Shown: one piece after another, positions 1-64,000 of the stretch
Numbering within the stretch: the first letter of the stretch is position 1
How the letters are laid out: each line of letters opens with the position of its first letter
Assembly (NCBI GenBank): GCA_943354045.1
Contig: CALRBF010000001.1
Coordinates: forward strand, 4,046-68,045
Direction: 5' to 3'
Length of the DNA: 64,000 nucleotides
DNA from: Parcubacteria group bacterium
GTDB taxonomy: Bacteria; Patescibacteriota; Minisyncoccia; SW-4-49-11
The notes under the pieces: model-generated
What the model was told of the DNA's origin: nothing
What the model saw: only the letters and a program-made list of their open reading frames with translations
Database searches by the model: none
Program-made: the position numbers and the translations under genes

Positions 1-2545
1 CTCCTGTAACACTAAAACTTTCAACAACTGGGCTAATAGAGTCTAATTTAATAGTAATTTTAACACTTGCCTCTGATTTATTGAGGTAAATGTCAAAAGC
101 TCTGACTGTAAGAGTTTTCTCACCCCCAGATGGAGCAATAACCGTTTGATTAATAGTACCTGACTGTGATGATAAGACAGCGACATCATCTAGATAAACA
201 TCTACTTGTTTTACCCCTTGAGCTGCAGTAACCCGAATATCTAATGGAACACTATTACCCGTAATAACAGTACCATTACTTGGACTATTGATAGTAATTT
301 GTGGTTTATTGCCATCAGTATACACACTATCTTTATCATCTGGAATATTAGTAATATATCCTTTTGACCTTGCCCAAGCAAGTACTGGGCCTTCCCAATT
401 ATTAAATTGAGGATCTTCTTGTGGTTTTTTTGGCCAAGCCCCAAGAATATCATCTAATTTTACATAATATAATTCACTGTGTACTGTTTTAACTTCTTGC
501 TCTTGTATAAGTTCTGGTGGGGTACTATCCGTTGCAATTTTTCCTGTTGCAGTATTAATTTTAAATTTTTGATTATATTCAAATCCACCTGTATTTACCA
601 TAGGTTTATTTCCCTTTTTAATTTCTGGCTTCGTAAATTTACCTGGAGTTCTTCCAGCAGCAATAGCTTCTCTCATAAATCTATTCCATATTGGAGCTGC
701 AACTACCGAACCATCAGCCCCATTTTTCATTGGCTTATTATCATTACGCCCTACCCATACTCCAGCAACTAAATTCGTCGTATACCCCACCGTCAAAGCA
801 TCTCTATACTCCTGACTAGTACCAGTTTTTGCAGCAATATCTATACCTGGAATACTAAGATTATTGGTGAATCCAAATACAGGAGACCTTGCATTATTAT
901 CTGAAAGAATATCGGTAACTTGTCTTGCAACATTGGTATCTAATCCCTGCTTTTCTTTTTTCTCCCATGAATATAGTATATCCCCCTTATTATTAGTCAC
1001 CTTCATTAATGGATTAATTGCATTAAACTTACCATCATTAGCAAAAGCAGAATATGATCCGAAATGTTCTATTAATTTAAGTTCCGCTCCACCAAGAGCC
1101 ATCGCGAGTCCAGCTTTTCGTGATTCTGAATAATCTGTAATACCAAGCTCCCCTCCTAATTTAAGAGTATCTTTAATTCCTCCCAAATAAAGGGCTTTTA
1201 CTGCAGGAACATTCAAGGAAGTTGCCAATGCTCTTCGCATAGTAACTGGCCCATTAAATTGCAAATTAAAGTTTTTAGGCTCATATGCTGGAATACCTGG
1301 ATTGGTTTCAAAATTAGTTGGTAAATCAAATACATATGAATCTGGATTATATCCCTTTGTAAAGGCTTCTGAATATACCAAAGGTTTAATTGAGGATCCT
1401 GGTGATTGTGGAGTGGTTAGTACATTCACATTACCATCTGCTTTAGTATCAAAATAATCTTTTGAACCTACCATTGCTAAAATATCTCCATTAGATGGAT
1501 CTATGGCACCAAGGGCAGCATTTTGAGTATCATATTTACCACGAGTCTTTTCTATTTCTTCCTTTACTGTCTTCTCAGCAATTTGCTGCAAATTCCAATC
1601 AAGAGTAGTTTGAACTTTTAACCCTCCCTGATCTAATACATCTTCCCCGAATTGCTCTGCTAATTTTTCACGTACATAAAATACAAAATGAGGGGCTTTA
1701 ATATTTTGCGCGAATGACCGTATTTCTAATTTTTGATCTTTTTGCTGATTATAAGTATCTGCAGAAATATAGTTCTGCTCTTTCATTTTTAATAATACTA
1801 ATTGTTGGCGAGATTCTAATTTATCAAAATTAGATCCATAAGGTGAATAATAAGTTGGTCTTTGAATAATAGCTGCGAGCATTGCTGCCTGATAGGGTTC
1901 TAATTCACTTGGTTTTTTACCAAAGAAAGTTTGCGAGGCTGCTTCAACCCCATAAATATTTCCTCCAAAGGGAATTTCATTTAAATAAAATGCAATAATT
2001 TCATCTTTTGAATATTTTTGCTCAATTTGAATAGCCAAAATAGCCTCTCGTATTTTTCGTATAAGAGATTTATCATTTGTTAATAAAGCATTTTTTACAA
2101 ATTGTTGAGTAATAGTAGATCCTCCACCACCAACACCTTTTCCTGTAATATTTTGAAAGGCTGCTCTTGTTATAGCTGTTGGTCTTACTCCATAGTGTTT
2201 ATAAAATTCTTGATCTTCAATTGATATAAAAGCTTGTTTTAATATATCTGGAATTTGATCTGCGGGAATAATAGTACGATTCTCATTGCCTGAAACCTCA
2301 TATAATAATTGCTCTCCCGTCCTATCGTAAATTTGTGTAGATTGCACAACTTTACGATTATCAAGATTAACAACACTTGGTAAATCCTTAGCTACATATA
2401 CATAAATAACAATAAAAATTACTATAGCAAATATGAATAACCCTAATAAAGTTCTATATGTTATTTTTACCCATTTTTTACTCCAAAAAGAAGGCTTTTT
2501 ATGAATAGCTTTTTGAAGTTCATGGGATTTATGTTTCTTTTTCAT
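1..2545 (-). CDS. Class A penicillin-binding protein (PBP1A; bifunctional transglycosylase/transpeptidase). Partial: the C-terminus runs off the window start.
   Basis: The minus-strand translation from ATG at 2545 has an N-terminal TM segment. It carries the GT51 motif 'EDQEFYKHYGV', a transpeptidase region, and C-terminal Ig-like repeats that continue to position 1 without a stop. Confidence 0.8.
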   Translation of the reverse strand, partial: MKKKHKSHELQKAIHKKPSFWSKKWVKITYRTLLGLFIFAIVIFIVIYVYVAKDLPSVVNLDNRKVVQSTQIYDRTGEQLLYEVSGNENRTIIPADQIPDILKQAFISIEDQEFYKHYGVRPTAITRAAFQNITGKGVGGGGSTITQQFVKNALLTNDKSLIRKIREAILAIQIEQKYSKDEIIAFYLNEIPFGGNIYGVEAASQTFFGKKPSELEPYQAAMLAAIIQRPTYYSPYGSNFDKLESRQQLVLLKMKEQNYISADTYNQQKDQKLEIRSFAQNIKAPHFVFYVREKLAEQFGEDVLDQGGLKVQTTLDWNLQQIAEKTVKEEIEKTRGKYDTQNAALGAIDPSNGDILAMVGSKDYFDTKADGNVNVLTTPQSPGSSIKPLVYSEAFTKGYNPDSYVFDLPTNFETNPGIPAYEPKNFNLQFNGPVTMRRALATSLNVPAVKALYLGGIKDTLKLGGELGITDYSESRKAGLAMALGGAELKLIEHFGSYSAFANDGKFNAINPLMKVTNNKGDILYSWEKKEKQGLDTNVARQVTDILSDNNARSPVFGFTNNLSIPGIDIAAKTGTSQEYRDALTVGYTTNLVAGVWVGRNDNKPMKNGADGSVVAAPIWNRFMREAIAAGRTPGKFTKPEIKKGNKPMVNTGGFEYNQKFKINTATGKIATDSTPPELIQEQEVKTVHSELYYVKLDDILGAWPKKPQEDPQFNNWEGPVLAWARSKGYITNIPDDKDSVYTDGNKPQITINSPSNGTVITGNSVPLDIRVTAAQGVKQVDVYLDDVAVLSSQSGTINQTVIAPSGGEKTLTVRAFDIYLNKSEASVKITIKLDSISPVVESFSVTG

Positions 2546-2572
2546 AGCTATATATTAAAAATATATATTTTT

Positions 2573-2914
2573 TTATGAAACTGCCTCCTCTGCTTCTGGC
2601 AATATGTCTAATCTTCTCTCATCTATTTCTTCTCCCGTATGAATATCTCTTCCATATGTTCCTGCTTCAATTCTAGCTAAAGCTCTATCAATTTTTCCTA
2701 ATGTCTCTTCTAGAGTTCCCTCTACAAGCAGATCTCGCTCATAATTAACTTGTTCTTGAGCATTATCTTCTTCATCCTCGCTGATATTCTGATATTTAAC
2801 TTCATACCCAGACCCTATACTGTCTTTAGTTGCTACAGAATCAAGCTCTGAGATAATTCTTTGTCTTTTTTCAAGAAGTCTATTACGATAGATTTCTAAT
2901 TTTACTGAATCCAT
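2573..2914 (-). CDS. DksA/TraR-family protein lacking the C4 zinc-finger cysteines
   Basis: 113 aa. A coiled-coil is followed by 'ALARIEAGTYGRDIHTGEEIDERRLDILPEA', which is a DksA/TraR C-terminal motif with the Cys residues replaced. Confidence 0.55.
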   Translation of the reverse strand: MDSVKLEIYRNRLLEKRQRIISELDSVATKDSIGSGYEVKYQNISEDEEDNAQEQVNYERDLLVEGTLEETLGKIDRALARIEAGTYGRDIHTGEEIDERRLDILPEAEEAVS

Positions 2915-2951
2915 ATATGTATACTAATTTTATACTTACTATTATAGTATA

Positions 2952-3716
2952 TTATACTAGAGAAGTAAATACAAGTAATCCCAATAATATACTAATTAAT
3001 ACTATTCTAGCTAATATTTTTTTAGTATTTAATGTTCTCAAATAAATATCCCGAAATATGGATAGAGAGAATATCAAAAAAGTAGTTAATATAATTGATT
3101 GAGTAAGATGTGTTAATGGCAAAACTCTAAGCCCAATGAATAGCTCAACAATTATTATAGAGAGTATTAATGACATAATACGATAAAACACACGATCAAC
3201 CCCATACATCCATAAAATATATAATGAAATATTGAGTGTAGAAATAAAAGCAAGAATACCAAGTATGATTGGTGATATTGTTCCAATAAATATAGACCCA
3301 AACAAAAAGGCATAAGTGGAAAAGGATACAAATATACTTCCAGATATAATAATTTGGCGCATAAATTCTGAATTGCGATATTCTTTATGAGAAATAATAT
3401 CTTGTACAAAGAATAATCCCAATCCTAAAGCAATTACAATAACAGCAATGGGTACGGTATTCCCTTTTATAACTTGCATAAATAGAATCGATGCGAGAAT
3501 AAAATGCAAAGGAATTTGATAAGACCTTATTCTGTACCGATATAAAAAGACTAAGTATGCGATTAATCCACATAATCCTAATATTCCAAATGAACTCAAT
3601 AGAGGCTGTATCTTTTGAATTGTATAAAGATAAGCGGGAAAAAATCCAATGAGCAATATAATATTCCAAAAATTTTTCTGGAATATTATTTGTTGTAACC
3701 ATTTCACATACTGCAT
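2952..3716 (-). CDS. Polytopic integral membrane protein (~8 TM), function unknown
   Basis: 254 aa. The hydrophobic segments are spaced like a multi-TM protein. It is the last membrane gene of the 2573-9337 operon. Confidence 0.55.
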   Translation of the reverse strand: MQYVKWLQQIIFQKNFWNIILLIGFFPAYLYTIQKIQPLLSSFGILGLCGLIAYLVFLYRYRIRSYQIPLHFILASILFMQVIKGNTVPIAVIVIALGLGLFFVQDIISHKEYRNSEFMRQIIISGSIFVSFSTYAFLFGSIFIGTISPIILGILAFISTLNISLYILWMYGVDRVFYRIMSLILSIIIVELFIGLRVLPLTHLTQSIILTTFLIFSLSIFRDIYLRTLNTKKILARIVLISILLGLLVFTSLV

Positions 3717-3719
3717 ATA

Positions 3720-5621
3720 TTATCTCCGAAACTTGATTGATCTTCCTTGTGGTATATTATTTTTTGTAGGTTCTTTAGGTACCATGAGATTTGACTTTAC
3801 TTCAGATAATAATTCATCTAAAAGTCCATCTACACTTAATTTTTCTTCTTGGCTTGAGACATGTAAATCTTTTAGGAATTTTTCTTTAATTAAATATTCT
3901 GATTCTCCATAAGCGGAAGTCGATCTACTGAATACCTCTTTTAATTTTTTTGCCATTATGGGATTTACATATTCGACTGGATCAGAAGGAGGAATATCTT
4001 GCTTCACTTCTGGAATAACTTCTTTTTTTTTCTCCTCTACTTGTGTGGCAGTATCAGCAAGTTGGGTGGATATAGGAGGAATAATCTCCTCCTTAGGGAT
4101 AGGATGATTTTCTATTTTCTCATCTATTTTGGGAGTCGTATCTATAGGCTGTAATGGTAGTATAGGAGTGATATCAGTCGCATCTTTAGGTATAGGATTT
4201 TCTTGCTCTGATTTTGGATAAACTATAGGATTAGGTTTATTTGATGCATTATATGACTTTGATTTATCATTATAAGGTCTGGATTTATTATCTCTGTCTG
4301 ATGAGGCTTTTGCTTGGGGCTCTGGAGATTTTTTAATGTCTGTATTCTCAATATGCGCTCCTCTCAGCGAAGATTTAGCATTTCCATATGTTTGACGAGA
4401 GAATTCAATAATTTTATCCCTATTGGATATCAACTCTGGCTCTGGATCAGGAAGTGTATCCGCACTAAAAGGCTGACTGGTAACTCCATCTATCATAAGT
4501 TTCAAATATATTCTCCATTTTGGAAGATTAACTAAATCTTCAATAGTAAGCACTGGAGTAAATTCTCTTTCCATAAATTCAGCATCAGCTGCTCCAATTC
4601 TAAATACAATAGTAGTACCAACATTTCCAAATACTGCACCTCTTACAATTTCAGATAATTGCTCTACATATTGATGGGCCAAAATAAGACTTAATCGATA
4701 TTTGCGAGCTTCTGATAATATTTCTGCAAAAGAATCAGTAGAAAAGTTTTGAAACTCATCGATATAGGCATAAAAATCTTCTCTTTGATTCTCTGGTATA
4801 TCCACACGACTCATAGCAGCTAATTGCATTTTGGTAATCATCATCGCTCCCAGTAATTGAGCTCCACCCTCCCCCACAGCACCCTTAGAAAGATTCATAA
4901 TCAAAATTTTCTTTTGATCCATAATTTCACGCAAATTAAAAGAAGATTTTGCCTGTCCAATAATATTACGTATCAGTGGAGACGATGTAAATTGACCTAC
5001 TTTATTTTGAATTGGTGAAATAGCCTCAACCAATAATTTGTCTGTATATCCATCAAATTCATTTAACCAAAATTGCTTTAATACAGGATCATGCATTTTA
5101 TATACAATATTAGCTCGGAAATTCTTATCTACCAGAATACGCATAATATCAAGCAAAGTACTTTCTTCATTTTCAAGCAAAGTCAATATGGTATTGCGAA
5201 GTATATATTCAAGTCTTGGCCCCCAAGAATCCGCCCAAATTTTCTTAAATACTCCCACCAAACCATCGGATACAATATGCCTTTGATTTTCTGGCACATC
5301 ACCAAGTACATTAAAGGCAATAGGAAATTCTAAATCTTGTGGATTAAAATACACTACATCTTTTATACGATGTTCTGGAATATAATCAAGTAAGGCATCC
5401 GCCACATCTCCATGGGGATCAACAAAAGCAAGTCCTGATCCATTTCTAATATCAGACACCGCCATATTCAATAGAAGAGAGGTTTTACCCATACCTGTTT
5501 TTCCAATAATATGCATATGTCGACGCCTATCATCTCGCTTAATACCAAAAAGTCTTCCCTGACCATGAAAATTAGTCTTAGCAACAATGGTAATATCTTT
5601 ATTTGTTTGATTTTCACTCAT
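3720..5621 (-). CDS. TraD/TraG/VirD4-like (type IV coupling-protein family) P-loop ATPase, with no N-terminal membrane anchor and a C-terminal K/P/E-rich low-complexity tail
   Basis: Walker A 'IIGKTGMGKTS' at residue ~41. Coupling-protein signature 'VDPHGD'. Walker B-like 'YIDEFQNF'. 'LILAHQYVEQL' resembles the TraG-D_C region. The last ~230 aa are a disordered, Pro/Lys-rich tail. Confidence 0.7.
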   Translation of the reverse strand: MSENQTNKDITIVAKTNFHGQGRLFGIKRDDRRRHMHIIGKTGMGKTSLLLNMAVSDIRNGSGLAFVDPHGDVADALLDYIPEHRIKDVVYFNPQDLEFPIAFNVLGDVPENQRHIVSDGLVGVFKKIWADSWGPRLEYILRNTILTLLENEESTLLDIMRILVDKNFRANIVYKMHDPVLKQFWLNEFDGYTDKLLVEAISPIQNKVGQFTSSPLIRNIIGQAKSSFNLREIMDQKKILIMNLSKGAVGEGGAQLLGAMMITKMQLAAMSRVDIPENQREDFYAYIDEFQNFSTDSFAEILSEARKYRLSLILAHQYVEQLSEIVRGAVFGNVGTTIVFRIGAADAEFMEREFTPVLTIEDLVNLPKWRIYLKLMIDGVTSQPFSADTLPDPEPELISNRDKIIEFSRQTYGNAKSSLRGAHIENTDIKKSPEPQAKASSDRDNKSRPYNDKSKSYNASNKPNPIVYPKSEQENPIPKDATDITPILPLQPIDTTPKIDEKIENHPIPKEEIIPPISTQLADTATQVEEKKKEVIPEVKQDIPPSDPVEYVNPIMAKKLKEVFSRSTSAYGESEYLIKEKFLKDLHVSSQEEKLSVDGLLDELLSEVKSNLMVPKEPTKNNIPQGRSIKFRR

Positions 5622-5630
5622 ACTATTTGA

Positions 5631-6911
5631 TTACTCATTGATAATAGGAAGTCCCATAGGGGGATTTGCTTTTTTAGCTTGTACTCTTTTAAGAGTTGAG
5701 GTGGTAATTGATCCTCCTGGAAAATGAAAGATAGTTGTTAATTCCTCCGTATTAAAAATAAATTTTGTACTCGCAATTTTACGCTTAATATAACTATCTA
5801 ACATTAATATTTTACGGAGACGTTCTTTGCCACGAATAGGTCTATTAAAGAAATCACTTACTATAGTTATACTATCTTCATTTGGTTTAAAAGAATTAAG
5901 ATTAGAATCATTAAATTGTTTTAAGCTACCAAGTAATGCTTTTGGTTGATTTGGGTTAAATCGAGCTTTTGGAGCTACATATACAACTCTTAAAGCTGTT
6001 TTAAATCCTGGTTTAGTCATACTAAGTTCAATAGTCTCTATAATATTTTTTTTACCTGGAGTCAAATTTTGATCTATACCAAATTTTTGTTCTTTTGGAG
6101 TAGGTGCTGATGGGGCTTTAACAATACCAAATGAAATAAATTCAATAATAGGAGCTATATAGATATCTAGGAATGTTCTCTTATCTTCAAAGTCACGATC
6201 CAGTAGCTTATCTAATTCTTTTTTACTCACCTTATTCCATGTATCCTCAAGAGACTCAATAGGTAATTGCATCCATAATTGCTCATCTGGCTCTATCCCA
6301 GCCATTACTTCTAATACCTGAGACAATGGATCATTGATATTAGCATCAATACTTGGATCAAGGAATTGTTGATAGGTGCGAATTGGATAAGCATCGTTTT
6401 TTGCCATACCAAGATCTACACCAAAAAGATCATATTCAACCTCTAATGTATCATTGGTAAATCCTTGGGTATAATCAGCAACCTCCATTATTTCCACCTC
6501 CGGAAAAGCCCCATATATACCGTTTTCTACCATTTTACGATATTTGACATGAGTTCTTATGAGAAAGTGAATATCTCCTCCAATTGATACAATTTCCAGA
6601 GAAAACATATCTGGAAGAGCTCCTTCTATATTAGTCTCCCACCAAGAATAGGAAGTTTGCCCCCCATGTAGGGTAGTCAAAAATTGCTCCATTGATTTAG
6701 GCGTTTTTTCTTCTCCTTTTTCTAATACAATTTCAAGTAATACAAATTGCAAATTATTACGAATCCAATTCCCTCGAATAAAATCAAAATAAAATGTTCT
6801 CAGTATAGTCCATAATATTATTGGAAGCCAAATCCACCAAAAAGATAGAATAAATTCAAAAATAAAAAATGCCTGATTTATGTTTATATAAGATAAAGTA
6901 TCACTAGGCAT
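5631..6911 (-). CDS. Membrane-anchored protein of unknown function (N-terminal TM hairpin plus a ~380-aa soluble domain)
   Basis: 426 aa. N-terminal 'FFIFEFILSFWWIWLPIILWTIL'. It is separated from the downstream ATPase gene by only ~10 bp. Confidence 0.55.
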   Translation of the reverse strand: MPSDTLSYININQAFFIFEFILSFWWIWLPIILWTILRTFYFDFIRGNWIRNNLQFVLLEIVLEKGEEKTPKSMEQFLTTLHGGQTSYSWWETNIEGALPDMFSLEIVSIGGDIHFLIRTHVKYRKMVENGIYGAFPEVEIMEVADYTQGFTNDTLEVEYDLFGVDLGMAKNDAYPIRTYQQFLDPSIDANINDPLSQVLEVMAGIEPDEQLWMQLPIESLEDTWNKVSKKELDKLLDRDFEDKRTFLDIYIAPIIEFISFGIVKAPSAPTPKEQKFGIDQNLTPGKKNIIETIELSMTKPGFKTALRVVYVAPKARFNPNQPKALLGSLKQFNDSNLNSFKPNEDSITIVSDFFNRPIRGKERLRKILMLDSYIKRKIASTKFIFNTEELTTIFHFPGGSITTSTLKRVQAKKANPPMGLPIINE

Positions 6912-6966
6912 ACATTTGTGTCTATTATATGTATCAAGTATATCAGGAAATATTTTGTTCGTCTAC

Positions 6967-8109
6967 TTATAAAGTTGTCTTTTCTAATAAATCGGTAAGC
7001 CTCGTATTAAGCTCTTTACCTGCAGTATGTATATCCTTGTCTGAGGCATAACTATATACCAAAACTCCTTCATCATATTCACCATCCAAATCTGAAAGAA
7101 AATGAGCCATATCAAATTTAGAAAAATCTAAATATCCTTGTTTGGTACTATTCCCATTATCAAGCAAAATATGTAATCCCAAGTTGTCACTTGGTAAATA
7201 GGACAATATTGTTCGATATATCAGAGGTATATCCTTAGCCTTGGTATGAGTTTTAGAAAAATCATGGGGAAAAAGCTTAGAATACGCATAACGATGTTTC
7301 ACTCCTTGAATAGTGATTTCTATCCATTCTAAATGAGCTAGAATACGGCCAATAAGTAATCTCTGACTATCTGTAATAAGACTATTAAGAGCATTATCAA
7401 TAGCGGTATAATCAACTCCTAATTCTCTCATCTCAATAATTGCTTTGTCTACTGCTAATGTACGAGATGATAATAATAAAGAGAATAACAGGGCATTACA
7501 AATATTTTCATTCCAAGCATTGGGATAATACGTTTTAATATAGTCAATAATAATCTCAGCATTAGAATTATAGGCTGAATTATATATTGTTTTTTCAGAA
7601 TAAGGATGCTTTATATCAAAGGCTGATATAGCAAGAGAAGGTGTATCAATCAATATATGGGGATAATCTGTAAAATATTGTCCTAATTGAGTCCAGTTTT
7701 GTGTATCTAATGTTACTACCAAATCATAAGAATATTTGCCAGGAGTAATAGTAACTAATTCTGATTGGAATTTTTCTGAAGGTGAATTGAGATAAATCCT
7801 GAGCTCAGAATCTGTTCTATCATATTTGAGAGATTCAATAGGATATTTGGTAGTATCAATAGAAATTATTGACTCTACAGAACCTTGTAATATTGAAGTT
7901 ATCATAGAAGTATCAATCATAGTCAATACTTGCTGTATATGAGTATATGAGGATATAATACTTACTTGTTTTCCCTCAGATTGTAATAAAGAAGCTAAAG
8001 CTAGGGCTGATCCTAATATATGTATTCCATGAATTTCTGGAATTGGAATTACAATTGACTGAGCATTTTGTAATGTCTCATGCATTAATGTCAAATCTGA
8101 TACAGCCAT
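6967..8109 (-). CDS. DHH/DHHA1-like (NrnA/RecJ-fold) protein with degenerate catalytic motifs
   Basis: N-terminal 'SIVIPIPEIHGIHILGSALALASLL' aligns to DHH motif I-II but without the Asp/His residues. C-terminal 'DIHTAGKEL' resembles the DHHA1 GGGH..AAG motif. Confidence 0.4.
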   Translation of the reverse strand: MAVSDLTLMHETLQNAQSIVIPIPEIHGIHILGSALALASLLQSEGKQVSIISSYTHIQQVLTMIDTSMITSILQGSVESIISIDTTKYPIESLKYDRTDSELRIYLNSPSEKFQSELVTITPGKYSYDLVVTLDTQNWTQLGQYFTDYPHILIDTPSLAISAFDIKHPYSEKTIYNSAYNSNAEIIIDYIKTYYPNAWNENICNALLFSLLLSSRTLAVDKAIIEMRELGVDYTAIDNALNSLITDSQRLLIGRILAHLEWIEITIQGVKHRYAYSKLFPHDFSKTHTKAKDIPLIYRTILSYLPSDNLGLHILLDNGNSTKQGYLDFSKFDMAHFLSDLDGEYDEGVLVYSYASDKDIHTAGKELNTRLTDLLEKTTL

Positions 8110-8172
8110 ATACTACTTTTATATAGAGCATCATTATACCAAAATACTTATATATAGTCAAAAAATATTCTC

Positions 8173-8490
8173 CTAAGCTTGCCTTAATAAATCTTTTATC
8201 CCCTGTATAAATTCAGATAATTCTTTGTCTAGAATTACATTTTGTATATCGTTCTCTGAATCTAATGCAATTTTTATTATAGATTGATTATTAATAGTAA
8301 TATATATATACCGTTCTCTTACAAATAATGCACGAGGATATGAGATCAGAACAGGAATATAATTGTTTTCTGTATTTACAAAGTTAATGATAAAAGACCC
8401 ATATTGCAATAATTCTTGTGCAATAAATTCATAACTATCTATATGATTATAGGCTTCTCCATAGTGTGGTGAGAGATTTGCTGAATTCAT
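8173..8490 (-). CDS. Hypothetical protein
   Basis: 105-aa ORF packed tightly in the operon, with no recognisable motif. Confidence 0.45.
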   Translation of the reverse strand: MNSANLSPHYGEAYNHIDSYEFIAQELLQYGSFIINFVNTENNYIPVLISYPRALFVRERYIYITINNQSIIKIALDSENDIQNVILDKELSEFIQGIKDLLRQA

Positions 8491-8493
8491 AGT

Positions 8494-9117
8494 TTAGAAT
8501 TTACTAATAAGGAAATAATATAATGCTGGTTGATAGTCTTCCGCCCATTCACGAGCCTGAGATTCACCATCGCTATCAGGTGGGAAACAATTCCCCATCA
8601 AACGATAACAATAATCTTGTAAGCTTTTACTATAGGTATATAAAACCGGTATTGCAGATTGTTGAAATAATGGTATTGCATAATAAAAGTCGCCTATTTT
8701 GATATTATGAATAAAAGGGGTTTTGATGGCAAGTAAAATCATTTTAATAATTCTTGTTGCCATACCTACATCTCGAGTTTTGGTTTTACCCATAAAGTAA
8801 TTCCCATTTTGTAGTAATTTTTCTTCTCCGTTAGAATGGGCATAACTCCGAATATTTGGCTCAATTCTAGAGTCCATATAGGCATAATGATCTAACATTG
8901 AAGGCTGAGTATATTCATTCTCTTCATGAGGTGGTAATAATTCAAACACTTCTGTGTGTTTTTTGACTACAGAAGCTGGAATTTGGACCATTCCATATGG
9001 CTTAACTTTTACATAAGAATCCAAATCTCGCATATATTCAATAATATCTCCACGACGCAAATATGTCATGGTATGAATATATTCGAAATCTTGATTGAGT
9101 TTATACCTGTCAGCCAT
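8494..9117 (-). CDS. Hypothetical protein
   Basis: 207-aa ORF. It is 3 bp downstream of the preceding gene's stop codon. No motif recognised. Confidence 0.5.
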   Translation of the reverse strand: MADRYKLNQDFEYIHTMTYLRRGDIIEYMRDLDSYVKVKPYGMVQIPASVVKKHTEVFELLPPHEENEYTQPSMLDHYAYMDSRIEPNIRSYAHSNGEEKLLQNGNYFMGKTKTRDVGMATRIIKMILLAIKTPFIHNIKIGDFYYAIPLFQQSAIPVLYTYSKSLQDYCYRLMGNCFPPDSDGESQAREWAEDYQPALYYFLISKF

Positions 9118-9118
9118 A

Positions 9119-9337
9119 TTATGTTAACAAAAATATAACTTGAGTAAGTACGAGAGATGCCCCAATACTCCATATTCCCATTACAATAAAAGAAAAACTT
9201 CTCAGCTCACCTTTTTCATTTGGAGACATTTGTTGAATAAATCCAGTGCTTACTAATACAAACATAGTAGCTATCGTACTAGTAACTGCGATTGATATCA
9301 GGGATAATGCCCATACTTGTATAAATTCTGTCGCCAT
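9119..9337 (-). CDS. Small membrane protein (2 TM). First gene of the operon.
   Basis: 72 aa, with two hydrophobic helices. Its stop is 1 bp from the next gene's start. Confidence 0.4.
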   Translation of the reverse strand: MATEFIQVWALSLISIAVTSTIATMFVLVSTGFIQQMSPNEKGELRSFSFIVMGIWSIGASLVLTQVIFLLT

Positions 9338-9458
9338 AGTCTCAAGAGCTGATTATTAAGCGTCCTCATGCTATATAGCTTTGAGAACTTTTAAATATAT
9401 CATATCCATATTATTTTGTCAATAGCAAATTACAAGTAAAATGACAAGAGCTGTCAAA

Positions 9459-9489
9459 TAAAAAAGATGCTGTATGATACAGCATCTTT
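9459..9489. terminator. Bidirectional rho-independent terminator hairpin
   Basis: 'aaaaaagatgctgtatgatacagcatctttt' is a perfect 11-bp palindrome flanked by A and T runs. It lies between divergent/convergent transcription units. Confidence 0.5.
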
Positions 9490-9881
9490 TGAGACAAGAA
9501 GCTATCAATGAAATTAAACAAAAGATGGAGAAGTTATTAGAATTTTGAGCTCATGAATAACTGCCATTGATTCATTGGGAAAATCAAGAGTTACTCGACT
9601 TGAAAGAGCACTTTCCGTAAACTCTCTTCCTGCGTAATGAGATCCAAGAATCGCGACAATATCTTCATCCCAAAATAGTTTTTCTCTAAAGTGTGCTTCT
9701 ATAATTTCTTGGGAGGGAAGCTTGAGCATGGTGTCCATAAAAAGAACGGGTGTACATATCGGTATTATATCTATACAATATATATTTGTCAATAGTCTAC
9801 ATCTATTTATTATTAAAAGAAAAATCGGCTCCTGGAGAAGCCGATATGTGATACGCAGCTGTTTAGAGTACAGCATTAAAT

Positions 9882-10100
9882 TTATGGAGACACTTGCTGA
9901 GAAAGCTCAAGAATTTGAGATACCAGAAAATCTCTTTTATCTTCTCCAAATGATACTTGGAGTCGACTTCCAAGCTCTTCTTCTGAAATGCACAAATTAG
10001 CATATTCAGCAAGAAGATCAAGTTTTCGATTGTCGAAATAATCAAGGAAATGATCTCGTAGTTGAGATTCTGAGGGGACCTCAATAAGGCTCGTAGACAT
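9882..10100 (-). CDS. Small hypothetical protein (72 aa)
   Basis: ORF with about 40% GC, slightly above the local average. A hairpin plus T-run terminator sits at ~9830-9856 on the minus strand. Confidence 0.3.
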   Translation of the reverse strand: MSTSLIEVPSESQLRDHFLDYFDNRKLDLLAEYANLCISEEELGSRLQVSFGEDKRDFLVSQILELSQQVSP

Positions 10101-10151
10101 ATCAAAGAAAGTGCAAAGTCTCCTATATACTATGTATAAATCATCATTTTG

Positions 10152-11123
10152 TCAAGCTTTTTTATACCAAGCTCTATATATAATTACCAATAATGGGGAG
10201 GCGATGAATATAGATGAATAGGCTCCAAAGAAAGTCCCGAGGAATAAAGCTAAAGCAAAATATTTGACTGATGCCCCTCCAAAAAAGAATATAGCTCCCA
10301 GCACTACCAATAATGAAACCGAGGTATTAATAGATCTGGTAAAGGTTTGATCAATGCTTTTACCTACTGTCTCTTCAAAATTATCTCCTCCATAACGACG
10401 TACATTTTCTCGAATTCTATCAAAAACAACAATAGTATCATTGATGGAAGCCCCTAATATGGATAATAAGGCAATCACAAATAATATATCGATTTGTAAT
10501 ATACCAAGATAGGAAATATAGGCAAATACTCCTGTTGGTATTACAATATCATGAATAAGAGCAATAATAGCTGTGAGTCCATAATAGCGAGAAGGTACTG
10601 GATAGGAAACTCCACGGAATACATAGGTTATAAAGATTACAATCACAATTAATACAATGACAATAGCAATTAAAGCTCTATTTTTTAACTCTGATCCAAT
10701 ACTAGAGCTAATTAGAGAATTAGATTGTTCTTTTATAATATCAGCTTTTGCAATTTCCTCAGTATCATATTTTACTGAAATATCTTGCTTTAATGTAGTG
10801 TATTGCTCATCATTAATAGGTTCTAATTCAATACGAAATACTGCATTGTCTTGTTTTGTCACAATTCTTGGTTTTTGTCCTTTTTCGCTAAGAGCTTTTG
10901 TTAATTCCTCAGTTGATAAATTAGTTTGACTCGCAATTTTCCATTCTACTGTTCTCCCGCCAATAAAATCAGGTCCTAGTCTCAGACCAAATACTACAAG
11001 ACTAATAATAGAGGTAATTATTAGTACCAATCCTATTATTAACCATATTCTTGTATGTCGTATAATCCACATAATTATTTCTGTAAGGTAATAAAGCGAC
11101 CAAATTTTGTCTTTAATAACCAT
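10152..11123 (-). CDS. secF: Protein-export membrane protein SecF
   Basis: Six TMs with a periplasmic domain. C-terminal SecF-like TM bundle. Immediately downstream of secD, with an overlap. Confidence 0.8.
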   Translation of the reverse strand: MVIKDKIWSLYYLTEIIMWIIRHTRIWLIIGLVLIITSIISLVVFGLRLGPDFIGGRTVEWKIASQTNLSTEELTKALSEKGQKPRIVTKQDNAVFRIELEPINDEQYTTLKQDISVKYDTEEIAKADIIKEQSNSLISSSIGSELKNRALIAIVIVLIVIVIFITYVFRGVSYPVPSRYYGLTAIIALIHDIVIPTGVFAYISYLGILQIDILFVIALLSILGASINDTIVVFDRIRENVRRYGGDNFEETVGKSIDQTFTRSINTSVSLLVVLGAIFFFGGASVKYFALALFLGTFFGAYSSIFIASPLLVIIYRAWYKKA

Positions 11124-12625
11124 TCTTGATATCCTAGCAAGGTTACTAATAATCTACTCACTGTAATAGCTGTGAATAAACTCATTCCAATCCCAATAAC
11201 AAGAGTAGTTCCAAATCCTCTCACTACTCCAGAAGCTAAATAAAATAAGATAAGAGCAGATATTAAGGTAGATATATGAGAATCTCGAATTGATTCCCAA
11301 GCTCGCTTAAATCCTTCTTTTGCACTTGCCTCAAAATCCCGCCCATTAGCGAGTTCCTCCTTCATACGCTCGAATATCAAGATATTACCATCCACTGCAA
11401 TGCCAATACTTACAATAAATCCGGTAATCCCCGCTATTGTCAAAGTAAATCCTAGTATATTAAATATGGCTAGCACCAATATAGCATATACTCCTAAAGC
11501 AATTACCGCAATCACCCCCAAACCTCGATAAAAGAGTATCATAAATATAGCAACAAATAATAATCCAAATCCTCCAGCTCTAATACTTTGATATAATGAC
11601 TCAGTACCGAGGCTTGCTTGTATAATTTGTTGTGAAGCAATGGTAATTGGTACAGGCAAGGCTCCTGAATTCAAATAATCAACCAATTCCTTGGCACCTT
11701 GAGCAGTAAAGTCTCCAGATATTGTTGCCTGTCCATTAGGTATTTCTTGATTAATTCGAGGAGCACTCACAACTTGACCATCTAGAACAATATAAAGAAT
11801 TTTTCCAATATTATCCCGGGTAAATTCAGCAAATTTCTTCTTCCCCTCATCATCAAATTTAATACCTACTTGTGGTTGTGCAGTTTGTGGATCAAAAATA
11901 ACTTGAGCATTATCAAGATTTTGTCCTGTTAATACTGGAGATCCGATAAAATCAAGATTTTTTAAATTTTCTAGATTCTCTAGATTACCGCTTTGTATCT
12001 GCTCTATAATTTTTTGCCTTTCTTCTGGGGGTCTTACTTTATCAAAAAACTCTAAAGTTGGAGTTTGTCCAATTTGCTTAATTGCTTGCTCTGGATCTTT
12101 AATCCCTGCAAGCTCTACTACTAATCGGGTTTTATCTCCTTGTTCAATATAAATACGTGGCTCACTGACTCCAAAAGAATCTACTCTTTGGGTTACAACT
12201 TTTTGTAAACTCTCTAAGGCTTGTTTTTGATCAGGTCCCGCTATCTCTTTTAAATCAACATCATATACCACTCTTACTCCCCCCTGTAAGTCGAGACCTA
12301 GTATAAAGGTATTATTTGGTAATGGTGGAATATCTCTTTGAGATAGCCATTGATCAAATCCTCGAGACTTAAATGGTAAGTTTCCCCATTGAGATACCTT
12401 GTCTGAAGCTTTATTAATCCCATCAACAACCTTATTAATTGGCTGTGGATAAATATAAAATAATGCAAATAATGTTAATATAAGAACTCCAATTGATTGT
12501 CTTATGACATTTCCTTTTTTGGTTTTCCCTTTAATACAATACCAAATAAATCGTCCTATTTTATCAAATGGGTACCAAATTATTTTGAGTATATTCCCTG
12601 GTAGTCGTTTCAGCCAATTCAGCAT
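11075..12625 (-). CDS. secD: Protein-export membrane protein SecD
   Basis: 516 aa. Large periplasmic domain plus a C-terminal RND-like TM bundle ('GLGVIAVIALGVYAILVLAIF...'). Confidence 0.8.
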   Translation of the reverse strand: MLNWLKRLPGNILKIIWYPFDKIGRFIWYCIKGKTKKGNVIRQSIGVLILTLFALFYIYPQPINKVVDGINKASDKVSQWGNLPFKSRGFDQWLSQRDIPPLPNNTFILGLDLQGGVRVVYDVDLKEIAGPDQKQALESLQKVVTQRVDSFGVSEPRIYIEQGDKTRLVVELAGIKDPEQAIKQIGQTPTLEFFDKVRPPEERQKIIEQIQSGNLENLENLKNLDFIGSPVLTGQNLDNAQVIFDPQTAQPQVGIKFDDEGKKKFAEFTRDNIGKILYIVLDGQVVSAPRINQEIPNGQATISGDFTAQGAKELVDYLNSGALPVPITIASQQIIQASLGTESLYQSIRAGGFGLLFVAIFMILFYRGLGVIAVIALGVYAILVLAIFNILGFTLTIAGITGFIVSIGIAVDGNILIFERMKEELANGRDFEASAKEGFKRAWESIRDSHISTLISALILFYLASGVVRGFGTTLVIGIGMSLFTAITVSRLLVTLLGYQEWLLKTKFGRFITLQK

Positions 12626-12648
12626 AGTCGTATATTTTTGTAGATGTT

Positions 12649-12927
12649 TTATGCACCCATACCCATTTCTGAGGCTACTTCTTTTTGTAAATCTTTCTTT
12701 GCTGATTCAATTACTTCAATAATAGTCTTTTCTAATTTTGACTTATCTTGTAGCAATTCATCACTAATTTTCAACTCTTTAATAGCTTGAGTCCCATCAA
12801 GAGTAATAGTAATTCCTTTTTCTTCTTTAGTAATTCTTTTCTTTGCTAATTTCTTTTGCAATTTTTGCATTTCTGAAAATTGAGAAAACATTTCTTTTGC
12901 TTGATTGAAACCATCGAACATACCCAT
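12649..12927 (-). CDS. ybaB: YbaB/EbfC-family nucleoid-associated protein
   Basis: 92 aa. 'MGMFDGF..AKEM..QKLQKKL.....T..G.V' shows the typical YbaB pattern. Confidence 0.75.
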   Translation of the reverse strand: MGMFDGFNQAKEMFSQFSEMQKLQKKLAKKRITKEEKGITITLDGTQAIKELKISDELLQDKSKLEKTIIEVIESAKKDLQKEVASEMGMGA

Positions 12928-12990
12928 ATTGATATATCTTAAATCTTATTATAATATTTAGTATATCAGATAATTGAATATTTGAGAATA

Positions 12991-14121
12991 CTATTGTTCC
13001 AATAATAATTTTTTATACAAGTCATAGGTTTGACTTGCCATCTTTTCCCAAGTAAATATTTTTGATCGCTTTAATCCTTTATCTTTATATTCCTTTGAGA
13101 ATAAAGGATTATGTACAAAAAATGTAATAGCCTTAGTTATAGCTTCAATATCATATGGATCTACCAAAACTCCAGCATCTCCTACAATTTCTGGCAAACA
13201 AGAAGTATTAGAACTAATTACGGGAGTATTCAAACTCATAGCTTCAATAATAGGTATTCCAAACCCTTCATACAGACTCAAGAATATAAAAGCTTTTGCT
13301 TGTTTTAATAAAATAATTTTCTCATCATTGGTAATAAATCCAACAAAAATAACTTTGTCTGCAATTTCATATTCTGCTATTACAGCATCAATTTGAGTAT
13401 CATAATTATATCCTTTACCCCCTGCAATTACAAAATGTAAATTACTCTCAGGATGAGTTTTGAGATATTCAGCAAAAGCTTTGAGAGCTGTTGGGATATT
13501 TTTACGTGGCTGCAAACTCCCGAGATACAAAATATAATCTTGTTTTAAGGCTTCTCTTACGCCTGAGGAAGTATTAATCACAGGTGGAATATGTTGAATA
13601 TTTCCTCCATTATAAATACTTACTATTTTACTTGCATCCGTTCCAAAAATATTTTGAATTGCATAGCGAGAATACTGAGAAACTGTAATAATAGCATCAG
13701 ATTTTTTGATTGAAGGAGGAATTAATATATTTAATAATAATCTATCCTTCAATTGAATATGTTCAGGTACAAATTTCCATGAAATATCGTGAATTGTACT
13801 AATTAATTTGGTGTATTTAGGTAAAAAGAATAATGGAGCAATATATTGAATATGTAATAAATCTATATGATACTTTTCACAAGCTTTTGGCAATAGGTAT
13901 TCTGTCCATAATAATTTTGATTTAGGAAGAAGTGGAATCACTTTCCAATTGGATGATAAATTCCGTAAATTCCCTACTTGATACCAATCTTCAGTATCGG
14001 TGAACAAATAAAATGTATGCCCTGTATCTAATTTCATTAATCCTTTGACAAGCTCCAAAGTATACACCTCATCCCCTGTTCTATTCTTGCCAATTGCCCG
14101 TATGTCTATCGCGATATTCAT
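12991..14121 (-). CDS. Glycosyltransferase, GT-B fold (family GT4-like)
   Basis: C-terminal 'EGFGIPIIEAMSLNTPVISSNTSCLPEIVGDAG' is a GT1/GT4 signature. Confidence 0.75.
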   Translation of the reverse strand: MNIAIDIRAIGKNRTGDEVYTLELVKGLMKLDTGHTFYLFTDTEDWYQVGNLRNLSSNWKVIPLLPKSKLLWTEYLLPKACEKYHIDLLHIQYIAPLFFLPKYTKLISTIHDISWKFVPEHIQLKDRLLLNILIPPSIKKSDAIITVSQYSRYAIQNIFGTDASKIVSIYNGGNIQHIPPVINTSSGVREALKQDYILYLGSLQPRKNIPTALKAFAEYLKTHPESNLHFVIAGGKGYNYDTQIDAVIAEYEIADKVIFVGFITNDEKIILLKQAKAFIFLSLYEGFGIPIIEAMSLNTPVISSNTSCLPEIVGDAGVLVDPYDIEAITKAITFFVHNPLFSKEYKDKGLKRSKIFTWEKMASQTYDLYKKLLLEQ

Positions 14122-14123
14122 AT

Positions 14124-16037
14124 CTATTCTTTAAAACCTCTATTCTGATAATACCATTCATATACCTTTTTAGTAATAGGTATTGTAGTCTGAAAACTTT
14201 CATCTCCTTCTTCTACTAATACAATCATTGAAATTTTAGGATTTTCCACTGGGCCATAAGAAACAAACCAAGAATTATTTTTCTCTTTACCCGTTTGGGC
14301 TGTTCCTGTTTTCCCTGCCGTAGTAAAAGGCAATGATTGTAGTTGATAACCTGTTCCATCGGTAATAGTTTGTCTCATCCCTTCTTTTACTATAGCATAG
14401 TTTTCGGGAGATACTGATATTGTCTGTAATAATTCTTTTGTTTTCATATTTTTTTCACCCCCATCTTCCCCCTTAATACGACTATATATATGAGGTTTAT
14501 ATAAGTTTCCTCCATTAGCTACGGCATTAATTCCATTCAAAATTTGTAAGGGAGTTGCTGCCATACCACCCTGCCCAATTGCTGCATTATATGTGTCTCC
14601 TAAAAGCCAAGATTCATTTTTTGCTTGTTTTTTCCAAGCAGGATCAGCTATATTCCCATTTGATTCCCCAGTCAAATCTATTTGTGTGAGCGAACCAAAC
14701 CCATAATCACGATAATACTCAGCTAATTTATCAATACCAAGCCCTTTTTGCTTATTAGGAATACCTCCTACAAAGGTATAATAAAATACATTTACAGAGT
14801 CAGAAATTGACTTATATACATTAGCAATACCATGAATTTTCCAGTCTGGGTAGATAAAAGGTTGATCTGGATTATAAGGATTATCTACTACTAGTCTACC
14901 TAAAGGGTCATTAATTGTTGTGTTAGCATTAATAATCCCCTCTTGTAATAGACCTGAAGCTATCATCGGCTTAACTGTTGAGGCAGGCGCATATTCTCCT
15001 CCAATACATCGATTCAATAACGGTTTATCTTTATTTTCAATCAATGCAGTATAGTCTTGCTGACTAATACCCTTACTAAATAAATTATTATCAAAGCTAG
15101 GTAAACTAACCATAGCAAGCACTTCCGCATTTCGTGGGTTCATAATAATACCAGCCCCCCGTGTTAATTGTTTTTGATTCAGCACCTCTTGTATAGAATC
15201 CTGTAAAACTTTTTGTAATTCGCTATCAATAGTCAATTGTATAGATTCTCCATTACGAGGAGATTTCAAAGGAATATCACTATTGCGTGGGTTTTTGAGT
15301 CCATATTCCCCTTTCAGCTTTGTCTCATATACTTTTTCTAATCCTAATTTTCCAATACTATCATCCCGTACATAACGAGGATTAGCTTCAATATCAGCCT
15401 CAGACAATCTCCCAGTATATCCCATTAAATGAGAAAAATAAAAGGGATCTTTATATGTTCGGTTACTCGATTGTTTAAGCTCAAATCCAGGATATTTTTC
15501 TTGACTTACTTCAAAAGTAATTGCTTGTTCTTGTGTTATATTGTCAATTAACATTATTTCATTGTCTGAACTCTCTAAAGCTTTCTCTACCAATATATTA
15601 TCCAGAGAAAAGAAAGCCTTCATATCGGCAATAATTTGATTTTTTTTCTCTATATCTGTTGGTAAAACCTCACGGTTTAATATTAAAGAGAATACTACCT
15701 GATTATAAGCTAAAATGATCCCATTTCTATCATATATATTCCCTCTTAAGGGTTTAATATAACTTTGACTTACAATACGCTCTTGTGTTTTTTGTTGATT
15801 AGCTGAAGCTAAAAATTGCAATTGAAAAACTCTTGCCCATAATATACCTATGACAACTAAAATAAGAATTGCTAACCCTATTAAATAGCGCGAATTATCG
15901 AGCCCCGAAATATACAAAGCAGAACTCCCCTCCTGATCAAGGTATAAATCTTCTGGAGTAATATCATTATCAATTAAATTCTTCATATATTTTATATTTA
16001 TCAGCAATATACAAGAATATCGTAATAGCGACACCAT
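14124..16037 (-). CDS. mrdA: Penicillin-binding protein 2 (elongasome transpeptidase). The true start is probably the internal Met near 15985.
   Basis: N-terminal TM, PBP dimerisation domain and a transpeptidase containing 'KTGTA'. Sits immediately downstream of mreBCD. Confidence 0.8.
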   Translation of the reverse strand: MVSLLRYSCILLINIKYMKNLIDNDITPEDLYLDQEGSSALYISGLDNSRYLIGLAILILVVIGILWARVFQLQFLASANQQKTQERIVSQSYIKPLRGNIYDRNGIILAYNQVVFSLILNREVLPTDIEKKNQIIADMKAFFSLDNILVEKALESSDNEIMLIDNITQEQAITFEVSQEKYPGFELKQSSNRTYKDPFYFSHLMGYTGRLSEADIEANPRYVRDDSIGKLGLEKVYETKLKGEYGLKNPRNSDIPLKSPRNGESIQLTIDSELQKVLQDSIQEVLNQKQLTRGAGIIMNPRNAEVLAMVSLPSFDNNLFSKGISQQDYTALIENKDKPLLNRCIGGEYAPASTVKPMIASGLLQEGIINANTTINDPLGRLVVDNPYNPDQPFIYPDWKIHGIANVYKSISDSVNVFYYTFVGGIPNKQKGLGIDKLAEYYRDYGFGSLTQIDLTGESNGNIADPAWKKQAKNESWLLGDTYNAAIGQGGMAATPLQILNGINAVANGGNLYKPHIYSRIKGEDGGEKNMKTKELLQTISVSPENYAIVKEGMRQTITDGTGYQLQSLPFTTAGKTGTAQTGKEKNNSWFVSYGPVENPKISMIVLVEEGDESFQTTIPITKKVYEWYYQNRGFKE

Positions 16038-16398
16038 TAATAAATGTATATATAAGTAAATTCCAATAATCTTTTGGTATACCGATAATAATTATTTTAC
16101 TTATAATTAAAAATACGGTAGCTAATATTCCTTGTACTGCCCAGCCTCTATCGAGGAATATACTTGCAATATAAACTCCTAATAACCATATTCCATAATA
16201 CAAAGCATTATGCCACCACAAAGTAATACTGGTTTGCTGCAATACTAACACAATAATAATCAGCCATATCATCACTGTCCAATATTGTTTAGCCAATATA
16301 TACATTACTAGTGGTCCTAAATATAAAATGGGAACCCATATGAGAGGGATATATATATGTATACATAATCCTAATAATATAATAATCCCAAGGAACAT
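15970..16398 (-). CDS. mreD: Rod shape-determining protein MreD
   Basis: 142-aa polytopic membrane protein between mreC and PBP2. Confidence 0.6.
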   Translation of the reverse strand: MFLGIIILLGLCIHIYIPLIWVPILYLGPLVMYILAKQYWTVMIWLIIIVLVLQQTSITLWWHNALYYGIWLLGVYIASIFLDRGWAVQGILATVFLIISKIIIIGIPKDYWNLLIYTFINGVAITIFLYIADKYKIYEEFN

Positions 16399-16400
16399 AT

Positions 16401-17126
16401 TTATGTCTTTAGAATAAATACTTCCGTCAATTGATAAAAATTAATTGGATAATCAACAATAATACGATGAAATAAATCACCTTCTGAAATATCTTTAATT
16501 TTGCCCGCTAATAATCCTGCGGGTATTGTCTCAGTCGGGGTAGTAATAATATTTTGATCTTTTGCAATAGAATCTAATTTAGGTACAGAATTAACCTCCA
16601 AAACATTACCGTATTCTGATTTCAAAATACCTTGAGAGGGATTATCTGTTTGTATTTGAACGGCGATTTTACTATTTGCATCATTTAAAAATTGAATTTT
16701 ACTTGAAAATTCAGATACTTCTTTCACTTGCCCCACCAAATACCCCAAATAAATAACAGGTTGATTTACCCGGACACCCTCTTTAGACCCCACAGCAACA
16801 GTGGCAGAGCTACGAGTAAAATCATTATCAAATGTCACAATTTTAGCCTGTATGGGAGTAATTCCTGTGTCATTCTTAGTTACAATAGCACTTTTTAATA
16901 GTTCATTTTCAGATTTTAGATATAATAAACTTGCCAATTCTGATTCAAGAGAAGTAATTTTTGATTGTAATTGTTCTGGAGATTCATTGGACTGATTTTG
17001 TGCAAAAACAGGTTTAATGAGAGGTAATTTTTGCACAATTTTAGGAATAGAGCCTGTTAATACAAGAGCTCCTATGATTAGGAGTATAACCCCCGCTAAT
17101 ATGAGTGATATAGGCTGTTTTCTCAT
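16401..17126 (-). CDS. mreC: Rod shape-determining protein MreC
   Basis: N-terminal TM, a coiled-coil, then a beta-rich domain. Follows mreB. Confidence 0.75.
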   Translation of the reverse strand: MRKQPISLILAGVILLIIGALVLTGSIPKIVQKLPLIKPVFAQNQSNESPEQLQSKITSLESELASLLYLKSENELLKSAIVTKNDTGITPIQAKIVTFDNDFTRSSATVAVGSKEGVRVNQPVIYLGYLVGQVKEVSEFSSKIQFLNDANSKIAVQIQTDNPSQGILKSEYGNVLEVNSVPKLDSIAKDQNIITTPTETIPAGLLAGKIKDISEGDLFHRIIVDYPINFYQLTEVFILKT

Positions 17127-18226
17127 ATATAACTTTTTCCTTTACGGTCAATATCCAATGGTATTAATAACTCTTTAAGAGAATCTATATCCTCTAATAC
17201 CATACCGGTACCCCTTACTACTACAGTGAGTGGATCTGAGGCAATCAAAGTTGGTACTCGCGTAATATTAGTAATCAAAATATCTAATCCTTTGAGTAAT
17301 GCTCCCCCTCCAGCAAGAATAATTCCTCTCTCCATAATATCTCCGATAAGTTCTGGAGGTGTTTCTTCAATAGAGGTTTTGACTGTATTTGCAATTTGCA
17401 TAATAGAATTTGCCATAGCTTTTCTAATATCAGTATCATTAACAATAATTTCTTTTGGAAGTCCAGATATAATATCTCTTCCTTTAATGCCCATTTCGAG
17501 AGACTCACTAAGAGTATAGGCAGAGCCAATATTCATCTTGACATTCTCAGCCGTACGCTCTCCAATAGCTAATTTATAATGAGTTCGAATATACCGAATA
17601 ATATCACTATTCAATTTATCTCCCGCCACTCTCAAACTTTTGGATATAACCACACCCCCAAGAGACATAACAGCAATTTCGGTAGTACCTCCTCCAATAT
17701 CTACAATAATACTTCCGGTAGCCTCTTGAATAGGAAGACGAGCCCCAATAGCAGCCGCAATTGGCTCTTCAATCAAATATACTTCTCGTACTCCTGCATT
17801 ACGGGTAGCATCATATACCGCTCGCTTTTCTACTTCAGTAACCCCTGATGGAATACCCACTACCACTCGAGTTTTCCACTGATGAAAAAACCCTCTCTGA
17901 GTAACCTTATTAATAAAGTATTTCAACATTTGCTCTGTTACTTCAAAGTCTGACACTACCCCATTAACGAGTGGGCGTGTAGCTACGATATGAGCTGGGG
18001 TTCTACCCACCATAGTCTTGGCATCTTGTCCAATAGCAAGCACTTGCCCACTTTTTTGATTAATAGCCACAACTGATGGTTCATTGATGACAATACCCCT
18101 ATTTTTGACATATACCAGGGTGTTGGCTGTACCCAAATCAATACCGATATCTTGTCCAAATGAGCTCCATATACCAGACAGTACTTTTAATTGAGATTTT
18201 GATTCAGTCTTTCTCTTCATATACAT
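17123..18226 (-). CDS. mreB: Rod shape-determining protein MreB (actin homolog)
   Basis: 'IGIDLGTANTLVYV', 'IVDIGGGTTEIAV' and 'GIILAGGGALLKGLD' are actin-fold phosphate and adenosine motifs. Confidence 0.9.
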   Translation of the reverse strand: MYMKRKTESKSQLKVLSGIWSSFGQDIGIDLGTANTLVYVKNRGIVINEPSVVAINQKSGQVLAIGQDAKTMVGRTPAHIVATRPLVNGVVSDFEVTEQMLKYFINKVTQRGFFHQWKTRVVVGIPSGVTEVEKRAVYDATRNAGVREVYLIEEPIAAAIGARLPIQEATGSIIVDIGGGTTEIAVMSLGGVVISKSLRVAGDKLNSDIIRYIRTHYKLAIGERTAENVKMNIGSAYTLSESLEMGIKGRDIISGLPKEIIVNDTDIRKAMANSIMQIANTVKTSIEETPPELIGDIMERGIILAGGGALLKGLDILITNITRVPTLIASDPLTVVVRGTGMVLEDIDSLKELLIPLDIDRKGKSYI

Positions 18227-18258
18227 TCTATTGTATATGATATTCGGTATTATGTAAA

Positions 18259-19962
18259 CTATTGCGTAATACTTTGGAGTACTGTATTAGATAATCGTGT
18301 CGGCCAATAGGTTAGGCGGCGGATGTGGCCGTTAATCTGCAGCGCAGTCCCTTCAATTTTGCCAATCTCTAAAGTATTGATGCCAGTGGGCAATATGACA
18401 CTAGTGTCAGACAATATGCTTTGCTCGACTGGCCTCATCAGTGCAGTATCGTCAGTTTTGTAAGCGAAGGCTATTTTCGCAAGATTGTTCGCAGAGGGTA
18501 TAGAATAGTTACTAGTAGCTTGAGTTACACCTCCGGTGGTGACTGAATATGTACCTGCTCTTATTGTGAACCTGTCGTTGTTTGGTGAGATTGAGTTGTG
18601 GAAGTTGAACAAGCCGTTATTACTGCCAGCGGCTCCAGTGTGACTATATAGCTGAAGTGCAGTACCCTCACTCTGGTTATACCAACCTCCTGGAGTTGTG
18701 GTAAAGTTAGCTCCTGTTATACTAACATTATCCGCATTTCTAGTAGTAACTCCGGTAGTATTAGGATTTATTAAATAGCTTGTTGGAAAACTTCCCAACT
18801 CAAGCTGCCCTCCCCATACAAATATCCCAGAACTTCCATCTCCTGTATATTTCATTTGAGCCGGGGCTCCTGTATCAGACAAATTATTAGGAGTCCCAAT
18901 ACCAACTTGTAAATTAAAGGGGCCTGTAACTGTGGGGGTGGCCGTTACAAAAGCTCTATACCAGCCATTTCCTACTGGAACAATTTTAGTCTGAGTTGTG
19001 TTGCTGGAGACCCCTGTGGATAAATCTAGCCAGCCATTAGCCCCCCAGAAGGCACCTTCCGTAATATTGAGACTATCAAACCAGATAGTAGCAAATGTTC
19101 TCTCCGCTGCCTTTAAATATACCGAAAATGTATATGTAGTACCTGCATTTAATGTAGGTGCTTTAGACACAGATTGTCTTCCGGTTTGTCCATTATTCCC
19201 TATTAATTTATCCGCCGCCTGACTTCCATCAGGAGCAGTGGCAACATTAAGACTTGATGTTGAGGCTGAAAATGCAGATGTCCCAGCAATATTCTCAGAT
19301 TCAAAATAATTATTAGTTCTTGATTCCTCCACCAACAACCCCAGGCTCTCCCCGGTCGTAGGGTTGTGATCGAATCTTGCTTCATTAGCTACTGCTGTCT
19401 TGATGAGGCCATCTTCTCCCACATAGGTACCTGTACTTGCTCTTGTAAAGCTTATGAGATTATTCCCACTTACTCCATCTATTAAACTCTTGTTCTTTGC
19501 AAAATTTAAGTCTAAACTTGGTGTTCCTCCTATATTCCATATAGTATCTCTTGGATGACTTACTTCTATATTATTATTACTTCTCCTTACATAATAATTA
19601 TTACTATCTGATTGCGGTATACTTGCTATATAGGTTGGTACTAATACTCTTAGATCTGTTTTGTTATTACATAAATTAGCTGGGTTTAATGTATCTGTTG
19701 ATTTTTGGCTCCCTGTATTACATATTACTTTTGCTCCTATATCTATTCCTGTTGGGTATTGTCCATTATTATCTATACTATATTGTTGTATTGCTTTTGT
19801 TATACTATTTATCTCTGATCTTCTTTGTGCACTTCTTGCTGATTCTATTTGTTTATTCGGGTTTATTGCCACCAATACTATTGCTGCTAATATCCCTATT
19901 GCCGCTATTACTAATAATATCTCGAGTAGGGTGAAACCTTTGTTTCGTTTGCTCTTTATCAT
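18259..19962 (-). CDS. Large type IV pilin-like (pseudopilin) protein
   Basis: N-terminal class III signal 'KGFTLLEILLVIAAIGILAAIVLVAINP', followed by a ~530-aa beta-rich G/T/S-rich domain. Confidence 0.7.
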   Translation of the reverse strand: MIKSKRNKGFTLLEILLVIAAIGILAAIVLVAINPNKQIESARSAQRRSEINSITKAIQQYSIDNNGQYPTGIDIGAKVICNTGSQKSTDTLNPANLCNNKTDLRVLVPTYIASIPQSDSNNYYVRRSNNNIEVSHPRDTIWNIGGTPSLDLNFAKNKSLIDGVSGNNLISFTRASTGTYVGEDGLIKTAVANEARFDHNPTTGESLGLLVEESRTNNYFESENIAGTSAFSASTSSLNVATAPDGSQAADKLIGNNGQTGRQSVSKAPTLNAGTTYTFSVYLKAAERTFATIWFDSLNITEGAFWGANGWLDLSTGVSSNTTQTKIVPVGNGWYRAFVTATPTVTGPFNLQVGIGTPNNLSDTGAPAQMKYTGDGSSGIFVWGGQLELGSFPTSYLINPNTTGVTTRNADNVSITGANFTTTPGGWYNQSEGTALQLYSHTGAAGSNNGLFNFHNSISPNNDRFTIRAGTYSVTTGGVTQATSNYSIPSANNLAKIAFAYKTDDTALMRPVEQSILSDTSVILPTGINTLEIGKIEGTALQINGHIRRLTYWPTRLSNTVLQSITQ

Positions 19963-19997
19963 AAGAAGTTTTTTATATTAGAGTAACCTTACTATCA

Positions 19998-22316
19998 TTA
20001 TACTCTAATTCTCATCTTTTTAAAAGAAAGATATCCCCACCAAATAAGATTTAAGATTATAGCCGAACTAAACCATATATTTTCGTGGGGCCACTCGGTA
20101 AGAGTTTTATACCATTTTGTATCACTAACTCCATCAATAAGTTGAGCCTCCCCTTTTAACTGAAACTCATCTAAACCTTGATATTCATATTGTTTTGCAT
20201 TATTATCAGCATTCTCAATATTTGAAGCTATACTTATATCCTTTTTTATATCTGATACTTTGGCTATTTTGAAAGCTGGTATTACGCGAATTTGTGAGCT
20301 ATTCCATGGAATAACACGTATTTCTCCATCATATATTTCAGTAAATCCTGTAATCACAATAGTATCCCCTTTTTTCATCTTGGGCTTAGTTATGATATCA
20401 GAATATAATTTTATAGGGGCGGTATATTTATTATTAAATACTACTAATTTGGTTTTCGTATTCGTATCCAAAATCCCATTTACTTTGACCAGTTTACCCC
20501 AATCATCGGTATTAATAGTTTTGATATTTTCTGGCTTTATAGTAATTTTTTGAGTGTCTATAATACTAATATCCTCGCTGGATACGGTTTTCAGATATTG
20601 TTGCGTATCGGTATTATGCCATTCTGATTTTATTCTCACGATATCTCCTTCTTTGAGACTTGGGAAACGCTTTTGTCTATCATATACTTTGACAATTCGG
20701 CTATTATTCTGAATATAAAAACTGGTATCATTAAGTGTATTAGGGGGAATAATAATTTGTCCCTGTATTTCTAATAATTCTCCATCTTCAATTGATATAA
20801 TATTCTCAATAGTATCAATAAATCGATACTTTTTACTTGTGTCATCCATTGCTTCAGTAAATATACTGGAGGCATTGGGAGTAAGGGTATTAGTCCAACC
20901 CCAATTTTGTAATAGCGGTATATATGATAAACCTTTTTTAGCCTTGGTATAGGAGGTCGTGGATTGAATTTGATTATAATTATCGGTTAGAGTGACGGTT
21001 TCACTGGTATTATTGAGGGATATTTTGCTCTCATCTTGATTCCAGACTCTATATCCTTTGGCAGGGATAATACCTGAGAGGGTGTAACTTTTGGCTAAAT
21101 CAGATAATTTCCAGTCAGTTATATCTATGTCCTTATCTGTGGTATTATTAAGCTCAATGAATTCACCTCCCTCTAAGGGATAGGGATAAATTTCTGATAA
21201 AATAATGCTCCCTATACTATACTTGGGTAATGGAGGTGTAATTGGAATTATGGGTATAGGATTAGGTGCTGGAATAGGATTGGGGGTTGGGGTTATGCTA
21301 ATTGGAGCAATATTCATTGCATTTGGTGAAGGAATAGTATTCCAAATCCAATTATTGTCAATTACCATATAACTTGAGCCTTTTTGAGAATCTTTCATAC
21401 TATAATCTACTTGTGATTGTATAGTATTATTGGGGTCATACAAAATCACTGAGTCATTATCATTATTCAGAATAATAGTAAGTGCATTACCGTCTTCCAA
21501 TACGACAAATCCCTTAGCGGGAATAATTCCTGATAATGTCTGTATTGCGGATCCCCCATTTGGTATATCATCTAATTTCCAACCACTAATATCTATATCT
21601 TTATCAGTGATATTAGCAAGTTCTACAAATTCTTTTTTACCCTCAGCTGGATTTGGGTAAATTTCGGATATGATAATCCCCTCATATACAATGGGGGGAG
21701 TTAGAGGTGTTACGGGAATGATATTAAGTGGAGATAAAGACTTTATTTCCCAAGAAAAATTGTTCATTTTATGCAAAGACTCTCCCTGTTTGGTTATCGC
21801 TGGCCATTTCCCTACAAAGTTCACCGCATCTATCGTAATATCCTTATCATTACGAAGCTCTATATAAGCCCCTGCCGTATTACTAAGAGATCCAAAATTA
21901 GTACTTGTTACATTAATAACTTTATTGAGTGGCGTGAGGCTAGTTTGGGTGGTTGCAATTTTGCGAATTACAATATAATCTGTGATATTACCAGTAAGGG
22001 GAATAATTTTATCACCCGCTCCAGATACTATTCTCAGAGACCAACCTGTTAATGTGATTGGAATATTACTAGGATTTTTGAGCTCAATAAATTCATCATT
22101 GGCATCAGTCACATTATCATCAGACCATATGGTATAACCGGTATAATTAATTTCATTGATTTCCACCTCCTGAAAAGCAAAAGAAACTTGGGGGGAGAAC
22201 AAAAACAGCCCCAATACAAGGGCTATTTGATTAATTCTGAGGAGATTTTTTTGTTTTGTCCAGGTCATTGCTATCTTTGTTTGGATCTTTTTTATTGGGA
22301 TCATAAGTATATGCAT
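19998..22316 (-). CDS. Lamin-tail-domain (LTD) repeat surface protein. The likely start is the internal Met at ~22268.
   Basis: Signal peptide 'ALVLGLFLFSPQVSFA'. Several LTD-like units ('ISEIYPNPAEGKKEFVELANITDKDIDISGWKLDD', 'EFIELKNPSNIPITLTGWSL'). Pro-rich linker. C-terminal TM. Confidence 0.65.
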   Translation of the reverse strand: MHILMIPIKKIQTKIAMTWTKQKNLLRINQIALVLGLFLFSPQVSFAFQEVEINEINYTGYTIWSDDNVTDANDEFIELKNPSNIPITLTGWSLRIVSGAGDKIIPLTGNITDYIVIRKIATTQTSLTPLNKVINVTSTNFGSLSNTAGAYIELRNDKDITIDAVNFVGKWPAITKQGESLHKMNNFSWEIKSLSPLNIIPVTPLTPPIVYEGIIISEIYPNPAEGKKEFVELANITDKDIDISGWKLDDIPNGGSAIQTLSGIIPAKGFVVLEDGNALTIILNNDNDSVILYDPNNTIQSQVDYSMKDSQKGSSYMVIDNNWIWNTIPSPNAMNIAPISITPTPNPIPAPNPIPIIPITPPLPKYSIGSIILSEIYPYPLEGGEFIELNNTTDKDIDITDWKLSDLAKSYTLSGIIPAKGYRVWNQDESKISLNNTSETVTLTDNYNQIQSTTSYTKAKKGLSYIPLLQNWGWTNTLTPNASSIFTEAMDDTSKKYRFIDTIENIISIEDGELLEIQGQIIIPPNTLNDTSFYIQNNSRIVKVYDRQKRFPSLKEGDIVRIKSEWHNTDTQQYLKTVSSEDISIIDTQKITIKPENIKTINTDDWGKLVKVNGILDTNTKTKLVVFNNKYTAPIKLYSDIITKPKMKKGDTIVITGFTEIYDGEIRVIPWNSSQIRVIPAFKIAKVSDIKKDISIASNIENADNNAKQYEYQGLDEFQLKGEAQLIDGVSDTKWYKTLTEWPHENIWFSSAIILNLIWWGYLSFKKMRIRV

Positions 22317-22869
22317 TATGTAATTCTACAGTTCTATTAGCTTCTGCAAATTGGAGAATAATGTCTTTGGCCTTATATGGATACGGCACATCATCAAAGA
22401 ATAATATTTTTTGATCCGCGCCTGCAGTTTGTATCCGCACATCACCAAAATTCAAAATACTTGCAAAAAATCCATTTACAATAACTTCTATATCTTGAAC
22501 ATTACCAATATCTGCCTCGGAGACTTTACGATGAAAAAAATCAATCTGATCAATAGTAAGAACTCTTTGATTCGTGACAATATAAGCATCTAGATAATAA
22601 TGTGTCCAAGTCAAAAATGCAGTATAAAAAACAAATAGAATAATAAGCATAATGACAAAATCAAATACCGCACCTAAAAATGGCTCTTGTAATACTGGGA
22701 TAGTATTAGGTAAGTATATAGATAATACAAATGTTATCAATAATAATATTCCACTGAATATATAAGGAGCAATAAGCAAAAATATAGATCTTCTAAAGAC
22801 AATTTTTACAATTTCCCCTTGATGCTGACCTTTGAAATGAAGATTTTTCCCCGTAACTCTATCAAACAT
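22231..22869 (-). CDS. Membrane protein with a bacterial PH domain (YdbT/DUF304-like)
   Basis: Two TMs followed by 'TIDQIDFFHRKVSEADIGNVQDIEVIVNGFFASILNFGDVRIQTAG', which matches the bPH_2 pattern. Confidence 0.55.
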   Translation of the reverse strand: MFDRVTGKNLHFKGQHQGEIVKIVFRRSIFLLIAPYIFSGILLLITFVLSIYLPNTIPVLQEPFLGAVFDFVIMLIILFVFYTAFLTWTHYYLDAYIVTNQRVLTIDQIDFFHRKVSEADIGNVQDIEVIVNGFFASILNFGDVRIQTAGADQKILFFDDVPYPYKAKDIILQFAEANRTVELHNAYTYDPNKKDPNKDSNDLDKTKKSPQN

Positions 22870-22873
22870 ATAT

Positions 22874-23077
22874 TTAATTTATATTAATAATGGCTTGAAG
22901 ATTTCCATATAATAGCCCTAATAATATAATACTTCCTATACTATAAGCTATGGTTGTAATAATAGCAGTTCTCGTATTGAGTCCAAAAGCAAAAATATGA
23001 TATAACAGCACAATACTCCCTATAATATAAGCTATTAATATGGCAAGATAGGCGATAATAAATAATTGTGCTGACAT
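22874..23077 (-). CDS. Small membrane protein (67 aa)
   Basis: Two hydrophobic helices. Tightly packed between ruvB and the PH-domain gene. Confidence 0.35.
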   Translation of the reverse strand: MSAQLFIIAYLAILIAYIIGSIVLLYHIFAFGLNTRTAIITTIAYSIGSIILLGLLYGNLQAIININ

Positions 23078-23081
23078 ATAA

Positions 23082-24089
23082 TTATATTAAAGTTTGATTG
23101 GTTGGTGGCAATTTATCAAAGTATTCATAGCAAAGTTTCGTCACCATACGCCCCTTTGGAGTTCTTTGCAATAATCCCTGTCTCATAAGGAATGGCTCAT
23201 AAATCTCCTCTATGGTCACGGTCTCCTCAGCGGTTGAAGCCGCCAAAGTTGAGAGCCCCACTGGTCCCCCATTGAATATATTCATAATAGTCTCGAGAAT
23301 TTTCCTGTCTCCCGCTTCCAATCCTTGCGCATCCACATCTAAAAGCTTAAATGTCTCATCTATTACCGGTTGATTGATAACTCCATTATTATGTACTTCT
23401 GCATAATCCCTCACTCGTTTGAGGAGGCGATTTGCGACACGCGGGGTATGCCTACTTCTAATTGCAATATGCTGATACACCTCTGGGGAATCTGCCTTAA
23501 CTGCAAGAATATTACTGGATCGCTTTAAGATATCAATAATATGATCTTGAGTATAAAAATCAAAACTATAAATATTCCCAAAACGACTCCTAAATGGTCC
23601 CGACAGAGACCCAAATTTGGTTGTAGCACCAATTAAAGTAAATTTCGGCAAATCTAGTCTTAGAGTTCTCGCAGAAGGTCCCTTGCCGACAATAATATCG
23701 AGGACAAAATCCTCCATGGCTGAATACAGAATCTCCTCTAAAGTCTTAGATAAGCGATGAATTTCATCAATAAACAATATATCCCCAGCCTCTATATTGG
23801 TAAGTATCGAAGCTAAATCTCCCGCTTTCTCGAGAGCAGGTCCCGAGGTAACTTTTAAATTAGACCCGAGATATTTGGAAATAAGATAGGCTAAACTTGT
23901 CTTACCAAGACCAGGAGGTCCATAAAATAAAAGGTGGTCCAAAGCCTCTCCCCGCTTCTGAGCTGCCTGAATAGAAATAGAAAGATTTTTTTTAATTTGA
24001 TCTTGCCCAATATACTCTTCAAAAGTCTGTGGCCGCAAACTCTGATCTATACTACTATCTTCCTGTATTTCTTTTGATGATGTAATCAT
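23082..24089 (-). CDS. ruvB: Holliday junction branch-migration helicase RuvB
   Basis: 'LLFYGPPGLGKTSLA', 'ILFIDEIHRL' and a C-terminal winged helix. Canonical RuvB. Confidence 0.9.
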   Translation of the reverse strand: MITSSKEIQEDSSIDQSLRPQTFEEYIGQDQIKKNLSISIQAAQKRGEALDHLLFYGPPGLGKTSLAYLISKYLGSNLKVTSGPALEKAGDLASILTNIEAGDILFIDEIHRLSKTLEEILYSAMEDFVLDIIVGKGPSARTLRLDLPKFTLIGATTKFGSLSGPFRSRFGNIYSFDFYTQDHIIDILKRSSNILAVKADSPEVYQHIAIRSRHTPRVANRLLKRVRDYAEVHNNGVINQPVIDETFKLLDVDAQGLEAGDRKILETIMNIFNGGPVGLSTLAASTAEETVTIEEIYEPFLMRQGLLQRTPKGRMVTKLCYEYFDKLPPTNQTLI

Positions 24090-24152
24090 AGATTACGATA
24101 CTTATATACTATTATTATAGCATATTTTTAGGGAGTTGTATAGATAAGTTAA

Positions 24153-25151
24153 TTATAAAACTTCTATGGTACTGAGAATGGTGTGCATTAGGTTGTTTAC
24201 TTTTTCTGAATTATCTTTCTCTATACCATTAAGACCAGGTATGCCAGTATTTTGATAGTTAATAATTGCAAATTTATTACTGTCTAAAGTAAGAATAAAC
24301 AGTTCTCTTTCTCTTGTTTGAAGATTTTTATTATCATCTACACCTAATATAGAATTACATTTAATTAAATTAGTTGCTTGATTAGTATTATTCTGAACAA
24401 TAAATGGGTTTTTAAATTGTTCAATCTTTTCTCCATCTAAACATAATGCTGTGACTTCATCTAATCTTTTTTGTTTTTCTACTCTTGTAATAGTTGCTTT
24501 TACATTTGGTCCATTAAATTTTTCATCATATTCATATCCAGTAACTTGTTCTTCCGTCTCACAGTTTTTAGGAGTAGCAGTATATGAATATCCCATTCCT
24601 CCCTCTTCAATGATATCGTACTTACATGTGTTTTTTGAAAATATATTATAAATTTTATTATTATTAATTTCTGAGCTTTCAATAATACTTATTTCAATAG
24701 GGTTTAAATAATATCCTCCCCCTTCAGAAACACCACGTGGGTTAATTGATATAAGAGAGTCAATTTTTAATCTATAATTAGAAAACAAATCTGATTTATC
24801 AATACTAGCATCATATCTAAAGATATTATACTTCTGTGGCAAGCCATATATAGTTAAATTTATATTAGAAGTAGGAAATTTATATCGAATACCCGCATCA
24901 CCTACTTTAAATTCTTTACTCTCCCACCCAGCTGTATCCACTTTAGTAATAGGATAGTCTGGTAAATCTTCCTTTACAATTTCAGGTTGTTTTTCTACAA
25001 TTGGAAGAGTTGTCACTACCGGTGTATCCTGCACTGGAATCTCAGCTATTGGCTCTCGGTTCATATCCCATAATAGATACCCAAATACTCCCAAGATTAC
25101 AAATATTATCCCGAATCCGATTATTGTTAATTTATCTTTTTGCCAATTCAT
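24153..25151 (-). CDS. Exported or membrane-anchored hypothetical protein
   Basis: 332 aa. The N-terminal TM/signal is 'LTIIGFGIIFVILGVFGYLLW'. The rest is a Cys-containing extracellular domain. A C11 tract lies in its upstream region. Confidence 0.5.
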   Translation of the reverse strand: MNWQKDKLTIIGFGIIFVILGVFGYLLWDMNREPIAEIPVQDTPVVTTLPIVEKQPEIVKEDLPDYPITKVDTAGWESKEFKVGDAGIRYKFPTSNINLTIYGLPQKYNIFRYDASIDKSDLFSNYRLKIDSLISINPRGVSEGGGYYLNPIEISIIESSEINNNKIYNIFSKNTCKYDIIEEGGMGYSYTATPKNCETEEQVTGYEYDEKFNGPNVKATITRVEKQKRLDEVTALCLDGEKIEQFKNPFIVQNNTNQATNLIKCNSILGVDDNKNLQTRERELFILTLDSNKFAIINYQNTGIPGLNGIEKDNSEKVNNLMHTILSTIEVL

Positions 25152-25197
25152 AATTTATGATTTAGGTTATTATATTTACTCATCTATAAGTATATTA

Positions 25198-25208
25198 CCC
25201 CCCCCCCC
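25198..25208. repeat. Homopolymeric C11 (G11 on the minus strand) tract in an intergenic/promoter region
   Basis: Directly read: 'tattaccccccccccc gatttt'. It is 47-57 bp upstream of the start of the 24153-25151 gene, in a ~30% GC genome. Confidence 0.9.
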
Positions 25209-25245
25209 GATTTTGTATAGAGTATTTATCCACAAATTATAACTT

Positions 25246-26073
25246 TTATTCTTTTAATTGTATCTCATATACTTGGGGCCAGAGTTTACCGGTTATGAAT
25301 ACGGTATTGGTACTGGCTTTATAGGCGATACCATTTAACTGAGCTATATTGGGGTCTTTCTCTCGTGTTTGTGAGACGATATCGGACAAATCCAATACCC
25401 CTATTATTTCCCCATTATCAGGATTAATTTTGACAATTTGATTAGTCTGATAAATATTAGCGTATACAAACCCTTGGATATACTCAAGTTCATTGAGAGA
25501 ATTCTGAGCTATATTTCCTCGCTTTACTTCTAGAGTTTTTATTACCTTAAAATTTTCTGGGCTCAAATAGATCAACCTATTAGTTCCATCACTCATAATG
25601 AGATTTGTGCCATCATTGGTCAGTCCCCAACCTTCTCTACTCTCAAATTCAAAAGTCTGAATTTGCTCAAAAGTTTTGGCATCATAAACAAAACCTTTTT
25701 GATTCTTATAGGTGAGCTGATATATCTTATTATTGAGTATGGTACTCCCCTCTCCAAAATAGATGTCACGGTCAAGCTCCGCTTTAATATAAATATTACC
25801 TGTTTTCAAATCTAATGAACCTAAAACGGATTGCGTTTGGAGTAAATAGTCTGGAGAGCCAGTACTTTCATATAAGATATCCCCATCAAAAAATAGCCCC
25901 TGAGTATATGAGTTAATACTATGGGGATATTGATTAATTATCCTATATGAGAGAGATAGTATTTGGGGGGATTGATTATGGTTAAAGCTCCTATAGCTAA
26001 TAATACCCCAAAGTATAAAGACAAAAGATATAGCGATAAGAATAGCTATCTTTTTACTATATAAATATTTCAT
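25246..26073 (-). CDS. Glutaminyl-peptide cyclotransferase-like beta-propeller protein (signal-anchored)
   Basis: 'YPHSINSYTQGLFFDGDILYESTG', 'WGLTNDGTNLIMSDGTNRLIYLSP' and 'INPDNGEIIGVLDL' match the bacterial/plant glutamine cyclotransferase pattern. Confidence 0.65.
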   Translation of the reverse strand: MKYLYSKKIAILIAISFVFILWGIISYRSFNHNQSPQILSLSYRIINQYPHSINSYTQGLFFDGDILYESTGSPDYLLQTQSVLGSLDLKTGNIYIKAELDRDIYFGEGSTILNNKIYQLTYKNQKGFVYDAKTFEQIQTFEFESREGWGLTNDGTNLIMSDGTNRLIYLSPENFKVIKTLEVKRGNIAQNSLNELEYIQGFVYANIYQTNQIVKINPDNGEIIGVLDLSDIVSQTREKDPNIAQLNGIAYKASTNTVFITGKLWPQVYEIQLKE

Positions 26074-26076
26074 GTT

Positions 26077-26622
26077 TTATTTTTCTATTTTCTTGAGAAT
26101 AGTTTGTAATAATTCTAATTGTTGAGTCTGAATAGTATAGAGGCTTTTGATTTGCTCATCAAATAATAAATCAATTTTTTGATGAAGTCCCCTCACCTCA
26201 ATTTCTGCTTTGAGATTAACAAGATAATCATTTTCTGCTCTTTTCCTATCTTTTTCTTCTTTACGATTTTGACTCATCATAATAATAGGAGCTTGCAGAG
26301 CCGCAATACAAGACAATACCAAATTCATCAGAATAAATGGATAAGGGTCAAATCTGAATACTCCCGTCATTACAATATTAAATATAATCCAAATTGCAAG
26401 CAAAGTTAAAAAAGTAATAATAAATTTCCAACTACCTCCAAATTGAGCTACTTTATCTGATAAAGATTGTCCCCGGGTAAGTGTCTCCATAGGTGGATGG
26501 AGAAGATGTTTGAGAATAAGCCTCTCCTCTTTAATACTATCTTCTACAATAGTATTAAGATCTTGTAAGTATTTTTTTTGCTCCTCTACAATTGCATTGA
26601 TTTGTTTTTGATCTGGGCTCAT
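26077..26622 (-). CDS. DUF1003-family membrane protein
   Basis: 'RGQSLSDKVAQFGGSWKFIITFLTLLAIWIIFNI...FDPYPFILMNLVLSCIAALQAPIIMMSQNR' is the characteristic DUF1003 core. Confidence 0.65.
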   Translation of the reverse strand: MSPDQKQINAIVEEQKKYLQDLNTIVEDSIKEERLILKHLLHPPMETLTRGQSLSDKVAQFGGSWKFIITFLTLLAIWIIFNIVMTGVFRFDPYPFILMNLVLSCIAALQAPIIMMSQNRKEEKDRKRAENDYLVNLKAEIEVRGLHQKIDLLFDEQIKSLYTIQTQQLELLQTILKKIEK

Positions 26623-26670
26623 ATAATTTGTTATTAGTTGGCTTTATCATTCTCTCGCTTCGCTGTTCGA

Positions 26671-26770
26671 ATGCAGGGACGTCGAGTTTCTAACTCTCCC
26701 CAAAACCCCTCGGTTTTGGTATTTCCGCCACGGGAAACTTTCGTTTCCCGACCCCTTCCTGTCCCTGCAT
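26671..26770 (-). ncRNA. Structured ~100-nt element closed by an 8-bp stem, ending in a second copy of the tRNA-Gln 3' end. Candidate ncRNA or att-site scar.
   Basis: The closing stem is GCAGGGAC/GTCCCTGC. Inside are the hairpins 'GGGAAAC-GAAA-GTTTCCC' (a GNRA loop), 'CCAAAACC-GAGG-GGTTTTGG' and 'GAGTT-AGA-AACTC'. The 19-nt sequence 'GTCCCTGCATTCGAACAGC' at 26662-26680 repeats the tRNA 3' end at 26807-26825. Confidence 0.3.
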
Positions 26771-26810
26771 TTTTAAAGAAAACTAATTGTTTAAATGCAG
26801 AGACTTGCTG

Positions 26811-26881
26811 TTCGAATGCAGGGACTCGAACCCCAATTGCTGGTGCCAGAAACCAGTGTCCTACCGTTAGACGACATTCGA
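26811..26881 (-). tRNA. tRNA-Gln (anticodon CUG)
   Basis: Folded by hand as a cloverleaf. Acceptor TCGAATG/CATTCGA. D-stem GTCT/GGAC. Anticodon stem CTGGT/ACCAG with loop TTCTGGC. T-loop TTCGAGT. The 3' CCA is not encoded. Confidence 0.65.
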
Positions 26882-26934
26882 TTTACAATTGTTAGTATAC
26901 CTTATTTAGGTACACTATTCAAGAATACTATATA

Positions 26935-27753
26935 CTATTTAGCTTTTTTACTCGTTTTTGTTTTGGACTTAGTCTGAGATTTTTTGGGTTTTATTAATGT
27001 TTGTCCAATGGTAAGAGTATACGGAGCATCTATATCATTTGATTTAGCAAGTTCTTTCCAACTCACATCAAAAGATTCAGCCACTGTTTCTATTGTATCT
27101 CCAACTTGCACAATATAATCATTTTCTGTACTTTCTTTAGATGGAATATGTAGGACTTGCCCTGCTACAAGAGTATATGGGGCAAATATATTGTTAGCTT
27201 TAGCAAGAGTCTTCCAATCTAATCCTAATTGCTTTGCAATAGTATCAATAGTATCACCTACTGACACCATATATTCAGAATTAGATATAATATGAGTACT
27301 ATTATCTAAATTAAGATGCAAATCAAAAGCAATAGACTCAATAGATGACCCTGATATAGTAGTTACTGATACTTCATTTGGCTGTGCCTGATCTATTGAT
27401 TGTGTAGAATTTTGTGTATGAGTCAATGGAGCTGGAATAATAGTAATTCTCGGCTCTACTAGTGAATCCGGATGAACAAGATGTCCTGGGAATACCTTTA
27501 TTTTTTGCCCAGATTCCACTGAATATGGAGCTTTTATTTTATTCACTCGAGCCATAATTTTCCATGGAAGTCCTAATTTCTCAGATATACTTTCTAAATC
27601 CTCATCCTCACCTACAATATATTCCTCAGTCCATAGACGACGATATCTATATCTCAATAATACTCGTAAAAATACAAATAACCCAAAAACAATCAAAAGG
27701 GCAATGAGAATGACTAGCTGTATATTGGTATCTATATCTGTATAATATATCAT
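26935..27753 (-). CDS. LysM-repeat peptidoglycan-binding protein (three LysM domains, N-terminal TM)
   Basis: Three copies of the 'GDTI..IA...G..W..LA..N.I..PY.L..GQ.L.IP' LysM consensus. Confidence 0.8.
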   Translation of the reverse strand: MIYYTDIDTNIQLVILIALLIVFGLFVFLRVLLRYRYRRLWTEEYIVGEDEDLESISEKLGLPWKIMARVNKIKAPYSVESGQKIKVFPGHLVHPDSLVEPRITIIPAPLTHTQNSTQSIDQAQPNEVSVTTISGSSIESIAFDLHLNLDNSTHIISNSEYMVSVGDTIDTIAKQLGLDWKTLAKANNIFAPYTLVAGQVLHIPSKESTENDYIVQVGDTIETVAESFDVSWKELAKSNDIDAPYTLTIGQTLIKPKKSQTKSKTKTSKKAK

Positions 27754-28054
27754 ATGTTATTTTCATTCATTATATCATATTTCAATCTACTCTATATAAG
27801 TTATCCACAATAATACTGTTTATTGGTTCAAAAATTGAGGCTGATAATATTCCCCTCTCCACCTACGGTTTACCTACCGTAGGTAGGTCGATAAATTGAG
27901 GACTTTTGTCCCTCCTATATTTATTTAGGAGGTGGGTGCCATCGATAGACGGTGGGGTGAAAAAAATGCAAGATTGAAGGCTATCCTCCTCCGCCCTACG
28001 GGCAAGTCCCCAAGGGAGGACAGTATTTTCAGGGAGATATTATGTTCTTATATA

Positions 28055-28083
28055 TTGACATTTTTACTATTTTATGCTATAAT
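28055..28083 (+). promoter_or_regulatory. Near-consensus sigma-70 promoter (TTGACA-17 nt-TATAAT) driving the GC-rich small ORF
   Basis: 'atattgacatttttactattttatgctataattat'. Followed by RBS GAGGAG at 28097-28102 and ATG at 28110. Confidence 0.5.
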
Positions 28084-28109
28084 TATAACTCAAATTGAGG
28101 AGACTCAAA

Positions 28110-28427
28110 ATGCGTACAGAAGAACCCGTCGGTAATTTGGATGGCATATCCGAAGAACCATTGGGTAATCTTGATCCCAGAGCAAGTCTGCACGAAAACC
28201 TAAGAACGGTTCTCGAACAAGGCCCTTGCACACCATATGCCCTGGTCAAGAACCTCACCTACCAGCCTGGATTCCCCGATTTTGCACAAACCCGAGCATG
28301 GTTGTCACAATTTCTGGGAATTAAGATCCCAAACGACGAGACAGGTATTGTCGTTCTGGTCGGCGACGTCGTTCAGGTGGCAACAGAGACTCGGGACATT
28401 TTCCTTCGGGATCGTCCATATGAGTAG
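28110..28427 (+). CDS. Hypothetical 105-aa protein encoded in a ~50% GC island
   Basis: 'MRTEEPVGNLDGISEEPLGNLD...'. RBS GAGGAG is 7 nt upstream. A perfect promoter lies upstream and a hairpin plus T8 terminator downstream. GC is far above the ~31% background. Confidence 0.55.
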   Translation: MRTEEPVGNLDGISEEPLGNLDPRASLHENLRTVLEQGPCTPYALVKNLTYQPGFPDFAQTRAWLSQFLGIKIPNDETGIVVLVGDVVQVATETRDIFLRDRPYE

Positions 28428-28453
28428 AAAGTCTACACCCAACCACAACCCTA

Positions 28454-28484
28454 CCCCAGTCAGCAATGGCTGGGATTTTTTTTA
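28454..28484 (+). terminator. Rho-independent terminator of the GC-rich ORF
   Basis: 'ccccagtcagcaatggctggg' forms a 7-bp GC stem, followed by 'atttttttt'. Confidence 0.5.
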
Positions 28485-28496
28485 TAAAACAAAAAA

Positions 28497-28615
28497 GTCC
28501 TTGCAATGATCTACTTTCCCCACGAGGAGTATCATCGACTCACAGAGGCTTAACTTCTAGGTTCGGAATGTAACTAGGTGTACCCCTCTGTGATAAATCA
28601 CAAGGACATTTTTGT
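28497..28615 (-). rRNA. rrf: 5S ribosomal RNA
   Basis: The reverse complement aligns to bacterial 5S ('...CCCCAC..CATCG...ACTTCTAGGTTCGGAATG..ACTAGGTG..ACC...'). It is ~105 nt downstream of the 23S 3' end. Confidence 0.7.
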
Positions 28616-28836
28616 TCTCGAACATAAGATTATCTAAAAAAGATAATCTTATGCTCCAGAATTGTTGTAAATTTAGGTAAAGCAACACTACATAACCTTG
28701 AGTATCAATCAAAAGTTAAAAAGATGAGTTTTAGCGACATTAGTATCACTCGACTGAACACATTACTATGCTTACATCTGTGACCTATCAACGTGGTAGT
28801 CTTCCACGGTCGCATGAGCTACCTAATCTTGAGTAC

Positions 28837-28869
<33 letters not shown>

Positions 28870-29056
28870 AGACCAAACTTAGCTACCCAACAGTGCCATT
28901 GGTATGACAGCTGGTACACCAGAGGTTTGTTCATCCCGGTCCTCTCGTACTAGGGACAAATTCTCTCAAGTAGCAACGCCTACAGAAGATAGAGACCAAC
29001 CTGTCTCACGACGGTTTGAACCCAGCTCGCGTGCCCCTTTAATTGGCGAACAGCCA

Positions 29057-29087
<31 letters not shown>

Positions 29088-30045
29088 GGACGAGCCGACA
29101 TCGAGGTGCCGAACCTGGCCGTCGCTATGGACGCTTGGGCCAGACTAGCCTGTTATCCCCGGGGTAACTTTTATCTGCTGATCTTCCACCTTTCTACAAA
29201 GGATGGTCGGTTCACTAAGTTCCACTTTCGTGACTCAACTAAAGTACCCATTTCTAAAAGAAACACATACAATAGAGGTGTAATGAAAACCATTACAGCG
29301 CGACATACACGTCTTGCAGTAAAGCTAGCTTATGCCTTTGCACTATCTCCCGAATTTCCATATCGGGATAGCTAACCTTATAAACACCTCCGTTACTTTT
29401 TAGGAGGTGAGCGCCCCACTCAAACTACCCACCAGGCACTGTCTCTCATAGTATTAGTATGAGGTTAGTATTCTCATAAATCAAGGGTGGTATCTCACTG
29501 GCGACTCCTTCTTGTCTAGCGACAAGCTATCAAAGTCTCCCACCTATTCTGAACAAAATAAACAAAAATACAATACCAAGCTATAGTAAAGCTCCACGGG
29601 GTCTTCTCGTCTTTCTGTAGGTAAACGGCATCTTTACCGTTATTGCAATTTCACCGGGCAGTTGGTTGAGACAGTTTCCCAGTCGTTACTCCATTCAAGC
29701 GGGTCTGAATTTACCAGACAAGGAATTTCGCTACCTTAGGACGATTATAGTTATCGCCGACGTTCACTGGCGCTTCGGACAGTCAGCTTTCACTGCCATC
29801 GTTAACGTTCCAGCACTGGTCAGGAGTCACCCCCTATACTTCCTTCTTGTGAAGTTAGCAGAGAGCTGTGTTTTTGATAAACAGTCGCTGGGAATCTTTA
29901 GCTGCGGCCTATATTGCTATAGGCAGACCTTATCCCGAAGTTACGGTCGCTGTTTTGCCGAGTTCCTTAACCAACTTTCACCCGTTCACCTTGGTCTTCT
30001 CGACCTACCCACCTGTGTCGGTTTTCGGTACGGTCGACAATGGAT

Positions 30046-30130
30046 TCCCTCCCTAGTTTTATCTACAATAGACTTTTAGATTTTATAATATAAATATTAT
30101 TGTCTATATCTAAACAAAACTAGGGAGGGA
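30046..30130 (-). repeat. Perfect 15-bp stem with a ~55-nt AT-rich loop, inserted in 23S (expansion segment or IVS-like hairpin)
   Basis: 'tccctccctagtttt'...'aaaactagggaggga'. It replaces the E. coli sequence just 5' of 'CGTACCCCAAACCGACACAGGTGG'. Confidence 0.6.
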
Positions 30131-30624
30131 CATAGTGGCTTTTCTTGTCACCTTGGGTCTCTTATATTGAATTCTCTCGCGAGTCTTCTTTATGCGTTTT
30201 TCGGGCTTTAATGACTCCAAAGATTTGCCTCAGAGTCAGCTCTACAGAAACACATATGCCTCAATCCATTAAGACACATAAAATACCATGATGCGTCCCC
30301 ACATTTACAAGCCATTGCCGGTACAGGAATATTAACCTGTTGTCCATCGGCTACCTCCGTTTCCGAAGTTAACCTTAGGCCCGACTAACCCCCCGATGAT
30401 TATCATTGCGGAGGAATCCTTAGGATTTCGGTGGCTCAGAATTTAACTGAACTTGCGGTTACTTATTCCAACATTCTCACTTCCTTGCGCTCCACCAGCC
30501 CTCACGGGTCCAGCTTCAGTGCACAAGGAACGCTCTCCTACCATTATAATACTAATAAATTAATATATAATCCGTAATTTCGGTACTACACTTGAGCCCC
30601 GTTACATTTTCAGCGCATATTTTC

Positions 30625-30903
30625 CTATCCCTCCTCAGTTCTGGGATCGAGCAAGCTATTTTTAACTCGCTCCATCAACTGATATTTGGCACTCCCATGA
30701 GATTTTAGTCTCTTTTCTCTTATCAATGCATCTTTTTTGATTCGATACACTTCAAAGTATATGAGTGTCCATTGACCTTTATGTTTTTTCGTATACTTAC
30801 TCTGCCTAGAATTATGTTCTTCTAATCTTTTTTTGAGATCTTTAGTACTCCCTATATAGAGAGTATAATCTGTAGAGTTTTGAATAAGATATACTATATA
30901 CAT
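30625..30903 (-). CDS. Small GIY-YIG nuclease (YhbQ/UPF0213-like) encoded inside the 23S rRNA gene, in the same sense as the rRNA
   Basis: 'YIVYLIQNSTDYTLYIGSTKDLKKRLEEHN......KHKGQWTLIYFEVYRIKKDALIREKRLKS' matches the GIY-YIG / YhbQ pattern. The last codons and the stop codon lie within the inverted repeat. Confidence 0.8.
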   Translation of the reverse strand: MYIVYLIQNSTDYTLYIGSTKDLKKRLEEHNSRQSKYTKKHKGQWTLIYFEVYRIKKDALIREKRLKSHGSAKYQLMERVKNSLLDPRTEEG

Positions 30904-30937
30904 ATAGATTCATTATACCAGAACTGAGGAGGGAATA
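30626..30937 (-). mobile_element. Inverted-repeat-bounded insertion (IVS-like stem-loop) carrying the GIY-YIG ORF within a 23S helix
   Basis: Left arm 'tatccctcctcagttctgg' (30626-30644) pairs with right arm 'ccagaactgaggagggaata' (30918-30937), giving 19 bp with one bulge. The flanks resume conserved 23S sequence ('GTGCGTAATAGCTCAC' ... 'GCGCTGAAAATGTAACGGGGC'). Confidence 0.5.
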
Positions 30938-31557
30938 GAGTAGTGAGCTATTACGCACTCTTTAAAAGATGGCTGCTTCTAAGCCAACTTCCTACCTGTC
31001 TCAGAAAATACACAACTTTTCCCACTTAGTGTAGTTTAGGGACCTTAATTGACGGTCTGGGCTGTTTCCCTTTTGAACATGGAGCTTAGCCCCCACATTC
31101 TAACTGCTAATCTATAATCTACTGGTATTCGGAGTTTGGTTAGATTGGGTACCCGAAGGCCCCAGATCCATTCAGTGCTCTACCCCCAGTAGGGATCAAT
31201 TAACGCTAGCCTAAGAGCTATTTCGGAGAGAACCAGCTATTACCAAGCTCGATTGGAATTTCTCCTCTATTCACAGCTCATCACCTAGAATTGCACGACT
31301 AGTGTGTTCGGGCCTCCCTTTGATGTTACTCAAAGTTCACCCTGGCCATAAATAGCTCGCCTGGTTTCGGGTCTACTCCCATCAACAATTCGCCCGTTAA
31401 GACTCGATTTCTCTATGCCTCCGTCCTTTTGAGACTTAAGCTGCTGATGAGACGTAACTCGTTGGATCATTCTTCAATAGGCACGCCGTCACCCTTGCGG
31501 GCTCCGACTCCTTGTACGTAAATGGTTTCAGGTCTATTTCATTGTCCTCTCGGACTG

Positions 31558-31594
<37 letters not shown>

Positions 31595-32263
31595 ACATTA
31601 AGTAATATTTAGCCTTACCAGGTTAGTTCTGGTGGATTCAGACAGGGCTTTCTTTTCCCGTCCTACTCAGGAATAGAACCGATATATATACACTGTTTTC
31701 GATTACTCGGCTATCACGATCTATGGCTAAGCTTTCCAGCTTACTCATCTAACAATATATATATATCCTCCTCACGGAATGTTCTACCCTACAACCCCTC
31801 TAGACCGAAGTCTGAGGTTTGGGCTCCTTCCGTTTCGCTCGCCGCTACTAAGGAAATCACATTCGTTTTCTTTTCCTCCGGGTACTGAGATGTTTCACTT
31901 CCCCGAGTTCGCTCCCTAATAACTAGGATACTTGGGCATTACCCCAAGTGGGTTTCCCCATTCGGATATCTCCGGATCAAAGCCTGATTAGCGGCTCCCC
32001 GAAGCTTATCGCAGCTAGTCTACGTCCTTCTTCGCTTCTTAATGTCAAGGCATCCCCCATTTACGCTTACCAACTCATCTTTTTAAATTCTGATTTATAC
32101 TTTTGGTGAAAGTAGTAAAATTGCATTTACCTAAATTTACTTGTGAATGAACCCTCTTATAGAAACAGATGATAATATCTCAAAGGTTGAACTTTAAGAG
32201 GTCATCTCTGTCGCCATATTGCTCCGTAGGTGAGCTGAGTGTGAAGTTGCGAGTACGATATTT

Positions 32264-32292
32264 ATAATACACGAAATCTGAAGAGGTGTCAA
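32264..32292 (-). promoter_or_regulatory. Putative rRNA operon promoter (TTGACA-N17-TATTAT on the minus strand)
   Basis: Minus-strand reading: 'ccTTGACAcctcttcagatttcgtgTATTATaaat'. It is ~180 nt upstream of the 23S 5' end. Confidence 0.4.
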
Positions 32293-32402
32293 GGGTTTCA
32301 GGAGAGAGATTGTATATTTAGGATGAGGAGGGATTTTGATTACAGAATAAAGACATAAAAGGCCAATATCCAGATAAAAAATTATATAGTATGTAGAATA
32401 AA

Positions 32403-32432
32403 AAGAAAAAACCCACCGACGAATCGGTGGGT
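32403..32432 (-). terminator. Rho-independent terminator of the GC-rich secreted-protein gene
   Basis: Minus strand: 'aacccaccgattcgtcggtggg' then 'tttttt'. Confidence 0.6.
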
Positions 32433-32451
32433 TATAAAGGGACTGATTGAC

Positions 32452-33069
32452 TCAGCTGGTCTTGATGCCCTCAATGGCTTTGATCAGGAGCTGGACTTGA
32501 GGCCAAATATTTACCTGAAACCATCTCATCCACTGATCAAAGTTCCTCAACAGCTGTTTTGACTCCGAATCTAGAGTCGTCACCTGAGGTTGAGGAGCGG
32601 GTGGCAACACCACTGGCGGAGGGGCAGCTGGAGCAGATTGCTCCCCACCGATGGTAATCACCTGGTCGATACCGAGGTCACCAGAAGTGGTAAATCTCTT
32701 GTCCGCAATCCCACTGGTCAAGAGGTTGACACCCATGACCCGATAGGGTCCAGGCTCAACCCCATTCAGAGGGACTACCCACACTCCCTGCCGAATCGAC
32801 AGGCTTCCGGGAAGCCTCAAGAGATCGGGTCGAATAGAAAACGGAACTTCATCCTTAAGAACAAGAATGACATCGTGTGAGATGGGACAGGTATTACCCT
32901 GCTCTACCCGAATCAACACAGTGTTGTCCACCGTATTGTCGCTGACCGAAACCAGATACTCGCACGAGTCGATACGCGGATAAGGCGAATCTTGTGCCAG
33001 TACGGGCATCCCGACGAGGGACGCACCGATCATAGTGGAAGTGAAAAGCAACGATTTGAAAGCGGTCAT
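32452..33069 (-). CDS. Secreted hypothetical protein (Sec signal peptide, Pro-rich linker) encoded in a ~52% GC island
   Basis: 'MTAFKSLLFTSTMIGASLVGMPVLAQ|DSP...' is a signal peptide with an AxA-like cleavage site. A linker 'APAAPPPVVLPPAPQPQV' follows. Codon usage differs strongly from neighbouring genes. Confidence 0.6.
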   Translation of the reverse strand: MTAFKSLLFTSTMIGASLVGMPVLAQDSPYPRIDSCEYLVSVSDNTVDNTVLIRVEQGNTCPISHDVILVLKDEVPFSIRPDLLRLPGSLSIRQGVWVVPLNGVEPGPYRVMGVNLLTSGIADKRFTTSGDLGIDQVITIGGEQSAPAAPPPVVLPPAPQPQVTTLDSESKQLLRNFDQWMRWFQVNIWPQVQLLIKAIEGIKTS

Positions 33070-33151
33070 TGAAAAGGATCACATACGATATATATATACC
33101 ATAAAATAACAAAAATGTCAATAGTTATAGGCATTTATTTAAAACCGTTAT

Positions 33152-34894
33152 GTGACACTCTATCCTATGATTTGTCTAAATATATGTTATACTAATACTA
33201 ATTATATGATATATATTATGGTGCTCCAATTATTTAAAAAAATTCATCCTATTTGTTATTTTGTCTTATTTGCTAGTATAATATTTCACTATAAAATTGG
33301 GATACAAAATATATGGCCTGGCAATGTCGACTGGTTATTACAAGCATCTGATTGGCCACAACATTATTTAGGTTGGGAATTCTTTAGGAGAACTTCTTGG
33401 AATTTTCCTCTGGGAGATTTTCAAAACATATTATATCCGGCGAATACAAATATTGGATTTACAGATAGTATTCCACTTCTTGCTATATTATTAAAGATAT
33501 TTAGCGGTATATTACCTGATATTTTTCAATATATTGGATTATGGATATTTATTAATATTGTATTACAAGGATATTTTGCTTATCTCATTTTTAAAAAATT
33601 ACAGTTCTCAACTGCTTCTGCAATTGTTGCGGGTATATTACTTCAATTTACTCCAGCTCTGATCTCTCGTATTAATCATCCAGCTCTTACGGCTCATTGG
33701 CTTATCTTATTTATTATATATAATTATATTTCATTTAATAATACCAAAAGAGATATTTATTTGAATTTTGCTCCTATTATTTTGAGTAGTATGATTCATC
33801 CCTATCTTGCTATTATGATTATTCCTCTCAGTATTGCAAATTTATTCAGATTTGATTCTTTAAAAACAAGACTTATTACCATACCGATTGCTTTAATAAT
33901 ACCAATACTATTATGGTATAGTATTGGATATTTTGTAGACTATTCTATAGGAGATTCTCAGAGTTTAGGATATTATTCAGCAAGTTTACAAACATTCTTT
34001 AATCCACTATATGCTATTTGGGATCATCATTTAAGAGATGCTTCTTTGTGGCTTGATCCAAGAAATCAAAGATATATGCTCCAATATGAGGGGTTTGCTT
34101 ATCTTGGAGCAGGAGTATTGATAGGAGCATTTATTGCCCTCCTATATATAGCCAAAAGATTAATTACTCATTATAAAAAAATAATACCTTTTATTAAAAA
34201 GACTATTCTATCTGGTATTCATAATAGAACTATTATTTTTTGGTTAGGTATTATCGTCGTCTCATTATATGCAATTCTATATCGAGATATTGTCACAATG
34301 TATTTAGAACCTTATGCCCGACTTCCATTTATTCGTATATTTTTAGATAAAGCTGGGGTTATTCGTGCTAATGGGCGATTTATCTGGCCATTAATGTATA
34401 TTGTCATTATTGGAATTATATATTTGATTAATAAAGTATTCTCGAAAAAAGCTTTGTATATATTGATTATATTATTAGGTATTCAAATGATTGACATATC
34501 TCCTCTATTAAAACTTCAGCTATTCAAAGAAAAGGAAATTGTATCGGTAAAATCAGAGTCAAGTATATTTTGGCAAAATACTATTAAAGAATATAAAGGG
34601 GTATATATGTATCCCGGTGGTCAAAGAAGCTATAAAAGTCTTGATGATTATATTATATTTACATTCTGGGCTGCCCAGAATAATATTCCTATTAATGCAG
34701 GCTATTTATCCCGATATGATTTACCTATAGTGCAAAAGTTTAATTTACAAATTGAAAAAAATTTAGTAAATAATAATCTTGATCCCAATATCCTATATAT
34801 TACAACAAAAGATCATAAAGATTTATTTCAAACTGCCAGTAAGAATACCAACAGGGTATTAGCTGAATTTGATGATTATTATATCATTAGATAA
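33152..34894 (+). CDS. Large polytopic membrane protein (~12 TM plus a C-terminal soluble domain). Possibly a DUF6311-like glycosyl/polyprenyl-transferase-type protein.
   Basis: Many hydrophobic helices over the first ~430 aa, then a ~130-aa hydrophilic C-terminal domain. Confidence 0.5.
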   Translation: MTLYPMICLNICYTNTNYMIYIMVLQLFKKIHPICYFVLFASIIFHYKIGIQNIWPGNVDWLLQASDWPQHYLGWEFFRRTSWNFPLGDFQNILYPANTNIGFTDSIPLLAILLKIFSGILPDIFQYIGLWIFINIVLQGYFAYLIFKKLQFSTASAIVAGILLQFTPALISRINHPALTAHWLILFIIYNYISFNNTKRDIYLNFAPIILSSMIHPYLAIMIIPLSIANLFRFDSLKTRLITIPIALIIPILLWYSIGYFVDYSIGDSQSLGYYSASLQTFFNPLYAIWDHHLRDASLWLDPRNQRYMLQYEGFAYLGAGVLIGAFIALLYIAKRLITHYKKIIPFIKKTILSGIHNRTIIFWLGIIVVSLYAILYRDIVTMYLEPYARLPFIRIFLDKAGVIRANGRFIWPLMYIVIIGIIYLINKVFSKKALYILIILLGIQMIDISPLLKLQLFKEKEIVSVKSESSIFWQNTIKEYKGVYMYPGGQRSYKSLDDYIIFTFWAAQNNIPINAGYLSRYDLPIVQKFNLQIEKNLVNNNLDPNILYITTKDHKDLFQTASKNTNRVLAEFDDYYIIR

Positions 34895-34941
34895 TCTATT
34901 AAAATATGATATACTTAAGAGTATAAGAACTAATATTATAT

Positions 34942-35286
34942 ATGGGATTTATCATATCAATTGTAGGAAATAGTGTTGGACTCTATGTAGCAAGTGTGAT
35001 TGTGCCTGGTTTTGAGATTAGTGGAGATATATCTTGGTATTATTTTCTCATAGCGGGAATAGTATTTACGATTATATTCTCTATTATATTACCTATTGTC
35101 AAAGCTATTACTTTTCCTATTATTATACTGACCCTTGGGTTGTTTTCTTTTGTCCTCAATCTTGTTGCTTTTTATGCACTTGACTATATTTTGGAGCCAG
35201 TACAATTTACTACTTTCTTGTCTATTGTATTGACCTCTTTGGTAATTAGTAGTATAAATATGATATCTAATACCTTTTTACGATAA
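34942..35286 (+). CDS. Small 4-TM membrane protein (YvlD/phage-holin-4-like family)
   Basis: 114 aa with four hydrophobic helices, starting 'MGFIISIVGNSVGLYVASVIVPGF'. Confidence 0.5.
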   Translation: MGFIISIVGNSVGLYVASVIVPGFEISGDISWYYFLIAGIVFTIIFSIILPIVKAITFPIIILTLGLFSFVLNLVAFYALDYILEPVQFTTFLSIVLTSLVISSINMISNTFLR

Positions 35287-35290
35287 TATT

Positions 35291-35506
35291 ATGAACACTT
35301 ATATTTCTATTGCTCTTATTGTTTTATCTGTTTTGTTGGTAGCTTCTGTACTATTACAGCAAATTGGTAATGGATTATCTTCTACATTTGGAGGGGCTGG
35401 TGGATCTTATCAGACAAGACGTGGTTTTGAAAAAATTCTATTCAGAGCAACTATTGTATTTGGAATACTTATTATGATTGGGAGTATTGCTTATATTGTT
35501 GTATAG
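35291..35506 (+). CDS. secG: Preprotein translocase subunit SecG
   Basis: 71 aa. 'LLQQIGNGLSSTFGGAGGSYQTRRGFEKILFRATIVFGILIM' has the SecG two-TM architecture and Gly-rich loop. Confidence 0.6.
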   Translation: MNTYISIALIVLSVLLVASVLLQQIGNGLSSTFGGAGGSYQTRRGFEKILFRATIVFGILIMIGSIAYIVV

Positions 35507-35528
35507 TTAGATATTATATTTTCTTTTT

Positions 35529-37274
35529 ATGGATATTATTAGAAAAATCCCCAAACCGATTATACCGCCTAATTTTAAAAAGGTTATCATTCCTAAGTCC
35601 CCAATCAAAATTTCACGACCTAATATTAATTTACCTAAATTACCCCAAAGTCTTCAGAAAAATATATTCCTCACATTTATTATTGCTTTTATTATTCTTG
35701 TTGTGATGGGAAGTTTGATTTATCGTTCACTTACAAAGGAAATTGCAACAACAGGAGGTATTATTAAAGAAGGTATTATTGGACAACCTCAATATATAAA
35801 TCCAGTATTATCTTTTTCCAATGATATCAATAAACCTGATCGAGTATTAGAATATCTTATTTATCCCAGTTTATTTCGCCTAGATAAAACAGGAAATTTG
35901 TCTAATGAATTAGTTGATAGTTATACGGTAGGAGATAATGGTAAAGAGTATTTATTCAAGTTAAAATCTGATATTAAGTGGGATGATAATACTCCTCTCA
36001 CTATTGATGACATTATATTCACCTTACAAACTATACAAAACCCAGCTTATAATAGTCCTATTAGTTCTGCTCTCAAAGGAGTTTCTATTACTCGAGTTGA
36101 TGATAGCATTCTTAAATTAAATCTCAATTCTAGTTATTCTCCCTTCTTATCTAATCTTACCTTTGGAATATTACCAAAACATATTTGGCAAAATCTCGAA
36201 CCTAGTGCCTTTCTTTTGTCCGAAGCTAATCTAAAACCTATTGGAGCGGGTAAATTTAAATATAAATCTATTCAAAAAAAGAAAGATGGTAATATTGCAT
36301 CGATTACTATTGAAAAAAACCCCAATTATTTTGGAGAAAAACCTAATATAGAGAACTTTACTTTGGTATTCTATTCCAAAGAAGAGGAAATGATACAAGA
36401 TTTTAAACAGAACAATTTACAGGCTATTACACAGCTCAAAGCTCCATTATCTGACTCTTCTCGATATCAGCTTAATGTCATGAATATACCTCAATCATTT
36501 GGTATTATATTTAATATTAAAGACCCCTTATTAAGTAATAAGGAAATTCGCCAATCTATATCCAATGTAATTAATAGACAACCTATTATCAATGATATAT
36601 TACAAAATCAAGCTACGCTTATCAATGGGCCATTAACTCCATTTAATCAGTATTATGTGCCTACTGATATAGCTTTCGATATTGAAAAAGTAAAGAAAAC
36701 CCTAGATGATGCCAATTGGAAAGATATAGATGGTGATGGTATACGAGAAAAAGATAATAAAAAAGCTGAATTCACTATTTTAGTTGCTAATGGAAATAAA
36801 GTAGACGAAGTAACCAAAACACTACAAGCTCAAATTCGAGAAATTGGAATACAAATGAATATTGAATTAGTATCCTTTGCAGATTTATCAGCCAATCAAA
36901 TTCGTGATAGATCTTATCAGGCTTTATTCTTGGGGCTTGGACTTAATATATATCCAGACCCTTATATTTATTGGCATTCTTCTCAAATAACCAGTCCAGG
37001 ACTCAATTTATCTCAATATACGAATATTAATACTGATGGATATTTGGAAACTGCACGTACTAACACTGATATTAATGTAATTACCTCTAGCTTACAACAA
37101 TTTCAACAACAAATTACAAGTGATGTACCTGCTATATTTATTTATTCACCTAAATATCTCTATTACACCAATCCTATTATCAAGAATATTACTGTCTCAA
37201 TTGGGAATTCTTCAGTAGACCGCTATGCCTCTATCTCAGAATGGTCTGTTAAAACAAAGCGAGTATTCAAATAA
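35529..37274 (+). CDS. ABC transporter substrate-binding protein, family 5 (peptide/nickel type), N-terminally membrane-anchored
   Basis: N-terminal TM. SBP_bac_5-like features throughout ('LFRLDKTGNL...ELVDSY', 'FKLKSDIKWDD..PLT', 'NPNYFGEKPNIE'). Confidence 0.75.
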   Translation: MDIIRKIPKPIIPPNFKKVIIPKSPIKISRPNINLPKLPQSLQKNIFLTFIIAFIILVVMGSLIYRSLTKEIATTGGIIKEGIIGQPQYINPVLSFSNDINKPDRVLEYLIYPSLFRLDKTGNLSNELVDSYTVGDNGKEYLFKLKSDIKWDDNTPLTIDDIIFTLQTIQNPAYNSPISSALKGVSITRVDDSILKLNLNSSYSPFLSNLTFGILPKHIWQNLEPSAFLLSEANLKPIGAGKFKYKSIQKKKDGNIASITIEKNPNYFGEKPNIENFTLVFYSKEEEMIQDFKQNNLQAITQLKAPLSDSSRYQLNVMNIPQSFGIIFNIKDPLLSNKEIRQSISNVINRQPIINDILQNQATLINGPLTPFNQYYVPTDIAFDIEKVKKTLDDANWKDIDGDGIREKDNKKAEFTILVANGNKVDEVTKTLQAQIREIGIQMNIELVSFADLSANQIRDRSYQALFLGLGLNIYPDPYIYWHSSQITSPGLNLSQYTNINTDGYLETARTNTDINVITSSLQQFQQQITSDVPAIFIYSPKYLYYTNPIIKNITVSIGNSSVDRYASISEWSVKTKRVFK

Positions 37275-37279
37275 GCTAT

Positions 37280-37972
37280 ATGGGCTATTTTATATTTGAC
37301 CTCAAAGAACAAAGCCTTGTCCCAGAAGAAACTCATCATATCAGTAATGTATTACGCCTCAAGCCGAATGAAATTATACAGGCTACTGATGGTATAGGCA
37401 CTCTTTATAAACTCAAAATTAACTCATTAAAGCCATTCAAAGGAGATATTGTTGAAACTATTACTATTCCGAGGCAAAAGCCCTCTATTCGAGTTATTAT
37501 CAGTATTATAAAAATACCATTATTAGAATTAATTATACAAAAATTAACAGAAATAGGTATTGATGAAATTATTATCACAAAAACAGATTATGCCCAAATT
37601 AATCTCAAAGATATTATTTCTAAACAGAATCGTTGGAATACAATTATTCAAACAGCCTGCAAACAATCTGAGCAAGTATATTTCCCTATTCTCAGTATAC
37701 AAGAATTAGACAAAATTAATTATCCTAAAAATAGTCTTAATTTGATTGGAGATACACAATATAATAAAGTCGTCCCTATTCATAGCTTTGATATTAAAGG
37801 CCAGTCTGATATCACATTATTAATTGGCCCTGAAGGTGGTTTTTCTCAAAAAGAATATCAATATCTCATTGAATATTATGCCTATAATCCTGTATTGTTT
37901 ACTCCATATATATTGAGAGCCGAGACTGCTGCTATTGTAGGAGCAGGTATTATCAAAAACTTAAGCCTCTAA
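37280..37972 (+). CDS. rsmE: 16S rRNA (uracil1498-N3)-methyltransferase RsmE
   Basis: 'HHISNVLRLKPNEIIQATDGIG' (PUA-like N-terminus) and 'LLIGPEGGFSQKEYQYL' (SPOUT C-terminus). Confidence 0.75.
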   Translation: MGYFIFDLKEQSLVPEETHHISNVLRLKPNEIIQATDGIGTLYKLKINSLKPFKGDIVETITIPRQKPSIRVIISIIKIPLLELIIQKLTEIGIDEIIITKTDYAQINLKDIISKQNRWNTIIQTACKQSEQVYFPILSIQELDKINYPKNSLNLIGDTQYNKVVPIHSFDIKGQSDITLLIGPEGGFSQKEYQYLIEYYAYNPVLFTPYILRAETAAIVGAGIIKNLSL

Positions 37973-39259
37973 TTCTGACTCTGCTGTTTCTATCAAATCA
38001 ACTTCTGCTTTTCCCATTTCAAAGGTATCTACATTTTTGAGTTTACGCTCAATTGCACGAGCTCTAGTTGCTCCAGCATCAATTTGATTAGAAGCTTCTT
38101 GTAATTTTTTCTGAGTACGCTCTAATATTTCACCAAATCGTCCAAATTCTGTTTTTACCTCAGATAGGGTTTTCCATATTTCACTCGATTGCTGTTCAAT
38201 AGCAAGAGTTCTGAATCCCATTTGAAGACTATTCAAAATAGCGGTAATAGTAGTTGGTCCTGTAATCATAACTCGATATTCTCGCTGTATTGATTCCACT
38301 AATCCTGGGATTTTTAATAATTGAGCATATAAACCTTCAATTGGGATAAAGAGAATAGCAAAATCTGTAGTATAAGGAGGATCAATATATTTAGCTTGTA
38401 TTTTCTTGCCTTCATCTTTTAATCTCTTTTCAATAGCTTTATTAGCAGCATCAATAGCTGGTCTATCATTGGCGTCTTCAGCTTCAATTAATCTCTGATA
38501 ATCTTCTATTGGGAATTTTGCATCAATTGGGAGCCAAATATGATTGAGATTCTTATCTTTACCTGGTAATTTTATAGCATATTCTACATTATCATTAGAA
38601 TCTTTTTTGGTTGCCACATTAGCCTGATATTGTTCTTTGGTTAAAATTTGCTCTAGGAGATTACCAAGTTGAACTTCCCCCCAAGTTCCACGAGTTTTAA
38701 CATTAGATAATACTTTTTTAAGATCTCCAACTCCAACTGCTAAATTCTGCATTTCTCCAAGCCCTTTATGTACCTGCTCTAATCGCTCACTAACAGATTG
38801 AAAAGATTGGGTTAATCTCTTTTCGAGAGTTGATTGTAATTTTTCATCTACTGTTTCTCGCATTTTCTCAAGTTTTTGATTATTGTCTTTTTGTAGCTCA
38901 GTTAAGCGTTTTTCTACCGTCTCTCGAATACTATCTAATTTTGTCTCATTTTGCTTTGTAAGAGATACTAATTGTTGAGAGAATATTTCTAATTGACTTT
39001 TTTGCATAATAGAAGACTCATGAATTCTTTTGAGCAAAGAGTTTCCAAATGTATTAAGATTATTCCCCAACTCTATTCTCCCCTCTTGTGCAAGTTCACG
39101 AGAATCTTTACGAGATAATTGTATATCATCTTTTATTATTTTTTCTGTACGAGCTAATATATTAGCAAAATCGCCTCCTATATTGCTTTTACGACTCAAT
39201 AATATACCGATAATAATTACCTGTAAGACAATAATAATACCTGCTACAATATATACCAT
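37961..39259 (-). CDS. rmuC: DNA recombination protein RmuC
   Basis: N-terminal TM, a long coiled-coil, and a C-terminal RmuC domain ('TRGTWGEVQLGNLLEQ', 'DFAILFIPIEGLYAQ'). Confidence 0.8.
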   Translation of the reverse strand: MVYIVAGIIIVLQVIIIGILLSRKSNIGGDFANILARTEKIIKDDIQLSRKDSRELAQEGRIELGNNLNTFGNSLLKRIHESSIMQKSQLEIFSQQLVSLTKQNETKLDSIRETVEKRLTELQKDNNQKLEKMRETVDEKLQSTLEKRLTQSFQSVSERLEQVHKGLGEMQNLAVGVGDLKKVLSNVKTRGTWGEVQLGNLLEQILTKEQYQANVATKKDSNDNVEYAIKLPGKDKNLNHIWLPIDAKFPIEDYQRLIEAEDANDRPAIDAANKAIEKRLKDEGKKIQAKYIDPPYTTDFAILFIPIEGLYAQLLKIPGLVESIQREYRVMITGPTTITAILNSLQMGFRTLAIEQQSSEIWKTLSEVKTEFGRFGEILERTQKKLQEASNQIDAGATRARAIERKLKNVDTFEMGKAEVDLIETAESELEA

Positions 39260-39260
39260 A

Positions 39261-40283
39261 TTAATCCTCTAATTCTTTAATGAAAATTGACAATACTGAC
39301 ACCAATGGTACTGAAATTAAAGCCCCAAGAGCTCCAGCTAATGAAGTTCCAAGTAAAATTACAAGCATAACAATAAGAGGATGTATTCCTGTAACCTTTC
39401 TCATAATAAATGGAGTCACAAAATTTCCATCAATTTGCTGAATGACAAGATAAAATAATCCCACAATTAATGCAATTTGGAACCCACTACCTAAAGCTAA
39501 TATAATAGCAGGTACTGATGAAAGGATGGGACCTATTATAGGGATAAGATTAAATACCGCAGCAATTACCGCTAATAATAATGGAAATGGTACTTCTAAG
39601 AATACTAAAACTGGATATGTTATACTCGCTAATATGAAAGATATGAGTAATTGTCCTAGTAACCAAGAACCAACCTTTATACGAGCTAATTCAATATGAG
39701 CAACAACTTTTTTATGTTTTTTTTGAGGAAAGAAAAATTGTATCAAGCTATCAAGGTTTTTGGGCTGAATCGCCATATAAAATGTTGTTATGGTAAAAAA
39801 TCCAATATATAATATGGTATTAATAATATTTTGAGTAGTAAAAAATACCCCGGTTAAAACACTCCACGTAATTTGTCCTAAATTAGAATCTCCTCCTGTA
39901 TTGAAAAATTGAGTTATATTAAAATCATTAATATTCAAAATATTTCCTATAAATACATTGAATTGATCAAATAATTCAGGGGATTTATCAATCAAACCCC
40001 TTACTTCACTACTAATAGTTGGAATAATAAGTTCCATTAATAGTATAAAGACTGCAAATAATATCACTATTACAAAAATCACTCCCAAAGTATAGGGTAG
40101 ATGTAATACTTCATTCAATTTTTTCGCTCCAAATATAATACCCGATGAAATAATAAAAGCTAATATAGTAAGTACAATTACATTGCTAAGTGTAAATGCT
40201 AACCATAATCCTCCAAGTACTAATAAAGCTTGAAAGAGTGAATACAGATTAATATTGACATTATAACTATTATTTGATTCCAT
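39261..40283 (-). CDS. AI-2E family transporter (UPF0118 permease)
   Basis: 340 aa, 8 TM. The C-terminal 'GPILSSVPAIILALG...FLVIQQIDGNFVTPFIMRK' pattern is AI-2E. Confidence 0.7.
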   Translation of the reverse strand: MESNNSYNVNINLYSLFQALLVLGGLWLAFTLSNVIVLTILAFIISSGIIFGAKKLNEVLHLPYTLGVIFVIVILFAVFILLMELIIPTISSEVRGLIDKSPELFDQFNVFIGNILNINDFNITQFFNTGGDSNLGQITWSVLTGVFFTTQNIINTILYIGFFTITTFYMAIQPKNLDSLIQFFFPQKKHKKVVAHIELARIKVGSWLLGQLLISFILASITYPVLVFLEVPFPLLLAVIAAVFNLIPIIGPILSSVPAIILALGSGFQIALIVGLFYLVIQQIDGNFVTPFIMRKVTGIHPLIVMLVILLGTSLAGALGALISVPLVSVLSIFIKELED

Positions 40284-40298
40284 GTATATTATTATATC

Positions 40299-41195
40299 TT
40301 ATTTTTGACAAAATTGACAGAATACTGTTGTTCGAGTATTGACAATAGTTTTCTGTAATATGTGACCACATAATTGGCAGGGTTTTCCTGCTTTACCATA
40401 TACTTTATGTTCTCGGGCATAAGTACCTCGAGAGCCATCTGCCATAATATAATTGGCTACTGAAGATCCTCCCATTGATATGGCTATTGGGATAACATCT
40501 TGTATAGCATTATATAATTTTCTTATTTCTTTTTTTGTTAAACTTGAGGCAAGGCGATTGGGCAATATACCAGCTCGAAAACATACTTCATCAGCATAGA
40601 TATTACCAAGTCCTGTTACAATAGATTGGCTCAGTAATATTGATTTGAGTTTTGACTTTCTGGTATTAATTTGCTTATACAAATATTCAAAGGTAAACGT
40701 ATCATCGAGTGGATCTATTCCGATTGCATCAAAATACCCTGATTTGTGTAGGCTTTGTTCATTTGGATACAATAATATATACCCAAACATACGAATATCA
40801 TTATAAAATAAAGTACCCTTATTTAATTCAAAAATAATATGACTATGTTGATTGGGAAGTTTGGTCTCAGATAGTTCAATGGGATGCCCCCCTAGGGCTT
40901 TATTCTCACCCTTCTCTTGATATACTAATTGGCCTGTCATTTTGAGATGTACCAATAATACTTGGCCGCTATCTAGATGTATTAATAAATTCTTAGCAAT
41001 ACGAGTAATACCTGTAATTGTTCTTCCTTTTAATTCTTTTTCAAATTCTTCCTTTTTTTCGATAAGTGGCTGTCTTACTGTACCAGAACTACTTACTAAT
41101 TTAGGCTTATGTACAATAACAGACTGAATAGATTTACCTATTATATAAGGCTTGAGACTTCTTCTTAGACTCTCTACTTCTGGTAATTCTGGCAT
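40299..41195 (-). CDS. mutM: Formamidopyrimidine-DNA glycosylase (Fpg/MutM)
   Basis: N-terminal 'MPELPEVE', H2TH, and a C-terminal zinc finger 'CQLCGHILQKTIVNTRTTVFCQFCQ'. Confidence 0.85.
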   Translation of the reverse strand: MPELPEVESLRRSLKPYIIGKSIQSVIVHKPKLVSSSGTVRQPLIEKKEEFEKELKGRTITGITRIAKNLLIHLDSGQVLLVHLKMTGQLVYQEKGENKALGGHPIELSETKLPNQHSHIIFELNKGTLFYNDIRMFGYILLYPNEQSLHKSGYFDAIGIDPLDDTFTFEYLYKQINTRKSKLKSILLSQSIVTGLGNIYADEVCFRAGILPNRLASSLTKKEIRKLYNAIQDVIPIAISMGGSSVANYIMADGSRGTYAREHKVYGKAGKPCQLCGHILQKTIVNTRTTVFCQFCQK

Positions 41196-41208
41196 AAATT
41201 TTGAGTGA

Positions 41209-41955
41209 TTATTTTTTCTTATATTCTAATTTTTGCCTCAAATCGTCTACGAAATCTGTCTTGATATCCAAAGAATCATATAAATTAGAATAAGCTTTTT
41301 CATTAGGCACTAAAAGAGTATGCAATTTACCTTGACTTTTGAGATATTGCACCAAAGTATAAAAATCACCATCTCCACTAACTATTACTGCCTTATCATA
41401 TTGATTAATCTGAGTCAGAGCATATAGCACCATCTCTGCATCCACATTCCCCTTCAATTCACCTTGTTTGGTAGCCAAAGTTGGTTTGAAAACCAAATGA
41501 TAACCGAAATCTTGTAGAGCAGAGTATAATTGCTGATTGGTATTAACCATACCAATAAACATATAAGCTTTTTTCACATTATATTCTTTATCAAGATAAT
41601 TACGAAATTCTTTATAATCAAGACTCCAGCCTTGATTTTGAATTGATTTATTCAAATTCTGCCCATCAATAAAAGCAAAGTTGGGCCTTTTTTGAAATGC
41701 TTTCGGTAATGATGATTGCTTTTTTGACTTTAGTCCTTGTGTTGGCTCTACTTTAGGCTTAGGAGTATTCTGATAATGCATTGGTTTTGCCTCAGATTTA
41801 GGTTGCACTGATACGGGTTGTCCTTGAGATGATATAGCAGGTTTTGACTGTGGAATATCATCTACTAATTCATCCGCACTACTAAAGAACCCTCTTTTAT
41901 GTTTAAAGGTTGGCTTATATTTTTTTGTCATAATAGCATAGTAAAATAATAACAA
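41209..41955 (-). CDS. NYN-domain (LabA-like) protein with an N-terminal low-complexity region
   Basis: 'AFIDGQNL...YMFIGMVNTNQQLYSALQDFGYHLVFKP...NVDAEMVLYAL...AVIVSGDGDF'. Confidence 0.65.
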   Translation of the reverse strand: MLLFYYAIMTKKYKPTFKHKRGFFSSADELVDDIPQSKPAISSQGQPVSVQPKSEAKPMHYQNTPKPKVEPTQGLKSKKQSSLPKAFQKRPNFAFIDGQNLNKSIQNQGWSLDYKEFRNYLDKEYNVKKAYMFIGMVNTNQQLYSALQDFGYHLVFKPTLATKQGELKGNVDAEMVLYALTQINQYDKAVIVSGDGDFYTLVQYLKSQGKLHTLLVPNEKAYSNLYDSLDIKTDFVDDLRQKLEYKKK

Positions 41956-42026
41956 TATTGAGTGAGTATATAATAAAAATATATCAAATAACCAATAATA
42001 TACTCTACTCTATACTTGAGTATAGC

Positions 42027-42602
42027 CTACAATTGACATTTATGCAAAAATTCATCAATAGCTGTTATAGCCTGTTCAACCGTATTGGTAAGATTAGTAT
42101 TCTCAATTACAATATCAAATTGACCCTTATAAGATAATTCATATTCGGCTCTTGCCAATCTATCTTCCAAAGATGCTGAACTTTCTGTAGCTCTATATCG
42201 TAGACGTTCTCTTAATATTTCAAGATTTGGAATATCCAAAAATATCGTCAATACTCTATCCTGAAATTCCTTTTTAATCTTTAATGCCCCATGAATATCT
42301 AGTGTGAGAATTACAATTTTTTTTTGCTTAGATAATTTTTCTATTTCAGATAATAAAGTTCCGTAGAATTTGTCTATATATACTTCTTCCCATTCTAAGA
42401 ATTTTTTTTGAGCTATTTTATCTCGAAACTCTTCTACAGAGAGAAAATAATAATCCTTGCCGTTTTTCTCCCCTATTCTTGGGGCTCTTGTAGTAGCAGA
42501 AACTGCTTTAGCAAAGCGACGCGATGATTGTAGGATTTTTTTTGCTATTGTTGATTTGCCTCCACCTGAGGGAGAAGATATAATAACAAATGGAGAATGC
42601 AT
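42027..42602 (-). CDS. gmk: Guanylate kinase
   Basis: 'FVIISSPSGGGKSTIAKKI' P-loop and the Gmk fold. Confidence 0.85.
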   Translation of the reverse strand: MHSPFVIISSPSGGGKSTIAKKILQSSRRFAKAVSATTRAPRIGEKNGKDYYFLSVEEFRDKIAQKKFLEWEEVYIDKFYGTLLSEIEKLSKQKKIVILTLDIHGALKIKKEFQDRVLTIFLDIPNLEILRERLRYRATESSASLEDRLARAEYELSYKGQFDIVIENTNLTNTVEQAITAIDEFLHKCQL

Positions 42603-42658
42603 AATTTAGTATGATATTACCTATCATTATAGCATAAATATAGGTATTTTTCAATACC

Positions 42659-43735
42659 CTACTCCATTATCCCACTCCCAATTAATTCATCATCTTTATA
42701 TAGAGCCAAGAATTGACCTTGTGTAATAGCTCTCTGGGGCTCATCAAATATAATCTTGAGAGAATCTTTATCAATAGACTCAACAAGACAAGCTACATCC
42801 TGAGATCTATAGCGGATTTTTGCCTGTAATTGTTGCGGTAATACTGGTATTTTATCAGTCCAAGATAATTCTTTGATAATAACTTCAGATTGATATAAAT
42901 CTAATGGGTCTACCCCCTTAGATACAATGAGTTGATTGGTCTCGAGATTCTTTGATTTGACAAAATACGGTATACCTCCTCCAATCCCGAGCCCCTTTCT
43001 CTGACCAATAGTATAAAAATATAATCCTCTATGTTGTCCTAATATTTCCCCCTCGGTATTAATAATATCTCCAGGATTTTCTCCTACAAAAGACTCTATA
43101 AAAGCATTAACATCAATTTCTCCTACAAAACAAATTCCTTGACTATCTGGCTTTTTTGCATTAGGCAGTTTAATCTCATCCGCAATTCTTCTAACTTCAG
43201 ATTTTGGAATATCCCCAACTGGGAATAAAGTATGTGACAACTCATATTGACCAAGAGTAGAGAGAAAATAAGACTGATCTTTAATACTATCCATACCCTT
43301 TAAGAGATGATATATTCCATCTTCTGTCTTATTGATTCGAGCATAATGTCCCGTTGCAATATAATCAGCTCCCAGAGACAAACATTTATCCAGGAAAACC
43401 TTGAATTTAATTTCTTTATTACACATAATATCTGGATTAGGAGTTCTTCCTAATTTGATTTCAGCTATAAAATACTCTATAACTCTATTACGATATTCTT
43501 CCTCAAAGTCAAAAGTATAAATTGATATCCCGAGATGCCCCGCAACTTGCCTAGCATCTTCATAATCAGCTTGAGAGGAACAAGGAAAATCAAAAACACC
43601 ACGGCTCGTCTCTAATTTACCAGACCAGTTTTTCATAAATACACCTACAACGTTATATCCTTGTTGTTGCAAGAGATATATTGAAACTGAGGAGTCTACC
43701 CCACCTGACATTCCAAGAAATACTGTTTTACTCAT
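42659..43735 (-). CDS. mnmA: tRNA-specific 2-thiouridylase MnmA
   Basis: 'VFLGMSGGVDSSVS' PP-loop and 'CNKEIKFKVFLDK'. Confidence 0.9.
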   Translation of the reverse strand: MSKTVFLGMSGGVDSSVSIYLLQQQGYNVVGVFMKNWSGKLETSRGVFDFPCSSQADYEDARQVAGHLGISIYTFDFEEEYRNRVIEYFIAEIKLGRTPNPDIMCNKEIKFKVFLDKCLSLGADYIATGHYARINKTEDGIYHLLKGMDSIKDQSYFLSTLGQYELSHTLFPVGDIPKSEVRRIADEIKLPNAKKPDSQGICFVGEIDVNAFIESFVGENPGDIINTEGEILGQHRGLYFYTIGQRKGLGIGGGIPYFVKSKNLETNQLIVSKGVDPLDLYQSEVIIKELSWTDKIPVLPQQLQAKIRYRSQDVACLVESIDKDSLKIIFDEPQRAITQGQFLALYKDDELIGSGIME

Positions 43736-43810
43736 ACTACACCCTTATACGTAGTCTCAAGTATACGGTTATTCGATCTATTCGTCAATGGACCAATTTA
43801 TATAATACTA

Positions 43811-46330
43811 CTATTTAATTACTCGAATAATATTTGTTACTGGAGAATCTTTATAACTTGTAAAGCCACCACCTATAACAATCTTACCATCACTTTGCTG
43901 GATAATACTATTTATTACATAAGCATTAAACCCTGTACCCATGTTGAAACTTGTATCTCTACTCCCATCACTATTAAGTCGTATTATATCATTTGCAGAT
44001 ACTCCTTGATATTGAGAAAACTGGCCTCCAATTAGTAATTTACCATCACTTTGCTGGATAATACTCTTTACAGAACTATTAAACCCTGTACCCATGTTGA
44101 AACTTGTATCTCTACTCCCATCACTATTAAGTCGTATTATACGATTTGCAGATACTCCTTGATATTGAGAAAACTGGCCTCCAATTAGTAATTTACCATC
44201 ACTTTGCGGGATAATACTATTTACAGAACTATTAAACCCTGTACCCATGTTGAAACTTGTATCTCTACTCCCATCACTATTAAGTCGTATTATACGATTT
44301 GCAGATACTCCTTGATATGTAATAAAATTACCACCTATAACAATCTTACCATCACTTTGCTGGATAATACTAGTTACAGTAGCATTAAACCCTGTACCCA
44401 TGTTGAAACTTGTATCTCTACTCCCATCACTATTAAGTCGTATTATACGATTTGCAGATACTCCTTGATATGTAGTAAAATAACCACCTATAACAATCTT
44501 ACCATCACTTTGCTGGATAATACTATCTACAGAATCATTAAACCCTGTACCCATGTTGAAACTTGTATCTCTACTCCCATCACTATTAAGTCGTATTATA
44601 TGGGCATTTGATCCTTGATATTGAATTGAAGTACCTTCTCCAGTAACCAATAACTTACCATCACTCTGCTGTTCAATCCTATCTATCCCCCCATTAATTA
44701 CAGCATTTCTACTAGTTATTCCACCATCTGTCTTGAAATTAGTATCCTCACTACCATCACTATTTAAACGGGTAATGTTATTAACTCCTACTGTCTGATA
44801 TTGAGAAAACCAGCCTCCAATTAGTAATTTACCATCACTTTGCTGGATAATACTATCTACAGAACTAAAATACCCTGTACCCGTGTTGAAACCTGTACCC
44901 ATGTTGAAACTTGTATCTCTACTCCCATCACTATTAAGTCGTATTATATCCTTTGCAGATACTCCTTGATATGTATCAAAATAACCACCTATAACAATCT
45001 TACCATCACTTTGCTGGATAATACTATATACAGAACCATTAAACCCTGTACCCATGTTGAACCCTGTACCCATGTTGAAACTTGTATCTCTACTCCCATC
45101 ACTATTAAGTCGTATTATACCATTTGCAGATACTCCTTGATATGTAGTAAAATTACTACCACCTATAACAATCTTACCATCACTTTGCTGGATAATACTA
45201 TCTACAGAACCATTAAACCCTGTACCCATGTTGAAACTTGTATCTCTACTCCCATCACTATTAAGTCGTATTATACGATTTGCAGATACTCCTTGATATG
45301 TATCAAAATAACCACCTATAACAATCTTACCATCACTTTGCTGGATAATACTAGTTACATCATCATTAAACCCTGTACCCATGTTGAAACTTGTATCTCT
45401 ACCCCCATCACTATTAAGTCGTATTATATCATTTGCAGATACTCCTTGATATGTCTCAAAATAACCACCTATAACAATCTTACCATCACTTTGCTGGATA
45501 ATACTATTTACACGATTATTAAACCCTGTACCCATGTTGAACCCTGTACCCATGTTGAAACTTGTATCTCTACTCCCATCACTATTAAGTCGTATTATAA
45601 GATTTGCAGATACTCCTTGATATGTATCAAAAGAACCACCTATAACAATCTTACCATCACTTTGCTGGATAATACTAGTTACACGATTATTAAACCCTGT
45701 ACCCATGTTGAAACTTGTATCTCTACTCCCATCACTATTAAGTCGTATTATACCATTTGCAGATACTCCTTGATATGTAGTAAAATTACCACCTATAACA
45801 ATCTTACCATCACTTTGCTGGATAATACTAGTTACAGCATCATTAAACCCTCCTGGAATGCCCGTATCAAAACTCAAATCTCTATCTCCTGGATTTAGCA
45901 CAACACCCACTACTACAATAGCTCCTAGCTCAGAGTTTGTAGCCCAAAGTGATAATTGATTATTTGGATTAATAGATACAGAATATCCTGTTTTTCCTGC
46001 AGCTGCATTAGGAGATATTGGAATGGTGGCAATATAATCTGGGACTAATAGATTTAAATCAATACAATTACTTCCCCCACTTTGTGGACAAATATCTTTA
46101 TAGTCTCCTGTTATTCCTGTAGGATAGGCTCGGTTAGCAACAAAATAATCCTCCAAAGCTTGATTTATTTTGTTAATATCATCTAATCTTTGAATATTAC
46201 GAGCTTGAGCTAATTGTCTTGAGGGATTAATTGCAACGAGTACAATAGAGGCTAATATACCGATAAGTGCTATTACTAATAATATTTCTAATAGGGTAAA
46301 TCCTTTTTTGTTATATTTTTTGTTTTTCAT
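43811..46330 (-). CDS. Large type IV pilin-like protein with ~14 tandem delta-60-type beta-propeller repeats. The likely start is the internal Met at ~46330, before 'MKNKKYNKKGFTLLEILL'.
   Basis: Class III signal 'KGFTLLEILLVIALIGILASIVLVAINP'. Repeats of 'SDGKIVIGG.F.TYQGVSAN.IIRLNSDGSRDTSFNMGTGFN'. Confidence 0.7.
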   Translation of the reverse strand: MKNKKYNKKGFTLLEILLVIALIGILASIVLVAINPSRQLAQARNIQRLDDINKINQALEDYFVANRAYPTGITGDYKDICPQSGGSNCIDLNLLVPDYIATIPISPNAAAGKTGYSVSINPNNQLSLWATNSELGAIVVVGVVLNPGDRDLSFDTGIPGGFNDAVTSIIQQSDGKIVIGGNFTTYQGVSANGIIRLNSDGSRDTSFNMGTGFNNRVTSIIQQSDGKIVIGGSFDTYQGVSANLIIRLNSDGSRDTSFNMGTGFNMGTGFNNRVNSIIQQSDGKIVIGGYFETYQGVSANDIIRLNSDGGRDTSFNMGTGFNDDVTSIIQQSDGKIVIGGYFDTYQGVSANRIIRLNSDGSRDTSFNMGTGFNGSVDSIIQQSDGKIVIGGSNFTTYQGVSANGIIRLNSDGSRDTSFNMGTGFNMGTGFNGSVYSIIQQSDGKIVIGGYFDTYQGVSAKDIIRLNSDGSRDTSFNMGTGFNTGTGYFSSVDSIIQQSDGKLLIGGWFSQYQTVGVNNITRLNSDGSEDTNFKTDGGITSRNAVINGGIDRIEQQSDGKLLVTGEGTSIQYQGSNAHIIRLNSDGSRDTSFNMGTGFNDSVDSIIQQSDGKIVIGGYFTTYQGVSANRIIRLNSDGSRDTSFNMGTGFNATVTSIIQQSDGKIVIGGNFITYQGVSANRIIRLNSDGSRDTSFNMGTGFNSSVNSIIPQSDGKLLIGGQFSQYQGVSANRIIRLNSDGSRDTSFNMGTGFNSSVKSIIQQSDGKLLIGGQFSQYQGVSANDIIRLNSDGSRDTSFNMGTGFNAYVINSIIQQSDGKIVIGGGFTSYKDSPVTNIIRVIK
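43900..45850. repeat. Near-identical tandem DNA repeats (~150-bp unit) inside the pilin gene
   Basis: Recurring blocks such as 'accatcactttgctggataatact...aaaccctgtacccatgttgaaacttgtatctctactcccatcactattaagtcgtattata' are repeated more than 10 times with few substitutions. Confidence 0.75.
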
Positions 46331-46338
46331 AATATGTT

Positions 46339-47373
46339 TTAATTTTCCAATATATTCAGTACTGTTTGCACATGACTCATTAGCATAGACGTATAACTCC
46401 ATTCATTATCATACCAAGCCATAACCTTAATGAGGTCACCATCTACTACTTGGGTTAAATCAAGAGAAACCAAACTTCCATATGATGATTTCAAGATATC
46501 CGTAGATACTAATTGATCTGTTGTTACACCAAGTATACCTTTCCACTTATCACTATTAGAAGCATTAATAAGAATTTGATTTACTTCTTCAACAGTGGTG
46601 TCTCTAGATATCAGCATAGTCAAATCAATTAATGATCCTGCAATAACAGGAACACGAATTGCGACACCATCAAATTTTCCTGCAAGATCAGGAATTACCT
46701 TACTTACTGCTTTTGCAGCTCCTGTGGTTGAGGGAACAATATTCTGAGCTCCTGCTCTCCCTCTTCTAAGATCACTGGGATCCGCCATACCATCTACCAA
46801 AGATTGTGTTGCAGTATAGGCGTGAACCGTGGATAGCATTGCCTTCTCTATACCAAGTGCTTCATGAATAATTGTTACTACTGGATTGGTTGCATTGGTA
46901 GTACAAGATGCATTAGAGCTAATCACAACATCTTTGAGGGCATTCTCATTAAGGGCTGGGGTTACCATCAAAGTATCATCCTTAGTTGGGGCTGAGATTA
47001 CTACTCTTTTCGCTCCTGCATTAATATGTGCTTGTGATTTCTCAGTACTGGTAAAGAATCCAGTTGATTCAATTACGACATCAATAGACAAACTACCCCA
47101 TGGTAAATTATTGGGATCTCTTTCGGAAGTTACTACAATTTCCTGCTCACCAACTTTAATATAAGGTTTTCCTTCTCGCTCTATTACGGAAACATCTTGT
47201 GGGATTGTCCCATATACTGAATCATATTTGACTAAATAGGCAAGATTATGTACATCCCCTAAATCATTGACTGCTACCACCTCCAAAGTTTCATTATATG
47301 GTGGTAATAATGATATTTTTAATACCGTTCTTCCTATTCTTCCAAATCCATTAATTGCGATACGTTTTTTCAT
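46339..47373 (-). CDS. gap: Glyceraldehyde-3-phosphate dehydrogenase
   Basis: 'IAINGFGRIGR' and the 'ASCTTN' active-site motif. Confidence 0.9.
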   Translation of the reverse strand: MKKRIAINGFGRIGRTVLKISLLPPYNETLEVVAVNDLGDVHNLAYLVKYDSVYGTIPQDVSVIEREGKPYIKVGEQEIVVTSERDPNNLPWGSLSIDVVIESTGFFTSTEKSQAHINAGAKRVVISAPTKDDTLMVTPALNENALKDVVISSNASCTTNATNPVVTIIHEALGIEKAMLSTVHAYTATQSLVDGMADPSDLRRGRAGAQNIVPSTTGAAKAVSKVIPDLAGKFDGVAIRVPVIAGSLIDLTMLISRDTTVEEVNQILINASNSDKWKGILGVTTDQLVSTDILKSSYGSLVSLDLTQVVDGDLIKVMAWYDNEWSYTSMLMSHVQTVLNILEN

Positions 47374-47394
47374 ATGATATTTTATTATTAATTC

Positions 47395-49206
47395 TTATTG
47401 TATTATAGCACCTTGCTTGAGAGTAGTCAAAACAATATCTGGTGGATATACTACTCTTCCCCAAGATAATCCAAGCCCCAAGAAGGCTTGTGGTGAGGCA
47501 AATGGACGTTTAGTATCATTCTCAACCCAATATACCGCTCCATTATCTCTAATAATAGAACCTTCTTGAGGAAATACATCGGTACCCATAGGAAGAGCAT
47601 CTACAATATTGCGTCGAGTTAACATCAAATCACTCCACCTATATCTACTTAAAAATGTATAAGGAGTATTGAAAGGCTTTTTTTTCCCATTTTCAACTAA
47701 ATAGGCTCCTGTTCCCTCTGCATAAATCACACTACCATTAGGTGGAGTATCAATATCTCCTACTAATGCTCCCGTTGGATGATTATTAAGTACTGCTTGA
47801 GACGGAAATTGAATATTACTCCATTGATATCCTAATCCCAAGAAAACTTGAGGAGAGGCAATTGGACGCTTTAGCCCCTGCTCTATCACATAAACTTTAT
47901 CTTTATCTGCAATTAAAACTCCTTCTCGAAGAGAGAGTGCATCCCCAGTTGGAATAGCATCAAATACTGATTGACTCACTATACTAATATCTTCCCAGCG
48001 ATAATAATAAGATAAGAATACAATTGGATCAATAATAGGTCTTTTTATCCCTTGTTTTACAATATATACCCCTGAATTTGCGGTACGAATTAAAGCTCCA
48101 TTAGGATATGCTCGCTTTATCATAGCATTACTCATAGATATAACTCTATTTTGACTAGAACTATTAATTAAATTCATAGCATCTTCCGGGGTAAGAATAC
48201 CATAATAATCGCGCCAAGCAGAAATAATTCCCGTTACCACTGCTGTGGATATAGATGTTCCAGAACGATATTCTGCATTATTACCGGCATTATAACCAAG
48301 CACAGCATCTCCTGGAGCTAATACATCTACTCCCAAACCATCATTTGAATATGTAGGTTTGATTCCACGATTATCAATAGTACCCACTCCAATAATCCAA
48401 TTTTTATTCCCATCATTATTAAGAGGAGATACCGTGGGAGTTGTAATATTAAGCCCCCCATTTCCAGCTGCTGCTACAATAATAATTCCTTTTTGATAAG
48501 CTTTTTCGATAATAGGATTAAGTGATGAAGTATATGAACTTGTCGCAAGACTTAAATTAATAATATTTACGTTTTGATCAATTGCATATTGTATTCCTTT
48601 AATCAAATCAGATAAATCTCCACTCCCATCAGATCCTAATACTTTAATGGGAATAATTGTAGCTCTATCATTAATTCCAGCTATACCTAATCCATTATTC
48701 ACTTGGGATGCAATAATACTCGAGATAAATGTTCCATGCCCATTATCATCAGCTACATTACTATTATTAGTAATCATATTAAATCCCCCCCCTATTTGAC
48801 TAGCCGTATCAGGAATAGATGTAACCCCTGTATCAATTAATCCAATTTTTGTATTTCCTTTAGGTACATTTGAGATATTAGGATATGCTATTTCAAATCC
48901 AATATCCTTACCTGCAAGTCCAACTTGACCTAATACTGTTTGTCCAATATTTTTGAGTGCCCATTGATTAGAGTACTGAGCATCATTACTTGCTAAATAA
49001 ATTTTTTGTTCTGGAATATCTTTTATAATACATTCTTTTTTGACTTGTCCTTGCTGAACCAAATACCAATCTGGTGCTAACTGTTCTTCATATTGAGACA
49101 ATTCACATTGCGTATATACAATTCTATCTTCTGTCTCTGCAAAAGAAATACTAGGAATTAAAAATCCTAAAATGAAAACAAATACGCTAATTTTAAGATT
49201 TTTCAT
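47395..49206 (-). CDS. Secreted subtilisin-like (S8) serine protease with four C-terminal ~55-aa repeats
   Basis: Signal peptide. 'GLIDTGV' (Asp), 'DDNGHGT' (His), 'GTSISTAVVTG' (Ser). C-terminal repeats 'Y.VE.G.KRP..SP..FL.LG..W'. Confidence 0.75.
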   Translation of the reverse strand: MKNLKISVFVFILGFLIPSISFAETEDRIVYTQCELSQYEEQLAPDWYLVQQGQVKKECIIKDIPEQKIYLASNDAQYSNQWALKNIGQTVLGQVGLAGKDIGFEIAYPNISNVPKGNTKIGLIDTGVTSIPDTASQIGGGFNMITNNSNVADDNGHGTFISSIIASQVNNGLGIAGINDRATIIPIKVLGSDGSGDLSDLIKGIQYAIDQNVNIINLSLATSSYTSSLNPIIEKAYQKGIIIVAAAGNGGLNITTPTVSPLNNDGNKNWIIGVGTIDNRGIKPTYSNDGLGVDVLAPGDAVLGYNAGNNAEYRSGTSISTAVVTGIISAWRDYYGILTPEDAMNLINSSSQNRVISMSNAMIKRAYPNGALIRTANSGVYIVKQGIKRPIIDPIVFLSYYYRWEDISIVSQSVFDAIPTGDALSLREGVLIADKDKVYVIEQGLKRPIASPQVFLGLGYQWSNIQFPSQAVLNNHPTGALVGDIDTPPNGSVIYAEGTGAYLVENGKKKPFNTPYTFLSRYRWSDLMLTRRNIVDALPMGTDVFPQEGSIIRDNGAVYWVENDTKRPFASPQAFLGLGLSWGRVVYPPDIVLTTLKQGAIIQ

Positions 49207-49411
49207 GATTTTTTGAATATTTATTTTGAATCGTAATAATAGTATTTTCTATTTCTGAGAGATGATTTTTACAAATTTGGGCCAATTCCATACCTTGCTC
49301 GAATAAAACGACACCCTTCTCTAAATCTAGAGCATCATTTTGCTCTAAATCTTGAGTTAATTTTTCTAATTCAGCAAAGGCTTGTTTAAATGATTTGTTT
49401 GATTTTTTCAT
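49193..49411 (-). CDS. xseB: Exodeoxyribonuclease VII small subunit
   Basis: 72 aa. 'FKQAFAELEKLTQDLEQNDALDLEKGVVLFEQGMELAQIC' matches the XseB pattern. Confidence 0.65.
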   Translation of the reverse strand: MKKSNKSFKQAFAELEKLTQDLEQNDALDLEKGVVLFEQGMELAQICKNHLSEIENTIITIQNKYSKNHEKS

Positions 49412-49421
49412 AATAGTATTT

Positions 49422-50729
49422 TTATAGCCATTCTGCTGCTTGTCGAGTTAATAATTCTGTTTTATAGCGTTTATTATACAGAAGTTCTGCCGACACTCTT
49501 TCCATACGAGAGAATTGTGATCCCTTTACTAAAATAATATCATCTGAGGTAATAAAGTCAACTATATGAAGTGCTGCTTCCTCAGAATCAGCAAACCAAT
49601 GATATAGTCCTTTTGGATTATATTTATGAAAAGCTAATAAAATATCTTTACTATCCTCCCCTACACCGATACATACATTAACAACTTTTGCAGCTAACTG
49701 ACCTATATCTTGATGAATTTGTTGAGAATCTGGACCCAACTCTTTCATAGCTCCCAATACTGCAACTTTACGTGCCCCTGCAACTTTTAGTCTATCCAGA
49801 GAATCTAAGGCAAGTGCAACTGCTGCAGGAGCGGCATTATAGGTATCATCAATTAATAATGTATCTTTTATTCCTTCCAAACATCGAAGTCTTCCTTTGA
49901 CTGGATTTACTTTTTTTATTTGCTGTGAAATATCAATCAAATTAATACCATCTACAATACCAAGTGCAATTGATGGAAGCACCGCAGTTACCTGATGTTT
50001 TCCTAATATATAATCAACCTGAAATGGAATACTACTTCCTCTATATTCAACTTTAAAGCTTGCTTTTGGAACTAAACTACTATAATACTGAGCCCATTGT
50101 TCTTTGGTATTAATCACATCTATTGCAACTTTAAAATCTGAAGCTTTAATATCTACATCCCCAAATCCAAAAGTAATCACATTTTCTCTTTTGCGCCAAA
50201 TAGATTTAAGCACCTCATCATCTCCATCAATAATAAGAACTCCATCTGATTTTAATCCCCTGAGTATTTTTGCATCTTCATTAATTAATTCTTTTCTATT
50301 TTGGAATTGAGCTAAATGCACAGGATTTTTTCCAATAAACCCAAATACCACAACATCAAATTCTAAAAACTTCTCTACAAATTCATCCATATCTCCTGGA
50401 GTATCAATACCAATTTCTAATACCCAAATAGGAGCAAATTGCGCATATCCAAACCAAGCCCTCGATAGAGATTTCATAATAATACGAATCCAACTAAATA
50501 TATTTTTACCTGGTGATAGTTCATCCAAAAATGATAATGTTACCCCTATAGGAGTATTGTAATTATCTATATTAGTACCAACCGGACTAAATTGGCTCAA
50601 AAAAGAAACCATATTAGTTCTCATACTGGTTTTACCCACATTCCCTATCACCCCTATTATAGTGGGCTTATACCGCTTTAATAATTGTTTACTTGCATAT
50701 TTGAGAATTTGGTATATCAGGTTTTTCAT
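49422..50729 (-). CDS. murF: Mur ligase family protein (likely MurF, the D-Ala-D-Ala adding enzyme)
   Basis: 'IGVIGNVGKTSMRTN' P-loop and Mur ligase middle and C-terminal domains. Sits adjacent to ftsI. Confidence 0.6.
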   Translation of the reverse strand: MKNLIYQILKYASKQLLKRYKPTIIGVIGNVGKTSMRTNMVSFLSQFSPVGTNIDNYNTPIGVTLSFLDELSPGKNIFSWIRIIMKSLSRAWFGYAQFAPIWVLEIGIDTPGDMDEFVEKFLEFDVVVFGFIGKNPVHLAQFQNRKELINEDAKILRGLKSDGVLIIDGDDEVLKSIWRKRENVITFGFGDVDIKASDFKVAIDVINTKEQWAQYYSSLVPKASFKVEYRGSSIPFQVDYILGKHQVTAVLPSIALGIVDGINLIDISQQIKKVNPVKGRLRCLEGIKDTLLIDDTYNAAPAAVALALDSLDRLKVAGARKVAVLGAMKELGPDSQQIHQDIGQLAAKVVNVCIGVGEDSKDILLAFHKYNPKGLYHWFADSEEAALHIVDFITSDDIILVKGSQFSRMERVSAELLYNKRYKTELLTRQAAEWL

Positions 50730-50742
50730 ATCGGGCTATTTG

Positions 50743-52521
50743 TTAAATCGGTTTATCTGGTTTTATCTCAAAATAATTTAAGAGGAATTCATTTAACTCT
50801 TTCATTTTTGGAACTACAGAGACATCAGAGAATTTTGAACCTTGCGGACTATCTAATGATATAAGTAAAGTATACTTTGTATTGTCTAAAGTAGCAAATT
50901 CTATAAAAGATTGATAGGTATCTCCCCCCTCCTGATATCCTCCCGCACTATATATTTGTCCCGTTCCTGTCTTACCTCCAATACTATATCCAGGAACGGC
51001 AGCTTTTTTACCCGAACCTTTTTCTACCACATCCACAAGCATACGAGATAATTCTTGAGCCTTTTCTTGTGACATTGACTGGCCTTGTATTTCGGGATCA
51101 AAAGTTTGAATATCCCCATTTGGCTTTTGTATTGATTTTACTATTCGAGGTTTTACAATATTTCCGTTATTAATAATACTATTAAAGGATGTCAATAATC
51201 GTATTGGCGTCATAGAAATACCCTGTCCAAATGAAGCATTTGCATAACTTATATCCCGAGCATCTCGCTCAGACTTTGTCAAATTACTAATATTATTAGC
51301 TACTTCCCCTGGTAAATCAATATTTGTTTTATTCCCAATTTGAAATTTATCTTTAATTCCCGCAACAAAAGCTTCTCTTCCTAATGCTCTTTCAATAAAT
51401 ACCATACCTAAATTCAATGAGTTTTCTAAAGAATATTGCATAGTTTGTCTTCCATAAGTTTTTTTTGACCAATTATCTACAACATATCCATTTATAGTCT
51501 CTTTTCCTTTATCTTCATATATGGTATTAGGAGTAATAATTCCTTTATCAAGCCCAATCCCAACAGTAATCGGCTTAAATATAGATCCCTGCTCATATAA
51601 ACTCGATATAAAGGGATTTTGGAATACCTTTATATCCTCAACTTTCCCATATTCATTATTATCAAAACTAGGATTAGAAGCCATAGCATATATATCTCCC
51701 GTTTTAGGATTCATAATAGCTCCAAGTGCTACTTTAGGTTTATATTCTGTAGATAATTGCCCCAATACTTCTTCTAATTTATATTGTAGGGTATGGTCAA
51801 TAGTAAGCACAATATGAGAACCATCTACCGCATCTTTTTTCTCTCTTGCGGTATTAGCAAGCCAAGTACCTCTACCATCACGCTCCCCCTTTTCAAATCC
51901 ATTTTCTCCCGCTAACTCATCATTATAATATTGTTCCACCCCATATTGCCCCTTAAGTGAATCTCTTGAGACAAATCCTAAAACTTGAGCCCCAAGAGTT
52001 TTTTCTGGATAAAATCGAGCTGATTTTTCGTCCAATACGAATCCTTTTATATTATTATCTTGTATGGGTTTAATGGTCTCTTCTGGAATATCTTTTGCCA
52101 CTAAATACCACTGCTTACTAGTCTTCTTTAATTCTTCTTCTAATTTATTTTTATCTATATCTGGAAAACTTTGATAAATAAAATCTCTTACTTTGGTTTT
52201 ATTCTCTTCACTACTAGCATCAATTTGCTTAGCATTAATAATGACATCATATTTTTTGAGATTAATAGCAACAGGAAAATTTTGACCTAATTTGAGATCT
52301 TGAAAATAAATATTTCCCCTTTTTCCTATTAATTCAGATTCTCGAATATGCTGATCTTCTGCCCTTGCTTTATAATCTCCGTATTTAATGATTTGTAATT
52401 GTGCTGCTCTTGCAATAATACCTCCAAAAAGAATAAATATAAAGCTGACAAAAGCCCCAAGTCTCACTTTATTATACGATATTCTCGGGGTAGATGACTT
52501 TGAGGGAGTTTTTTTTACCAT
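50743..52521 (-). CDS. ftsI: Cell division penicillin-binding protein (FtsI/PBP3-type transpeptidase)
   Basis: N-terminal TM, PBP dimerisation domain and a transpeptidase containing 'GGKTGTG'. Lies in the mraZ-rsmH-ftsL cluster. Confidence 0.85.
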   Translation of the reverse strand: MVKKTPSKSSTPRISYNKVRLGAFVSFIFILFGGIIARAAQLQIIKYGDYKARAEDQHIRESELIGKRGNIYFQDLKLGQNFPVAINLKKYDVIINAKQIDASSEENKTKVRDFIYQSFPDIDKNKLEEELKKTSKQWYLVAKDIPEETIKPIQDNNIKGFVLDEKSARFYPEKTLGAQVLGFVSRDSLKGQYGVEQYYNDELAGENGFEKGERDGRGTWLANTAREKKDAVDGSHIVLTIDHTLQYKLEEVLGQLSTEYKPKVALGAIMNPKTGDIYAMASNPSFDNNEYGKVEDIKVFQNPFISSLYEQGSIFKPITVGIGLDKGIITPNTIYEDKGKETINGYVVDNWSKKTYGRQTMQYSLENSLNLGMVFIERALGREAFVAGIKDKFQIGNKTNIDLPGEVANNISNLTKSERDARDISYANASFGQGISMTPIRLLTSFNSIINNGNIVKPRIVKSIQKPNGDIQTFDPEIQGQSMSQEKAQELSRMLVDVVEKGSGKKAAVPGYSIGGKTGTGQIYSAGGYQEGGDTYQSFIEFATLDNTKYTLLISLDSPQGSKFSDVSVVPKMKELNEFLLNYFEIKPDKPI

Positions 52522-52524
52522 ATG

Positions 52525-52800
52525 CTATTTTTTCACCAGGGCACCATCTTCAGCAATATATACAAATTGAGCGGCTTCCATATCAGCAACAGCTGAATTT
52601 ATACTCACATTTCCAATACTATTATATTGAGCTACTTGTGTATTGAGTTCAGTATAGGATTGCTGTGCTTTATCTAAGTCTTTTTCATTTTCTGCAATAA
52701 TATAACCTTGCACCGATAAAGAATTACTTTCCGCAATATAAACTACCGCAAGAAGTATGGTGATGACGAGAAGATAAGTAATGGATTTCATTTGTTTCAT
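52525..52800 (-). CDS. ftsL: FtsL-like small cell-division membrane protein
   Basis: 91 aa with a single TM, sitting between rsmH and ftsI. Confidence 0.5.
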   Translation of the reverse strand: MKQMKSITYLLVITILLAVVYIAESNSLSVQGYIIAENEKDLDKAQQSYTELNTQVAQYNSIGNVSINSAVADMEAAQFVYIAEDGALVKK

Positions 52801-52808
52801 ATTGGTAA

Positions 52809-53702
52809 TTAAGCTTTTTCAATAATACGGAGTTTTGCAGAGCGGGATCTTGGATTCGCGCCTATTTCTTCATCTGTTGGAGTAATAGGTTTTTTGGTTA
52901 GAATATTCACCCAACCCTGTTCTCGCCATTCACGAAATGTTTGCTTTACAATTCTATCTTCACCAGAATGAAAAGATACAATAGCCAGTCTGCCTGTAGA
53001 ATTTAATAAAGAAAGAGAAGATGAGAGAAGAGACCTAAGCGCTCCAATTTCATCATTCACCTCCATTCTCAAAGCCTGAAATACACGAGTAGCAGGATGA
53101 ATAGATTTTTTGGCAAATTTTTTGGGGACAATAGATACAATAACATCAGCTAATTCTTGAGTGGTTTCAATTTTTTTTATTTTACGAGCCTCTACAATAA
53201 CACGAGCAATACGCCCTGAGAATGGCTCATCACCAAGATTTTTGAATAATTCTGCCAACTTCTCTTGAGAATAGGTATTCACAATATCCTTTGCGGTTAA
53301 ATCTTGAGACTCAATATCAAATCGCATATCAAGAGGAGCATTTTCTCTAAAACTAAATCCTCGAGAACTATCATCTAATTCCATTGATGAGAGCCCCAAA
53401 TCTGCAACAATACCATCAACTACAACTATATCAATTTCTCTCAATACACGCTCAATATAGCGAAAATTACTATGCTTCAAAATAATTCTCTCCCCATATT
53501 CAGCTAAACTTTCCTCAGCAATAGCAAGAGCCCTACTATCAGCATCAAACCCAATCACCTTACCCGTAGCTACTTTATCTGCAATAGCTCGTGTATATCC
53601 ACCTAGCCCCACTGTGGCATCTATATAAATACCATTATCTCGAATAGCAAGAGCCTCGATAGCTTCATTTTTTAAAACTGGAATATGACTAAATTCCGAC
53701 AT
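52809..53702 (-). CDS. rsmH: 16S rRNA m4C1402 methyltransferase RsmH (MraW)
   Basis: 'HIPVLKNEAIEAL', 'YIDATVGLGGY' and 'VDGIVADLGLSS'. Confidence 0.9.
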   Translation of the reverse strand: MSEFSHIPVLKNEAIEALAIRDNGIYIDATVGLGGYTRAIADKVATGKVIGFDADSRALAIAEESLAEYGERIILKHSNFRYIERVLREIDIVVVDGIVADLGLSSMELDDSSRGFSFRENAPLDMRFDIESQDLTAKDIVNTYSQEKLAELFKNLGDEPFSGRIARVIVEARKIKKIETTQELADVIVSIVPKKFAKKSIHPATRVFQALRMEVNDEIGALRSLLSSSLSLLNSTGRLAIVSFHSGEDRIVKQTFREWREQGWVNILTKKPITPTDEEIGANPRSRSAKLRIIEKA

Positions 53703-53704
53703 AT

Positions 53705-54157
53705 TTATACTCCTAAATCTGCTAATTGTTCTGCAATTTCTCCAGATTCTGCCTCAGTACGCTCTTTATAAGCCTTCCACGATACCTCATCCCAAATTTC
53801 AAGCCTATCATATAATCCAGTTACAATAACTTTTTTACCCAATTTGGCATAATCACGAAGATAATCAGGTAATACTACTCTACCCTGTTTATCCAGAGAA
53901 ACATCCATGGCTCCAGCCAACATTAATCGACTAAAAGCCCTATTATTAGTACTACTAATAGGGAGTTTACTCAGTTTGGTAGCTAATTCTCTCCAAGATT
54001 CATAGGTATATACCCAAAGACAATTATCTAATCCTTTGGTAACAACAAGTCCAGCTTTCAAATCTTCTTGAAATTTCTTTGGGACAGCAAGCCTTCCCTT
54101 ATCATCAATATTATGACTGTATTCTCCTATGAACATATATTCACCATTTATTTCCAC
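53705..54157 (-). CDS. mraZ: Transcriptional regulator MraZ
   Basis: Two 'DDKGRL'-type repeats ('DDKGRLAVP', 'LDKQGRVVLP'). Confidence 0.85.
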   Translation of the reverse strand: MEINGEYMFIGEYSHNIDDKGRLAVPKKFQEDLKAGLVVTKGLDNCLWVYTYESWRELATKLSKLPISSTNNRAFSRLMLAGAMDVSLDKQGRVVLPDYLRDYAKLGKKVIVTGLYDRLEIWDEVSWKAYKERTEAESGEIAEQLADLGV

Positions 54158-54231
54158 TTTTTACCACTTTCTACCATTATATAGGTATTTTCTCCCCCCG
54201 TCAATAAAAACTTATCCACAATAGACAAAAT

Positions 54232-54265
54232 AAAACAGGGATGCCAATACGACATCCCCTGTTTG
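54232..54265 (-). terminator. Rho-independent terminator after the 92-aa ORF, upstream of mraZ
   Basis: Minus strand: 'aacaggggatgtcgtattggcatccctgtt' followed by a T-rich run. Confidence 0.4.
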
Positions 54266-54267
54266 TA

Positions 54268-54546
54268 CTAAAGATAAATTGTGCTACCTTTTATCTGCCC
54301 AGCCTCATATATACCCCATTCACATATATCCTTATATTCTTTCTGACCTTTAAAAGCTTCAATTATGAATTCTGTACCCGGGTGCCTAGATATTAATAAA
54401 CCTCTTACCTCAAAGTTTAGACTTAATATTTGCTTTTGTAATATTGAAAAATCTTCTTTTTCCCATCTCTCTTGTAATGGAATTGTCGGGGCTAAAGAAG
54501 GCTTCGCAAGAACTTCTCTTTGTTCATTGACTTTTCTCGTATACAT
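54268..54546 (-). CDS. Hypothetical small protein (92 aa)
   Basis: ORF with its own terminator. No motif recognised. Confidence 0.35.
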   Translation of the reverse strand: MYTRKVNEQREVLAKPSLAPTIPLQERWEKEDFSILQKQILSLNFEVRGLLISRHPGTEFIIEAFKGQKEYKDICEWGIYEAGQIKGSTIYL

Positions 54547-54604
54547 AAAAGTTTGCGAGGAATAAGCTCACTATACACAGTCTATAGTTTTTTGTCAACT
54601 AACA

Positions 54605-56800
54605 CTATTTCTTAGTACTCGCTTTTTTCTTAGGTGCCGACTTCTTCACAGTACTAGATTTCTTTTTAGCTTTTGTAGTATAATTACCTGCTTGTTTCTT
54701 TGCTCCTTCTATATATTTACAATCTGGATACCGATTACAAGCTTTGAATGGCCCACGCTTTCCTTTTTTGAATACCATATCCCCCACGCCACATTCTGGA
54801 CATTTTTCTCCTGTTTTATGCTCAATTTTTTTAATTGTCTTACAAGTAGGATAATTAGAACATCCCAAAAATGGTCCGAATCTCCCTGATTTCACCTCCA
54901 TTATTCCATCACTACAATTAGGGCATTTTTCTCCCCCAAAATCTGCCTGTAATTGCTTTTCCTCATCACTTTGCTCAGTATATTTACATTCAGGATAATT
55001 GGTACAGGCTATAAATTTACCAAATTTACTACGCTTGATTTCAAGCTGATTACCACATTCGGGACAAGGTCTATCTTCGATAATATCCCGATGTCGCTCT
55101 ACACTTTTCTCCTTATCTTTCAAATTTTTAGCAAATGGCACATAAAAATCTGCCATTGTTTTTTGATAGGTATCTTTGCCTATGGCAATTTCATCAAATT
55201 GCTCTTCTACTTTAGCAGTAAAATCAATATCTACAATTTGAGGGAAATGCTGTACCAACATATCAGTGACTACTTTCCCAATATCAGTTGGAGCAAATCG
55301 TCTATCATCATTTTTGACTACATATCCTCTGGTCTGAATAGTAGATATAATCGAGGCATAGGTAGATGGCCGTCCAATTGCATTTGTCTCGAGTGCTTTG
55401 ACCAAACTACTTTCACTATAGCGAGCTGGAGGTTGAGTAAAATGCTGTTCTCCTCTAATATCCTGAGTTGAGAGAGTTTCTCCTTGATTGATACGCGGTA
55501 GCAATACATCTTCTGATTTAATATCATATACTCGCATAAATCCATCAAAGACTAAAGATTTTCCTGTAGCAGTAAATGTATAATTCTCTGATTTGGTATC
55601 AGTAATAGCCACATTCATCGTATCGAATAGAGCGGGCTTCATTTGACTTGCCATAAATCGCCCCCAAATAAGACTATATAATTTGTATTGTTTATCATCC
55701 AGATACGGCTTCACATCTTCTGGAGTAAGACTTGGGTCTGTCGGACGAATAGCCTCATGAGCTTCTTGCGCATTCTTAGCCTTGGTTTTGAATTGTCTCA
55801 CCTGATAATAACTTTCCCCAAATTGTTTGGTAATTTGAGCTTTTGCCGCTGCAATTGCCTGCCCAGATAAATTAGTAGAATCCGTTCTCATATAGGTAAT
55901 AAGTCCTGTCTGACCCTTAGAGCCGAGAGACACCCCCTCATATAATTGCTGAGCCACCATCATAGTTTGCTTGGCAGAAAAATATAATCTTCTCGCCCCA
56001 TCTTGTTGTAGGGATGAAGTAATAAAAGGAGGATAGGGATTTCGAGAAACAGATTTATTCTCTATGGATTTAACTTTATAGGATAAGGCTTGTAGCCCCG
56101 CCACCAAATTTTGTGATTCACTTTCTGTCTTATAGGCAAATTTATCTAACCGTTTTCCTCCAATATGCGTAAGATTGGCAGGAATATCAAGAGAAGTATC
56201 CCCACTCAAAAAAACTCCCTCAATAGACCAATATTCTTCTTTCTGAAAAGCTTCTATTTCTCTCTCGCGATCTACTATGAGGCGAAGAGCCACAGATTGC
56301 ACGCGTCCAGCAGATAAACCTCGCTGTACTTTTTGCCATAAAAATGGAGATAATTTATACCCCACCAAGCGATCCAAAGCTCGCCTAGCTTGCTGTGCAT
56401 CTACCAAATTAATATCAATATGCCTGGGACTCGCCAAAGCTTTTTGAATAGCAGATTCGGTGATTTCATGGAATACCATTCTTTTGGCAGTTTCAGGTTT
56501 TAATTTCAAAATATGTGCCAAATGCCAAGATATAGCTTCCCCTTCTCGGTCTTCATCAGTTGCAAGTATTACCTCTCCGCTCATTTTAGCTAATTTTTTG
56601 AGTTCAGTTACCGTCTTCTTTGCCTTAGCCGGAATTTCATAGGTAATATCAAAATTCTCATCGGGATCAACCCCAATTTTAGATTTTGGCAAATCTCGAA
56701 TATGCCCCATAGAAGAAATAACCGTATAATCTCTTCCCAGAAATTTACCAATTGTTTTTGCCTTGGTGGGAGACTCTACAATAATCAGAGCTTTGGACAT
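54605..56800 (-). CDS. topA: DNA topoisomerase I, with C-terminal zinc ribbons and a K-rich tail
   Basis: TOPRIM 'LIIVESPTKAKTI', active site 'TYMRTDST', and three C4 zinc ribbons. Confidence 0.9.
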   Translation of the reverse strand: MSKALIIVESPTKAKTIGKFLGRDYTVISSMGHIRDLPKSKIGVDPDENFDITYEIPAKAKKTVTELKKLAKMSGEVILATDEDREGEAISWHLAHILKLKPETAKRMVFHEITESAIQKALASPRHIDINLVDAQQARRALDRLVGYKLSPFLWQKVQRGLSAGRVQSVALRLIVDREREIEAFQKEEYWSIEGVFLSGDTSLDIPANLTHIGGKRLDKFAYKTESESQNLVAGLQALSYKVKSIENKSVSRNPYPPFITSSLQQDGARRLYFSAKQTMMVAQQLYEGVSLGSKGQTGLITYMRTDSTNLSGQAIAAAKAQITKQFGESYYQVRQFKTKAKNAQEAHEAIRPTDPSLTPEDVKPYLDDKQYKLYSLIWGRFMASQMKPALFDTMNVAITDTKSENYTFTATGKSLVFDGFMRVYDIKSEDVLLPRINQGETLSTQDIRGEQHFTQPPARYSESSLVKALETNAIGRPSTYASIISTIQTRGYVVKNDDRRFAPTDIGKVVTDMLVQHFPQIVDIDFTAKVEEQFDEIAIGKDTYQKTMADFYVPFAKNLKDKEKSVERHRDIIEDRPCPECGNQLEIKRSKFGKFIACTNYPECKYTEQSDEEKQLQADFGGEKCPNCSDGIMEVKSGRFGPFLGCSNYPTCKTIKKIEHKTGEKCPECGVGDMVFKKGKRGPFKACNRYPDCKYIEGAKKQAGNYTTKAKKKSSTVKKSAPKKKASTKK

Positions 56801-56910
56801 ATAATATATATTTAATTCTCTAGTAGTCTATATTGAATTATCTATTTCGTCAAATTATAAAGAAAAAAGCCCACCTCTGTGAAGAAGCGGACTCAAATAT
56901 AATTGAAGAG

Positions 56911-57528
56911 TCAGTTCGCAGCGCTGGAGCGCCGACGAACTTGACGACCAGGACGGATGATCTGGCGGGGGCGGGCAAACGCGGCCTCGGAAACCGGGAT
57001 CTTCTCAACCCATTTAGTACGGAGACGACCATCCTTGGTGAGGATGGCATCCATGGAGACGAAATCTCCCTTACTTAGGCGCGGAGCATCAATGAAGTCA
57101 ACGGTGACAAAGTGGTCACCAAAGACCTTGACAGAAACATTGCGACCATAATTATCGTCGCACCAAACCCTTTTACAAACCTCCCCACGAATGGAGAATT
57201 CCTCAGGTAGATCATCCTGAGCCCCAGAATTAGGGTCAAGAATGGAAGGTTTCCAGACCCCGATCACTTGGAGCTTGTTTACACGACCATCTTTGGTTTG
57301 TGGATAAACCACGAACATGGCGGAGTTCTCACCCTCCTTGAGAAGTTTAAGGACAAGTCCATGGACTTCTGCTTCAAGAGTAAGAGCTTTCACCCGGAAC
57401 TCACCCGTCAAGGTAATTACCCCGTTAGGGGCAATTACCCCCTTCAAGACTCCGATTGCTCGGGTTTGGAGGAGGTACTCGGGCTCCCCGATGGGGTGGA
57501 GGCGGGGCTGTTTTTGAACGATCGACAC
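56911..57528 (-). CDS. Hypothetical 205-aa protein encoded in a ~52% GC island (GTG start, RBS AGGAG)
   Basis: The base composition of 56900-57540 is far above the flanking ~30% GC. 'AGGAGATCCTACAGTG' supplies the RBS and start. No family recognised. Confidence 0.55.
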   Translation of the reverse strand: MSIVQKQPRLHPIGEPEYLLQTRAIGVLKGVIAPNGVITLTGEFRVKALTLEAEVHGLVLKLLKEGENSAMFVVYPQTKDGRVNKLQVIGVWKPSILDPNSGAQDDLPEEFSIRGEVCKRVWCDDNYGRNVSVKVFGDHFVTVDFIDAPRLSKGDFVSMDAILTKDGRLRTKWVEKIPVSEAAFARPRQIIRPGRQVRRRSSAAN

Positions 57529-57603
57529 TGTAGGATCTCCTACTAATGTTTACAATTCTATTTATATCACATTTTCACAATTTTGTCAATAACTATAATC
57601 ATT

Positions 57604-64000: not shown

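Follow-up and report, generated by a model that had tools for sequence, protein, structure and literature searches.

A minus-strand gene cluster around an ATPase

Do the eight tightly packed genes found at 2573-9337 of the window (the whole 64-kb stretch of DNA analysed here) encode one dedicated apparatus, as the initial annotation proposed, or does the coupling-protein-like ATPase encoded among them belong to a smaller unit? An ORF check confirmed all eight ORFs, g1 to g8, on the minus strand at their expected coordinates, with gaps of 1-63 bp. Their base composition is native, with a GC content of 0.29-0.34 and no anomaly relative to the window-wide value of ~0.34. A hairpin at 9462-9490 (13-bp stem, 3-nt loop, flanking A and T runs) is terminator-like in both directions, as the initial annotation had noticed; it lies on the 5' side of the cluster, between the upstream ORF and g8. 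Two promoter-like sites, both rated strong, were detected, one upstream of g8 and after the hairpin (9394-9422, TTGACA-17-TATATT with a TG extension, 11 of 12 matches), the other in the gap between g6 and g5, downstream of g6 (8133-8161). In relatives, the co-directional array runs beyond g1 into a PBP gene. Moreover, closely spaced genes in one orientation are usual here: of the 46 window ORFs with 150 aa or more, 38 lie on the minus strand. With predicted promoters inside the cluster, an array extending past g1 and such packing, a single eight-gene operon appears doubtful.

g3 encodes a soluble ATPase resembling coupling proteins

The g3 gene (3720-5621, minus strand) encodes a soluble 633-aa P-loop ATPase of the VirB4/VirD4 superfamily that is coupling-protein-like by sequence. 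Its residues 1-~420 (nt ~4362-5621, minus strand) make up the ATPase core, into which an all-alpha domain is inserted, and residues ~430-633 (nt 3720-~4330, minus strand) a tail rich in K, E, P and S whose short C-terminal end is conserved. This tail is variable; it is of low complexity here, and most orthologues have a treble-clef zinc finger there. The motifs GKTGMGKTS, VDPHGD and ILAHQ are all present, and the nucleotide-binding domain (NBD) is recognised by the Pfam models TrwB_AAD_bind (32.1 bits, gathering cut-off 20.5) and TraG-D_C (25.9 bits, gathering cut-off 22). A profile search of the PDB returned TrwB (3.4e-7) and DotL (4.4e-5) as the sole sequence matches. In the AF2 model (pLDDT 87.7), seven helices at residues 111-221 stand between core strands 89-92 and 239-243, so that the all-alpha domain inserted in the NBD of type IV coupling proteins (T4CPs) is predicted to be present. 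These data support the proposed assignment of g3 to the VirD4/TrwB (TraD) coupling-protein family. No sequence-level membership links g3 to the VirB4 ATPases, such as TrwK of R388 or the C-terminal domain of Thermoanaerobacter pseudethanolicus VirB4: neither AAA_10 nor CagE_TrbE_VirB matched in Pfam, and NCBIfam VirB4_CagE (TIGR00929) gave only 12.8 bits for a cut-off of 643. The HerA and FtsK clades, which the initial annotation had named as the other possible home of this ATPase, were considered (closest sequence and fold, NurA or FtsK gamma) and found not to fit.

However, g3 departs from canonical T4CPs (TrwB of R388, VirD4, TraD, DotL) in several respects. Its polypeptide has no N-terminal transmembrane (TM) domain, the hydropathy scan detecting no TM segment, and one TM helix is instead carried by the adjacent g4 or, in fused orthologues, by the N-terminus. 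Canonical T4CPs lack a ~370-residue module resembling the VirB4 N-domain, which the g3 family possesses as a separate gene or as a fused domain. The g3 family profile scores only 32 bits on TrwB and 16 on TrsE and finds no match on TrwK or TrsK, as opposed to 157-422 bits on relatives from Sulfitobacter, Embleya, Bacillus and Natrinema, showing that g3 falls within a distinct ATPase subfamily. Finally, the association of T4CP genes with a relaxase and/or VirB4 locus is seen in the plasmid relatives only, and neither among the large ORFs of the window nor in the CPR loci. No VirB4, relaxase or channel gene was found among these large ORFs.

g4 provides an N-terminal helix and a predicted VirB4-like domain

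The view of g3 as a membrane-anchor-less ATPase holds for its own polypeptide, but both a predicted anchor and a VirB4-like N-domain come from the adjacent g4 (5631-6911, minus strand, 426 aa), which is fused to the ATPase in many lineages. We propose that g4 partners g3 and tethers it to the membrane. The hydropathy scan identified one N-terminal hydrophobic helix of ~28 residues (about residues 14-40), more consistent with a single span than with the TM hairpin described earlier. The cytoplasmic domain is predicted to adopt the VirB4 N-terminal-domain fold, which was the best fold match, and is not NurA-like; the Foldseek TM-scores are low (~0.35), which we count against our preferred explanation. 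Sequence comparisons by hhalign between g4 and the VirB4 N-domains of TrwK, pSK41 TrsD and a Bacillus AAA_10 protein detected no similarity, so the link to VirB4 is structural and relies on a predicted model. Given the fold predicted for g4, the claim that no other T4SS part accompanies the ATPase does not strictly hold. Split or fused VirB4 variants exist, such as TrsD plus TrsE of pSK41 and VirB3-VirB4 fusions.

The g4 domain probably corresponds to PF26449, which we take to be a DUF family of Pfam. Precomputed PF26449.1 annotations were present on all 120 g4 homologues among the matches listed, including one 97% identical; g4 itself and P0121 had no Pfam match in our copy of Pfam, which apparently does not contain the PF26449 model. 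The C-terminal part of g4 bears a conserved linker motif, NTEEL..HFP...PP..LP.

Only g4 and g3 travel together across related loci

Conservation of the gene order was assessed in 45 related genome loci, 43 of them informative for g4-g3 adjacency, a biased sample, since peptide words taken from the query served as seeds. In 41 of the 43 informative loci, g4 adjoins g3, and these loci come from Paceibacteria, Falkow-, Moran-, Colwell-, Kerfeld-, Berkel-, Peri- and Gottesmanbacteria; as exceptions, L016 and L028 carry the ATPase without an adjacent g4. In L027, L032, L035, L036, L037 and L039-L044, g4 and g3 are fused as single ORFs of 724-969 aa. The hydropathy scan predicted no TM helix in the fused forms of L037 and L039-L044, indicating that membrane tethering is not universal. 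Synteny of the pair with secDF is kept across Patescibacterial classes. Thus, only g4 and g3 travel together; the cluster of eight is not conserved as a system.

The g6 (8173-8490, 105 aa), g7 (8494-9117, 207 aa) and g8 (9119-9337, 72 aa) genes, all on the minus strand and without significant family match in Pfam or NCBIfam, form an insertion that separates secF from g5 only in the four closest relatives (L001, L002, L005, L011), and secF is followed directly by g5 in L006, L007 and L009; they probably constitute a separate transcription unit. The predicted TM segments reported earlier for g8 and g2 were recovered by the hydropathy scan, with 2 in g8 and 8-9 in the polytopic 254-aa g2 protein (2952-3716, minus strand), which has no Pfam or NCBIfam family match. 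g1, g2 and g5 are confined to one clade (at least 74% ATPase identity). In other lineages, nadD, efp, thymidine phosphorylase or glycosyltransferase genes lie downstream of the ATPase, and in 18 other loci the g5 slot is occupied by a sigma70_r4 + HARE-HTH gene. We conclude that g1, g2, g5 and g6-g8, each specific to its lineage, adjoin the pair within a compact run of housekeeping genes (secDF, PBPs) and are not parts of a machine.

Two of these neighbours had been related to known families. g5 (6967-8109, minus strand, 380 aa) is a clade-specific, possibly degenerate DHH/NrnA-like protein present in 10 related loci only. Its proposed DHH/DHHA1 kinship is reflected in weak profile matches in the PDB (NrnA 8iu7, E=0.014; DHH protein 3dev, E=0.02), although g5 does not retain the DHH motif (its position aligns to D-I-K-H-P), but not in Pfam, where no match was obtained at E<=0.1, and none was found in NCBIfam. 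The family is narrow, with 53 proteins, three of which are named nanoRNase by JGI. g1 (2573-2914, minus strand, 113 aa) has zero cysteines, as previously stated, and hence no C4 zinc finger; its coiled-coil part resembles DksA. It is similar to NCBIfam yteA (1.9e-14, 54 bits, curated cut-off 134.4) and DksA_like (2.7e-10, 40.6 bits, curated cut-off 105), but remains far under these cut-offs and has no Pfam match, including zf-dskA_traR. g1 is probably a secondary-channel factor of RNA polymerase and a mere neighbour of the pair. The suggested echo of the F-plasmid TraR/TraD organisation is weak, with a Cys-less DksA-like factor linked to the ATPase at the clade level only.

Fused plasmid relatives occupy the coupling-protein position

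Both modules were found in the same order outside Patescibacteria. A plasmid of Bacillus sp. BC1-43 (NZ_CP086062) encodes a 904-aa protein in which a g4-like N-domain (hhalign with g4, 98.4%, E 1e-14) is fused to the ATPase; after its gene come Replic_Relax, TcpC, TcpE and an AAA_10 VirB4-like ATPase. An 812-aa protein with the same fused layout is encoded on an Embleya plasmid (NZ_CP108778), with a VirB4-like ATPase on one side and a Replic_Relax gene on the other. The haloarchaeal plasmid pNATPE01 of Natrinema bears a split pair, in which a 382-aa g4-like gene (97.7%, E 1.4e-12) immediately precedes that of the ATPase. With the g3 profile, these relatives score 157-273 bits, and the g4 profile covers their whole N-domain, including the C-terminal EL..H.P...PP motif. 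Fused members of the subfamily therefore hold the coupling-protein position in Gram-positive conjugation operons, beside a Replic_Relax relaxase and a separate, true VirB4. By contrast with these plasmid-borne relatives, the pair of the window is chromosomal and far more strongly conserved, and lacks the relaxase, VirB4, TcpC/TcpE or PrgI, and cell-wall hydrolase neighbours of the Bacillus and Embleya operons.

A proposed domesticated coupling ATPase of Patescibacteria

The explanation we favour, and hold to be reasonably likely, is that the real unit is the g4-g3 pair, a two-piece ATPase of the VirB4/VirD4 superfamily and a domesticated coupling ATPase of Patescibacteria, which supports the earlier idea of domestication. 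An ancestral conjugative coupling ATPase would have been domesticated without a relaxase. g4 would tether g3 to the inner membrane face through its C-terminal linker motif, rebuilding the fused protein, and the complex may oligomerise like VirB4 or TrwB and spend ATP on recruiting or driving a macromolecular substrate. T4CPs are characteristically hexameric ATPases that are stimulated by DNA and recruit substrates. The pair could serve as the missing coupling ATPase of a chromosomal MPF-FATA-like T4SS encoded elsewhere, or act in a T4SS-independent role.

That g4-g3 is an exapted, T4SS-independent translocase, working alone or with other machinery of the envelope (ComEC or type IV pili, for example), is a possibility to which we assign a smaller but appreciable weight; such a translocase might import DNA in a nucleotide auxotroph, handle the chromosome during division or export one specific cargo. 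According to the available text of Quinonero-Coronel et al. 2025 (PMC12102498), VirD4-type homologues number 5,713 in 2,918 of 3,035 Patescibacterial genomes, with 148 near virB4, and VirB4 occurs in 2,417 genomes; the authors suggest exaptation for the orphan homologues. The ATPase thus outnumbers VirB4 and is almost never linked to it, although incompleteness of MAGs could account for genomes with the ATPase and no VirB4. The motor is extremely conserved (60-66% identity across classes), its conserved synteny with secDF and the sigma-like gene suggests a core cellular gene, and the zinc finger predicted in most orthologues would be compatible with nucleic-acid binding. In NCBIfam, g3 weakly matched CedB and CedD, ATPases of archaeal DNA import, but these matches are limited to the Walker A region and far under the cut-offs. 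In addition, ComEC or pilus genes are adjacent in none of the loci examined, and all relatives with a clear context lie in conjugation operons.

It is improbable that the eight genes form one dedicated translocation or host-contact apparatus, with g2 and g8 as membrane channel partners. Besides the tight spacing and co-orientation, g2 starts 3 bp downstream of g3, g1 and g2 follow g3 in 11/11 loci of the clade, and an unrelated polytopic protein lies downstream of the ATPase in L015, L017 and L020; a role of g2 together with g3 is possible. Nevertheless, phmmer found g2 in these 11 closest loci only, the same 11 that contain g1, and none of g2, g5, g6, g7 and g8 matches a secretion-system family. 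With g6-g8 in four relatives, housekeeping genes replacing g1, g2 and g5 outside the clade, promoter-like sites inside the cluster and packing at the window norm, the lack of conservation largely refutes this apparatus. It is more improbable still that the genes are left over from an integrated conjugative element, or that g3 is an ATPase of the HerA/DptH type acting in repair or defence with a non-T4SS partner: the GC content is native, no integrase, relaxase, nuclease or Dnd/Sir2-type partner was found nearby, the chromosomal synteny conserved across classes points to vertical inheritance, g4 does not resemble NurA, and the g3 profile prefers TrwB and DotL.

Returning to the domesticated coupling ATPase, g3 and the orphan VirD4-type homologues of PMC12102498, described in its available text as near-universal, at ~2 copies per genome, away from virB4 and without relaxase, almost certainly belong to the same gene family. 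Their prior publication makes our core claim less novel; what is new, as far as that text extends, is the PF26449 partner and the split or fused architecture, since it mentions neither these nor a VirB4-like N-domain or TM-less ATPase. The same source indicates that in Southlakia epibionticum a t4cp homologue, a candidate g3 orthologue, is dispensable for epibiotic growth, while T4SS genes are essential, which speaks against that T4SS requiring the homologue. Paralogues of g3 were also seen among the loci examined here.

Gene organization of the locus

The window is a compact segment of a Patescibacteria (CPR) chromosome with a low GC content (~33%), in which the minus strand holds nearly all genes. 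The eight ORFs at 2573-9337 (minus strand, hereafter g1 to g8), which the initial annotation grouped around a coupling-protein-like ATPase, are all present at exactly the coordinates it listed, and the GKTGMGKTS, VDPHGD and ILAHQ motifs all lie within the 633-aa ATPase, g3 (3720-5621). The packing is tight as described, with gaps measured at 1-63 bp instead of 0-60 bp. The terminator previously placed at 9459-9489 corresponds to a 13-bp hairpin with flanking A and T runs, at 9462-9490; a near-consensus promoter-like site comes after it, and the gap between g6 (8173-8490, 105 aa) and g5 (6967-8109, 380 aa) holds a second strong promoter-like site. A hydropathy scan recovered 8-9 transmembrane (TM) segments in g2 (2952-3716, 254 aa) and two in g8 (9119-9337, 72 aa), in line with the earlier proposal, whereas the N-terminal hairpin proposed for the 426-aa protein g4 (5631-6911) was replaced by a single helix of ~28 residues. 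The secD (11075-12625) and secF (10152-11123) ORFs, called from the first start codon, share 49 nt (11075-11123), and the true start of secF may lie further downstream.

The conserved unit is the g4-g3 pair

A scan of the genome collection yielded 45 loci from many CPR lineages, which were compared by tblastn and ORF clustering. Of the 43 loci with enough upstream sequence, 41 have g4 either directly before g3 or joined to it in a fusion, and the ATPase core retains 60-66% identity across classes. Downstream of g3, g1 (2573-2914, 113 aa) and g2 are limited to the 11 loci where ATPase identity reaches 74% or more; this clade alone also has g5, and g6, g7 (8494-9117, 207 aa) and g8 were found in four loci only. 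In other lineages, the downstream gene is nadD, efp, or a gene for thymidine phosphorylase or a membrane glycosyltransferase, and phmmer detected no distant g2 relatives downstream of the ATPase. On the upstream side, a gene encoding a protein of ~280-420 aa with sigma-70 region 4 and HARE-HTH domains directly precedes the pair in 18 loci (L014-L035; e.g., L017:2578-3732); it occurs in many CPR classes, often preceded by secD-secF, and its slot is occupied by the DHH-like g5 in the window's clade. Equating g5 with this widely conserved gene was rejected, the latter encoding a sigma70_r4 plus HARE-HTH protein. Because g4 tracks g3 while g1, g2 and g5-g8 are clade-limited, we conclude that the conserved unit is a two-gene module within housekeeping synteny, and not an eight-gene operon: over the 45 loci the order of the eight genes is not conserved, and only the g4-g3 pair is kept. 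Several MAG records, including L003, L011, L014, L016 and L018, are titled "uncultured Gammaproteobacteria" or "Saccharibacteria", yet carry close relatives of the Paceibacteria-like locus; the taxonomy labels of these and similar records are probably wrong.

Pfam and NCBIfam searches with g2 and g4-g8 returned nothing usable (the Pfam copy searched was one without the PF26449 model), g2, g6, g7 and g8 having no match in either. The proposed DksA-like nature of g1 was borne out in part: the protein is cysteine-free and resembles DksA/YteA, but below curated cut-offs. Similarly, g5 gave a weak profile match to NrnA-type DHH proteins (E ~0.01-0.02) with its DHH motif replaced, as suggested, but had no Pfam match; 3 of 53 g5 homologues carry the JGI label nanoRNase.

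g4 and g3 are fused in several CPR lineages

A single ORF of 724-969 aa, combining a g4-like N-terminal part with a g3-like C-terminal part, was found in L027, L032, L035, L036, L037 and L039-L044; Berkelbacteria, Peribacteria and Gottesmanbacteria are among the lineages represented. One Woesebacteria locus, L038, was left out of this set, its ORF coming as close as 46 nt to the end of the contig and its N-terminal part being incomplete. This Rosetta-stone evidence suggests that the g4 and g3 products act together, and the fusions place the soluble domain of g4, by prediction, in the cytoplasm. No TM helix is predicted in the fused forms of L037 and L039-L044. The L036 fusion is present as two tandem copies (6519-11497), and tandem ATPase copies also occur at L042:9929-14364. 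An extra, apparently fused ATPase copy lies beside dnaX, ~8-10 kb upstream, in L014 (45-620) and L018 (141-1529). Such paralogues are consistent with the figure of about two type IV coupling protein (T4CP) homologues per genome given in a recent survey (PMC12102498).

A coupling-protein-type motor with a partner of predicted VirB4-like fold

Three Pfam models recognise g3 above their gathering thresholds: TrwB_AAD_bind, TraG-D_C and, by a narrow margin, DUF87. In the PDB, sequence matches to g3 or its family profile were limited to two coupling proteins, TrwB and DotL. The hydropathy scan detected no TM segment. At least 8000 homologues exist and, among the matches listed, the named ones are all Patescibacterial. 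Most CPR orthologues are closed by a treble-clef zinc finger (PF23477, CxxC-x17-CxxC; residues 438-472 in the orthologue P0070); g3 of the window carries instead a K/E/P/S-rich tail of ~200 aa (3720-~4330), of which a short stretch at the C-terminus is conserved.

AlphaFold, given 57 homologues, modelled g4 with confidence (pLDDT 84.9, pTM 0.79). Foldseek returned 13 matches at E≤1e-3, to TrwK chains only. Since the other matches include no P-loop protein, we infer that the modelled fold corresponds to the N-terminal domain of VirB4. The g4 profile gave chance matches only against PDB sequences, and hhalign was negative against TrwK, pSK41 TrsD and a Bacillus AAA_10 VirB4-like protein; the link between g4 and VirB4 is therefore structural only. 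The structure comparison list reads, in figures without unit, 28.5 for the Gram-positive VirB4 C-terminal domain, 28.0 for the DptH C-domain, 25.2 for TrwB, 23.0 for DotL, 22.4 for HerA, 16.7 for FtsK and 16.6 for TcpA. Taken together, the structural matches of g4 and this list suggest that g4 plus g3, as modelled, reproduce the architecture of VirB4, the motor being one that is assigned to the coupling proteins by sequence models.

Fused relatives outside CPR occupy the coupling-protein position

tblastn against plasmids identified weaker relatives (≤37% identity) in Sulfitobacter, Streptomyces/Embleya, Bacillus, haloarchaea and Sulfolobus. A 28-kb Bacillus plasmid encodes a 904-aa protein whose N-domain resembles g4 (hhalign 98.4%, E 1e-14) and is fused to the ATPase; downstream lie a Replic_Relax relaxase, TcpC and TcpE, as well as a separately encoded AAA_10 VirB4-like ATPase. 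An Embleya plasmid encodes an 812-aa protein of the same layout, with a VirB4-like ATPase on one side and a Replic_Relax gene on the other; its hhalign match is colinear across the entire N-domain, with a lower probability. In Natrinema pNATPE01, a 382-aa g4-like gene (97.7%, E 1.4e-12) has the ATPase gene immediately after it, the pair being split as in the window. The g3 profile scored 157-422 bits on the Sulfitobacter, Embleya, Bacillus and Natrinema relatives, 32 on TrwB and 16 on TrsE, with no score on TrwK or TrsK; hhalign of this profile against single TrsE and TrsK sequences was weak. These scores and the operon context argue, at the sequence level, that the g3 family is a distinct subfamily, whose mobile-element members take the place of the coupling protein, together with a true VirB4. 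The possibility that the Bacillus relatives are of pLS20 type was rejected, because the pLS20 T4CP is canonical, with two TM segments.

The closest relative found in the plasmid collection is a 395-aa ATPase of Sulfitobacter mediterraneus (NZ_CP081110, L046:7986-9173; 37% identity, 422 bits to the family profile). It stands alone, with no g4-like gene and with transposases on its flanks, and may result from horizontal transfer from a patescibacterium.

Possible role of the pair and relation to published work

Patescibacteria represent perhaps a quarter of bacterial diversity and live on material taken from host cells. In their sole genetically tractable species, the T4SS is essential. A near-universal VirD4-like gene is encoded elsewhere than in the T4SS cluster. 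According to Quinonero-Coronel et al. 2025 (PMC12102498), VirB4 is present in 2,417 of 3,035 Patescibacteria genomes and 5,713 VirD4-type T4CP homologues in 2,918 genomes, only 148 of them near virB4; relaxases are few, the Southlakia t4cp homologue is dispensable while the T4SS genes are essential, and the authors state that exaptation cannot be excluded. The Southlakia T4SS cluster was described without recognisable coupling or relaxase proteins (Wang et al. 2023). The orphan T4CP of Patescibacteria is thus already known. Searches for DUF8128 and PF26449 retrieved no paper, and a search combining Patescibacteria with coupling proteins retrieved only the 2025 survey and a review; in the literature searched, we found no account of the PF26449 partner, of the VirB4-like N-domain or of a split/fused architecture.

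Gene adjacency, natural fusions, subfamily membership, genomic context in relatives and, from predicted models, the folds are shown by the analysis. In the mechanism proposed here, g4 would insert in the membrane with its N-terminus out and its C-terminus in, following the positive-inside rule, and would dock g3 through an invariant C-terminal linker motif, which in the fused proteins leads straight into the ATPase N-terminus. The complex would oligomerise and, powered by ATP, recruit a macromolecule or move it, serving a distant T4SS or a separate role. The variable C-terminal tail, a zinc finger in most orthologues and of low complexity in the window's g3, may recognise substrates or partners, as the corresponding tails of T4CPs do.

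The sequence observations of the initial annotation are largely correct, and its interpretation partly so. It saw an anchor-less ATPase with no other T4SS parts. Instead, the adjacent g4 would supply both an anchor and an N-domain of VirB4 type. Among the window's large ORFs, which include PBPs, SecDF, pilin-like proteins, a subtilase and TopA, neither VirB4 nor a relaxase nor any further T4SS gene was found, but the N-domain of g4 qualifies that statement. The view of a native, domesticated, coupling-protein-like ATPase holds, but for a unit of two genes. An ICE remnant was rejected, the GC content being native, the synteny vertical, and integrase and relaxase absent from the surroundings; a HerA-NurA system was likewise rejected, g4 not being NurA-like. 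A broader reading, possible though in our judgement rather unlikely, is that g4-g3 forms a third ancient VirB4/VirD4 branch, in which a motor of coupling-protein type retains the N-domain of VirB4, fixed in Patescibacteria as a core chromosomal pair functioning outside conjugation. Such a branch could bring DNA or protein from the host across the envelope of these obligate epibionts, acting as the unrecognised coupling ATPase of the essential T4SS or independently, and would offer a living intermediate on how coupling proteins arose from VirB4.

As half of a two-gene or fused unit, the orphan ATPase becomes a testable object: its complex is defined, a docking motif is predicted, and fusions occur in nature. 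The unit ties it to genuine coupling-protein positions in the conjugation operons of Gram-positive bacteria, and adds an architecture relevant to the divergence of VirB4 and coupling proteins. Annotations would likely change for PF26449 proteins, now "hypothetical", and for the ATPase, now a stand-alone T4SS DNA-binding protein.

Other features of the window

The 23S rRNA gene (28498-32080, minus strand) has a match covering 3361 nt against a 2925-nt model, indicating ~430 nt of insertions. The 5S gene adjoins it, and the 16S gene is absent from all 64 kb of the window, which makes the rRNA genes unlinked. Two minus-strand genes encode very large proteins that bear the N-terminal methylation motif of type IV pilins, one of 567 aa (18259-19962), beside a 772-aa lamin-tail-domain protein (19998-22316, minus strand), and one of 863 aa with 12 DUF5122 beta-propeller repeats (43811-46402); all three are candidate surface or host-contact proteins.

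Follow-up and report, generated by a model that had tools for sequence, protein, structure and literature searches.

The segment at positions 28055-28484 of the 64,000-nucleotide stretch analysed here (the window) is best explained as a monocistronic accessory protein gene, not an RNA element, situated in a variable flank of the 23S-5S rRNA genes, a reading to which we assign a probability of about 0.7. Genomes of CPR/Patescibacteria are small, and no role has been assigned to most of the genes specific to their lineages. The gene described here falls in an ordinary category, that of accessory genes in hypervariable regions, and its product belongs to an unnamed, clade-restricted family of small proteins with some unusual traits.

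Layout, coding status and distribution of the cassette

The cassette is a monocistronic unit with its own promoter, ribosome-binding site, open reading frame (ORF) and terminator, and agrees both in its self-contained character and in the position of each element with the preliminary description of this locus. The promoter (TTGACAtttttactattttaTGcTATAAT; 28055-28083, forward strand) is of the sigma-70 type, with TTGACA and TATAAT hexamers that match at 12/12 positions across a 17-nt spacer and a TG preceding the -10 hexamer (extended -10). A 5' leader of ~20 nt carries the Shine-Dalgarno sequence GAGGAG (28097-28102, forward strand), 7 nt 5' of the ATG at 28110. The 105-amino-acid (aa) ORF (P0001; 28110-28427, forward strand), which encodes a small acidic protein with a predicted winged-helix-like core, is followed by an intrinsic terminator (28455-28484, forward strand) consisting of an 8-bp stem (28455-28474) with a 4-nt loop and a T8 run. 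Judged from sequence only, the 17-nt spacing, GC hairpin and T-run satisfy what is expected of a sigma-70-type promoter and an intrinsic terminator. The promoter is kept at all homologous loci of the 105-aa family, and TTGAGG is kept at the Shine-Dalgarno position in L001, L008, L013, L014 and L018; the terminator hairpin of the window recurs in L001 and L014, and a different hairpin plus T-run is found in L008, L013 and L018. Cassette and rRNA operon converge: the 5S rRNA gene (28498-28605) and the 23S rRNA gene (28720-32080) both lie on the reverse strand, with the end of the operon facing the cassette. The 5S gene is the constant neighbour of the 105-aa family, and in the window the cassette terminator ends 13 nt from its 3' end.

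Comparison of homologous loci indicates that 28110-28427 is a real protein-coding gene under purifying selection, because the frame is kept in six variants, substitutions are biased towards third codon positions and dN/dS is below 1. Six sequence-distinct versions (the window, L001, L008/L016, L013, L014/L015/L020 and L018/L019), all matched by a family HMM, have diverged to 36-100% aa identity and retain the reading frame, with indels of whole codons; the exception is L020, in which one in-frame TAA introduces a premature stop. The preliminary description had allowed that the ORF might show neither conservation nor a maintained frame at homologous loci, and both are seen here. Between the window and L001, whose protein is 80% identical, 51 nucleotide differences are distributed 11/10/30 over codon positions 1/2/3 and dN/dS is 0.22; across the six pairs whose dS could be estimated, dN/dS is 0.22-0.53.

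The 105-aa family is small, unnamed and, as far as found, restricted to Paceibacteria-type contigs. Three protein searches returned 2, 4 and 7 family proteins, distant members were added by an exhaustive HMMER scan and a profile search, and an 86-aa member in L018 was located through its promoter. No homologue placeable outside this clade was found among the 5.8 billion and 1.84 billion proteins covered, and no family members were found in the viral contigs searched. An identical or 80%-identical 105-aa protein is encoded on several metagenome contigs. The sole member from a taxonomically labelled genome comes from a Candidatus Paceibacteria MAG, and the remaining members are on unlabelled metagenome contigs that share the 5S end or synteny.

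Presence and absence in relatives, a comparison proposed in the preliminary description, mark the gene as accessory, since it is present in some relatives and absent from several. It ends a few tens of nucleotides from the 5S 3' end in the window, L001, L008, L011, L012 and L014. Among 11 metagenome loci with the same 5S 3' end, a family member lies <700 nt from the matched 5S-end sequence in L020 only; in L018 and L019 the member lies ~3.6 kb from 5S, beyond an inserted island, and at the other loci of this set the family is absent throughout the fetched sequence. Family-less loci hold other 5S-adjacent content, including unrelated minus-strand genes, a tyrosine recombinase (L024) and an unrelated GC-rich ORF (L025). 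No gene accompanies the family consistently as a partner, and neighbours differ among loci; for example, a divergent gene pair (a 189-aa gene and a transglutaminase-like gene) is present in L008, L014 and L020 and absent from the window, L001 and L018.

Alignment of these loci also indicates that the 105-aa gene diverges faster than its flanks. Between the window and L008 the 105-aa protein is 67% identical, compared with 82-98% for the proteins of flanking genes and ~99% nucleotide identity for the rRNA genes. L001 has the structure of a mosaic, with 100% identity to L008 between the -10 region and about codon 28 and once more in 5S. From codon ~30 through the terminator it is much closer to the window than to L008; the first ~100 nt of that segment are 83-90% identical to the window versus 63-70% to L008, and the margin further on is generally smaller. 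This mosaic identity, with dS between L001 and L008 rising from 0 in the N-terminal part to 1.05 in the body, shows at the alignment level that the gene body has been exchanged among relatives by homologous recombination.

The encoded protein and its promoter class

The 105-aa protein has a pI of 4.58, and all members of the family (86-115 aa) are acidic, with pI 4.6-4.8 and net charge -6 to -12; the folded core alone is also acidic. We note that an acidic pI does not exclude DNA binding. The family product has no signal peptide or membrane segment. Sequence searches of Pfam, NCBIfam, PHROG, PADLOC and the PDB with the 105-aa protein gave no meaningful match, and a PDB profile search gave weak matches to ACP (E = 0.017) and reached MarR at E = 1.1. 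With Rfam included, none of these databases contained a family match, which bears out the earlier statement that the protein belongs to no recognisable family.

The N terminus holds the internal duplication reported in the preliminary description, a tandem motif EEPVGNLD ... EEPLGNLD (28119-28175, forward strand; residues 4-11 and 15-22) that is predicted to be disordered. In family alignments, the EEPxGNLD repeat is carried by four members of one sub-branch and is absent from the L014 and L018 members. In the four members having it, the repeat has changed far less than other parts of the protein; when the window is compared with L013, codons 1-29 have a dN of 0.19 and the remaining codons one of 0.78.

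An AlphaFold2 model, based on a shallow family alignment of six distinct versions (seven database clusters, two of them fragments), predicts a core of three helices followed by three strands with pLDDT 80-90 and disorder in residues 1-21 (pLDDT <50). The top Foldseek matches in the PDB are almost all winged-helix proteins (ScpB, Fur, PadR/LmrR, MarR, BlaI, SelB and Z-alpha), all at E > 0.3 and TM 0.3-0.45. The predicted core therefore looks winged-helix-like, a resemblance that is statistically insignificant and so qualitative. As modelled, it shares with small winged-helix proteins (PadR/LmrR, MarR, BlaI/MecI, the ScpB N-domain and the Fur DNA-binding domain) the succession of three helices and a beta-hairpin or sheet. 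It differs from them in its acidity, in the extra disordered EEPxGNLD repeat and in the absence of any sequence or profile match and of a basic recognition helix. Assignment to the winged helix-turn-helix (wHTH) regulators by sequence finds no match in Pfam or NCBIfam and only the MarR match of the PDB profile search, and the basic recognition helix or wing of such regulators has no counterpart in this acidic protein, with no conserved K or R in helix 3 of the family alignment.

The cassette promoter has a sister in the window. A 29-nt string, TTGACATTTTTnnnATTTTATGnTATAAT, occurs twice in the window (0.00 expected by chance), and the sister promoter TTGACATTTTTGTTATTTTATGGTATATA (33093-33121, reverse strand), with 2 mismatches to the cassette promoter, precedes a 205-aa secreted-protein gene (32452-33069, reverse strand) just upstream of 23S. 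This gene has a signal-peptide-like N-terminus, 52% GC and a terminator at 32410-32433. In ~235 kb of fetched loci and four added loci, the 29-nt motif (allowing up to 3-5 mismatches) occurs only upstream of the 105-aa and secreted-protein families. The promoter spacer is T-rich, conserved across the 105-aa family and common to the secreted-protein gene. The secreted-protein family comprises at least 43 clusters, its source-named members are only Parcubacteria and Minisyncoccia MAGs, and no Pfam domain was detected in its members. In 4/4 further genomes the gene retains the promoter and occupies the same neighbourhood (SBP_bac_5, SecG and Phage_holin_4_2) near rRNA genes, and its GC content is 48-53% where that of the locus is 31-37%. 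The 105-aa family is absent from the fetched flanks of those four genomes (~8 kb either side; one side only for L030), and promoter conservation is therefore independent of the 105-aa protein.

The strong consensus promoter would drive constitutive, high-level production of a small cytoplasmic acidic protein. We tentatively suggest that this protein acts by binding a partner macromolecule, with protein favoured over DNA, although this is only one possibility and a somewhat doubtful one. The conserved N-terminal EEPxGNLD repeat would then be a docking motif and the variable core the specificity part, in an antagonist, immunity-like or adaptor role. The acidity of the family and the lack of a conserved basic recognition helix favour a protein partner, and the partner-binding view also draws on fast divergence with mosaic alleles and on a promoter that is independent of the protein. 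The immunity or antagonist reading is weakened by the lack of a consistently linked partner gene. Orphan immunity and inhibitor genes (barstar-like or colicin-immunity-like) are similar in being small, acidic, cytoplasmic, accessory, fast-diverging and mosaic, with their own strong promoter; here there is no consistently adjacent toxin gene, no immunity-family match in sequence or fold and no PADLOC match, so that the analogy is functional only. Membership of a toxin-immunity or defence system likewise finds no PADLOC match, and neighbours vary among loci.

The same observations bear on the main alternative, which we consider unlikely and in which the 105-aa protein is a classical winged-helix transcription factor that binds the T-rich spacer of both promoters and controls a two-gene regulon around the rRNA operon. 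The winged-helix-like predicted fold and the nearly identical 29-nt promoter, spacer included, before two genes are consistent with such a regulator, as is the arrangement in L008, L014 and L020, where the gene is divergent from another operon in a common regulator layout. However, the secreted-protein promoter is kept in four genomes with no family member found within ~8 kb, the members are acidic (pI 4.6-4.8, charge -6 to -12) with no conserved basic residues in helix 3, and no HTH family is matched by sequence.

GC content, the 5S rRNA 3' end and the upstream block

The 105-aa ORF has 50.0% GC and a GC3 of 0.47, compared with a mean of 34.4% (sd 4.9) and a GC3 of 0.24 in the 44 other window ORFs of at least 150 aa, and its GC1 and GC2 are shifted as well. 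The earlier estimate of about 50% for 28110-28427 was accurate, and the background of ~31% given with it was too low, the window overall having 34.5%. ORF GC is 46-54% in five of the six lineages and 40% in L014. The cassette promoter, ribosome-binding site and flanks are AT-rich and clade-typical. High GC is a conserved property of this promoter and gene class in the clade and is alone no sign of recent import; composition by itself is not evidence of recent foreign origin because the syntenic gene with the same promoter is equally GC-rich. The GC-richness might stem from codon selection linked to very high expression, from mRNA structure, or from GC-biased gene conversion at a recombination hot spot.

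The preliminary description took the cassette to be horizontally acquired, a claim that stands in part. Accessory distribution, an insertion hot spot and allele exchange among relatives agree with it; the lack of an extra-clade homologue, a promoter native to the clade and a GC-matched sister gene do not. In its strongest form, that the cassette was recently imported from a GC-richer donor outside the clade and that 50% GC is the un-ameliorated donor composition, we regard the claim as improbable. Such an import would account for the shift at all three codon positions (50% GC and GC3 0.47 versus 34% and 0.24, with GC1 and GC2 shifted), for location at an insertion hot spot and absence from several relatives, and it has a parallel in L025, where an unrelated ORF well above 50% GC occupies the same site. 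Against it, the 5.8 billion and 1.84 billion proteins hold no extra-clade homologue, the promoter, ribosome-binding site and flanks have the AT-rich composition of the clade, the family has diverged to 36% identity yet kept its position beside 5S, and the secreted-protein gene with the same promoter is equally GC-rich and syntenic in 4/4 further genomes.

From comparison of island boundaries, the 5S 3' end behaves like an attachment site, with the cassette just outside it, because direct repeats of the 5S end bracket islands in L018 and L020. The att-like segment is 32 nt long (28487-28518) and is made up of the final ~21 nt of 5S together with the adjoining T-run. In L018 a 3.6-kb restriction-modification island, located between the cassette and 5S, is flanked on both sides by an exact 32-nt direct repeat of this T-run and 5S end; in L020 a 2.3-kb island, likewise between cassette and 5S, lies within repeats of at least 38 nt; and in L024 an integrase (tyrosine recombinase) gene ends beside 5S. 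The att-like sequence occurs only once in the window, and no integrase Pfam match was found among the neighbours called within ~2.7 kb towards LysM and 10 kb towards the rRNA genes. Islands formed by tyrosine recombinases at tRNA or tmRNA 3' ends are similar in that blocks are bracketed by direct repeats including the 3' end of a small stable RNA and, as in L024, an integrase lies next to the RNA gene; here the target is the 5S rRNA 3' end, the cassette is outside the islands and no integrase is near it in the window. A strain-specific variable region adjoining rRNA genes is also found in SAR11, a streamlined aquatic bacterium, whose HVR2 spans 48 kb between 23S and 5S and holds mostly cell-surface biosynthesis genes (Wilhelm et al. 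2007, PMC2217521). Here, by comparison, one variable zone lies beyond the 5S 3' end and a second upstream of 23S, and they contain small single-gene units and short islands.

It is very unlikely that the gene is itself part of an integrative element whose attachment site is the 5S 3' end, in which it might serve as excisionase (recombination directionality factor) or element repressor. A small winged-helix-like protein adjoining an att-like site would suit such a role, as would the integrase beside 5S in L024 and the repeats of the 5S end around the L018 and L020 islands. Yet the cassette is outside the repeat-bounded islands in both of those loci, the window has a single att-like copy and no integrase called in the ~2.7-kb and 10-kb flanks, and the protein is acidic. 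Classification as an island-borne excisionase or repressor encounters the same single att-like copy and the same position outside the L018 and L020 islands.

One family member is on a 561-bp contig (L013) whose first and last 55 nt are identical, so that promoter, ORF and terminator make up a 506-bp unit, present as a tandem repeat or a circle. This unit, the compact single-ORF organization at a variable site and the AAATTGAGG-ending repeat that flanks the L018 unit recall integron gene cassettes. The cassette differs from these in having its own promoter and terminator, and the window lacks an IntI-type integrase and attI, nor is an attC demonstrated; its own consensus promoter and the lack of an integrase match among called neighbours place it outside the integron cassettes.

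The GC-rich block upstream of the cassette (27845-28035; 40-49% GC) is read from alignments as a non-conserved patch of dispersed repeats and deletion scars. Its first part is a dispersed-repeat copy (ATTCCCCTCTC..CCTACGG..TCGATAAATTGAGG; 27845-27901, forward strand) that is expanded by a palindrome at 27861-27884, lies outside the transcript and has 84% matches to L001 (1026-1080) and L008 (7791-7845); in L018, two shorter copies ending in TCGATAAATTGAGG flank the cassette at about 3350-3388 and 4126-4163. The remainder (27902-28035) is a GC-rich patch of scar fragments recognized by similarity to L008 and L018 segments. Within it, 27934-27999 is similar to the sequence just 5' of a DUF559 endonuclease gene that L008 has and L001 lacks (71% over 69 nt; L008 8435-8502), and 27984-28023 is a hairpin repeat found upstream of 23S in L018 (88% over 41 nt; 11337-11377, minus strand). 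The three copies of AAATTGAGG and the palindromes at 27861-27884 reported earlier are present. These copies (27832, 27893 and 28092) fall within 270 nt, and the 64-kb window holds 6 versus 1.44 expected by chance; two of the three mark the end of a repeat copy or a homology breakpoint, and the remaining one is the ribosome-binding region. The block aligns to L001 in patches only, with long indels between them. L008 and L014 lack it, their promoters being directly preceded by AT-rich DNA and a divergent gene.

Two roles had been proposed for this block. It cannot be a leader because it lies 5' of the promoter, outside the transcript. Nor is a conserved ncRNA supported, since the block consists of repeats and scars, is missing in L008 and L014, and has no Rfam match; its folding z-scores of -2.0 and -3.6 on the two strands are unremarkable for GC-rich palindromic sequence. 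At gathering threshold, Rfam matches in the whole window are limited to 23S, 5S and two tRNAs, and across 27700-28520, on both strands and including the block, no match has an E-value better than 1.7 and all fall far short of the gathering score. We accordingly regard it as exceedingly improbable that the GC-rich segment represents a structured ncRNA whose ORF is spurious, or that the block at 27849-28030 is an independent ncRNA or riboswitch. In favour of an RNA are the elevated GC, which structured RNAs typically show in AT-rich genomes, folding z-scores of -2.65 (ORF region) and of -2.0 and -3.55 (the block, one value per strand), and one compensatory change in a hairpin inside codons 9-16. 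Against it stand the three-base periodicity of substitutions, a dN/dS below 1, a frame kept across six variants, the lack of any Rfam match with an E-value below 1.7, and a block that is missing from L008 and L014 and riddled with indels relative to L001.

Biological meaning

A more speculative proposal, for which we hold out little expectation, casts the 105-aa and secreted 205-aa genes as the two halves of an interaction module, specific to the clade and co-expressed, in episymbiotic Paceibacteria, combining a docking repeat, a hypervariable domain and a 506-bp mobile or amplifiable unit. Both genes would use the same unusual promoter, be kept GC-rich and diversify rapidly via allele exchange. 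The 105-aa protein would be a modular effector or antagonist, and the unit would move or amplify as the 506-bp cassette seen in L013 at a recombination hot spot linked to 5S rRNA.

Read as an accessory protein gene, the cassette changes no major concept; it is a curiosity of one lineage and does not represent a new kind of genetic system. It offers a clean case of a small orphan gene that can be demonstrated to be real through sequence comparison alone, and it documents allele exchange inside a 300-bp gene between close relatives and a 5S rRNA 3' end that behaves like an island insertion site. The occurrence of two fast-evolving, GC-rich families that share a promoter in genomes of 31-37% GC calls for caution over GC content as evidence of recent transfer in these organisms. 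The two families may also supply candidate highly expressed, rapidly diversifying proteins for studying how episymbionts interact with hosts, phages and competitors.

Additional GC-rich expression units

The GC-rich gene for the 105-amino-acid (aa) acidic protein (window 28110-28427) is accompanied by other units that carry their own expression signals. A second self-contained GC-rich unit, consisting of a promoter, a 205-aa ORF and its own terminator, is encoded on the minus strand at 32410-33121, immediately upstream of the 23S rRNA gene (52% GC, GC3 = 0.58). Its promoter is near-identical to the 28055-28083 promoter of the 105-aa gene, and its product has a signal-peptide-like N-terminus and contains a proline-rich linker. 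The family of this 205-aa protein comprises at least 43 clusters, its named members derive only from Parcubacteria/Minisyncoccia metagenome-assembled genomes, and no Pfam domain was detected in it. The protein itself retains only 43% identity between genomes that are 82-98% identical in the genes flanking it.

A third GC-rich unit, monocistronic and also on the minus strand, lies at 56867-57590 (53% GC, GC3 = 0.54). It encodes a TTGACA-17-TATAAA promoter with TG, an AGGAG ribosome-binding site, a GTG start codon and a terminator with a 12-bp stem. The product, a basic protein of 205 aa with a pI of 9.5, matches no family. Its ORF is unrelated to those of the other two GC-rich units, and its promoter spacer is unlike theirs.

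Variation in the 105-aa family

Homologues of the 105-aa protein differ in organization and integrity among the fetched relative and metagenome loci. In contig L013 (1-561), the opening and closing 55 nt are identical, defining a 506-bp unit with no content beyond the promoter, the terminator and the ORF of a 115-aa family member. The unit is either tandemly arrayed or a small circle. The member in L020 (~2767-3159, minus strand) is 99% identical to the database protein P0007 and has an in-frame TAA after ‘...HALE’, where L014 has TCA at the same codon; it is either a pseudogene or the result of an error in sequencing. Two database fragments, P0005 and P0008, belong to related members from the same sub-branch as P0007 and the L020 member and correspond to partial or shorter calls. 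Codons 9-16 of the window gene contain a hairpin, UUUGGAU-GGCAU-AUCCGAA (28134-28157), with a closing pair that changes from U-A in the window to C-G in L001 and L008 (GAT>GAC, ATA>ATG). As a single event, this compensatory change is weak evidence that the conserved N-terminal region is constrained at the RNA level.

Gene content beside the 105-aa gene

The family gene is divergent, in three lineages, from a conserved gene pair (L008 8733-9811, L014 439-1517 and L020 3239-3811), whose products are a transglutaminase-core-like protein of ~170 aa and a ~190-aa protein that matches no family. The window, L001 and L018 lack this pair and have the GC-rich repeat block (27845-28035 in the window) in its position. 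L008 also encodes a DUF559 (Vsr-like endonuclease) gene that, together with its flanks (7875-8456), is precisely missing at ~1105 of L001, a locus otherwise 97-100% identical to L008. GGTGGA is present at both junctions. This pattern resembles that of a small mobile endonuclease gene whose presence in the GC-rich repeat block is polymorphic.

Insertions and direct repeats at structural RNA genes

The window 23S rRNA gene (28720-32080, minus strand) is 3,361 nt long, compared with 2,925 nt for the Rfam model, and therefore carries insertions. An AT-rich insertion encodes a 92-aa GIY-YIG endonuclease (30625-30903, minus strand; Pfam E = 5.6e-17), and no group I intron model matched at the gathering threshold. 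Gene length also varies among relatives, with 3,293 nt in L008 and 3,008 nt in L018.

We note that, within 26655-26881 (minus strand), the 3' end of tRNA-Gln(CTG), gtccctgcattcgaacagc, recurs ~145 nt downstream, and that the repeats flank a ~125-nt GC-rich segment containing a hairpin. This segment looks like a small-element footprint or an island remnant, inserted at the tRNA 3' end.

Exact direct repeats of the 5S rRNA gene 3' end plus T-run flank a 3.6-kb restriction-modification island in L018 (4208-4239 and 7826-7857) and a 2.3-kb island encoding a ricin-lectin protein in L020 (363-400 and 2670-2707). In L024, a phage-integrase-family gene terminates ~30 nt from the 5S gene. The 5S rRNA gene 3' end and its T-run, at 28487-28518 in the window, act like an attachment site.

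Follow-up and report, generated by a model that had tools for sequence, protein, structure and literature searches.

The 23S rRNA gene of a Parcubacteria (CPR) bacterium, contained in the 64-kb stretch of DNA analysed here (the window), is interrupted by an insert that encodes a small GIY-YIG protein between two complementary arms. Where in the rRNA does this insert sit, what kind of element is it, and how can an essential structured RNA carry it? A reading of the DNA made from its letters alone (hereafter, the sequence-only reading) had proposed an intervening sequence (IVS) rather than an intron, with the arms and the ORF forming a compact mobile unit. Our analysis revises the location, retains the architecture and finds the same unit at many other loci.

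Location of the insert in 23S rRNA

The host gene is a complete bacterial 23S rRNA gene of 3361 nt, insertions counted in, with 5S downstream at 28498–28605; no 16S gene lies within the 64-kb window (Table 1). Alignment to E. coli rrlH shows that the final host base ahead of the insert is C30938 (E. coli C1109) and the first after it is window 30625 (E. coli G1112). The stretch GCGUAAUAGCUCAC corresponds to E. coli 1091–1104. Combined with the Rfam consensus structure, the alignment puts the insertion point in helix 42, where the 3′ strand has a 3-nt bulge, below the GTPase centre. The pairing above this bulge is supported by a compensatory change, in that GGUAG/CUACU in the window becomes GGCAG/CUGCU in the relative L011. 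The insert had earlier been assigned to the region around E. coli 1190–1230 and to the tip of a helix; the E. coli alignment overturns the first assignment, and the consensus structure and the change in L011 the second.

Helix 45, which was first read as the site from an Rfam sub-alignment, is ruled out by the alignment to E. coli rrlH; it lies ~50 nt downstream of the insert and carries a small extension only. The same sub-alignment places a 319-nt gap within the loop of helix 44, which is an alignment artefact. The window copy is also located away from the classical IVS sites (23S helix 9, 25 or 45). It is fixed in every sampled relative, L021 and L011 included, and two metagenome scans returned no empty allele at helix 42. 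Further small insertions are present in the window 23S after E. coli 289, 1585 and 2368.

Table 1 Features of the interrupted 23S rRNA gene (window coordinates)
Feature	Position	Strand	Remarks
23S rRNA host gene, complete, bacterial	28720..32080	(-)	LSU_rRNA_bacteria (Rfam), 2322.6 bits, model 1-2925
Helix 42 top 3′ strand, CUACU	30939..30943	(-)	E. coli 1104-1108; pairs with GGUAG on the 5′ strand
Insert, 312 nt	30626..30937	(-)	Takes the place of E. coli G1110-A1111 in the helix 42 bulge
Module core, 305 nt	30933-30629	(-)	First C of CCC to last G of GGG
5′ arm of stem, UCCCUCCUCAGUUCUGGUAU	30915..30934	(-)	Inverted-repeat search, fold, covariation over 38 stems
Extended -10-like motif, TGGTATAAT	30912..30920	(-)	Ends 8 nt ahead of the ATG
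GIY-YIG ORF, 92 aa, UPF0213/YhbQ-like, catalytic domain only	30625..30903	(-)	Stop TAG at 30627-30625
3′ arm of stem, AUCCCAGAACUGAGGAGGGA	30628..30647	(-)	Inverted-repeat search, fold, L011 comparison, covariation; runs over the final five ORF codons
Resumed lower 3′ strand of helix 42, GGAAAAUAUGCGC	30613..30625	(-)	E. coli 1112-1124
ORF-less second element, 83-nt hairpin, CCCUCCCUAGUUUUG...AAAACUAGGGAGGG	30047..30129	(-)	After E. coli ~1585
Empty helix 63 tip, GCC UAUAGCAAUAU AGGC	29907..29924	(-)	

Architecture of the insert

Rfam, the repeat search and Pfam together bear out the layout that the sequence-only reading had described, an inverted-repeat stem inside 23S with a GIY-YIG ORF in its loop and in the rRNA sense, which is the architecture of an IVS with a long terminal stem. 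The arms are 20 nt long, 95% complementary and 267 nt apart, and form 17 contiguous base pairs plus flanking pairs. The exact 17-mer of the arms occurs at two places only in the 64 kb (0.10 expected), and no orphan arms are dispersed through the 64-kb window outside 23S. Folding of the insert region gives −111.3 kcal/mol, with z = −9.6 relative to shuffled sequences, and in this fold the insert is closed off by the long stem. A 14-nt spacer had been noted between the first-described arm and the ATG and is correct. An overlap of the 3′ arm with the end of the ORF had been noted as well, and extends further into the coding sequence than the three codons then named: the arm takes in the last five codons, part of a Pro codon and, of the stop codon, two bases only, the helix 42 strand resuming with the third. 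In L011 the stem shows a compensatory C–G to U–A change, and the arms are 19/20 identical while the ORF is only 64% identical. A role of the stem as a transcription terminator is rejected because a terminator within 23S would be lethal and the 3′ arm has no U-tract following it.

The insert is not an intron, since Intron_gpI and gpII give no match in 30450–31100 even at E ≤ 10 and only ~25 nt of the insert are neither arm nor coding. Neither family matches at the gathering score anywhere in the window, and the covariance-model search across the insertion detected no core, in agreement with the earlier argument that arms and ORF leave no room for one of group I or II.

Covariation of the stem and signs of selection on the RNA

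Among 38 distinct stems, 97% of cells are paired compared with 58% in shuffles, a percentage that is partly circular as the stems were located by a helix finder. Both sides have changed in 14 of the 16 stem pairs, a count that may be inflated by the anchored register of the stem alignment (constant anchors were used; plain MAFFT shifted the registers). The covariation score is 0.908 against 0.184 and is reached by 0/500 shuffles, with slid controls at 0.07–0.18. Scored symmetrically, the sense strand holds 47 G·U and 18 A·C combinations (p = 2e-4); for the rRNA copies alone the numbers are 12 and 1. Because G·U exceeds A·C in the sense strand, the stem appears to be selected as RNA; compensatory changes keep it paired, and the wobble asymmetry points to selection on the sense transcript. 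Strand-biased mutation could contribute to the excess of G·U.

The encoded GIY-YIG protein

The ORF is uninterrupted and evolves under purifying selection, with a dN/dS of 0.35 between the window ORF and that of L021 and with only synonymous SNPs within the population. Pfam GIY-YIG (PF01541) matches residues 1–74 at E = 5.6e-17 (62.3 bits, cut-off 22.6), and the GIY-YIG catalytic residues are present, Y5, Y16, G18, R26, H30 and E63 being invariant in our alignment A1. The best relatives of solved structure are the UPF0213 proteins 1zg2 (E = 1.5e-11) and 1ywl (7.1e-11), followed by SLX1 7cq2 (1.3e-7); the catalytic domain of I-TevI (1mk0) is a distant match (E = 1.8e-4). Pfam and NCBIfam show the catalytic domain alone in the 92 aa, with no DNA-binding or recognition domain, and place no known transposase class in the insert. 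The grpIintron_endo score of the ORF is 23.9 bits, below the cut-off of 56. With a bare catalytic domain and no recognisable DNA-binding domain, site-specific homing is not obvious.

UPF0213/YhbQ-like proteins and SLX1 are of the same size as the window ORF, consisting of a catalytic domain of ~90–100 aa only; they are described as ordinary chromosomal genes, and the searchable literature gave no link between them and flanking stems or insertion into RNA genes. The group I intron endonucleases of the I-TevI type share the GIY-YIG motif, and their ORFs, too, lie within intervening sequences of essential genes. The window insert differs from them in lacking a ribozyme core, and its 92-aa protein has neither a linker nor a DNA-binding domain.

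How the ORF might be expressed is suggested by the extended −10-like motif ahead of the ATG, which we hypothesize may act as an internal promoter yielding a leaderless mRNA. A −10-like hexamer lies 5–8 nt ahead of the ATG in 8/18 RNA-embedded copies (control rate, 5.9%). No full −35/−10 (sigma-70) promoter is found in 30500–31050.

The same cassette at other loci

Stem and ORF evolve together as one unit. Copies of it have settled in several phyla at many sites, in 23S, in 16S, in RNase P RNA and immediately downstream of protein genes, and invariably have the same orientation as the host transcript. In E. coli numbering, blastn places relatives at 1105/1186, ~1704/1770, 540/553 and 270/371 of 23S and at 68/243, 439/503 and 1069/1156 of 16S. 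The classical helix 25 site (E. coli ~540/553) is occupied in L036, L050 and L053, and L013 and L024 carry an ORF-bearing module at helix 63 with homologous arms TCCCTCACCAATTTTAGG and TCCCTCCCCAGTTTTGAT. RNase P RNA is entered at two sites, the P2/P4 linker in L029 and P3 in L032 and L055. All copies in RNA genes are in the host sense, across at least 10 independent insertions, and the hosts of the rRNA-embedded relatives include Lysobacterales, Planctomycetota, Desulfovermiculus and Cloacimonadota. In viral contigs the motifs have weak partial matches only.

One rRNA-embedded copy (L014) was missed by blastn to E. coli rRNA and placed in LSU by Rfam, and the search was redone with CPR references. 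It left 68 loci rRNA-free, three of which later proved to lie in RNase P RNA, so that ‘free’ means here that no known RNA was recognised. Stems of 14–27 bp bracket the ORF in 18/18 rRNA-embedded copies and ~32/60 copies that are free in this sense. They were scored by a strict ungapped-helix score against shuffles, RNA duplex folding of the flanks being too permissive to separate the groups.

The CCC...GGG termini (consensus CCCCGCACCT/AGGTGCGGGG) are common to copies behind unrelated genes, and free copies with near-identical arms all have different host genes upstream. In the tree, free stem-bearing copies fall among embedded copies from different sites. The compact mobile element of inverted repeat, ORF and inverted repeat that the sequence-only reading had put forward is supported by these data and extended, the unit with its homologous, covarying arms recurring elsewhere in 23S and 16S, within RNase P RNA and at non-RNA loci. 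Since copies occupy junctions or bulges and also lie behind protein genes, the element is not confined to rRNA helix tips.

Solo hairpins and direct repeats

ORF-less hairpin derivatives come and go between near-identical 23S genes. The second element of the window 23S matches the ORF module at 12/16 positions of the arms, and is missing from the 98.9% identical 23S of L021. The tip of helix 63, empty in the window, carries a ~68-nt ORF-less hairpin of the module type in L001, L006 and L019. Such solo hairpins are present or absent among 23S genes that are 98.3–99.5% identical, and their termini match those of ORF-bearing modules. The filled/empty polymorphism concerns ORF-less hairpins only, at helix 63 and E. 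coli ~1585. An extra 155 nt in the 23S of L007 was rejected as an insertion; it includes a run of Ns and stems from scaffolding.

Exact 4-nt direct repeats of varied sequence flank the boundary in 7/41 modules, where permutation gives a mean of 0.63 and 0/5000 permutations reach 7. Among the modules compared, the RNA-embedded copies have no direct repeats (target-site duplications).

Relation to known systems

Brown et al. in 2015 reportedly described non-intron insertions with GIY-YIG ORFs in CPR rRNAs. In archaeal rRNA, introns with a bulge-helix-bulge are removed by a host endonuclease that reads the helix, carry a LAGLIDADG homing-type ORF in the loop and are religated; they resemble the window insert in layout and would differ from it in helix motif, host enzyme and religation. 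Pairs of insertion sequences (IS) and MITEs, and REP/RAYT systems, share with our modules conserved inverted termini, short ORF-less derivatives, presence/absence polymorphism and, at some copies, 4-nt direct repeats; in contrast to them, the ~305-nt cassette is far smaller than any IS, its repeat is selected as an RNA helix, and its protein falls outside the known transposase classes.

Insertions are abundant in CPR rRNA genes, and GIY-YIG ORFs in CPR rRNA are confined to non-intron insertions, 15 in 23S and 15 in 16S (Tsurumaki et al. 2024, PMC11270868). Of the CPR 23S insertions in that survey, 469 are uncharacterised. GIY-YIG ORFs in non-intron insertions of CPR rRNAs are already catalogued, and the window insert resembles those insertions in its CPR host, its PF01541 ORF, the absence of similarity to group I/II introns and the occurrence at several sites. 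The survey counts such ORFs and makes no mention of flanking stems, hairpins, copies in RNase P RNA or outside rRNA, ORF-less derivatives or non-CPR hosts.

The closest parallel in architecture is the IVS of Coxiella burnetii and Leptospira with its S23p ORF (23S_rRNA_IVP); that of Coxiella is 428 nt long, has a 28-bp stem with the ORF in the loop, and is cut by RNase III (PMC4990558). These IVSs and the window insert are alike in a size of a few hundred nucleotides, a 20–28-bp terminal stem with a mismatch or bulge, a loop ORF in the rRNA sense, the lack of an intron core, a sporadic distribution and a long-suspected mobile origin (PMC4990558). They differ in the protein, which is a four-helix-bundle S23p in Coxiella and Leptospira and a GIY-YIG nuclease here, and in the site, helix 25 or 45 as against the helix 42 bulge. 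The ORF of Coxiella shows decay, whereas that of the window is maintained by purifying selection. Unlike these IVSs, the stem and ORF of the window also recur as a unit in 16S, RNase P RNA and non-RNA loci; for this unit, excision by RNase III is what we infer.

Proposed mechanism and alternatives

We consider it most likely, with a probability of about 0.6, that the insert is an intervening sequence derived from a portable ~305-nt cassette and is excised by host RNase III without ligation. The cassette comprises a C-rich 5′ arm, a short spacer, a GIY-YIG gene of ~85–92 aa and a complementary 3′ arm overlapping the end of the gene. In the 23S precursor, the ~20-bp stem would be cut by the double-strand-specific host RNase III, an enzyme whose signature motif is absent from the 64-kb window, the one sequence scanned for it. 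The cut would remove the ORF loop and leave a short stub on helix 42, so that 23S would consist of two pieces of ~1.15 and ~1.9 kb joined by helix 42 and tertiary contacts, with no religation, as is the case for classical IVSs. This proposal draws on the anatomy of the insert and, indirectly, on the G·U excess of the sense strand. We assume that this stub and the chain break below the GTPase-associated centre are tolerated, the helix 42 bulge not being a known IVS site. The built-in excision signal would, we propose, make insertion into essential structured RNAs tolerable. At the DNA level, the nuclease would probably cut to spread the cassette and, in trans, its ORF-less derivatives, and in RNA-embedded copies an extended −10 element belonging to the ORF may drive a leaderless mRNA.

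The arms might instead be terminal inverted repeats of a DNA-level transposon, read in DNA (as duplex, hairpin or cruciform) by a GIY-YIG transposase or excisase, with the RNA stem as a by-product. The conservation of the CCC...GGG termini across genomes at unrelated insertion loci would fit this reading, as would the boundary-specific 4-nt repeats and the MITE-like, strain-polymorphic ORF-less hairpins. SLX1 nucleases, the closest characterised relatives of the protein, are moreover structure-specific. However, the excess of G·U over A·C, overall and in rRNA, is unexpected of a DNA duplex signal, strict sense orientation in RNA genes is not required of an element acting on DNA, and the rRNA copies lack direct repeats. 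To our knowledge, no transposase class has a GIY-YIG fold. We regard this reading as unlikely; it is compatible with RNase III excision of a portable cassette and does not exclude it.

It is less probable still that the insert is an expansion segment, retained in mature 23S as an extra branch of helix 42, its ORF being translated from a separate transcript or never. The stem would form a tidy three-way junction in the predicted fold, many insertions are known from CPR rRNAs (PMC11270868), and the window 23S itself has other, small ones. A near-perfect duplex of about two helical turns is, however, selected whatever the host site, which suggests a processing signal and not a structural fit to each RNA. 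Nor is it easy to see how the ribosome could work with a 270-nt AT-rich coding loop next to the base of the L10/L11 stalk, or RNase P RNA with such a loop in its P2/P4 linker.

Only slightly behind this in our estimate, and improbable too, is a domesticated or relic cassette that no longer moves, with an ORF that either serves the host or is merely of recent origin, and a stem that persists only because the host needs to remove the insert. The fixation of the helix 42 copy in sampled relatives and the missing empty allele agree with such a history. Against it, solo hairpins with near-identical arms vary between 23S genes of 98–99.5% identity, the tree intermingles copies from different sites, and direct repeats are seen at free copies.

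The least likely reading is a protein-dependent intron, in which the stem is cut and a host RNA ligase rejoins the two parts of 23S, by analogy with archaeal introns that have homing endonuclease ORFs. It draws on the parallel in architecture (a host enzyme reading a helix, an ORF in the loop) and on the insertion sites in the bulge of helix 42 and in the P2/P4 linker of RNase P RNA, regions of central function that might need an unbroken chain. Against it, the bulge-helix-bulge motif is absent, RNase III products (5′-phosphate and 3′-OH within the duplex) leave stubs, so that precise exon joining is not expected, and none of the bacterial IVSs characterised so far is religated (PMC4990558).

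Implications for rRNA intervening sequences

Since 1990 it has been debated whether bacterial rRNA IVSs are remnants of transposition or mobile elements with mobility supplied by their ORFs (PMC4990558). A portable cassette of stem and nuclease, as favoured here, suggests how such sequences arise and spread. With the IVS stem and a nuclease gene visibly one portable unit, and derivatives that turn over between strains, the mobile-element hypothesis becomes directly testable, and the test can be reduced to a single small protein, a single RNA stem and sites of known occupancy, empty or filled. The insertions also show where structured RNAs tolerate such elements: in 23S, at the bulge of helix 42 beneath the GTPase centre, and in RNase P RNA, in the linker that precedes the conserved 3′ ACAGAA segment.

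More tentatively, and as a proposal we think somewhat more doubtful than probable, these modules may constitute an undescribed family of autonomous mobile elements of ~300 bp that pair a GIY-YIG gene with a stem handing excision to host RNase III, inhabit 23S, 16S, RNase P RNA and operons across phyla, give rise to MITE-like solo hairpins, insert with a 4-nt staggered cut and express leaderless mRNAs. If this were true, the solo hairpins could explain many of the short insertions in CPR rRNAs as well as the origin of the classical bacterial IVSs. The cassette itself may explain part of the insertion-rich rRNAs of CPR bacteria.

Insertion site and anatomy of the insert

The insert interrupts a complete 23S rRNA gene (see table below), and our alignment to E. 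coli rrlH places it in helix 42. GCGUAAUAGCUCAC corresponds to E. coli 1091-1104, the window's CUACU (30943-30939), which pairs with GGUAG on the helix 42 5′ strand, to 1104-1108, and C30938 to C1109. In the Rfam consensus structure, the insert falls where three positions are left unpaired between the upper and lower parts of the helix. The placement is supported by L011, a relative that shares the insert, in which GGUAG/CUACU has undergone a compensatory change to GGCAG/CUGCU. The site is a bulge in the helix that bears the GTPase-associated centre (H43/H44) and lies outside the classical sites of rRNA intervening sequences (IVSs). A sequence-only reading had assigned other E. coli numbers and a helix tip; the rrlH alignment corrects both, to the C1109 bulge of helix 42. 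Helix 45, ~50 nt downstream, is ruled out by the same alignment and has only a small extension. The 23S and 5S genes are adjacent and Rfam matched no 16S gene in the 64-kb window (~32 kb upstream and ~28 kb downstream of 23S-5S), so the rRNA genes are unlinked here.

The inverted-repeat arms are 95% complementary, 267 nt apart, and enclose an ORF matching Pfam GIY-YIG (E=5.6e-17, 62.3 bits, cut-off 22.6). The region folds at -111.3 kcal/mol (z=-9.6 relative to shuffles), with a long stem closing the insert, and the exact 17-mer of the arms has no further occurrence in the window (0.10 expected). Repeats, ORF, Pfam match and fold bear out the order first read from the sequence: arm, 14-nt spacer, ORF, arm. 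The accompanying claim of an IVS architecture rather than that of an intron also holds: group I and II intron families in Rfam gave no match in the window at gathering score and none in 30450-31100 even at E<=10, and only ~25 nt of the insert remain beyond arms and ORF. The 3′ arm holds a Shine–Dalgarno (SD)-like GAGGAGG and the 5′ arm an anti-SD-like CCUCCUC, and CACCU/AGGUG occurs in the arms of many relatives; the SD-like and anti-SD-like motifs may be coincidental. Two further insertions in this 23S relative to E. coli, of 46 and 62 nt, fold weakly and lack the module arm motif.

Features of the window and sites of related modules (L handles, relatives' loci carrying a homologous GIY-YIG ORF)
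Feature	Locus	Position	Strand	Basis or remark
23S rRNA, complete bacterial	window	28720-32080	minus	Rfam, 2322.6 bits, model 1-2925
5S gene, downstream of 23S	window	28498-28605		Rfam
Insert, 312 nt	window	30937-30626	minus	
5′ inverted-repeat arm, 20 nt	window	30915-30934		within 23S
3′ inverted-repeat arm, 20 nt	window	30628-30647		within 23S
92-aa ORF between arms	window	30903-30625	minus	rRNA sense
Extended -10-like motif TGGTATAAT	window	30920-30912	minus	
GGAAAAUAUGCGC, helix 42 lower 3′ strand resuming	window	30625-30613	minus	
46-nt insertion versus E. coli	window	31755-31800	minus	after E. coli 289
62-nt insertion versus E. coli	window	29236-29297	minus	after E. coli 2368
ORF-less hairpin in same 23S	window	30047-30129	minus	after E. 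coli ~1585
Short 'empty' helix 63 tip	window	29907-29924	minus	
Helix 63 solo hairpin	L001	about 3970-4036		
Module in 23S	L019-L021	E. coli 1105/1186		blastn
Module in 23S	L024, L027	E. coli ~1704/1770		blastn
Module in 23S	L036 (Lysobacterales), L050 (Planctomycetota), L053 (Desulfovermiculus)	E. coli 540/553		blastn
Module in 23S	L038, L084 (Cloacimonadota)	E. coli 270/371		blastn
Module in 16S	L054, L057	E. coli 68/243		blastn; flanks indicate helix 6
Module in 16S	L023, L075	E. coli 439/503		blastn
Module in 16S	L025	E. coli 1069/1156		blastn
RNase P RNA with module, P2/P4 linker	L029	2090-2800		Balneolaceae MAG
RNase P RNA with module at P3	L032; L055	2420-3200; 2440-3200		two Patescibacteria MAGs

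The same unit in other RNA genes

Searching other genomes for the same inverted-repeat and ORF unit, as the sequence-only reading had suggested, found it in 23S, 16S, RNase P RNA and at free loci. L011 (64% aa identity) carries its insert at the same 23S site, with arms 19/20 identical to the window's and one compensatory change, C-G to U-A. L013 and L014 (52-54% identity) have the same layout at another 23S site, the tip of a hairpin at E. coli ~1707-1751 that we take to be helix 63; the L013 arms, TCCCTCACCAATTTTAGG / CCTAAAATTGGTGAGGGA, can be recognized as homologues of the window arms and differ from them at several compensated positions. Blastn of the best 80 of 489 confirmed GTDB-genome loci to E. 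coli rRNAs gave the rRNA sites tabulated, of which 540/553 is the classical helix 25 IVS site. Every ORF so placed runs in the rRNA sense, and the remaining loci showed no rRNA even with CPR references.

Three copies lie in RNase P RNA. In L029, the module stands in place of a 4-nt CACG linker, which we interpret as the P2-P4 joining region, and is followed by the conserved 3′ segment ACAGAAUUCGGCUUA and the P1 3′ strand; once the module is taken out, the RNA can be aligned with E. coli rnpB over its whole length. L032 and L055 have the module immediately before the CR-I motif GAGGAAAGUCCG. Rfam ends the L029 RNA before the module and misses that of L032 entirely. At a further locus, L033 (2440-2820), arm-like sequences occur in inverted order, AAAAGATGCGGG upstream and CCCCGCACCTT downstream of the ORF, and may be what is left of neighbouring or rearranged modules.

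Selection on the stem

Scored strictly, as the longest ungapped helix with <=1 mismatch that the 70 nt preceding the ATG can form with the 90 nt surrounding the stop codon, stems of 16-27 bp are present in 18/18 rRNA-embedded copies (z 5.6-19.9) and stems of 14-27 bp in about 32 of the 60 free copies. Between the 5′ arm and the ATG lie 0-19 nt, the 3′ arm runs over the stop codon or comes after it, and the arms have the family consensus (A/T)CCCC(G)CACCT... and its complement; from first C to last G, units measure 283-374 nt (median 304). Across 16 pairs in 38 distinct stems, preselected for pairing and with the first CCC as anchor, the paired fraction of cells is 97.0%; shuffles give 58.4% and slid partners 40-54%. 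Two-sided change is seen in 14 of the 16 pairs, in an anchored register that may make small indels look like double changes. The covariation score of 0.908 (0.184 in shuffles) was reached by 0/500 shuffles. The informative part of the count is the variety of pair types per position.

When 51 distinct stems were scored identically for G.T and A.C, the sense strand had 47 G.U against 18 A.C (binomial p=2e-4), and the rRNA copies alone 12 against 1. Because this asymmetry would be absent from a DNA duplex signal, the helix appears to be selected in the ORF-sense transcript, although strand-biased mutation could contribute to the excess. RNA-level selection also fits the strict sense orientation of at least 10 independent RNA-gene insertions. 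The same G.U excess is unexpected if the arms are those of a purely DNA-level transposon, which we consider unlikely.

Evidence for movement, module boundaries and solo hairpins

In a rough neighbour-joining tree, the copies with stems occupy a coherent region of the family, and embedded copies of different sites are intermixed with free stem-bearing ones. Copies from H63, 16S-1069 and free loci make up the sister group of the H42 clade, and the RNase P copy L029 has the 16S copy L075 as its partner. Unrelated genes (KsgA, YceG, MurB, T2SS-F, cytidylyltransferase, LOG-like protein, reverse transcriptase and others) stand upstream of free copies whose arms are nearly identical; in about 15 of 28 cases, the 5′ arm starts -35 to +23 nt from the stop codon of an upstream ORF in the same orientation. 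At the free module of L064, the ORF just upstream (143-757) is a reverse transcriptase (RVT_1, E=1.1e-17) overlapping the 5′ arm by 35 nt, and this module may lie within or beside a retroelement.

Exact 4-nt direct repeats abut the CCC...GGG core in 7/41 modules (TTGA three times; TCAA, TTTA, TAAA and TACG once each), all of them free copies (L030, L039, L044, L045, L063, L064, L097) and none of them RNA-embedded. Non-zero offsets gave 0-3 modules, and permuted flanks a mean of 0.63 and a maximum of 5 in 5000. These repeats resemble target-site duplications.

Module arms also occur as solo hairpins, lacking the ORF. The L032 RNase P RNA has two, one at the linker position of L029's ORF-bearing module, and L029 has one in P3. 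In the window's own 23S, the arms of such a hairpin, CCCUCCCUAGUUUUG / AAAACUAGGGAGGG, are 12/16 identical to those of the ORF module; its loop varies among strains by an indel of 11-13 nt, and L021, one of the strains whose 23S is 98.3-99.5% identical to that of the window, has an 18-nt hairpin instead. At the helix 63 tip, L001, L006 and L019 (23S about 98-99% identical) carry an extra ~68-nt module-type hairpin with termini CCCTCTCCAGTTTTG ... AAAACTGGGGAGGG, almost the same as those of L024's ORF-bearing helix 63 module. An extra 155 nt in the L007 23S (about 3744-3900) was rejected as an insertion, its N run and duplicated flank marking a scaffolding artefact. Two metagenome scans found no empty H42 allele, and viral contigs yielded no close relatives.

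The protein and its expression

At least 33 contigs encode the identical protein. A member of its cluster is named Candidatus Parcubacteria bacterium, and near-identical loci in GTDB genomes bear the titles Parcubacteria or Paceibacteria. Its family comprises 3,702 representatives (50% identity, E<=1e-3), mostly of 82-100 aa. Among solved structures, the nearest are two UPF0213 proteins, BH0048 and EF2693 (E about 1e-11), followed by SLX1, and the I-TevI catalytic domain is a distant match (E=1.8e-4). The catalytic set Y5, Y16, G18, R26, H30 and E63 is unchanged across relatives; dN/dS is 0.35 against L021 (92% aa identity), dN is 0.28 with saturated dS against L011, and SNPs among near-identical strains are synonymous without exception. 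Judged from these comparisons, the ORF is predicted to be functional.

Only 6 of the window's 37 ORFs of >=200 aa have an SD core (GGAG/GAGG/AGGA at -18 to -4), so its absence before the insert ORF is normal here; the host uses SD sequences little. A -10-like hexamer is found upstream of the ATG, its end 5-8 nt away (mode 7), in 8/18 RNA-embedded copies (44%; window, L013, L014, L021, L023, L024, L032 and L054), four of the eight being TG-extended (TGnTATAAT or near), compared with 11% of free stem-bearing copies and 5.9% per comparable window inside ORFs. A sigma-70 scan found no full -35/-10 promoter at the window insert. It may reasonably be proposed that an internal extended -10 element yields a leaderless mRNA.

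Discussion

Our analysis shows that the insert is IVS-type, not an intron, and made from a portable stem-plus-nuclease unit. The ~20-bp duplex would be an RNase III substrate, and excision would leave a stub on helix 42 and the 23S in two pieces. The nuclease would promote spread at the DNA level, possibly via a 4-nt staggered cut, and might mobilize solo hairpins in trans. It is quite improbable that the insert is instead kept as an expansion segment of the 23S, and very improbable that it is a fixed relic; ligation after cleavage is hardly to be expected.

GIY-YIG ORFs in CPR rRNA insertions were reportedly first described by Brown et al. 2015. The window feature is an example of this known kind, a CPR rRNA IVS with a GIY-YIG ORF, at a new site. 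Tsurumaki et al. 2024, surveying CPR bacteria, counted 15 such ORFs in 23S and 15 in 16S insertions, all without intron similarity, and make no mention of stems, hairpins, inverted repeats or RNase P (PMC11270868). The Coxiella IVS is similar in architecture: it is 428 nt long, with an ORF in the loop of a 28-bp stem (one mismatch and a bulge) demonstrated to be an RNase III substrate (PMC4990558). On IVS origin, the Coxiella paper records older proposals: that IVSs are left over from transposition, or that they are mobile elements with an ORF that confers mobility (PMC4990558). The searchable literature yielded nothing relevant tying GIY-YIG to inverted repeats, RNase III, RNase P RNA or UPF0213, and no description of the wider pattern, in which one small cassette is found across phyla in 23S, 16S and RNase P RNA as well as at ordinary loci. 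That pattern also takes in an RNA-selected stem, solo derivatives and turnover at the level of strains.

Follow-up and report, generated by a model that had tools for sequence, protein, structure and literature searches.

A GC-rich gene conserved in place beside the 23S-5S rRNA operon of AT-rich Paceibacteria and its predicted surface-protein product

Atypical GC content is commonly taken as evidence of horizontal transfer. A 64-kb stretch of Parcubacteria DNA (the window, overall GC 0.345) raises the question of whether this holds for a gene, here termed gene A, that has a GC content of 0.525 and a third-position GC (GC3) of 0.58 and lies between a DUF6311 gene and the 23S rRNA gene (Table 1). 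An initial annotation proposed that gene A is a foreign single-gene island encoding a secreted protein, and that the rRNA locus acts as an integration hotspot. We asked whether the gene is an import or a native gene and, in the latter case, what could maintain its composition.

Gene A is a monocistronic unit with sharp compositional borders

Gene A forms a monocistronic unit in which the coding sequence lies between an extended -10 promoter and a strong intrinsic terminator, located 372 nt upstream of a separately promoted 23S-5S operon. Its composition is well above that of the other reading frames in the window (median GC 0.337 and median GC3 0.218 for the 52 ORFs of ≥100 aa), and at fourfold-degenerate sites its GC is 0.56 versus 0.23-0.30 in three neighbours. 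GC rises abruptly from 0.25 over the final 60 nt before the gene to 0.48-0.52, a level seen in each quarter of the CDS, and returns to 0.28 past the terminator; in 11 loci these transitions fall at the start codon and at the terminator. The terminator hairpin (32433..32410, minus strand), with 6 GC pairs in its stem, has a predicted folding energy of -21.4 kcal/mol (z = -5.2), and a terminator is present in all gene A orthologs, with two different stem sequences. A promoter-like site for the 23S-5S operon precedes the 23S 5′ end by ~185 nt. The initial annotation thus described the unit correctly with respect to its GC-atypical single ORF, its own strong terminator, the near-consensus -35/-10 elements in the AT-rich flank and its position directly upstream of an rRNA promoter. 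No clear Shine-Dalgarno sequence was found upstream of the window copy.

Signs of mobility were not found at gene A: there is no integrase near the gene, no tRNA gene within 5 kb and no flanking direct repeat. In a blastn comparison against the 64-kb window the gene matched only itself, giving no silent cassettes or template repeats, and the sole additional match was between its promoter region and the promoter of a second GC-rich unit, cassette B. No reverse transcriptase was identified among the neighbours at 27-38 kb of the window or in the Pfam-annotated related loci.

Table 1. Features of the gene A locus and of related units in the window
Feature	Coordinates	Strand	Description
Gene A CDS	32452..33069	-	205 aa + stop, 618 nt, ATG start
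Gene A promoter	33093..33121	-	TTGACA-N14-TGgTATATA, consensus extended -10 type; -35 TTGACA 33121..33116, 14-nt spacer, TG 33101..33100, -10 TATATA 33098..33093
Gene A intrinsic terminator	32400..32433	-	10-bp stem AACCCACCGA/UCGGUGGGUU, 4-nt loop, T-run
Sec-type signal peptide (predicted)	32995..33069	-	residues 1-25; inspection and hydropathy
Head domain	32641..32973	-	residues ~33-143; predicted beta-sandwich, fast-evolving, swapped between alleles
Pro-rich linker	32581..32640	-	residues ~144-163; GEQSAPAAPPPVVLPPAPQPQ, direct sequence reading
C-terminal domain	32455..32580	-	residues 164-205; predicted amphipathic Trp/Gln-rich helix
23S-5S promoter-like site	32264..32292	-	TTGACA-17-TATTAT, 11/12 matches
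23S rRNA	28720..32080	-	downstream of gene A, same strand
5S rRNA	28498..28605	-	downstream of 23S
Cassette B	28055..28427	+	promoter 28055..28083 TTGACATTTTTACTATTTTATGCTATAAT; 105-aa ORF 28110..28427, GC 0.50
Cassette C	56911..57589	-	promoter 57589..57561; 205-aa ORF 56911..57528, GC 0.528

Conservation, composition and mosaic alleles in related genomes

Searches identified 43 clusters of gene A homologs (178-257 aa), all of which are unnamed or from Parcubacteria/Minisyncoccia metagenome-assembled genomes (MAGs); among 1.84 billion representative sequences they collapse to 18 clusters at 50% identity. Eight GTDB species, all Paceibacteria-type MAGs, carry the gene. The comparison set comprised 13 loci from about ten distinct genomes (independent assemblies), eight of them being the GTDB species; a metagenome contig scan contributed just three loci. 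The MAGs were obtained from freshwater samples, and ERZ15185011, ERZ28617069, JGI 3300045513 and the Lake Mendota series are among the data sets from which L001-L021 derive. In each related locus examined with visible flanks gene A occupies the same syntenic site, always upstream of 23S: it is flanked by the block RmuC-RsmE-SBP_bac_5-SecG-holin_4_2 and followed on the same strand by 23S-5S, the latter arrangement recurring in L001, L003, L005, L009, L010, L012, L013 and L014. All homologs with visible flanks are in an AT-rich Paceibacteria context.

The GC-richness of gene A is a stable property, kept in every relative examined, and its limits, one at the start codon and the other at the terminator, are sharp. 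Across the 13 loci its GC is 0.48-0.52 and its GC3 0.48-0.58, within flanks of 0.28-0.34 GC, the exception being the L012 copy (GC 0.43, GC3 0.37; the other 12/13 loci have GC3 0.48-0.58). Between orthologs of six flanking genes 0.42-0.55 of fourfold sites differ, with GC3 staying at 0.13-0.33, and for gene A itself the corresponding fraction is 0.54, with GC3 staying at ~0.5. Because the orthologs are GC-rich despite near-saturated synonymous divergence, gene A is not a recent import. The island interpretation of the initial annotation is therefore not sustained: the protein is conserved in AT-rich relatives at the same syntenic site, and a GC content near 0.5 is shared by three ORFs of the window. 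Nor does a phage source find support, gene A relatives being absent from 2.9 million viral contigs.

Comparison of closely related loci reveals a mosaic pattern. L011 and L016 are 99.6% identical over 10,170 nt, including the first 170 nt of gene A, but the next ~310 nt of the gene, which encode the head, have no blastn match between the two, and over the final 200 nt identity returns, at 90%. Similarly, the window and L009 copies are 98% identical in the C-terminal segment and 40-50% identical in the head, and in L007 and L008 the middle of the gene is 96-97% identical whereas the 5′ end is 51% identical. These alignments indicate that heads have been exchanged between lineages by homologous recombination. 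The signal-peptide part that is identical in L011 and L016 has a GC content as high as that of the swapped head.

The interval between gene A and 23S is a variable slot of which gene A is the conserved border; its length varies among genomes between 372 nt and 5.7 kb, its gene content differs, and in some genomes further GC-rich ORFs (B, D and E) occur patchily around the rRNA genes. No paralogy of gene A with other ORFs near the rRNA genes was detected in L001, L003 or L005. Of the proposed integration hotspot, then, the part concerning gene A does not stand, but a narrower version, limited to the variable slot and the patchy ORFs nearby, does. The arrangement recalls hypervariable region 2 (HVR2) of SAR11 (Pelagibacterales), where an island with cell-surface glycan genes splits the rRNA operon (PMC7318151). 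Both cases combine a streamlined AT-rich genome, an unlinked rRNA operon and a variable, cell-surface-related stretch abutting rRNA genes; they differ in that HVR2 is a large glycosylation island whereas the slot here is 0.4-5.7 kb with orphan ORFs, and a GC-rich composition is not among the HVR2 features described in the passages considered (PMC7318151). Gene A, moreover, is the border of its slot and not variable cargo.

Coding status and predicted architecture of the protein

Gene A codes for a protein. In an alignment of 44 family sequences the ORF is intact in all and the indels are in frame. Variability at the three codon positions is 0.36, 0.28 and 0.54 (third > first > second), and dN/dS, 0.1-0.45 across the gene, is higher in the head (0.3-0.45) than in the C-terminus (0.1-0.25). 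Gene A matches none of the Pfam, NCBIfam, PHROG and PADLOC models, a PDB sequence profile search returned no match, and we found no description of the family, or of conserved GC-rich Parcubacteria genes, in the literature.

The N-terminal region has the features of a signal peptide by inspection, with Lys5 in the n-region, a hydrophobic core spanning residues 6-24 and a predicted cleavage site VLA25|QD; a second group of alleles has A-K-A before TP at this site. Hydropathy (Kyte-Doolittle) peaks at 1.73 over residues 7-25, the only TM-like segment of the protein, and AlphaFold2 assigns residues 1-32 a pLDDT below 50. A lipobox is absent, the first cysteine being Cys36 (contexts RIDSC, VEPC and QQEC). 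In the head domain Cys36 and Cys61 are invariant (44/44 sequences), and AlphaFold2 predicts seven strands with pLDDT 80-92, for which Foldseek searches against the PDB and BFVD gave weak, non-significant matches to Fn3/Ig-like beta-sandwiches. The Pro-rich stretch that follows, read from the sequence as PAAPPPVVLPPAPQPQ, has pLDDT <50 at residues 145-163 and differs in length among homologs. The C-terminal domain is the most conserved segment of the family; it contains Trp180, Trp183 and Trp189, ends in ...AIEGIKTS, and is predicted to form a helix at residues 168-203 (pLDDT 82-88) with a hydrophobic moment of 0.64 and a mean hydrophobicity of -0.3. The secreted, Cys-containing, Pro-linked and Trp-ended protein outlined in the initial annotation is thus borne out at the level of sequence and prediction.

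The protein would be exported via the Sec pathway, with removal of the predicted signal peptide leaving a mature form of ~180 aa. In the structural model this form may be lollipop-shaped, with a disulfide-containing Ig/Fn3-like sandwich as the head, a Pro-rich stalk and, at the C-terminus, a Trp-rich amphipathic helix that would serve either as a cell-surface anchor or in oligomerisation. Bacterial surface proteins include forms in which a Pro-rich stalk carries Ig/Fn3-like domains, as well as antigens made mosaic by recombination. The gene A protein resembles these in its predicted signal peptide, predicted sandwich head, Pro-rich spacer, fast-evolving and exchanged head and conserved attachment end. 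In contrast to them, it has no LPXTG, SLH or LysM motif, no lipobox and no C-terminal TM anchor, as judged from sequence, Pfam and hydropathy, and its attachment end consists of one amphipathic helix that belongs to no family. Fast evolution and exchange of the head would fit a surface-exposed molecule encountering hosts or phages.

mRNA base pairing, related cassettes and the source of the GC-richness

The predicted minimum free energy of the window gene A mRNA is -241 kcal/mol (z = -3.78), and none of 120 synonymous-codon shuffles was as stable; an E. coli control distribution reaches the z-score of this copy (about -3.3 to -3.8) in its tail. Synonymous shuffles that preserve GC3 were 25-50 kcal/mol less stable. 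Among 12 family members the mean z versus synonymous-codon shuffles was -5.06 (range -2.96 to -7.15), compared with -0.72 (sd 1.04, n = 15) for AT-rich neighbours and -1.36 (sd 1.41, n = 16) for GC-matched E. coli genes, one of which reached -4.1. The family differs from either control by Mann-Whitney test (p ~1e-5 each), although orthologs share segments and these p-values overstate independence. The sense strand was more stable than the antisense strand in 11/11 cases, and the L012 copy, despite its lower GC, still gave z-scores of -5.3 to -6.8. With AT-rich neighbours as the sole control the effect would be overstated; given the GC-matched E. coli baseline and its value of -4.1, we grade the evidence for excess mRNA structure in the family as moderate to strong. 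RNAalifold found no conserved global fold (consensus -32 kcal/mol, 57 pairs, covariation term -0.9): what the family conserves is a general richness in base pairing and not a defined RNA structure.

Gene A is not the only unit of this kind. The window contains three ORFs of ~0.5 GC (A, B and C), each behind a consensus extended -10 promoter, and the companion cassette B noted in the initial annotation is real. Perfect TTGACA-N14-TGnTATAww sites number only four in the 64 kb, versus 0.01 expected; in the window and related loci together there are 17, 15 of which precede GC-rich ORFs, and this promoter is found upstream of gene A orthologs in nine loci. The A and B promoters fit a 27-nt pattern with no mismatches. 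Cassette B, which converges on the 5S gene, is an orphan and rare: it has only two homolog clusters, in addition to a copy of 67% identity in the corresponding position of L013. Cassette C, which is distant from the rRNA genes, encodes a conserved protein with a tandem OB-fold as assigned by structure analysis (37 homolog clusters; 61-76% identity in the alignment) and is syntenic and GC-rich in L018-L020. Genes A and C show no paralogy, and neither B nor C has a family by Pfam, NCBIfam, PHROGs or PADLOC profiles. A further GC-rich ORF (D, in L005) lies behind an extended -10 promoter; for ORF E no such promoter was found.

On balance, we think it somewhat more probable than not that gene A is native and encodes a surface protein, probably at high expression, and that its GC-rich, structured mRNA is held by selection. 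The gene would be specific to a clade of AT-rich Paceibacteria (Parcubacteria, candidate phyla radiation) and inherited in place. A very strong promoter, as suggested solely by its match to the consensus, would give high expression, and the GC content would be maintained by selection acting on the transcript and favouring a GC-rich, heavily base-paired and hence long-lived mRNA; the compositional class is common to at least two further families of the window (B and C), and to D and E in related genomes. More tentatively, and with distinctly less conviction, we suggest that AT-rich Paceibacteria keep a set of "privileged transcripts": short monocistronic genes with near-perfect extended -10 promoters, their own terminators and ~50% GC, base-paired through selection on the RNA. 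A, B and C of the window would belong to this set, as would D and the apparently promoterless E. What is gained could be exceptionally long mRNA lifetimes in cells that are ultra-small and poor in ribosomes, or a function of the RNA itself besides coding.

Other sources of the GC-richness have to be set against selection on the transcript. GC-biased gene conversion, in which frequent recombination lifts the GC of all codon positions of a native gene with no selection on the RNA, accords with the mosaic alleles, where segments 96-100% identical between genomes lie within flanks differing at about half of fourfold sites, with the high GC3 of a recombining gene relative to its non-mosaic neighbours, and with the positive link between recombination and GC3 reported in bacteria (PMC4450053). 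We nevertheless consider it unlikely, since the limits of the shift are those of the transcription unit in 11 loci, with no conversion-tract taper, and the signal-peptide part shared unchanged by L011 and L016 equals the swapped head in GC-richness; gene conversion likewise does not predict the base-pairing excess beyond composition seen with the GC3-preserving shuffles, the tie to one promoter type, or the GC-richness of the well-conserved cytoplasmic gene C. A GC3 shift from 0.2 to 0.55 is, to our knowledge, also far larger than recombination effects in bacteria. An RNA-only reading, in which the locus is a structured non-coding RNA or an rRNA-operon leader with a long ORF left open by chance through GC-richness, would account for a composition like that of the adjoining rRNA, the strong predicted fold and the lack of an evident Shine-Dalgarno sequence; its probability is close to negligible in view of the most variable third positions, dN/dS below 0.5, the intact ORF with in-frame indels, the confident predicted protein fold, the weak consensus RNA structure, the absence of Rfam matches within 32100-33200 and the terminator between gene A and the rRNA promoter.

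Two further alternatives invoke import. The composition and sharp borders of gene A, and its lack of an annotated family, are what recent integration of a lone foreign gene beside this genome's rRNA operon would produce, but the gene is in the same place and equally GC-rich in 13 loci whose flanks have diverged at ~0.5 of fourfold sites, its GC3 does not decay toward the host value with divergence (12/13 loci), and the site lacks mobility genes and repeats; with the conservation in AT-rich relatives refuting it, we regard this as extremely improbable. Acquisition in the clade ancestor, with A-E entering as promoter-gene-terminator units from a ~50% GC donor, the rRNA neighbourhood serving as a landing site and the GC kept by constraint or slow amelioration, fares better and yet appears to us quite improbable. 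The self-contained cassettes of atypical composition, the near-identical A and B promoters, the patchiness of B, D and E around the rRNA genes and the variable gene A-23S interval are all in its favour. However, at the fourfold divergence of the flanks (~0.5) passive amelioration should, by a rough two-state estimate, have taken GC3 well below 0.5, against 0.48-0.58 observed across lineages; C is not near rRNA genes; the viral contigs carry no relative of A or of C; gene A has no integrase, tRNA or direct repeats nearby; and its homologs with visible flanks are confined to AT-rich Paceibacteria. Such units would be moron-like: phage morons, a concept associated with Hendrix and Juhala, are self-contained units, each with a promoter, a gene and a terminator, that sit between the genes of a phage and have an atypical composition. 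Gene A resembles them in standing alone with a sigma-70-type promoter and an intrinsic terminator and in a composition unlike that of both neighbours, but it lies outside any prophage, between housekeeping genes and rRNA, has no relatives on viral contigs and no PHROG match, and does not occur sporadically, being fixed in a syntenic position in different species.

Gene A is thus a 52% GC gene in a 34% GC genome, conserved in place across species and still GC-rich after synonymous sites have largely turned over, so composition alone would mislead island-finding tools in genomes of the candidate phyla radiation. If a structured, long-lived mRNA is what is selected, the gene would offer a testable case of nucleotide-level selection beating strong AT mutation pressure in ultra-small bacteria, and, should the idea of privileged transcripts be correct, compositional "islands" would mark an expression strategy and not foreign origin. 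The gene A protein is a candidate surface molecule that could act in host attachment or phage recognition in this lineage.

Conservation and composition of gene A

Gene A, the GC-rich 205-residue ORF upstream of the 23S rRNA gene, lies in an AT-rich window (GC 0.345) where ORFs have median GC and GC3 values of 0.337 and 0.218 (n = 52, non-overlapping, at least 100 aa). Its 4-fold sites are 56% G+C and 30% G, compared with 23-30% G+C and 3-9% G in three neighbours. All features listed in the initial annotation were found, i.e. a GC-rich ORF with a Sec-type signal, a proline stretch, a Trp-rich end, a promoter, a terminator (hairpin fold -21.4 kcal/mol, z = -5.2) and adjoining rRNA genes.

Features of the window and of related loci (coordinates are those of the window unless a locus is named)
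Feature	Coordinates	Strand	Remarks
Gene A ORF, 205 aa	32452..33069	minus	GC 0.525, GC3 0.58
Gene A promoter, TTGACA-N14-TGgTATATA	33121..33093	minus	upstream of ORF
Gene A terminator, 10-bp-stem hairpin and T-run	32433..32410	minus	downstream of ORF
Promoter-like site, TTGACA-17-TATTAT	32292..32264	minus	between gene A terminator and 23S
23S rRNA gene, bacterial	28720..32080	minus
5S gene	28498..28605	minus
B, 105-aa ORF	28110..28427	plus	orphan, convergent on 5S gene; GC 0.50; cassette 28055-28427
C, 205-aa ORF	56911..57528	minus	orphan; GC 0.528, GC3 0.546; cassette 56911-57589
Orphan ORF between gene A and 23S	L003 9467-10078	minus	GC-rich, within 0.49-0.59
Orphan ORF between gene A and 23S	L012 15102-15749	minus	GC-rich, within 0.49-0.59
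Orphan ORF between gene A and 23S	L010 6933-7478	minus	GC-rich, within 0.49-0.59
Orphan ORF between gene A and 23S	L005 11049-11375	plus	GC-rich, within 0.49-0.59

The proposal that gene A is a foreign island is not supported by comparison with related loci, where it is conserved, syntenic and GC-rich (GC 0.43-0.52 in 13 of 13 loci, about ten distinct genomes). A search of 5.8 billion proteins identified 43 homolog clusters (178-257 aa), the sources of which are unnamed or are Parcubacteria/Minisyncoccia MAGs; 18 clusters were all that a profile search against 1.84 billion representatives returned, and eight GTDB species representatives, all Paceibacteria-type MAGs, encode the gene. The family is conserved in related AT-rich genomes, an outcome that the initial annotation itself had set against its island reading, and the gene order there is RmuC, RsmE-like methyltransferase, SBP_bac_5, SecG, holin_4_2, (sometimes DUF6311), gene A and then, on the strand of gene A, 23S-5S. 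The borders of gene A show no tRNA, integrase or direct repeat, and a search for phage homologs found no relative among viral contigs. In 12 of the 13 loci GC is 0.48-0.52 and GC3 0.48-0.58, with flanks at 0.28-0.34. Six flanking orthologs differ at 0.42-0.55 of 4-fold sites while keeping GC3 at 0.13-0.33, a divergence close to saturation at such a base composition; the genomes do not belong to close relatives. At gene A itself 0.54 of 4-fold sites differ, yet GC3 is held at about 0.5. By a rough two-state estimate, turnover this large should have erased most of an ancestral GC excess, and the uniform GC3 across lineages looks like equilibrium rather than decay. Gene A is not a recent import.

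Every genome shows an abrupt GC step: the 60 nt ahead of the start codon have a GC of 0.25, each quarter of the coding sequence 0.48-0.52, and the sequence past the terminator 0.28. The GC-richness is stable and bounded by the transcription unit, which is native, syntenic and monocistronic and has both a consensus promoter and a strong terminator. A DUF6311 membrane protein gene (580 aa, window 33152-34894, plus strand) is the divergent neighbour of gene A in both the window and L001; in L003 (10319-11991, minus strand) and L004 DUF6311 is in three fragments and lies at the opposite flank of gene A, differences of placement and state that indicate rearrangement around the gene.

Predicted protein and mosaic alleles

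Gene A is a real protein gene. Across 14 codon-aligned orthologs, mean pairwise differences at codon positions 1/2/3 are 0.36/0.28/0.54; all 44 family sequences aligned keep Cys36 and Cys61, and their indels are in frame. The head, the beta-sandwich domain, has a Nei-Gojobori dN/dS of 0.3-0.45, and the Trp-rich C-terminal domain one of 0.1-0.25. A non-coding RNA was considered and rejected because the region has no Rfam family and the ortholog consensus RNA structure is weak.

Residues 6-25, the sole TM-like hydrophobic stretch, end in VLA|QD and are read from the sequence as a Sec signal peptide; a proline-rich PAAPPPVVLPPAPQPQ and the Trp-rich C-terminus follow. The AlphaFold2 model from the 44-sequence alignment has residues 1-32 disordered, seven beta strands within residues 40-140 (pLDDT 80-92), a disordered linker (residues 145-163) and a single helix (residues 168-203, pLDDT 82-88), which is strongly amphipathic (hydrophobic moment 0.64, mean hydrophobicity -0.3). 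The predicted layout is a signal peptide, a disulfide-bearing beta-sandwich, a Pro-rich spacer and an amphipathic helix. The protein has no match in Pfam, NCBIfam, PHROG, PADLOC or PDB sequences, and Foldseek gave fibronectin-III/Ig-like matches only, none of them significant (best PDB E = 0.087; an Fn3 protein in BFVD at E = 0.11). SLH/LysM-type Pfam wall-binding domains, a lipobox and a second TM segment were looked for, and none is present. Together with the architecture, this suggests a small surface-displayed protein that the conserved helix would attach or oligomerise.

The head evolves fastest, with an amino-acid difference of 0.45 compared with 0.12-0.36 in flanking genes. L011 and L016 are 99.6% identical along 10,170 nt that take in the first 170 nt of gene A; the next ~310 nt show no detectable similarity, after which identity is 90% for the final 200 nt. 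Between the window copy and that of L009, identity is 98% for the C-terminal segment and 40-50% for the head, and the L007 and L008 genes are 96-97% identical in the middle and 51% at the 5' end. The head has been swapped between lineages, and the alleles are mosaic. Mosaicism of this type is typical for surface molecules facing hosts or phages.

A variable slot and a class of GC-rich genes

Gene A is upstream of, and co-oriented with, 23S in 9 of the 10 distinct loci of sufficient extent. They are separated by 372 nt in the window, L001/L007 and L009, and by 2.7-5.7 kb holding differing ORFs in L003, L005, L010, L012, L013 and L014, so a variable slot lies beside the rRNA operon, with gene A as its fixed border and not its cargo. 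The idea of an rRNA integration hotspot survives for this interval only, and not for gene A. The slot is reminiscent, in miniature, of the rRNA-operon-splitting island of Pelagibacterales (PMC7318151). The window has no 16S gene, i.e. the 23S-5S operon is unlinked from 16S. At 3361 nt, the 23S match is longer than the 2925 positions of its model and contains a 92-aa GIY-YIG endonuclease ORF (30625-30903, minus strand, Pfam E = 5.6e-17); an intron carrying a homing endonuclease is thus probably present. This insertion varies between genomes, as 23S is 3293 nt in L013, 3398 nt in L014 and about 3005 nt in L001, L003, L009 and L012. A 15-nt inverted repeat (31970-31984/32476-32490, GGCTTTGATCAGGAG/CTCCGGATCAAAGCC, 93% complementary) connects the 3'-terminal part of gene A's coding sequence with the 23S 5' region, probably by chance.

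The initial annotation had itself raised the possibility that such GC is typical of a gene subset, and this is the case: A, B and C share a GC of ~0.5 and matching promoters, which mark a small subset of this organism's genes with a common promoter type. The A and B promoters both fit the 27-nt pattern TTGACATTTTTNNTATTTTATGNTATA with 0 mismatches. The 64 kb contain four perfect TTGACA-N14-TGnTATAww sites (0.01 expected), three of which precede A, B and C, and across the window and related loci 15 of 17 such sites precede GC-rich ORFs. The fourth (9394-9422, minus strand) precedes an AT-rich 72-aa hydrophobic ORF (MATEFIQVWALSLISIAV..., GC 0.34). B is rare (2 homolog clusters), but L013 has a copy, 67% identical, in the corresponding position downstream of 5S. 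C, between topA (54605..56800) and a GT4 glycosyltransferase gene, has its own consensus extended -10 promoter and belongs to a conserved family (37 clusters) whose synteny and GC-richness are repeated in other genomes; its AlphaFold2 model, a tandem OB fold followed by a basic ...RRRSSA tail, resembles the two-OB SSB of Deinococcus/Thermus (Foldseek E = 5e-4). The GC-rich ORFs that lie between gene A and 23S in related genomes include families D and E. Family D is represented by a 90-aa ORF with a perfect TTGACA-N14-TGnTATAAA promoter in front of it, and family E starts with ...MNISxTLDQAA; D and the L003 copy of E have no significant Pfam or PADLOC match. A 567-aa protein with a prepilin-type N-terminal methylation motif (18259-19962, minus strand; N_methyl, E = 2e-6; GC moderately raised at 0.40) may be a pilin-like surface protein.

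RNA structure and the maintenance of composition

The gene A coding sequence folds at -241 kcal/mol (z = -3.9 to -4.3 against dinucleotide shuffles), and none of 120 synonymous-codon shuffles, which preserve protein and codon usage, is as stable (z = -3.78). Twelve family members have a mean z of -5.06 (range -2.96 to -7.15), including the L012 copy (-5.3 to -6.8) despite its lower GC, compared with -0.72 (sd 1.04) for 15 AT-rich neighbours and -1.36 (sd 1.41, minimum -4.1) for 16 GC-matched E. coli genes (Mann-Whitney p about 1e-5 against either set, the orthologs not being independent). In all 11 cases compared, the sense strand folds more stably than its antisense, and z is -2.7 to -5.5 for C and -2.1 to -4.3 for B. 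Consensus RNA structure analysis found no conserved specific fold among gene A orthologs. These data are read as a moderate-to-strong base-pairing excess at the RNA level, achieved via synonymous codon choice.

We propose that gene A would encode a highly expressed secreted surface protein, and that its composition would be held against AT mutation pressure by selection favouring an mRNA that is GC-rich, highly paired and long-lived; its terminator would in addition protect the rRNA promoter, which lies 120-170 nt downstream, against read-through. As the main rival, GC-biased gene conversion (PMC4450053) could be driven by the evident recombination in gene A, but it leaves unexplained the exact match of the GC step to the transcription unit and accounts for neither the codon-shuffle result nor the promoter association. 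Ancient acquisition in cassette form is a possible, though less likely, origin, and one that leaves the maintained composition unexplained. The gene A family is an undescribed, clade-specific one of a familiar kind, putative secreted Ig-like surface proteins, and what sets it apart is an unusual, conserved compositional and RNA-structural signature.
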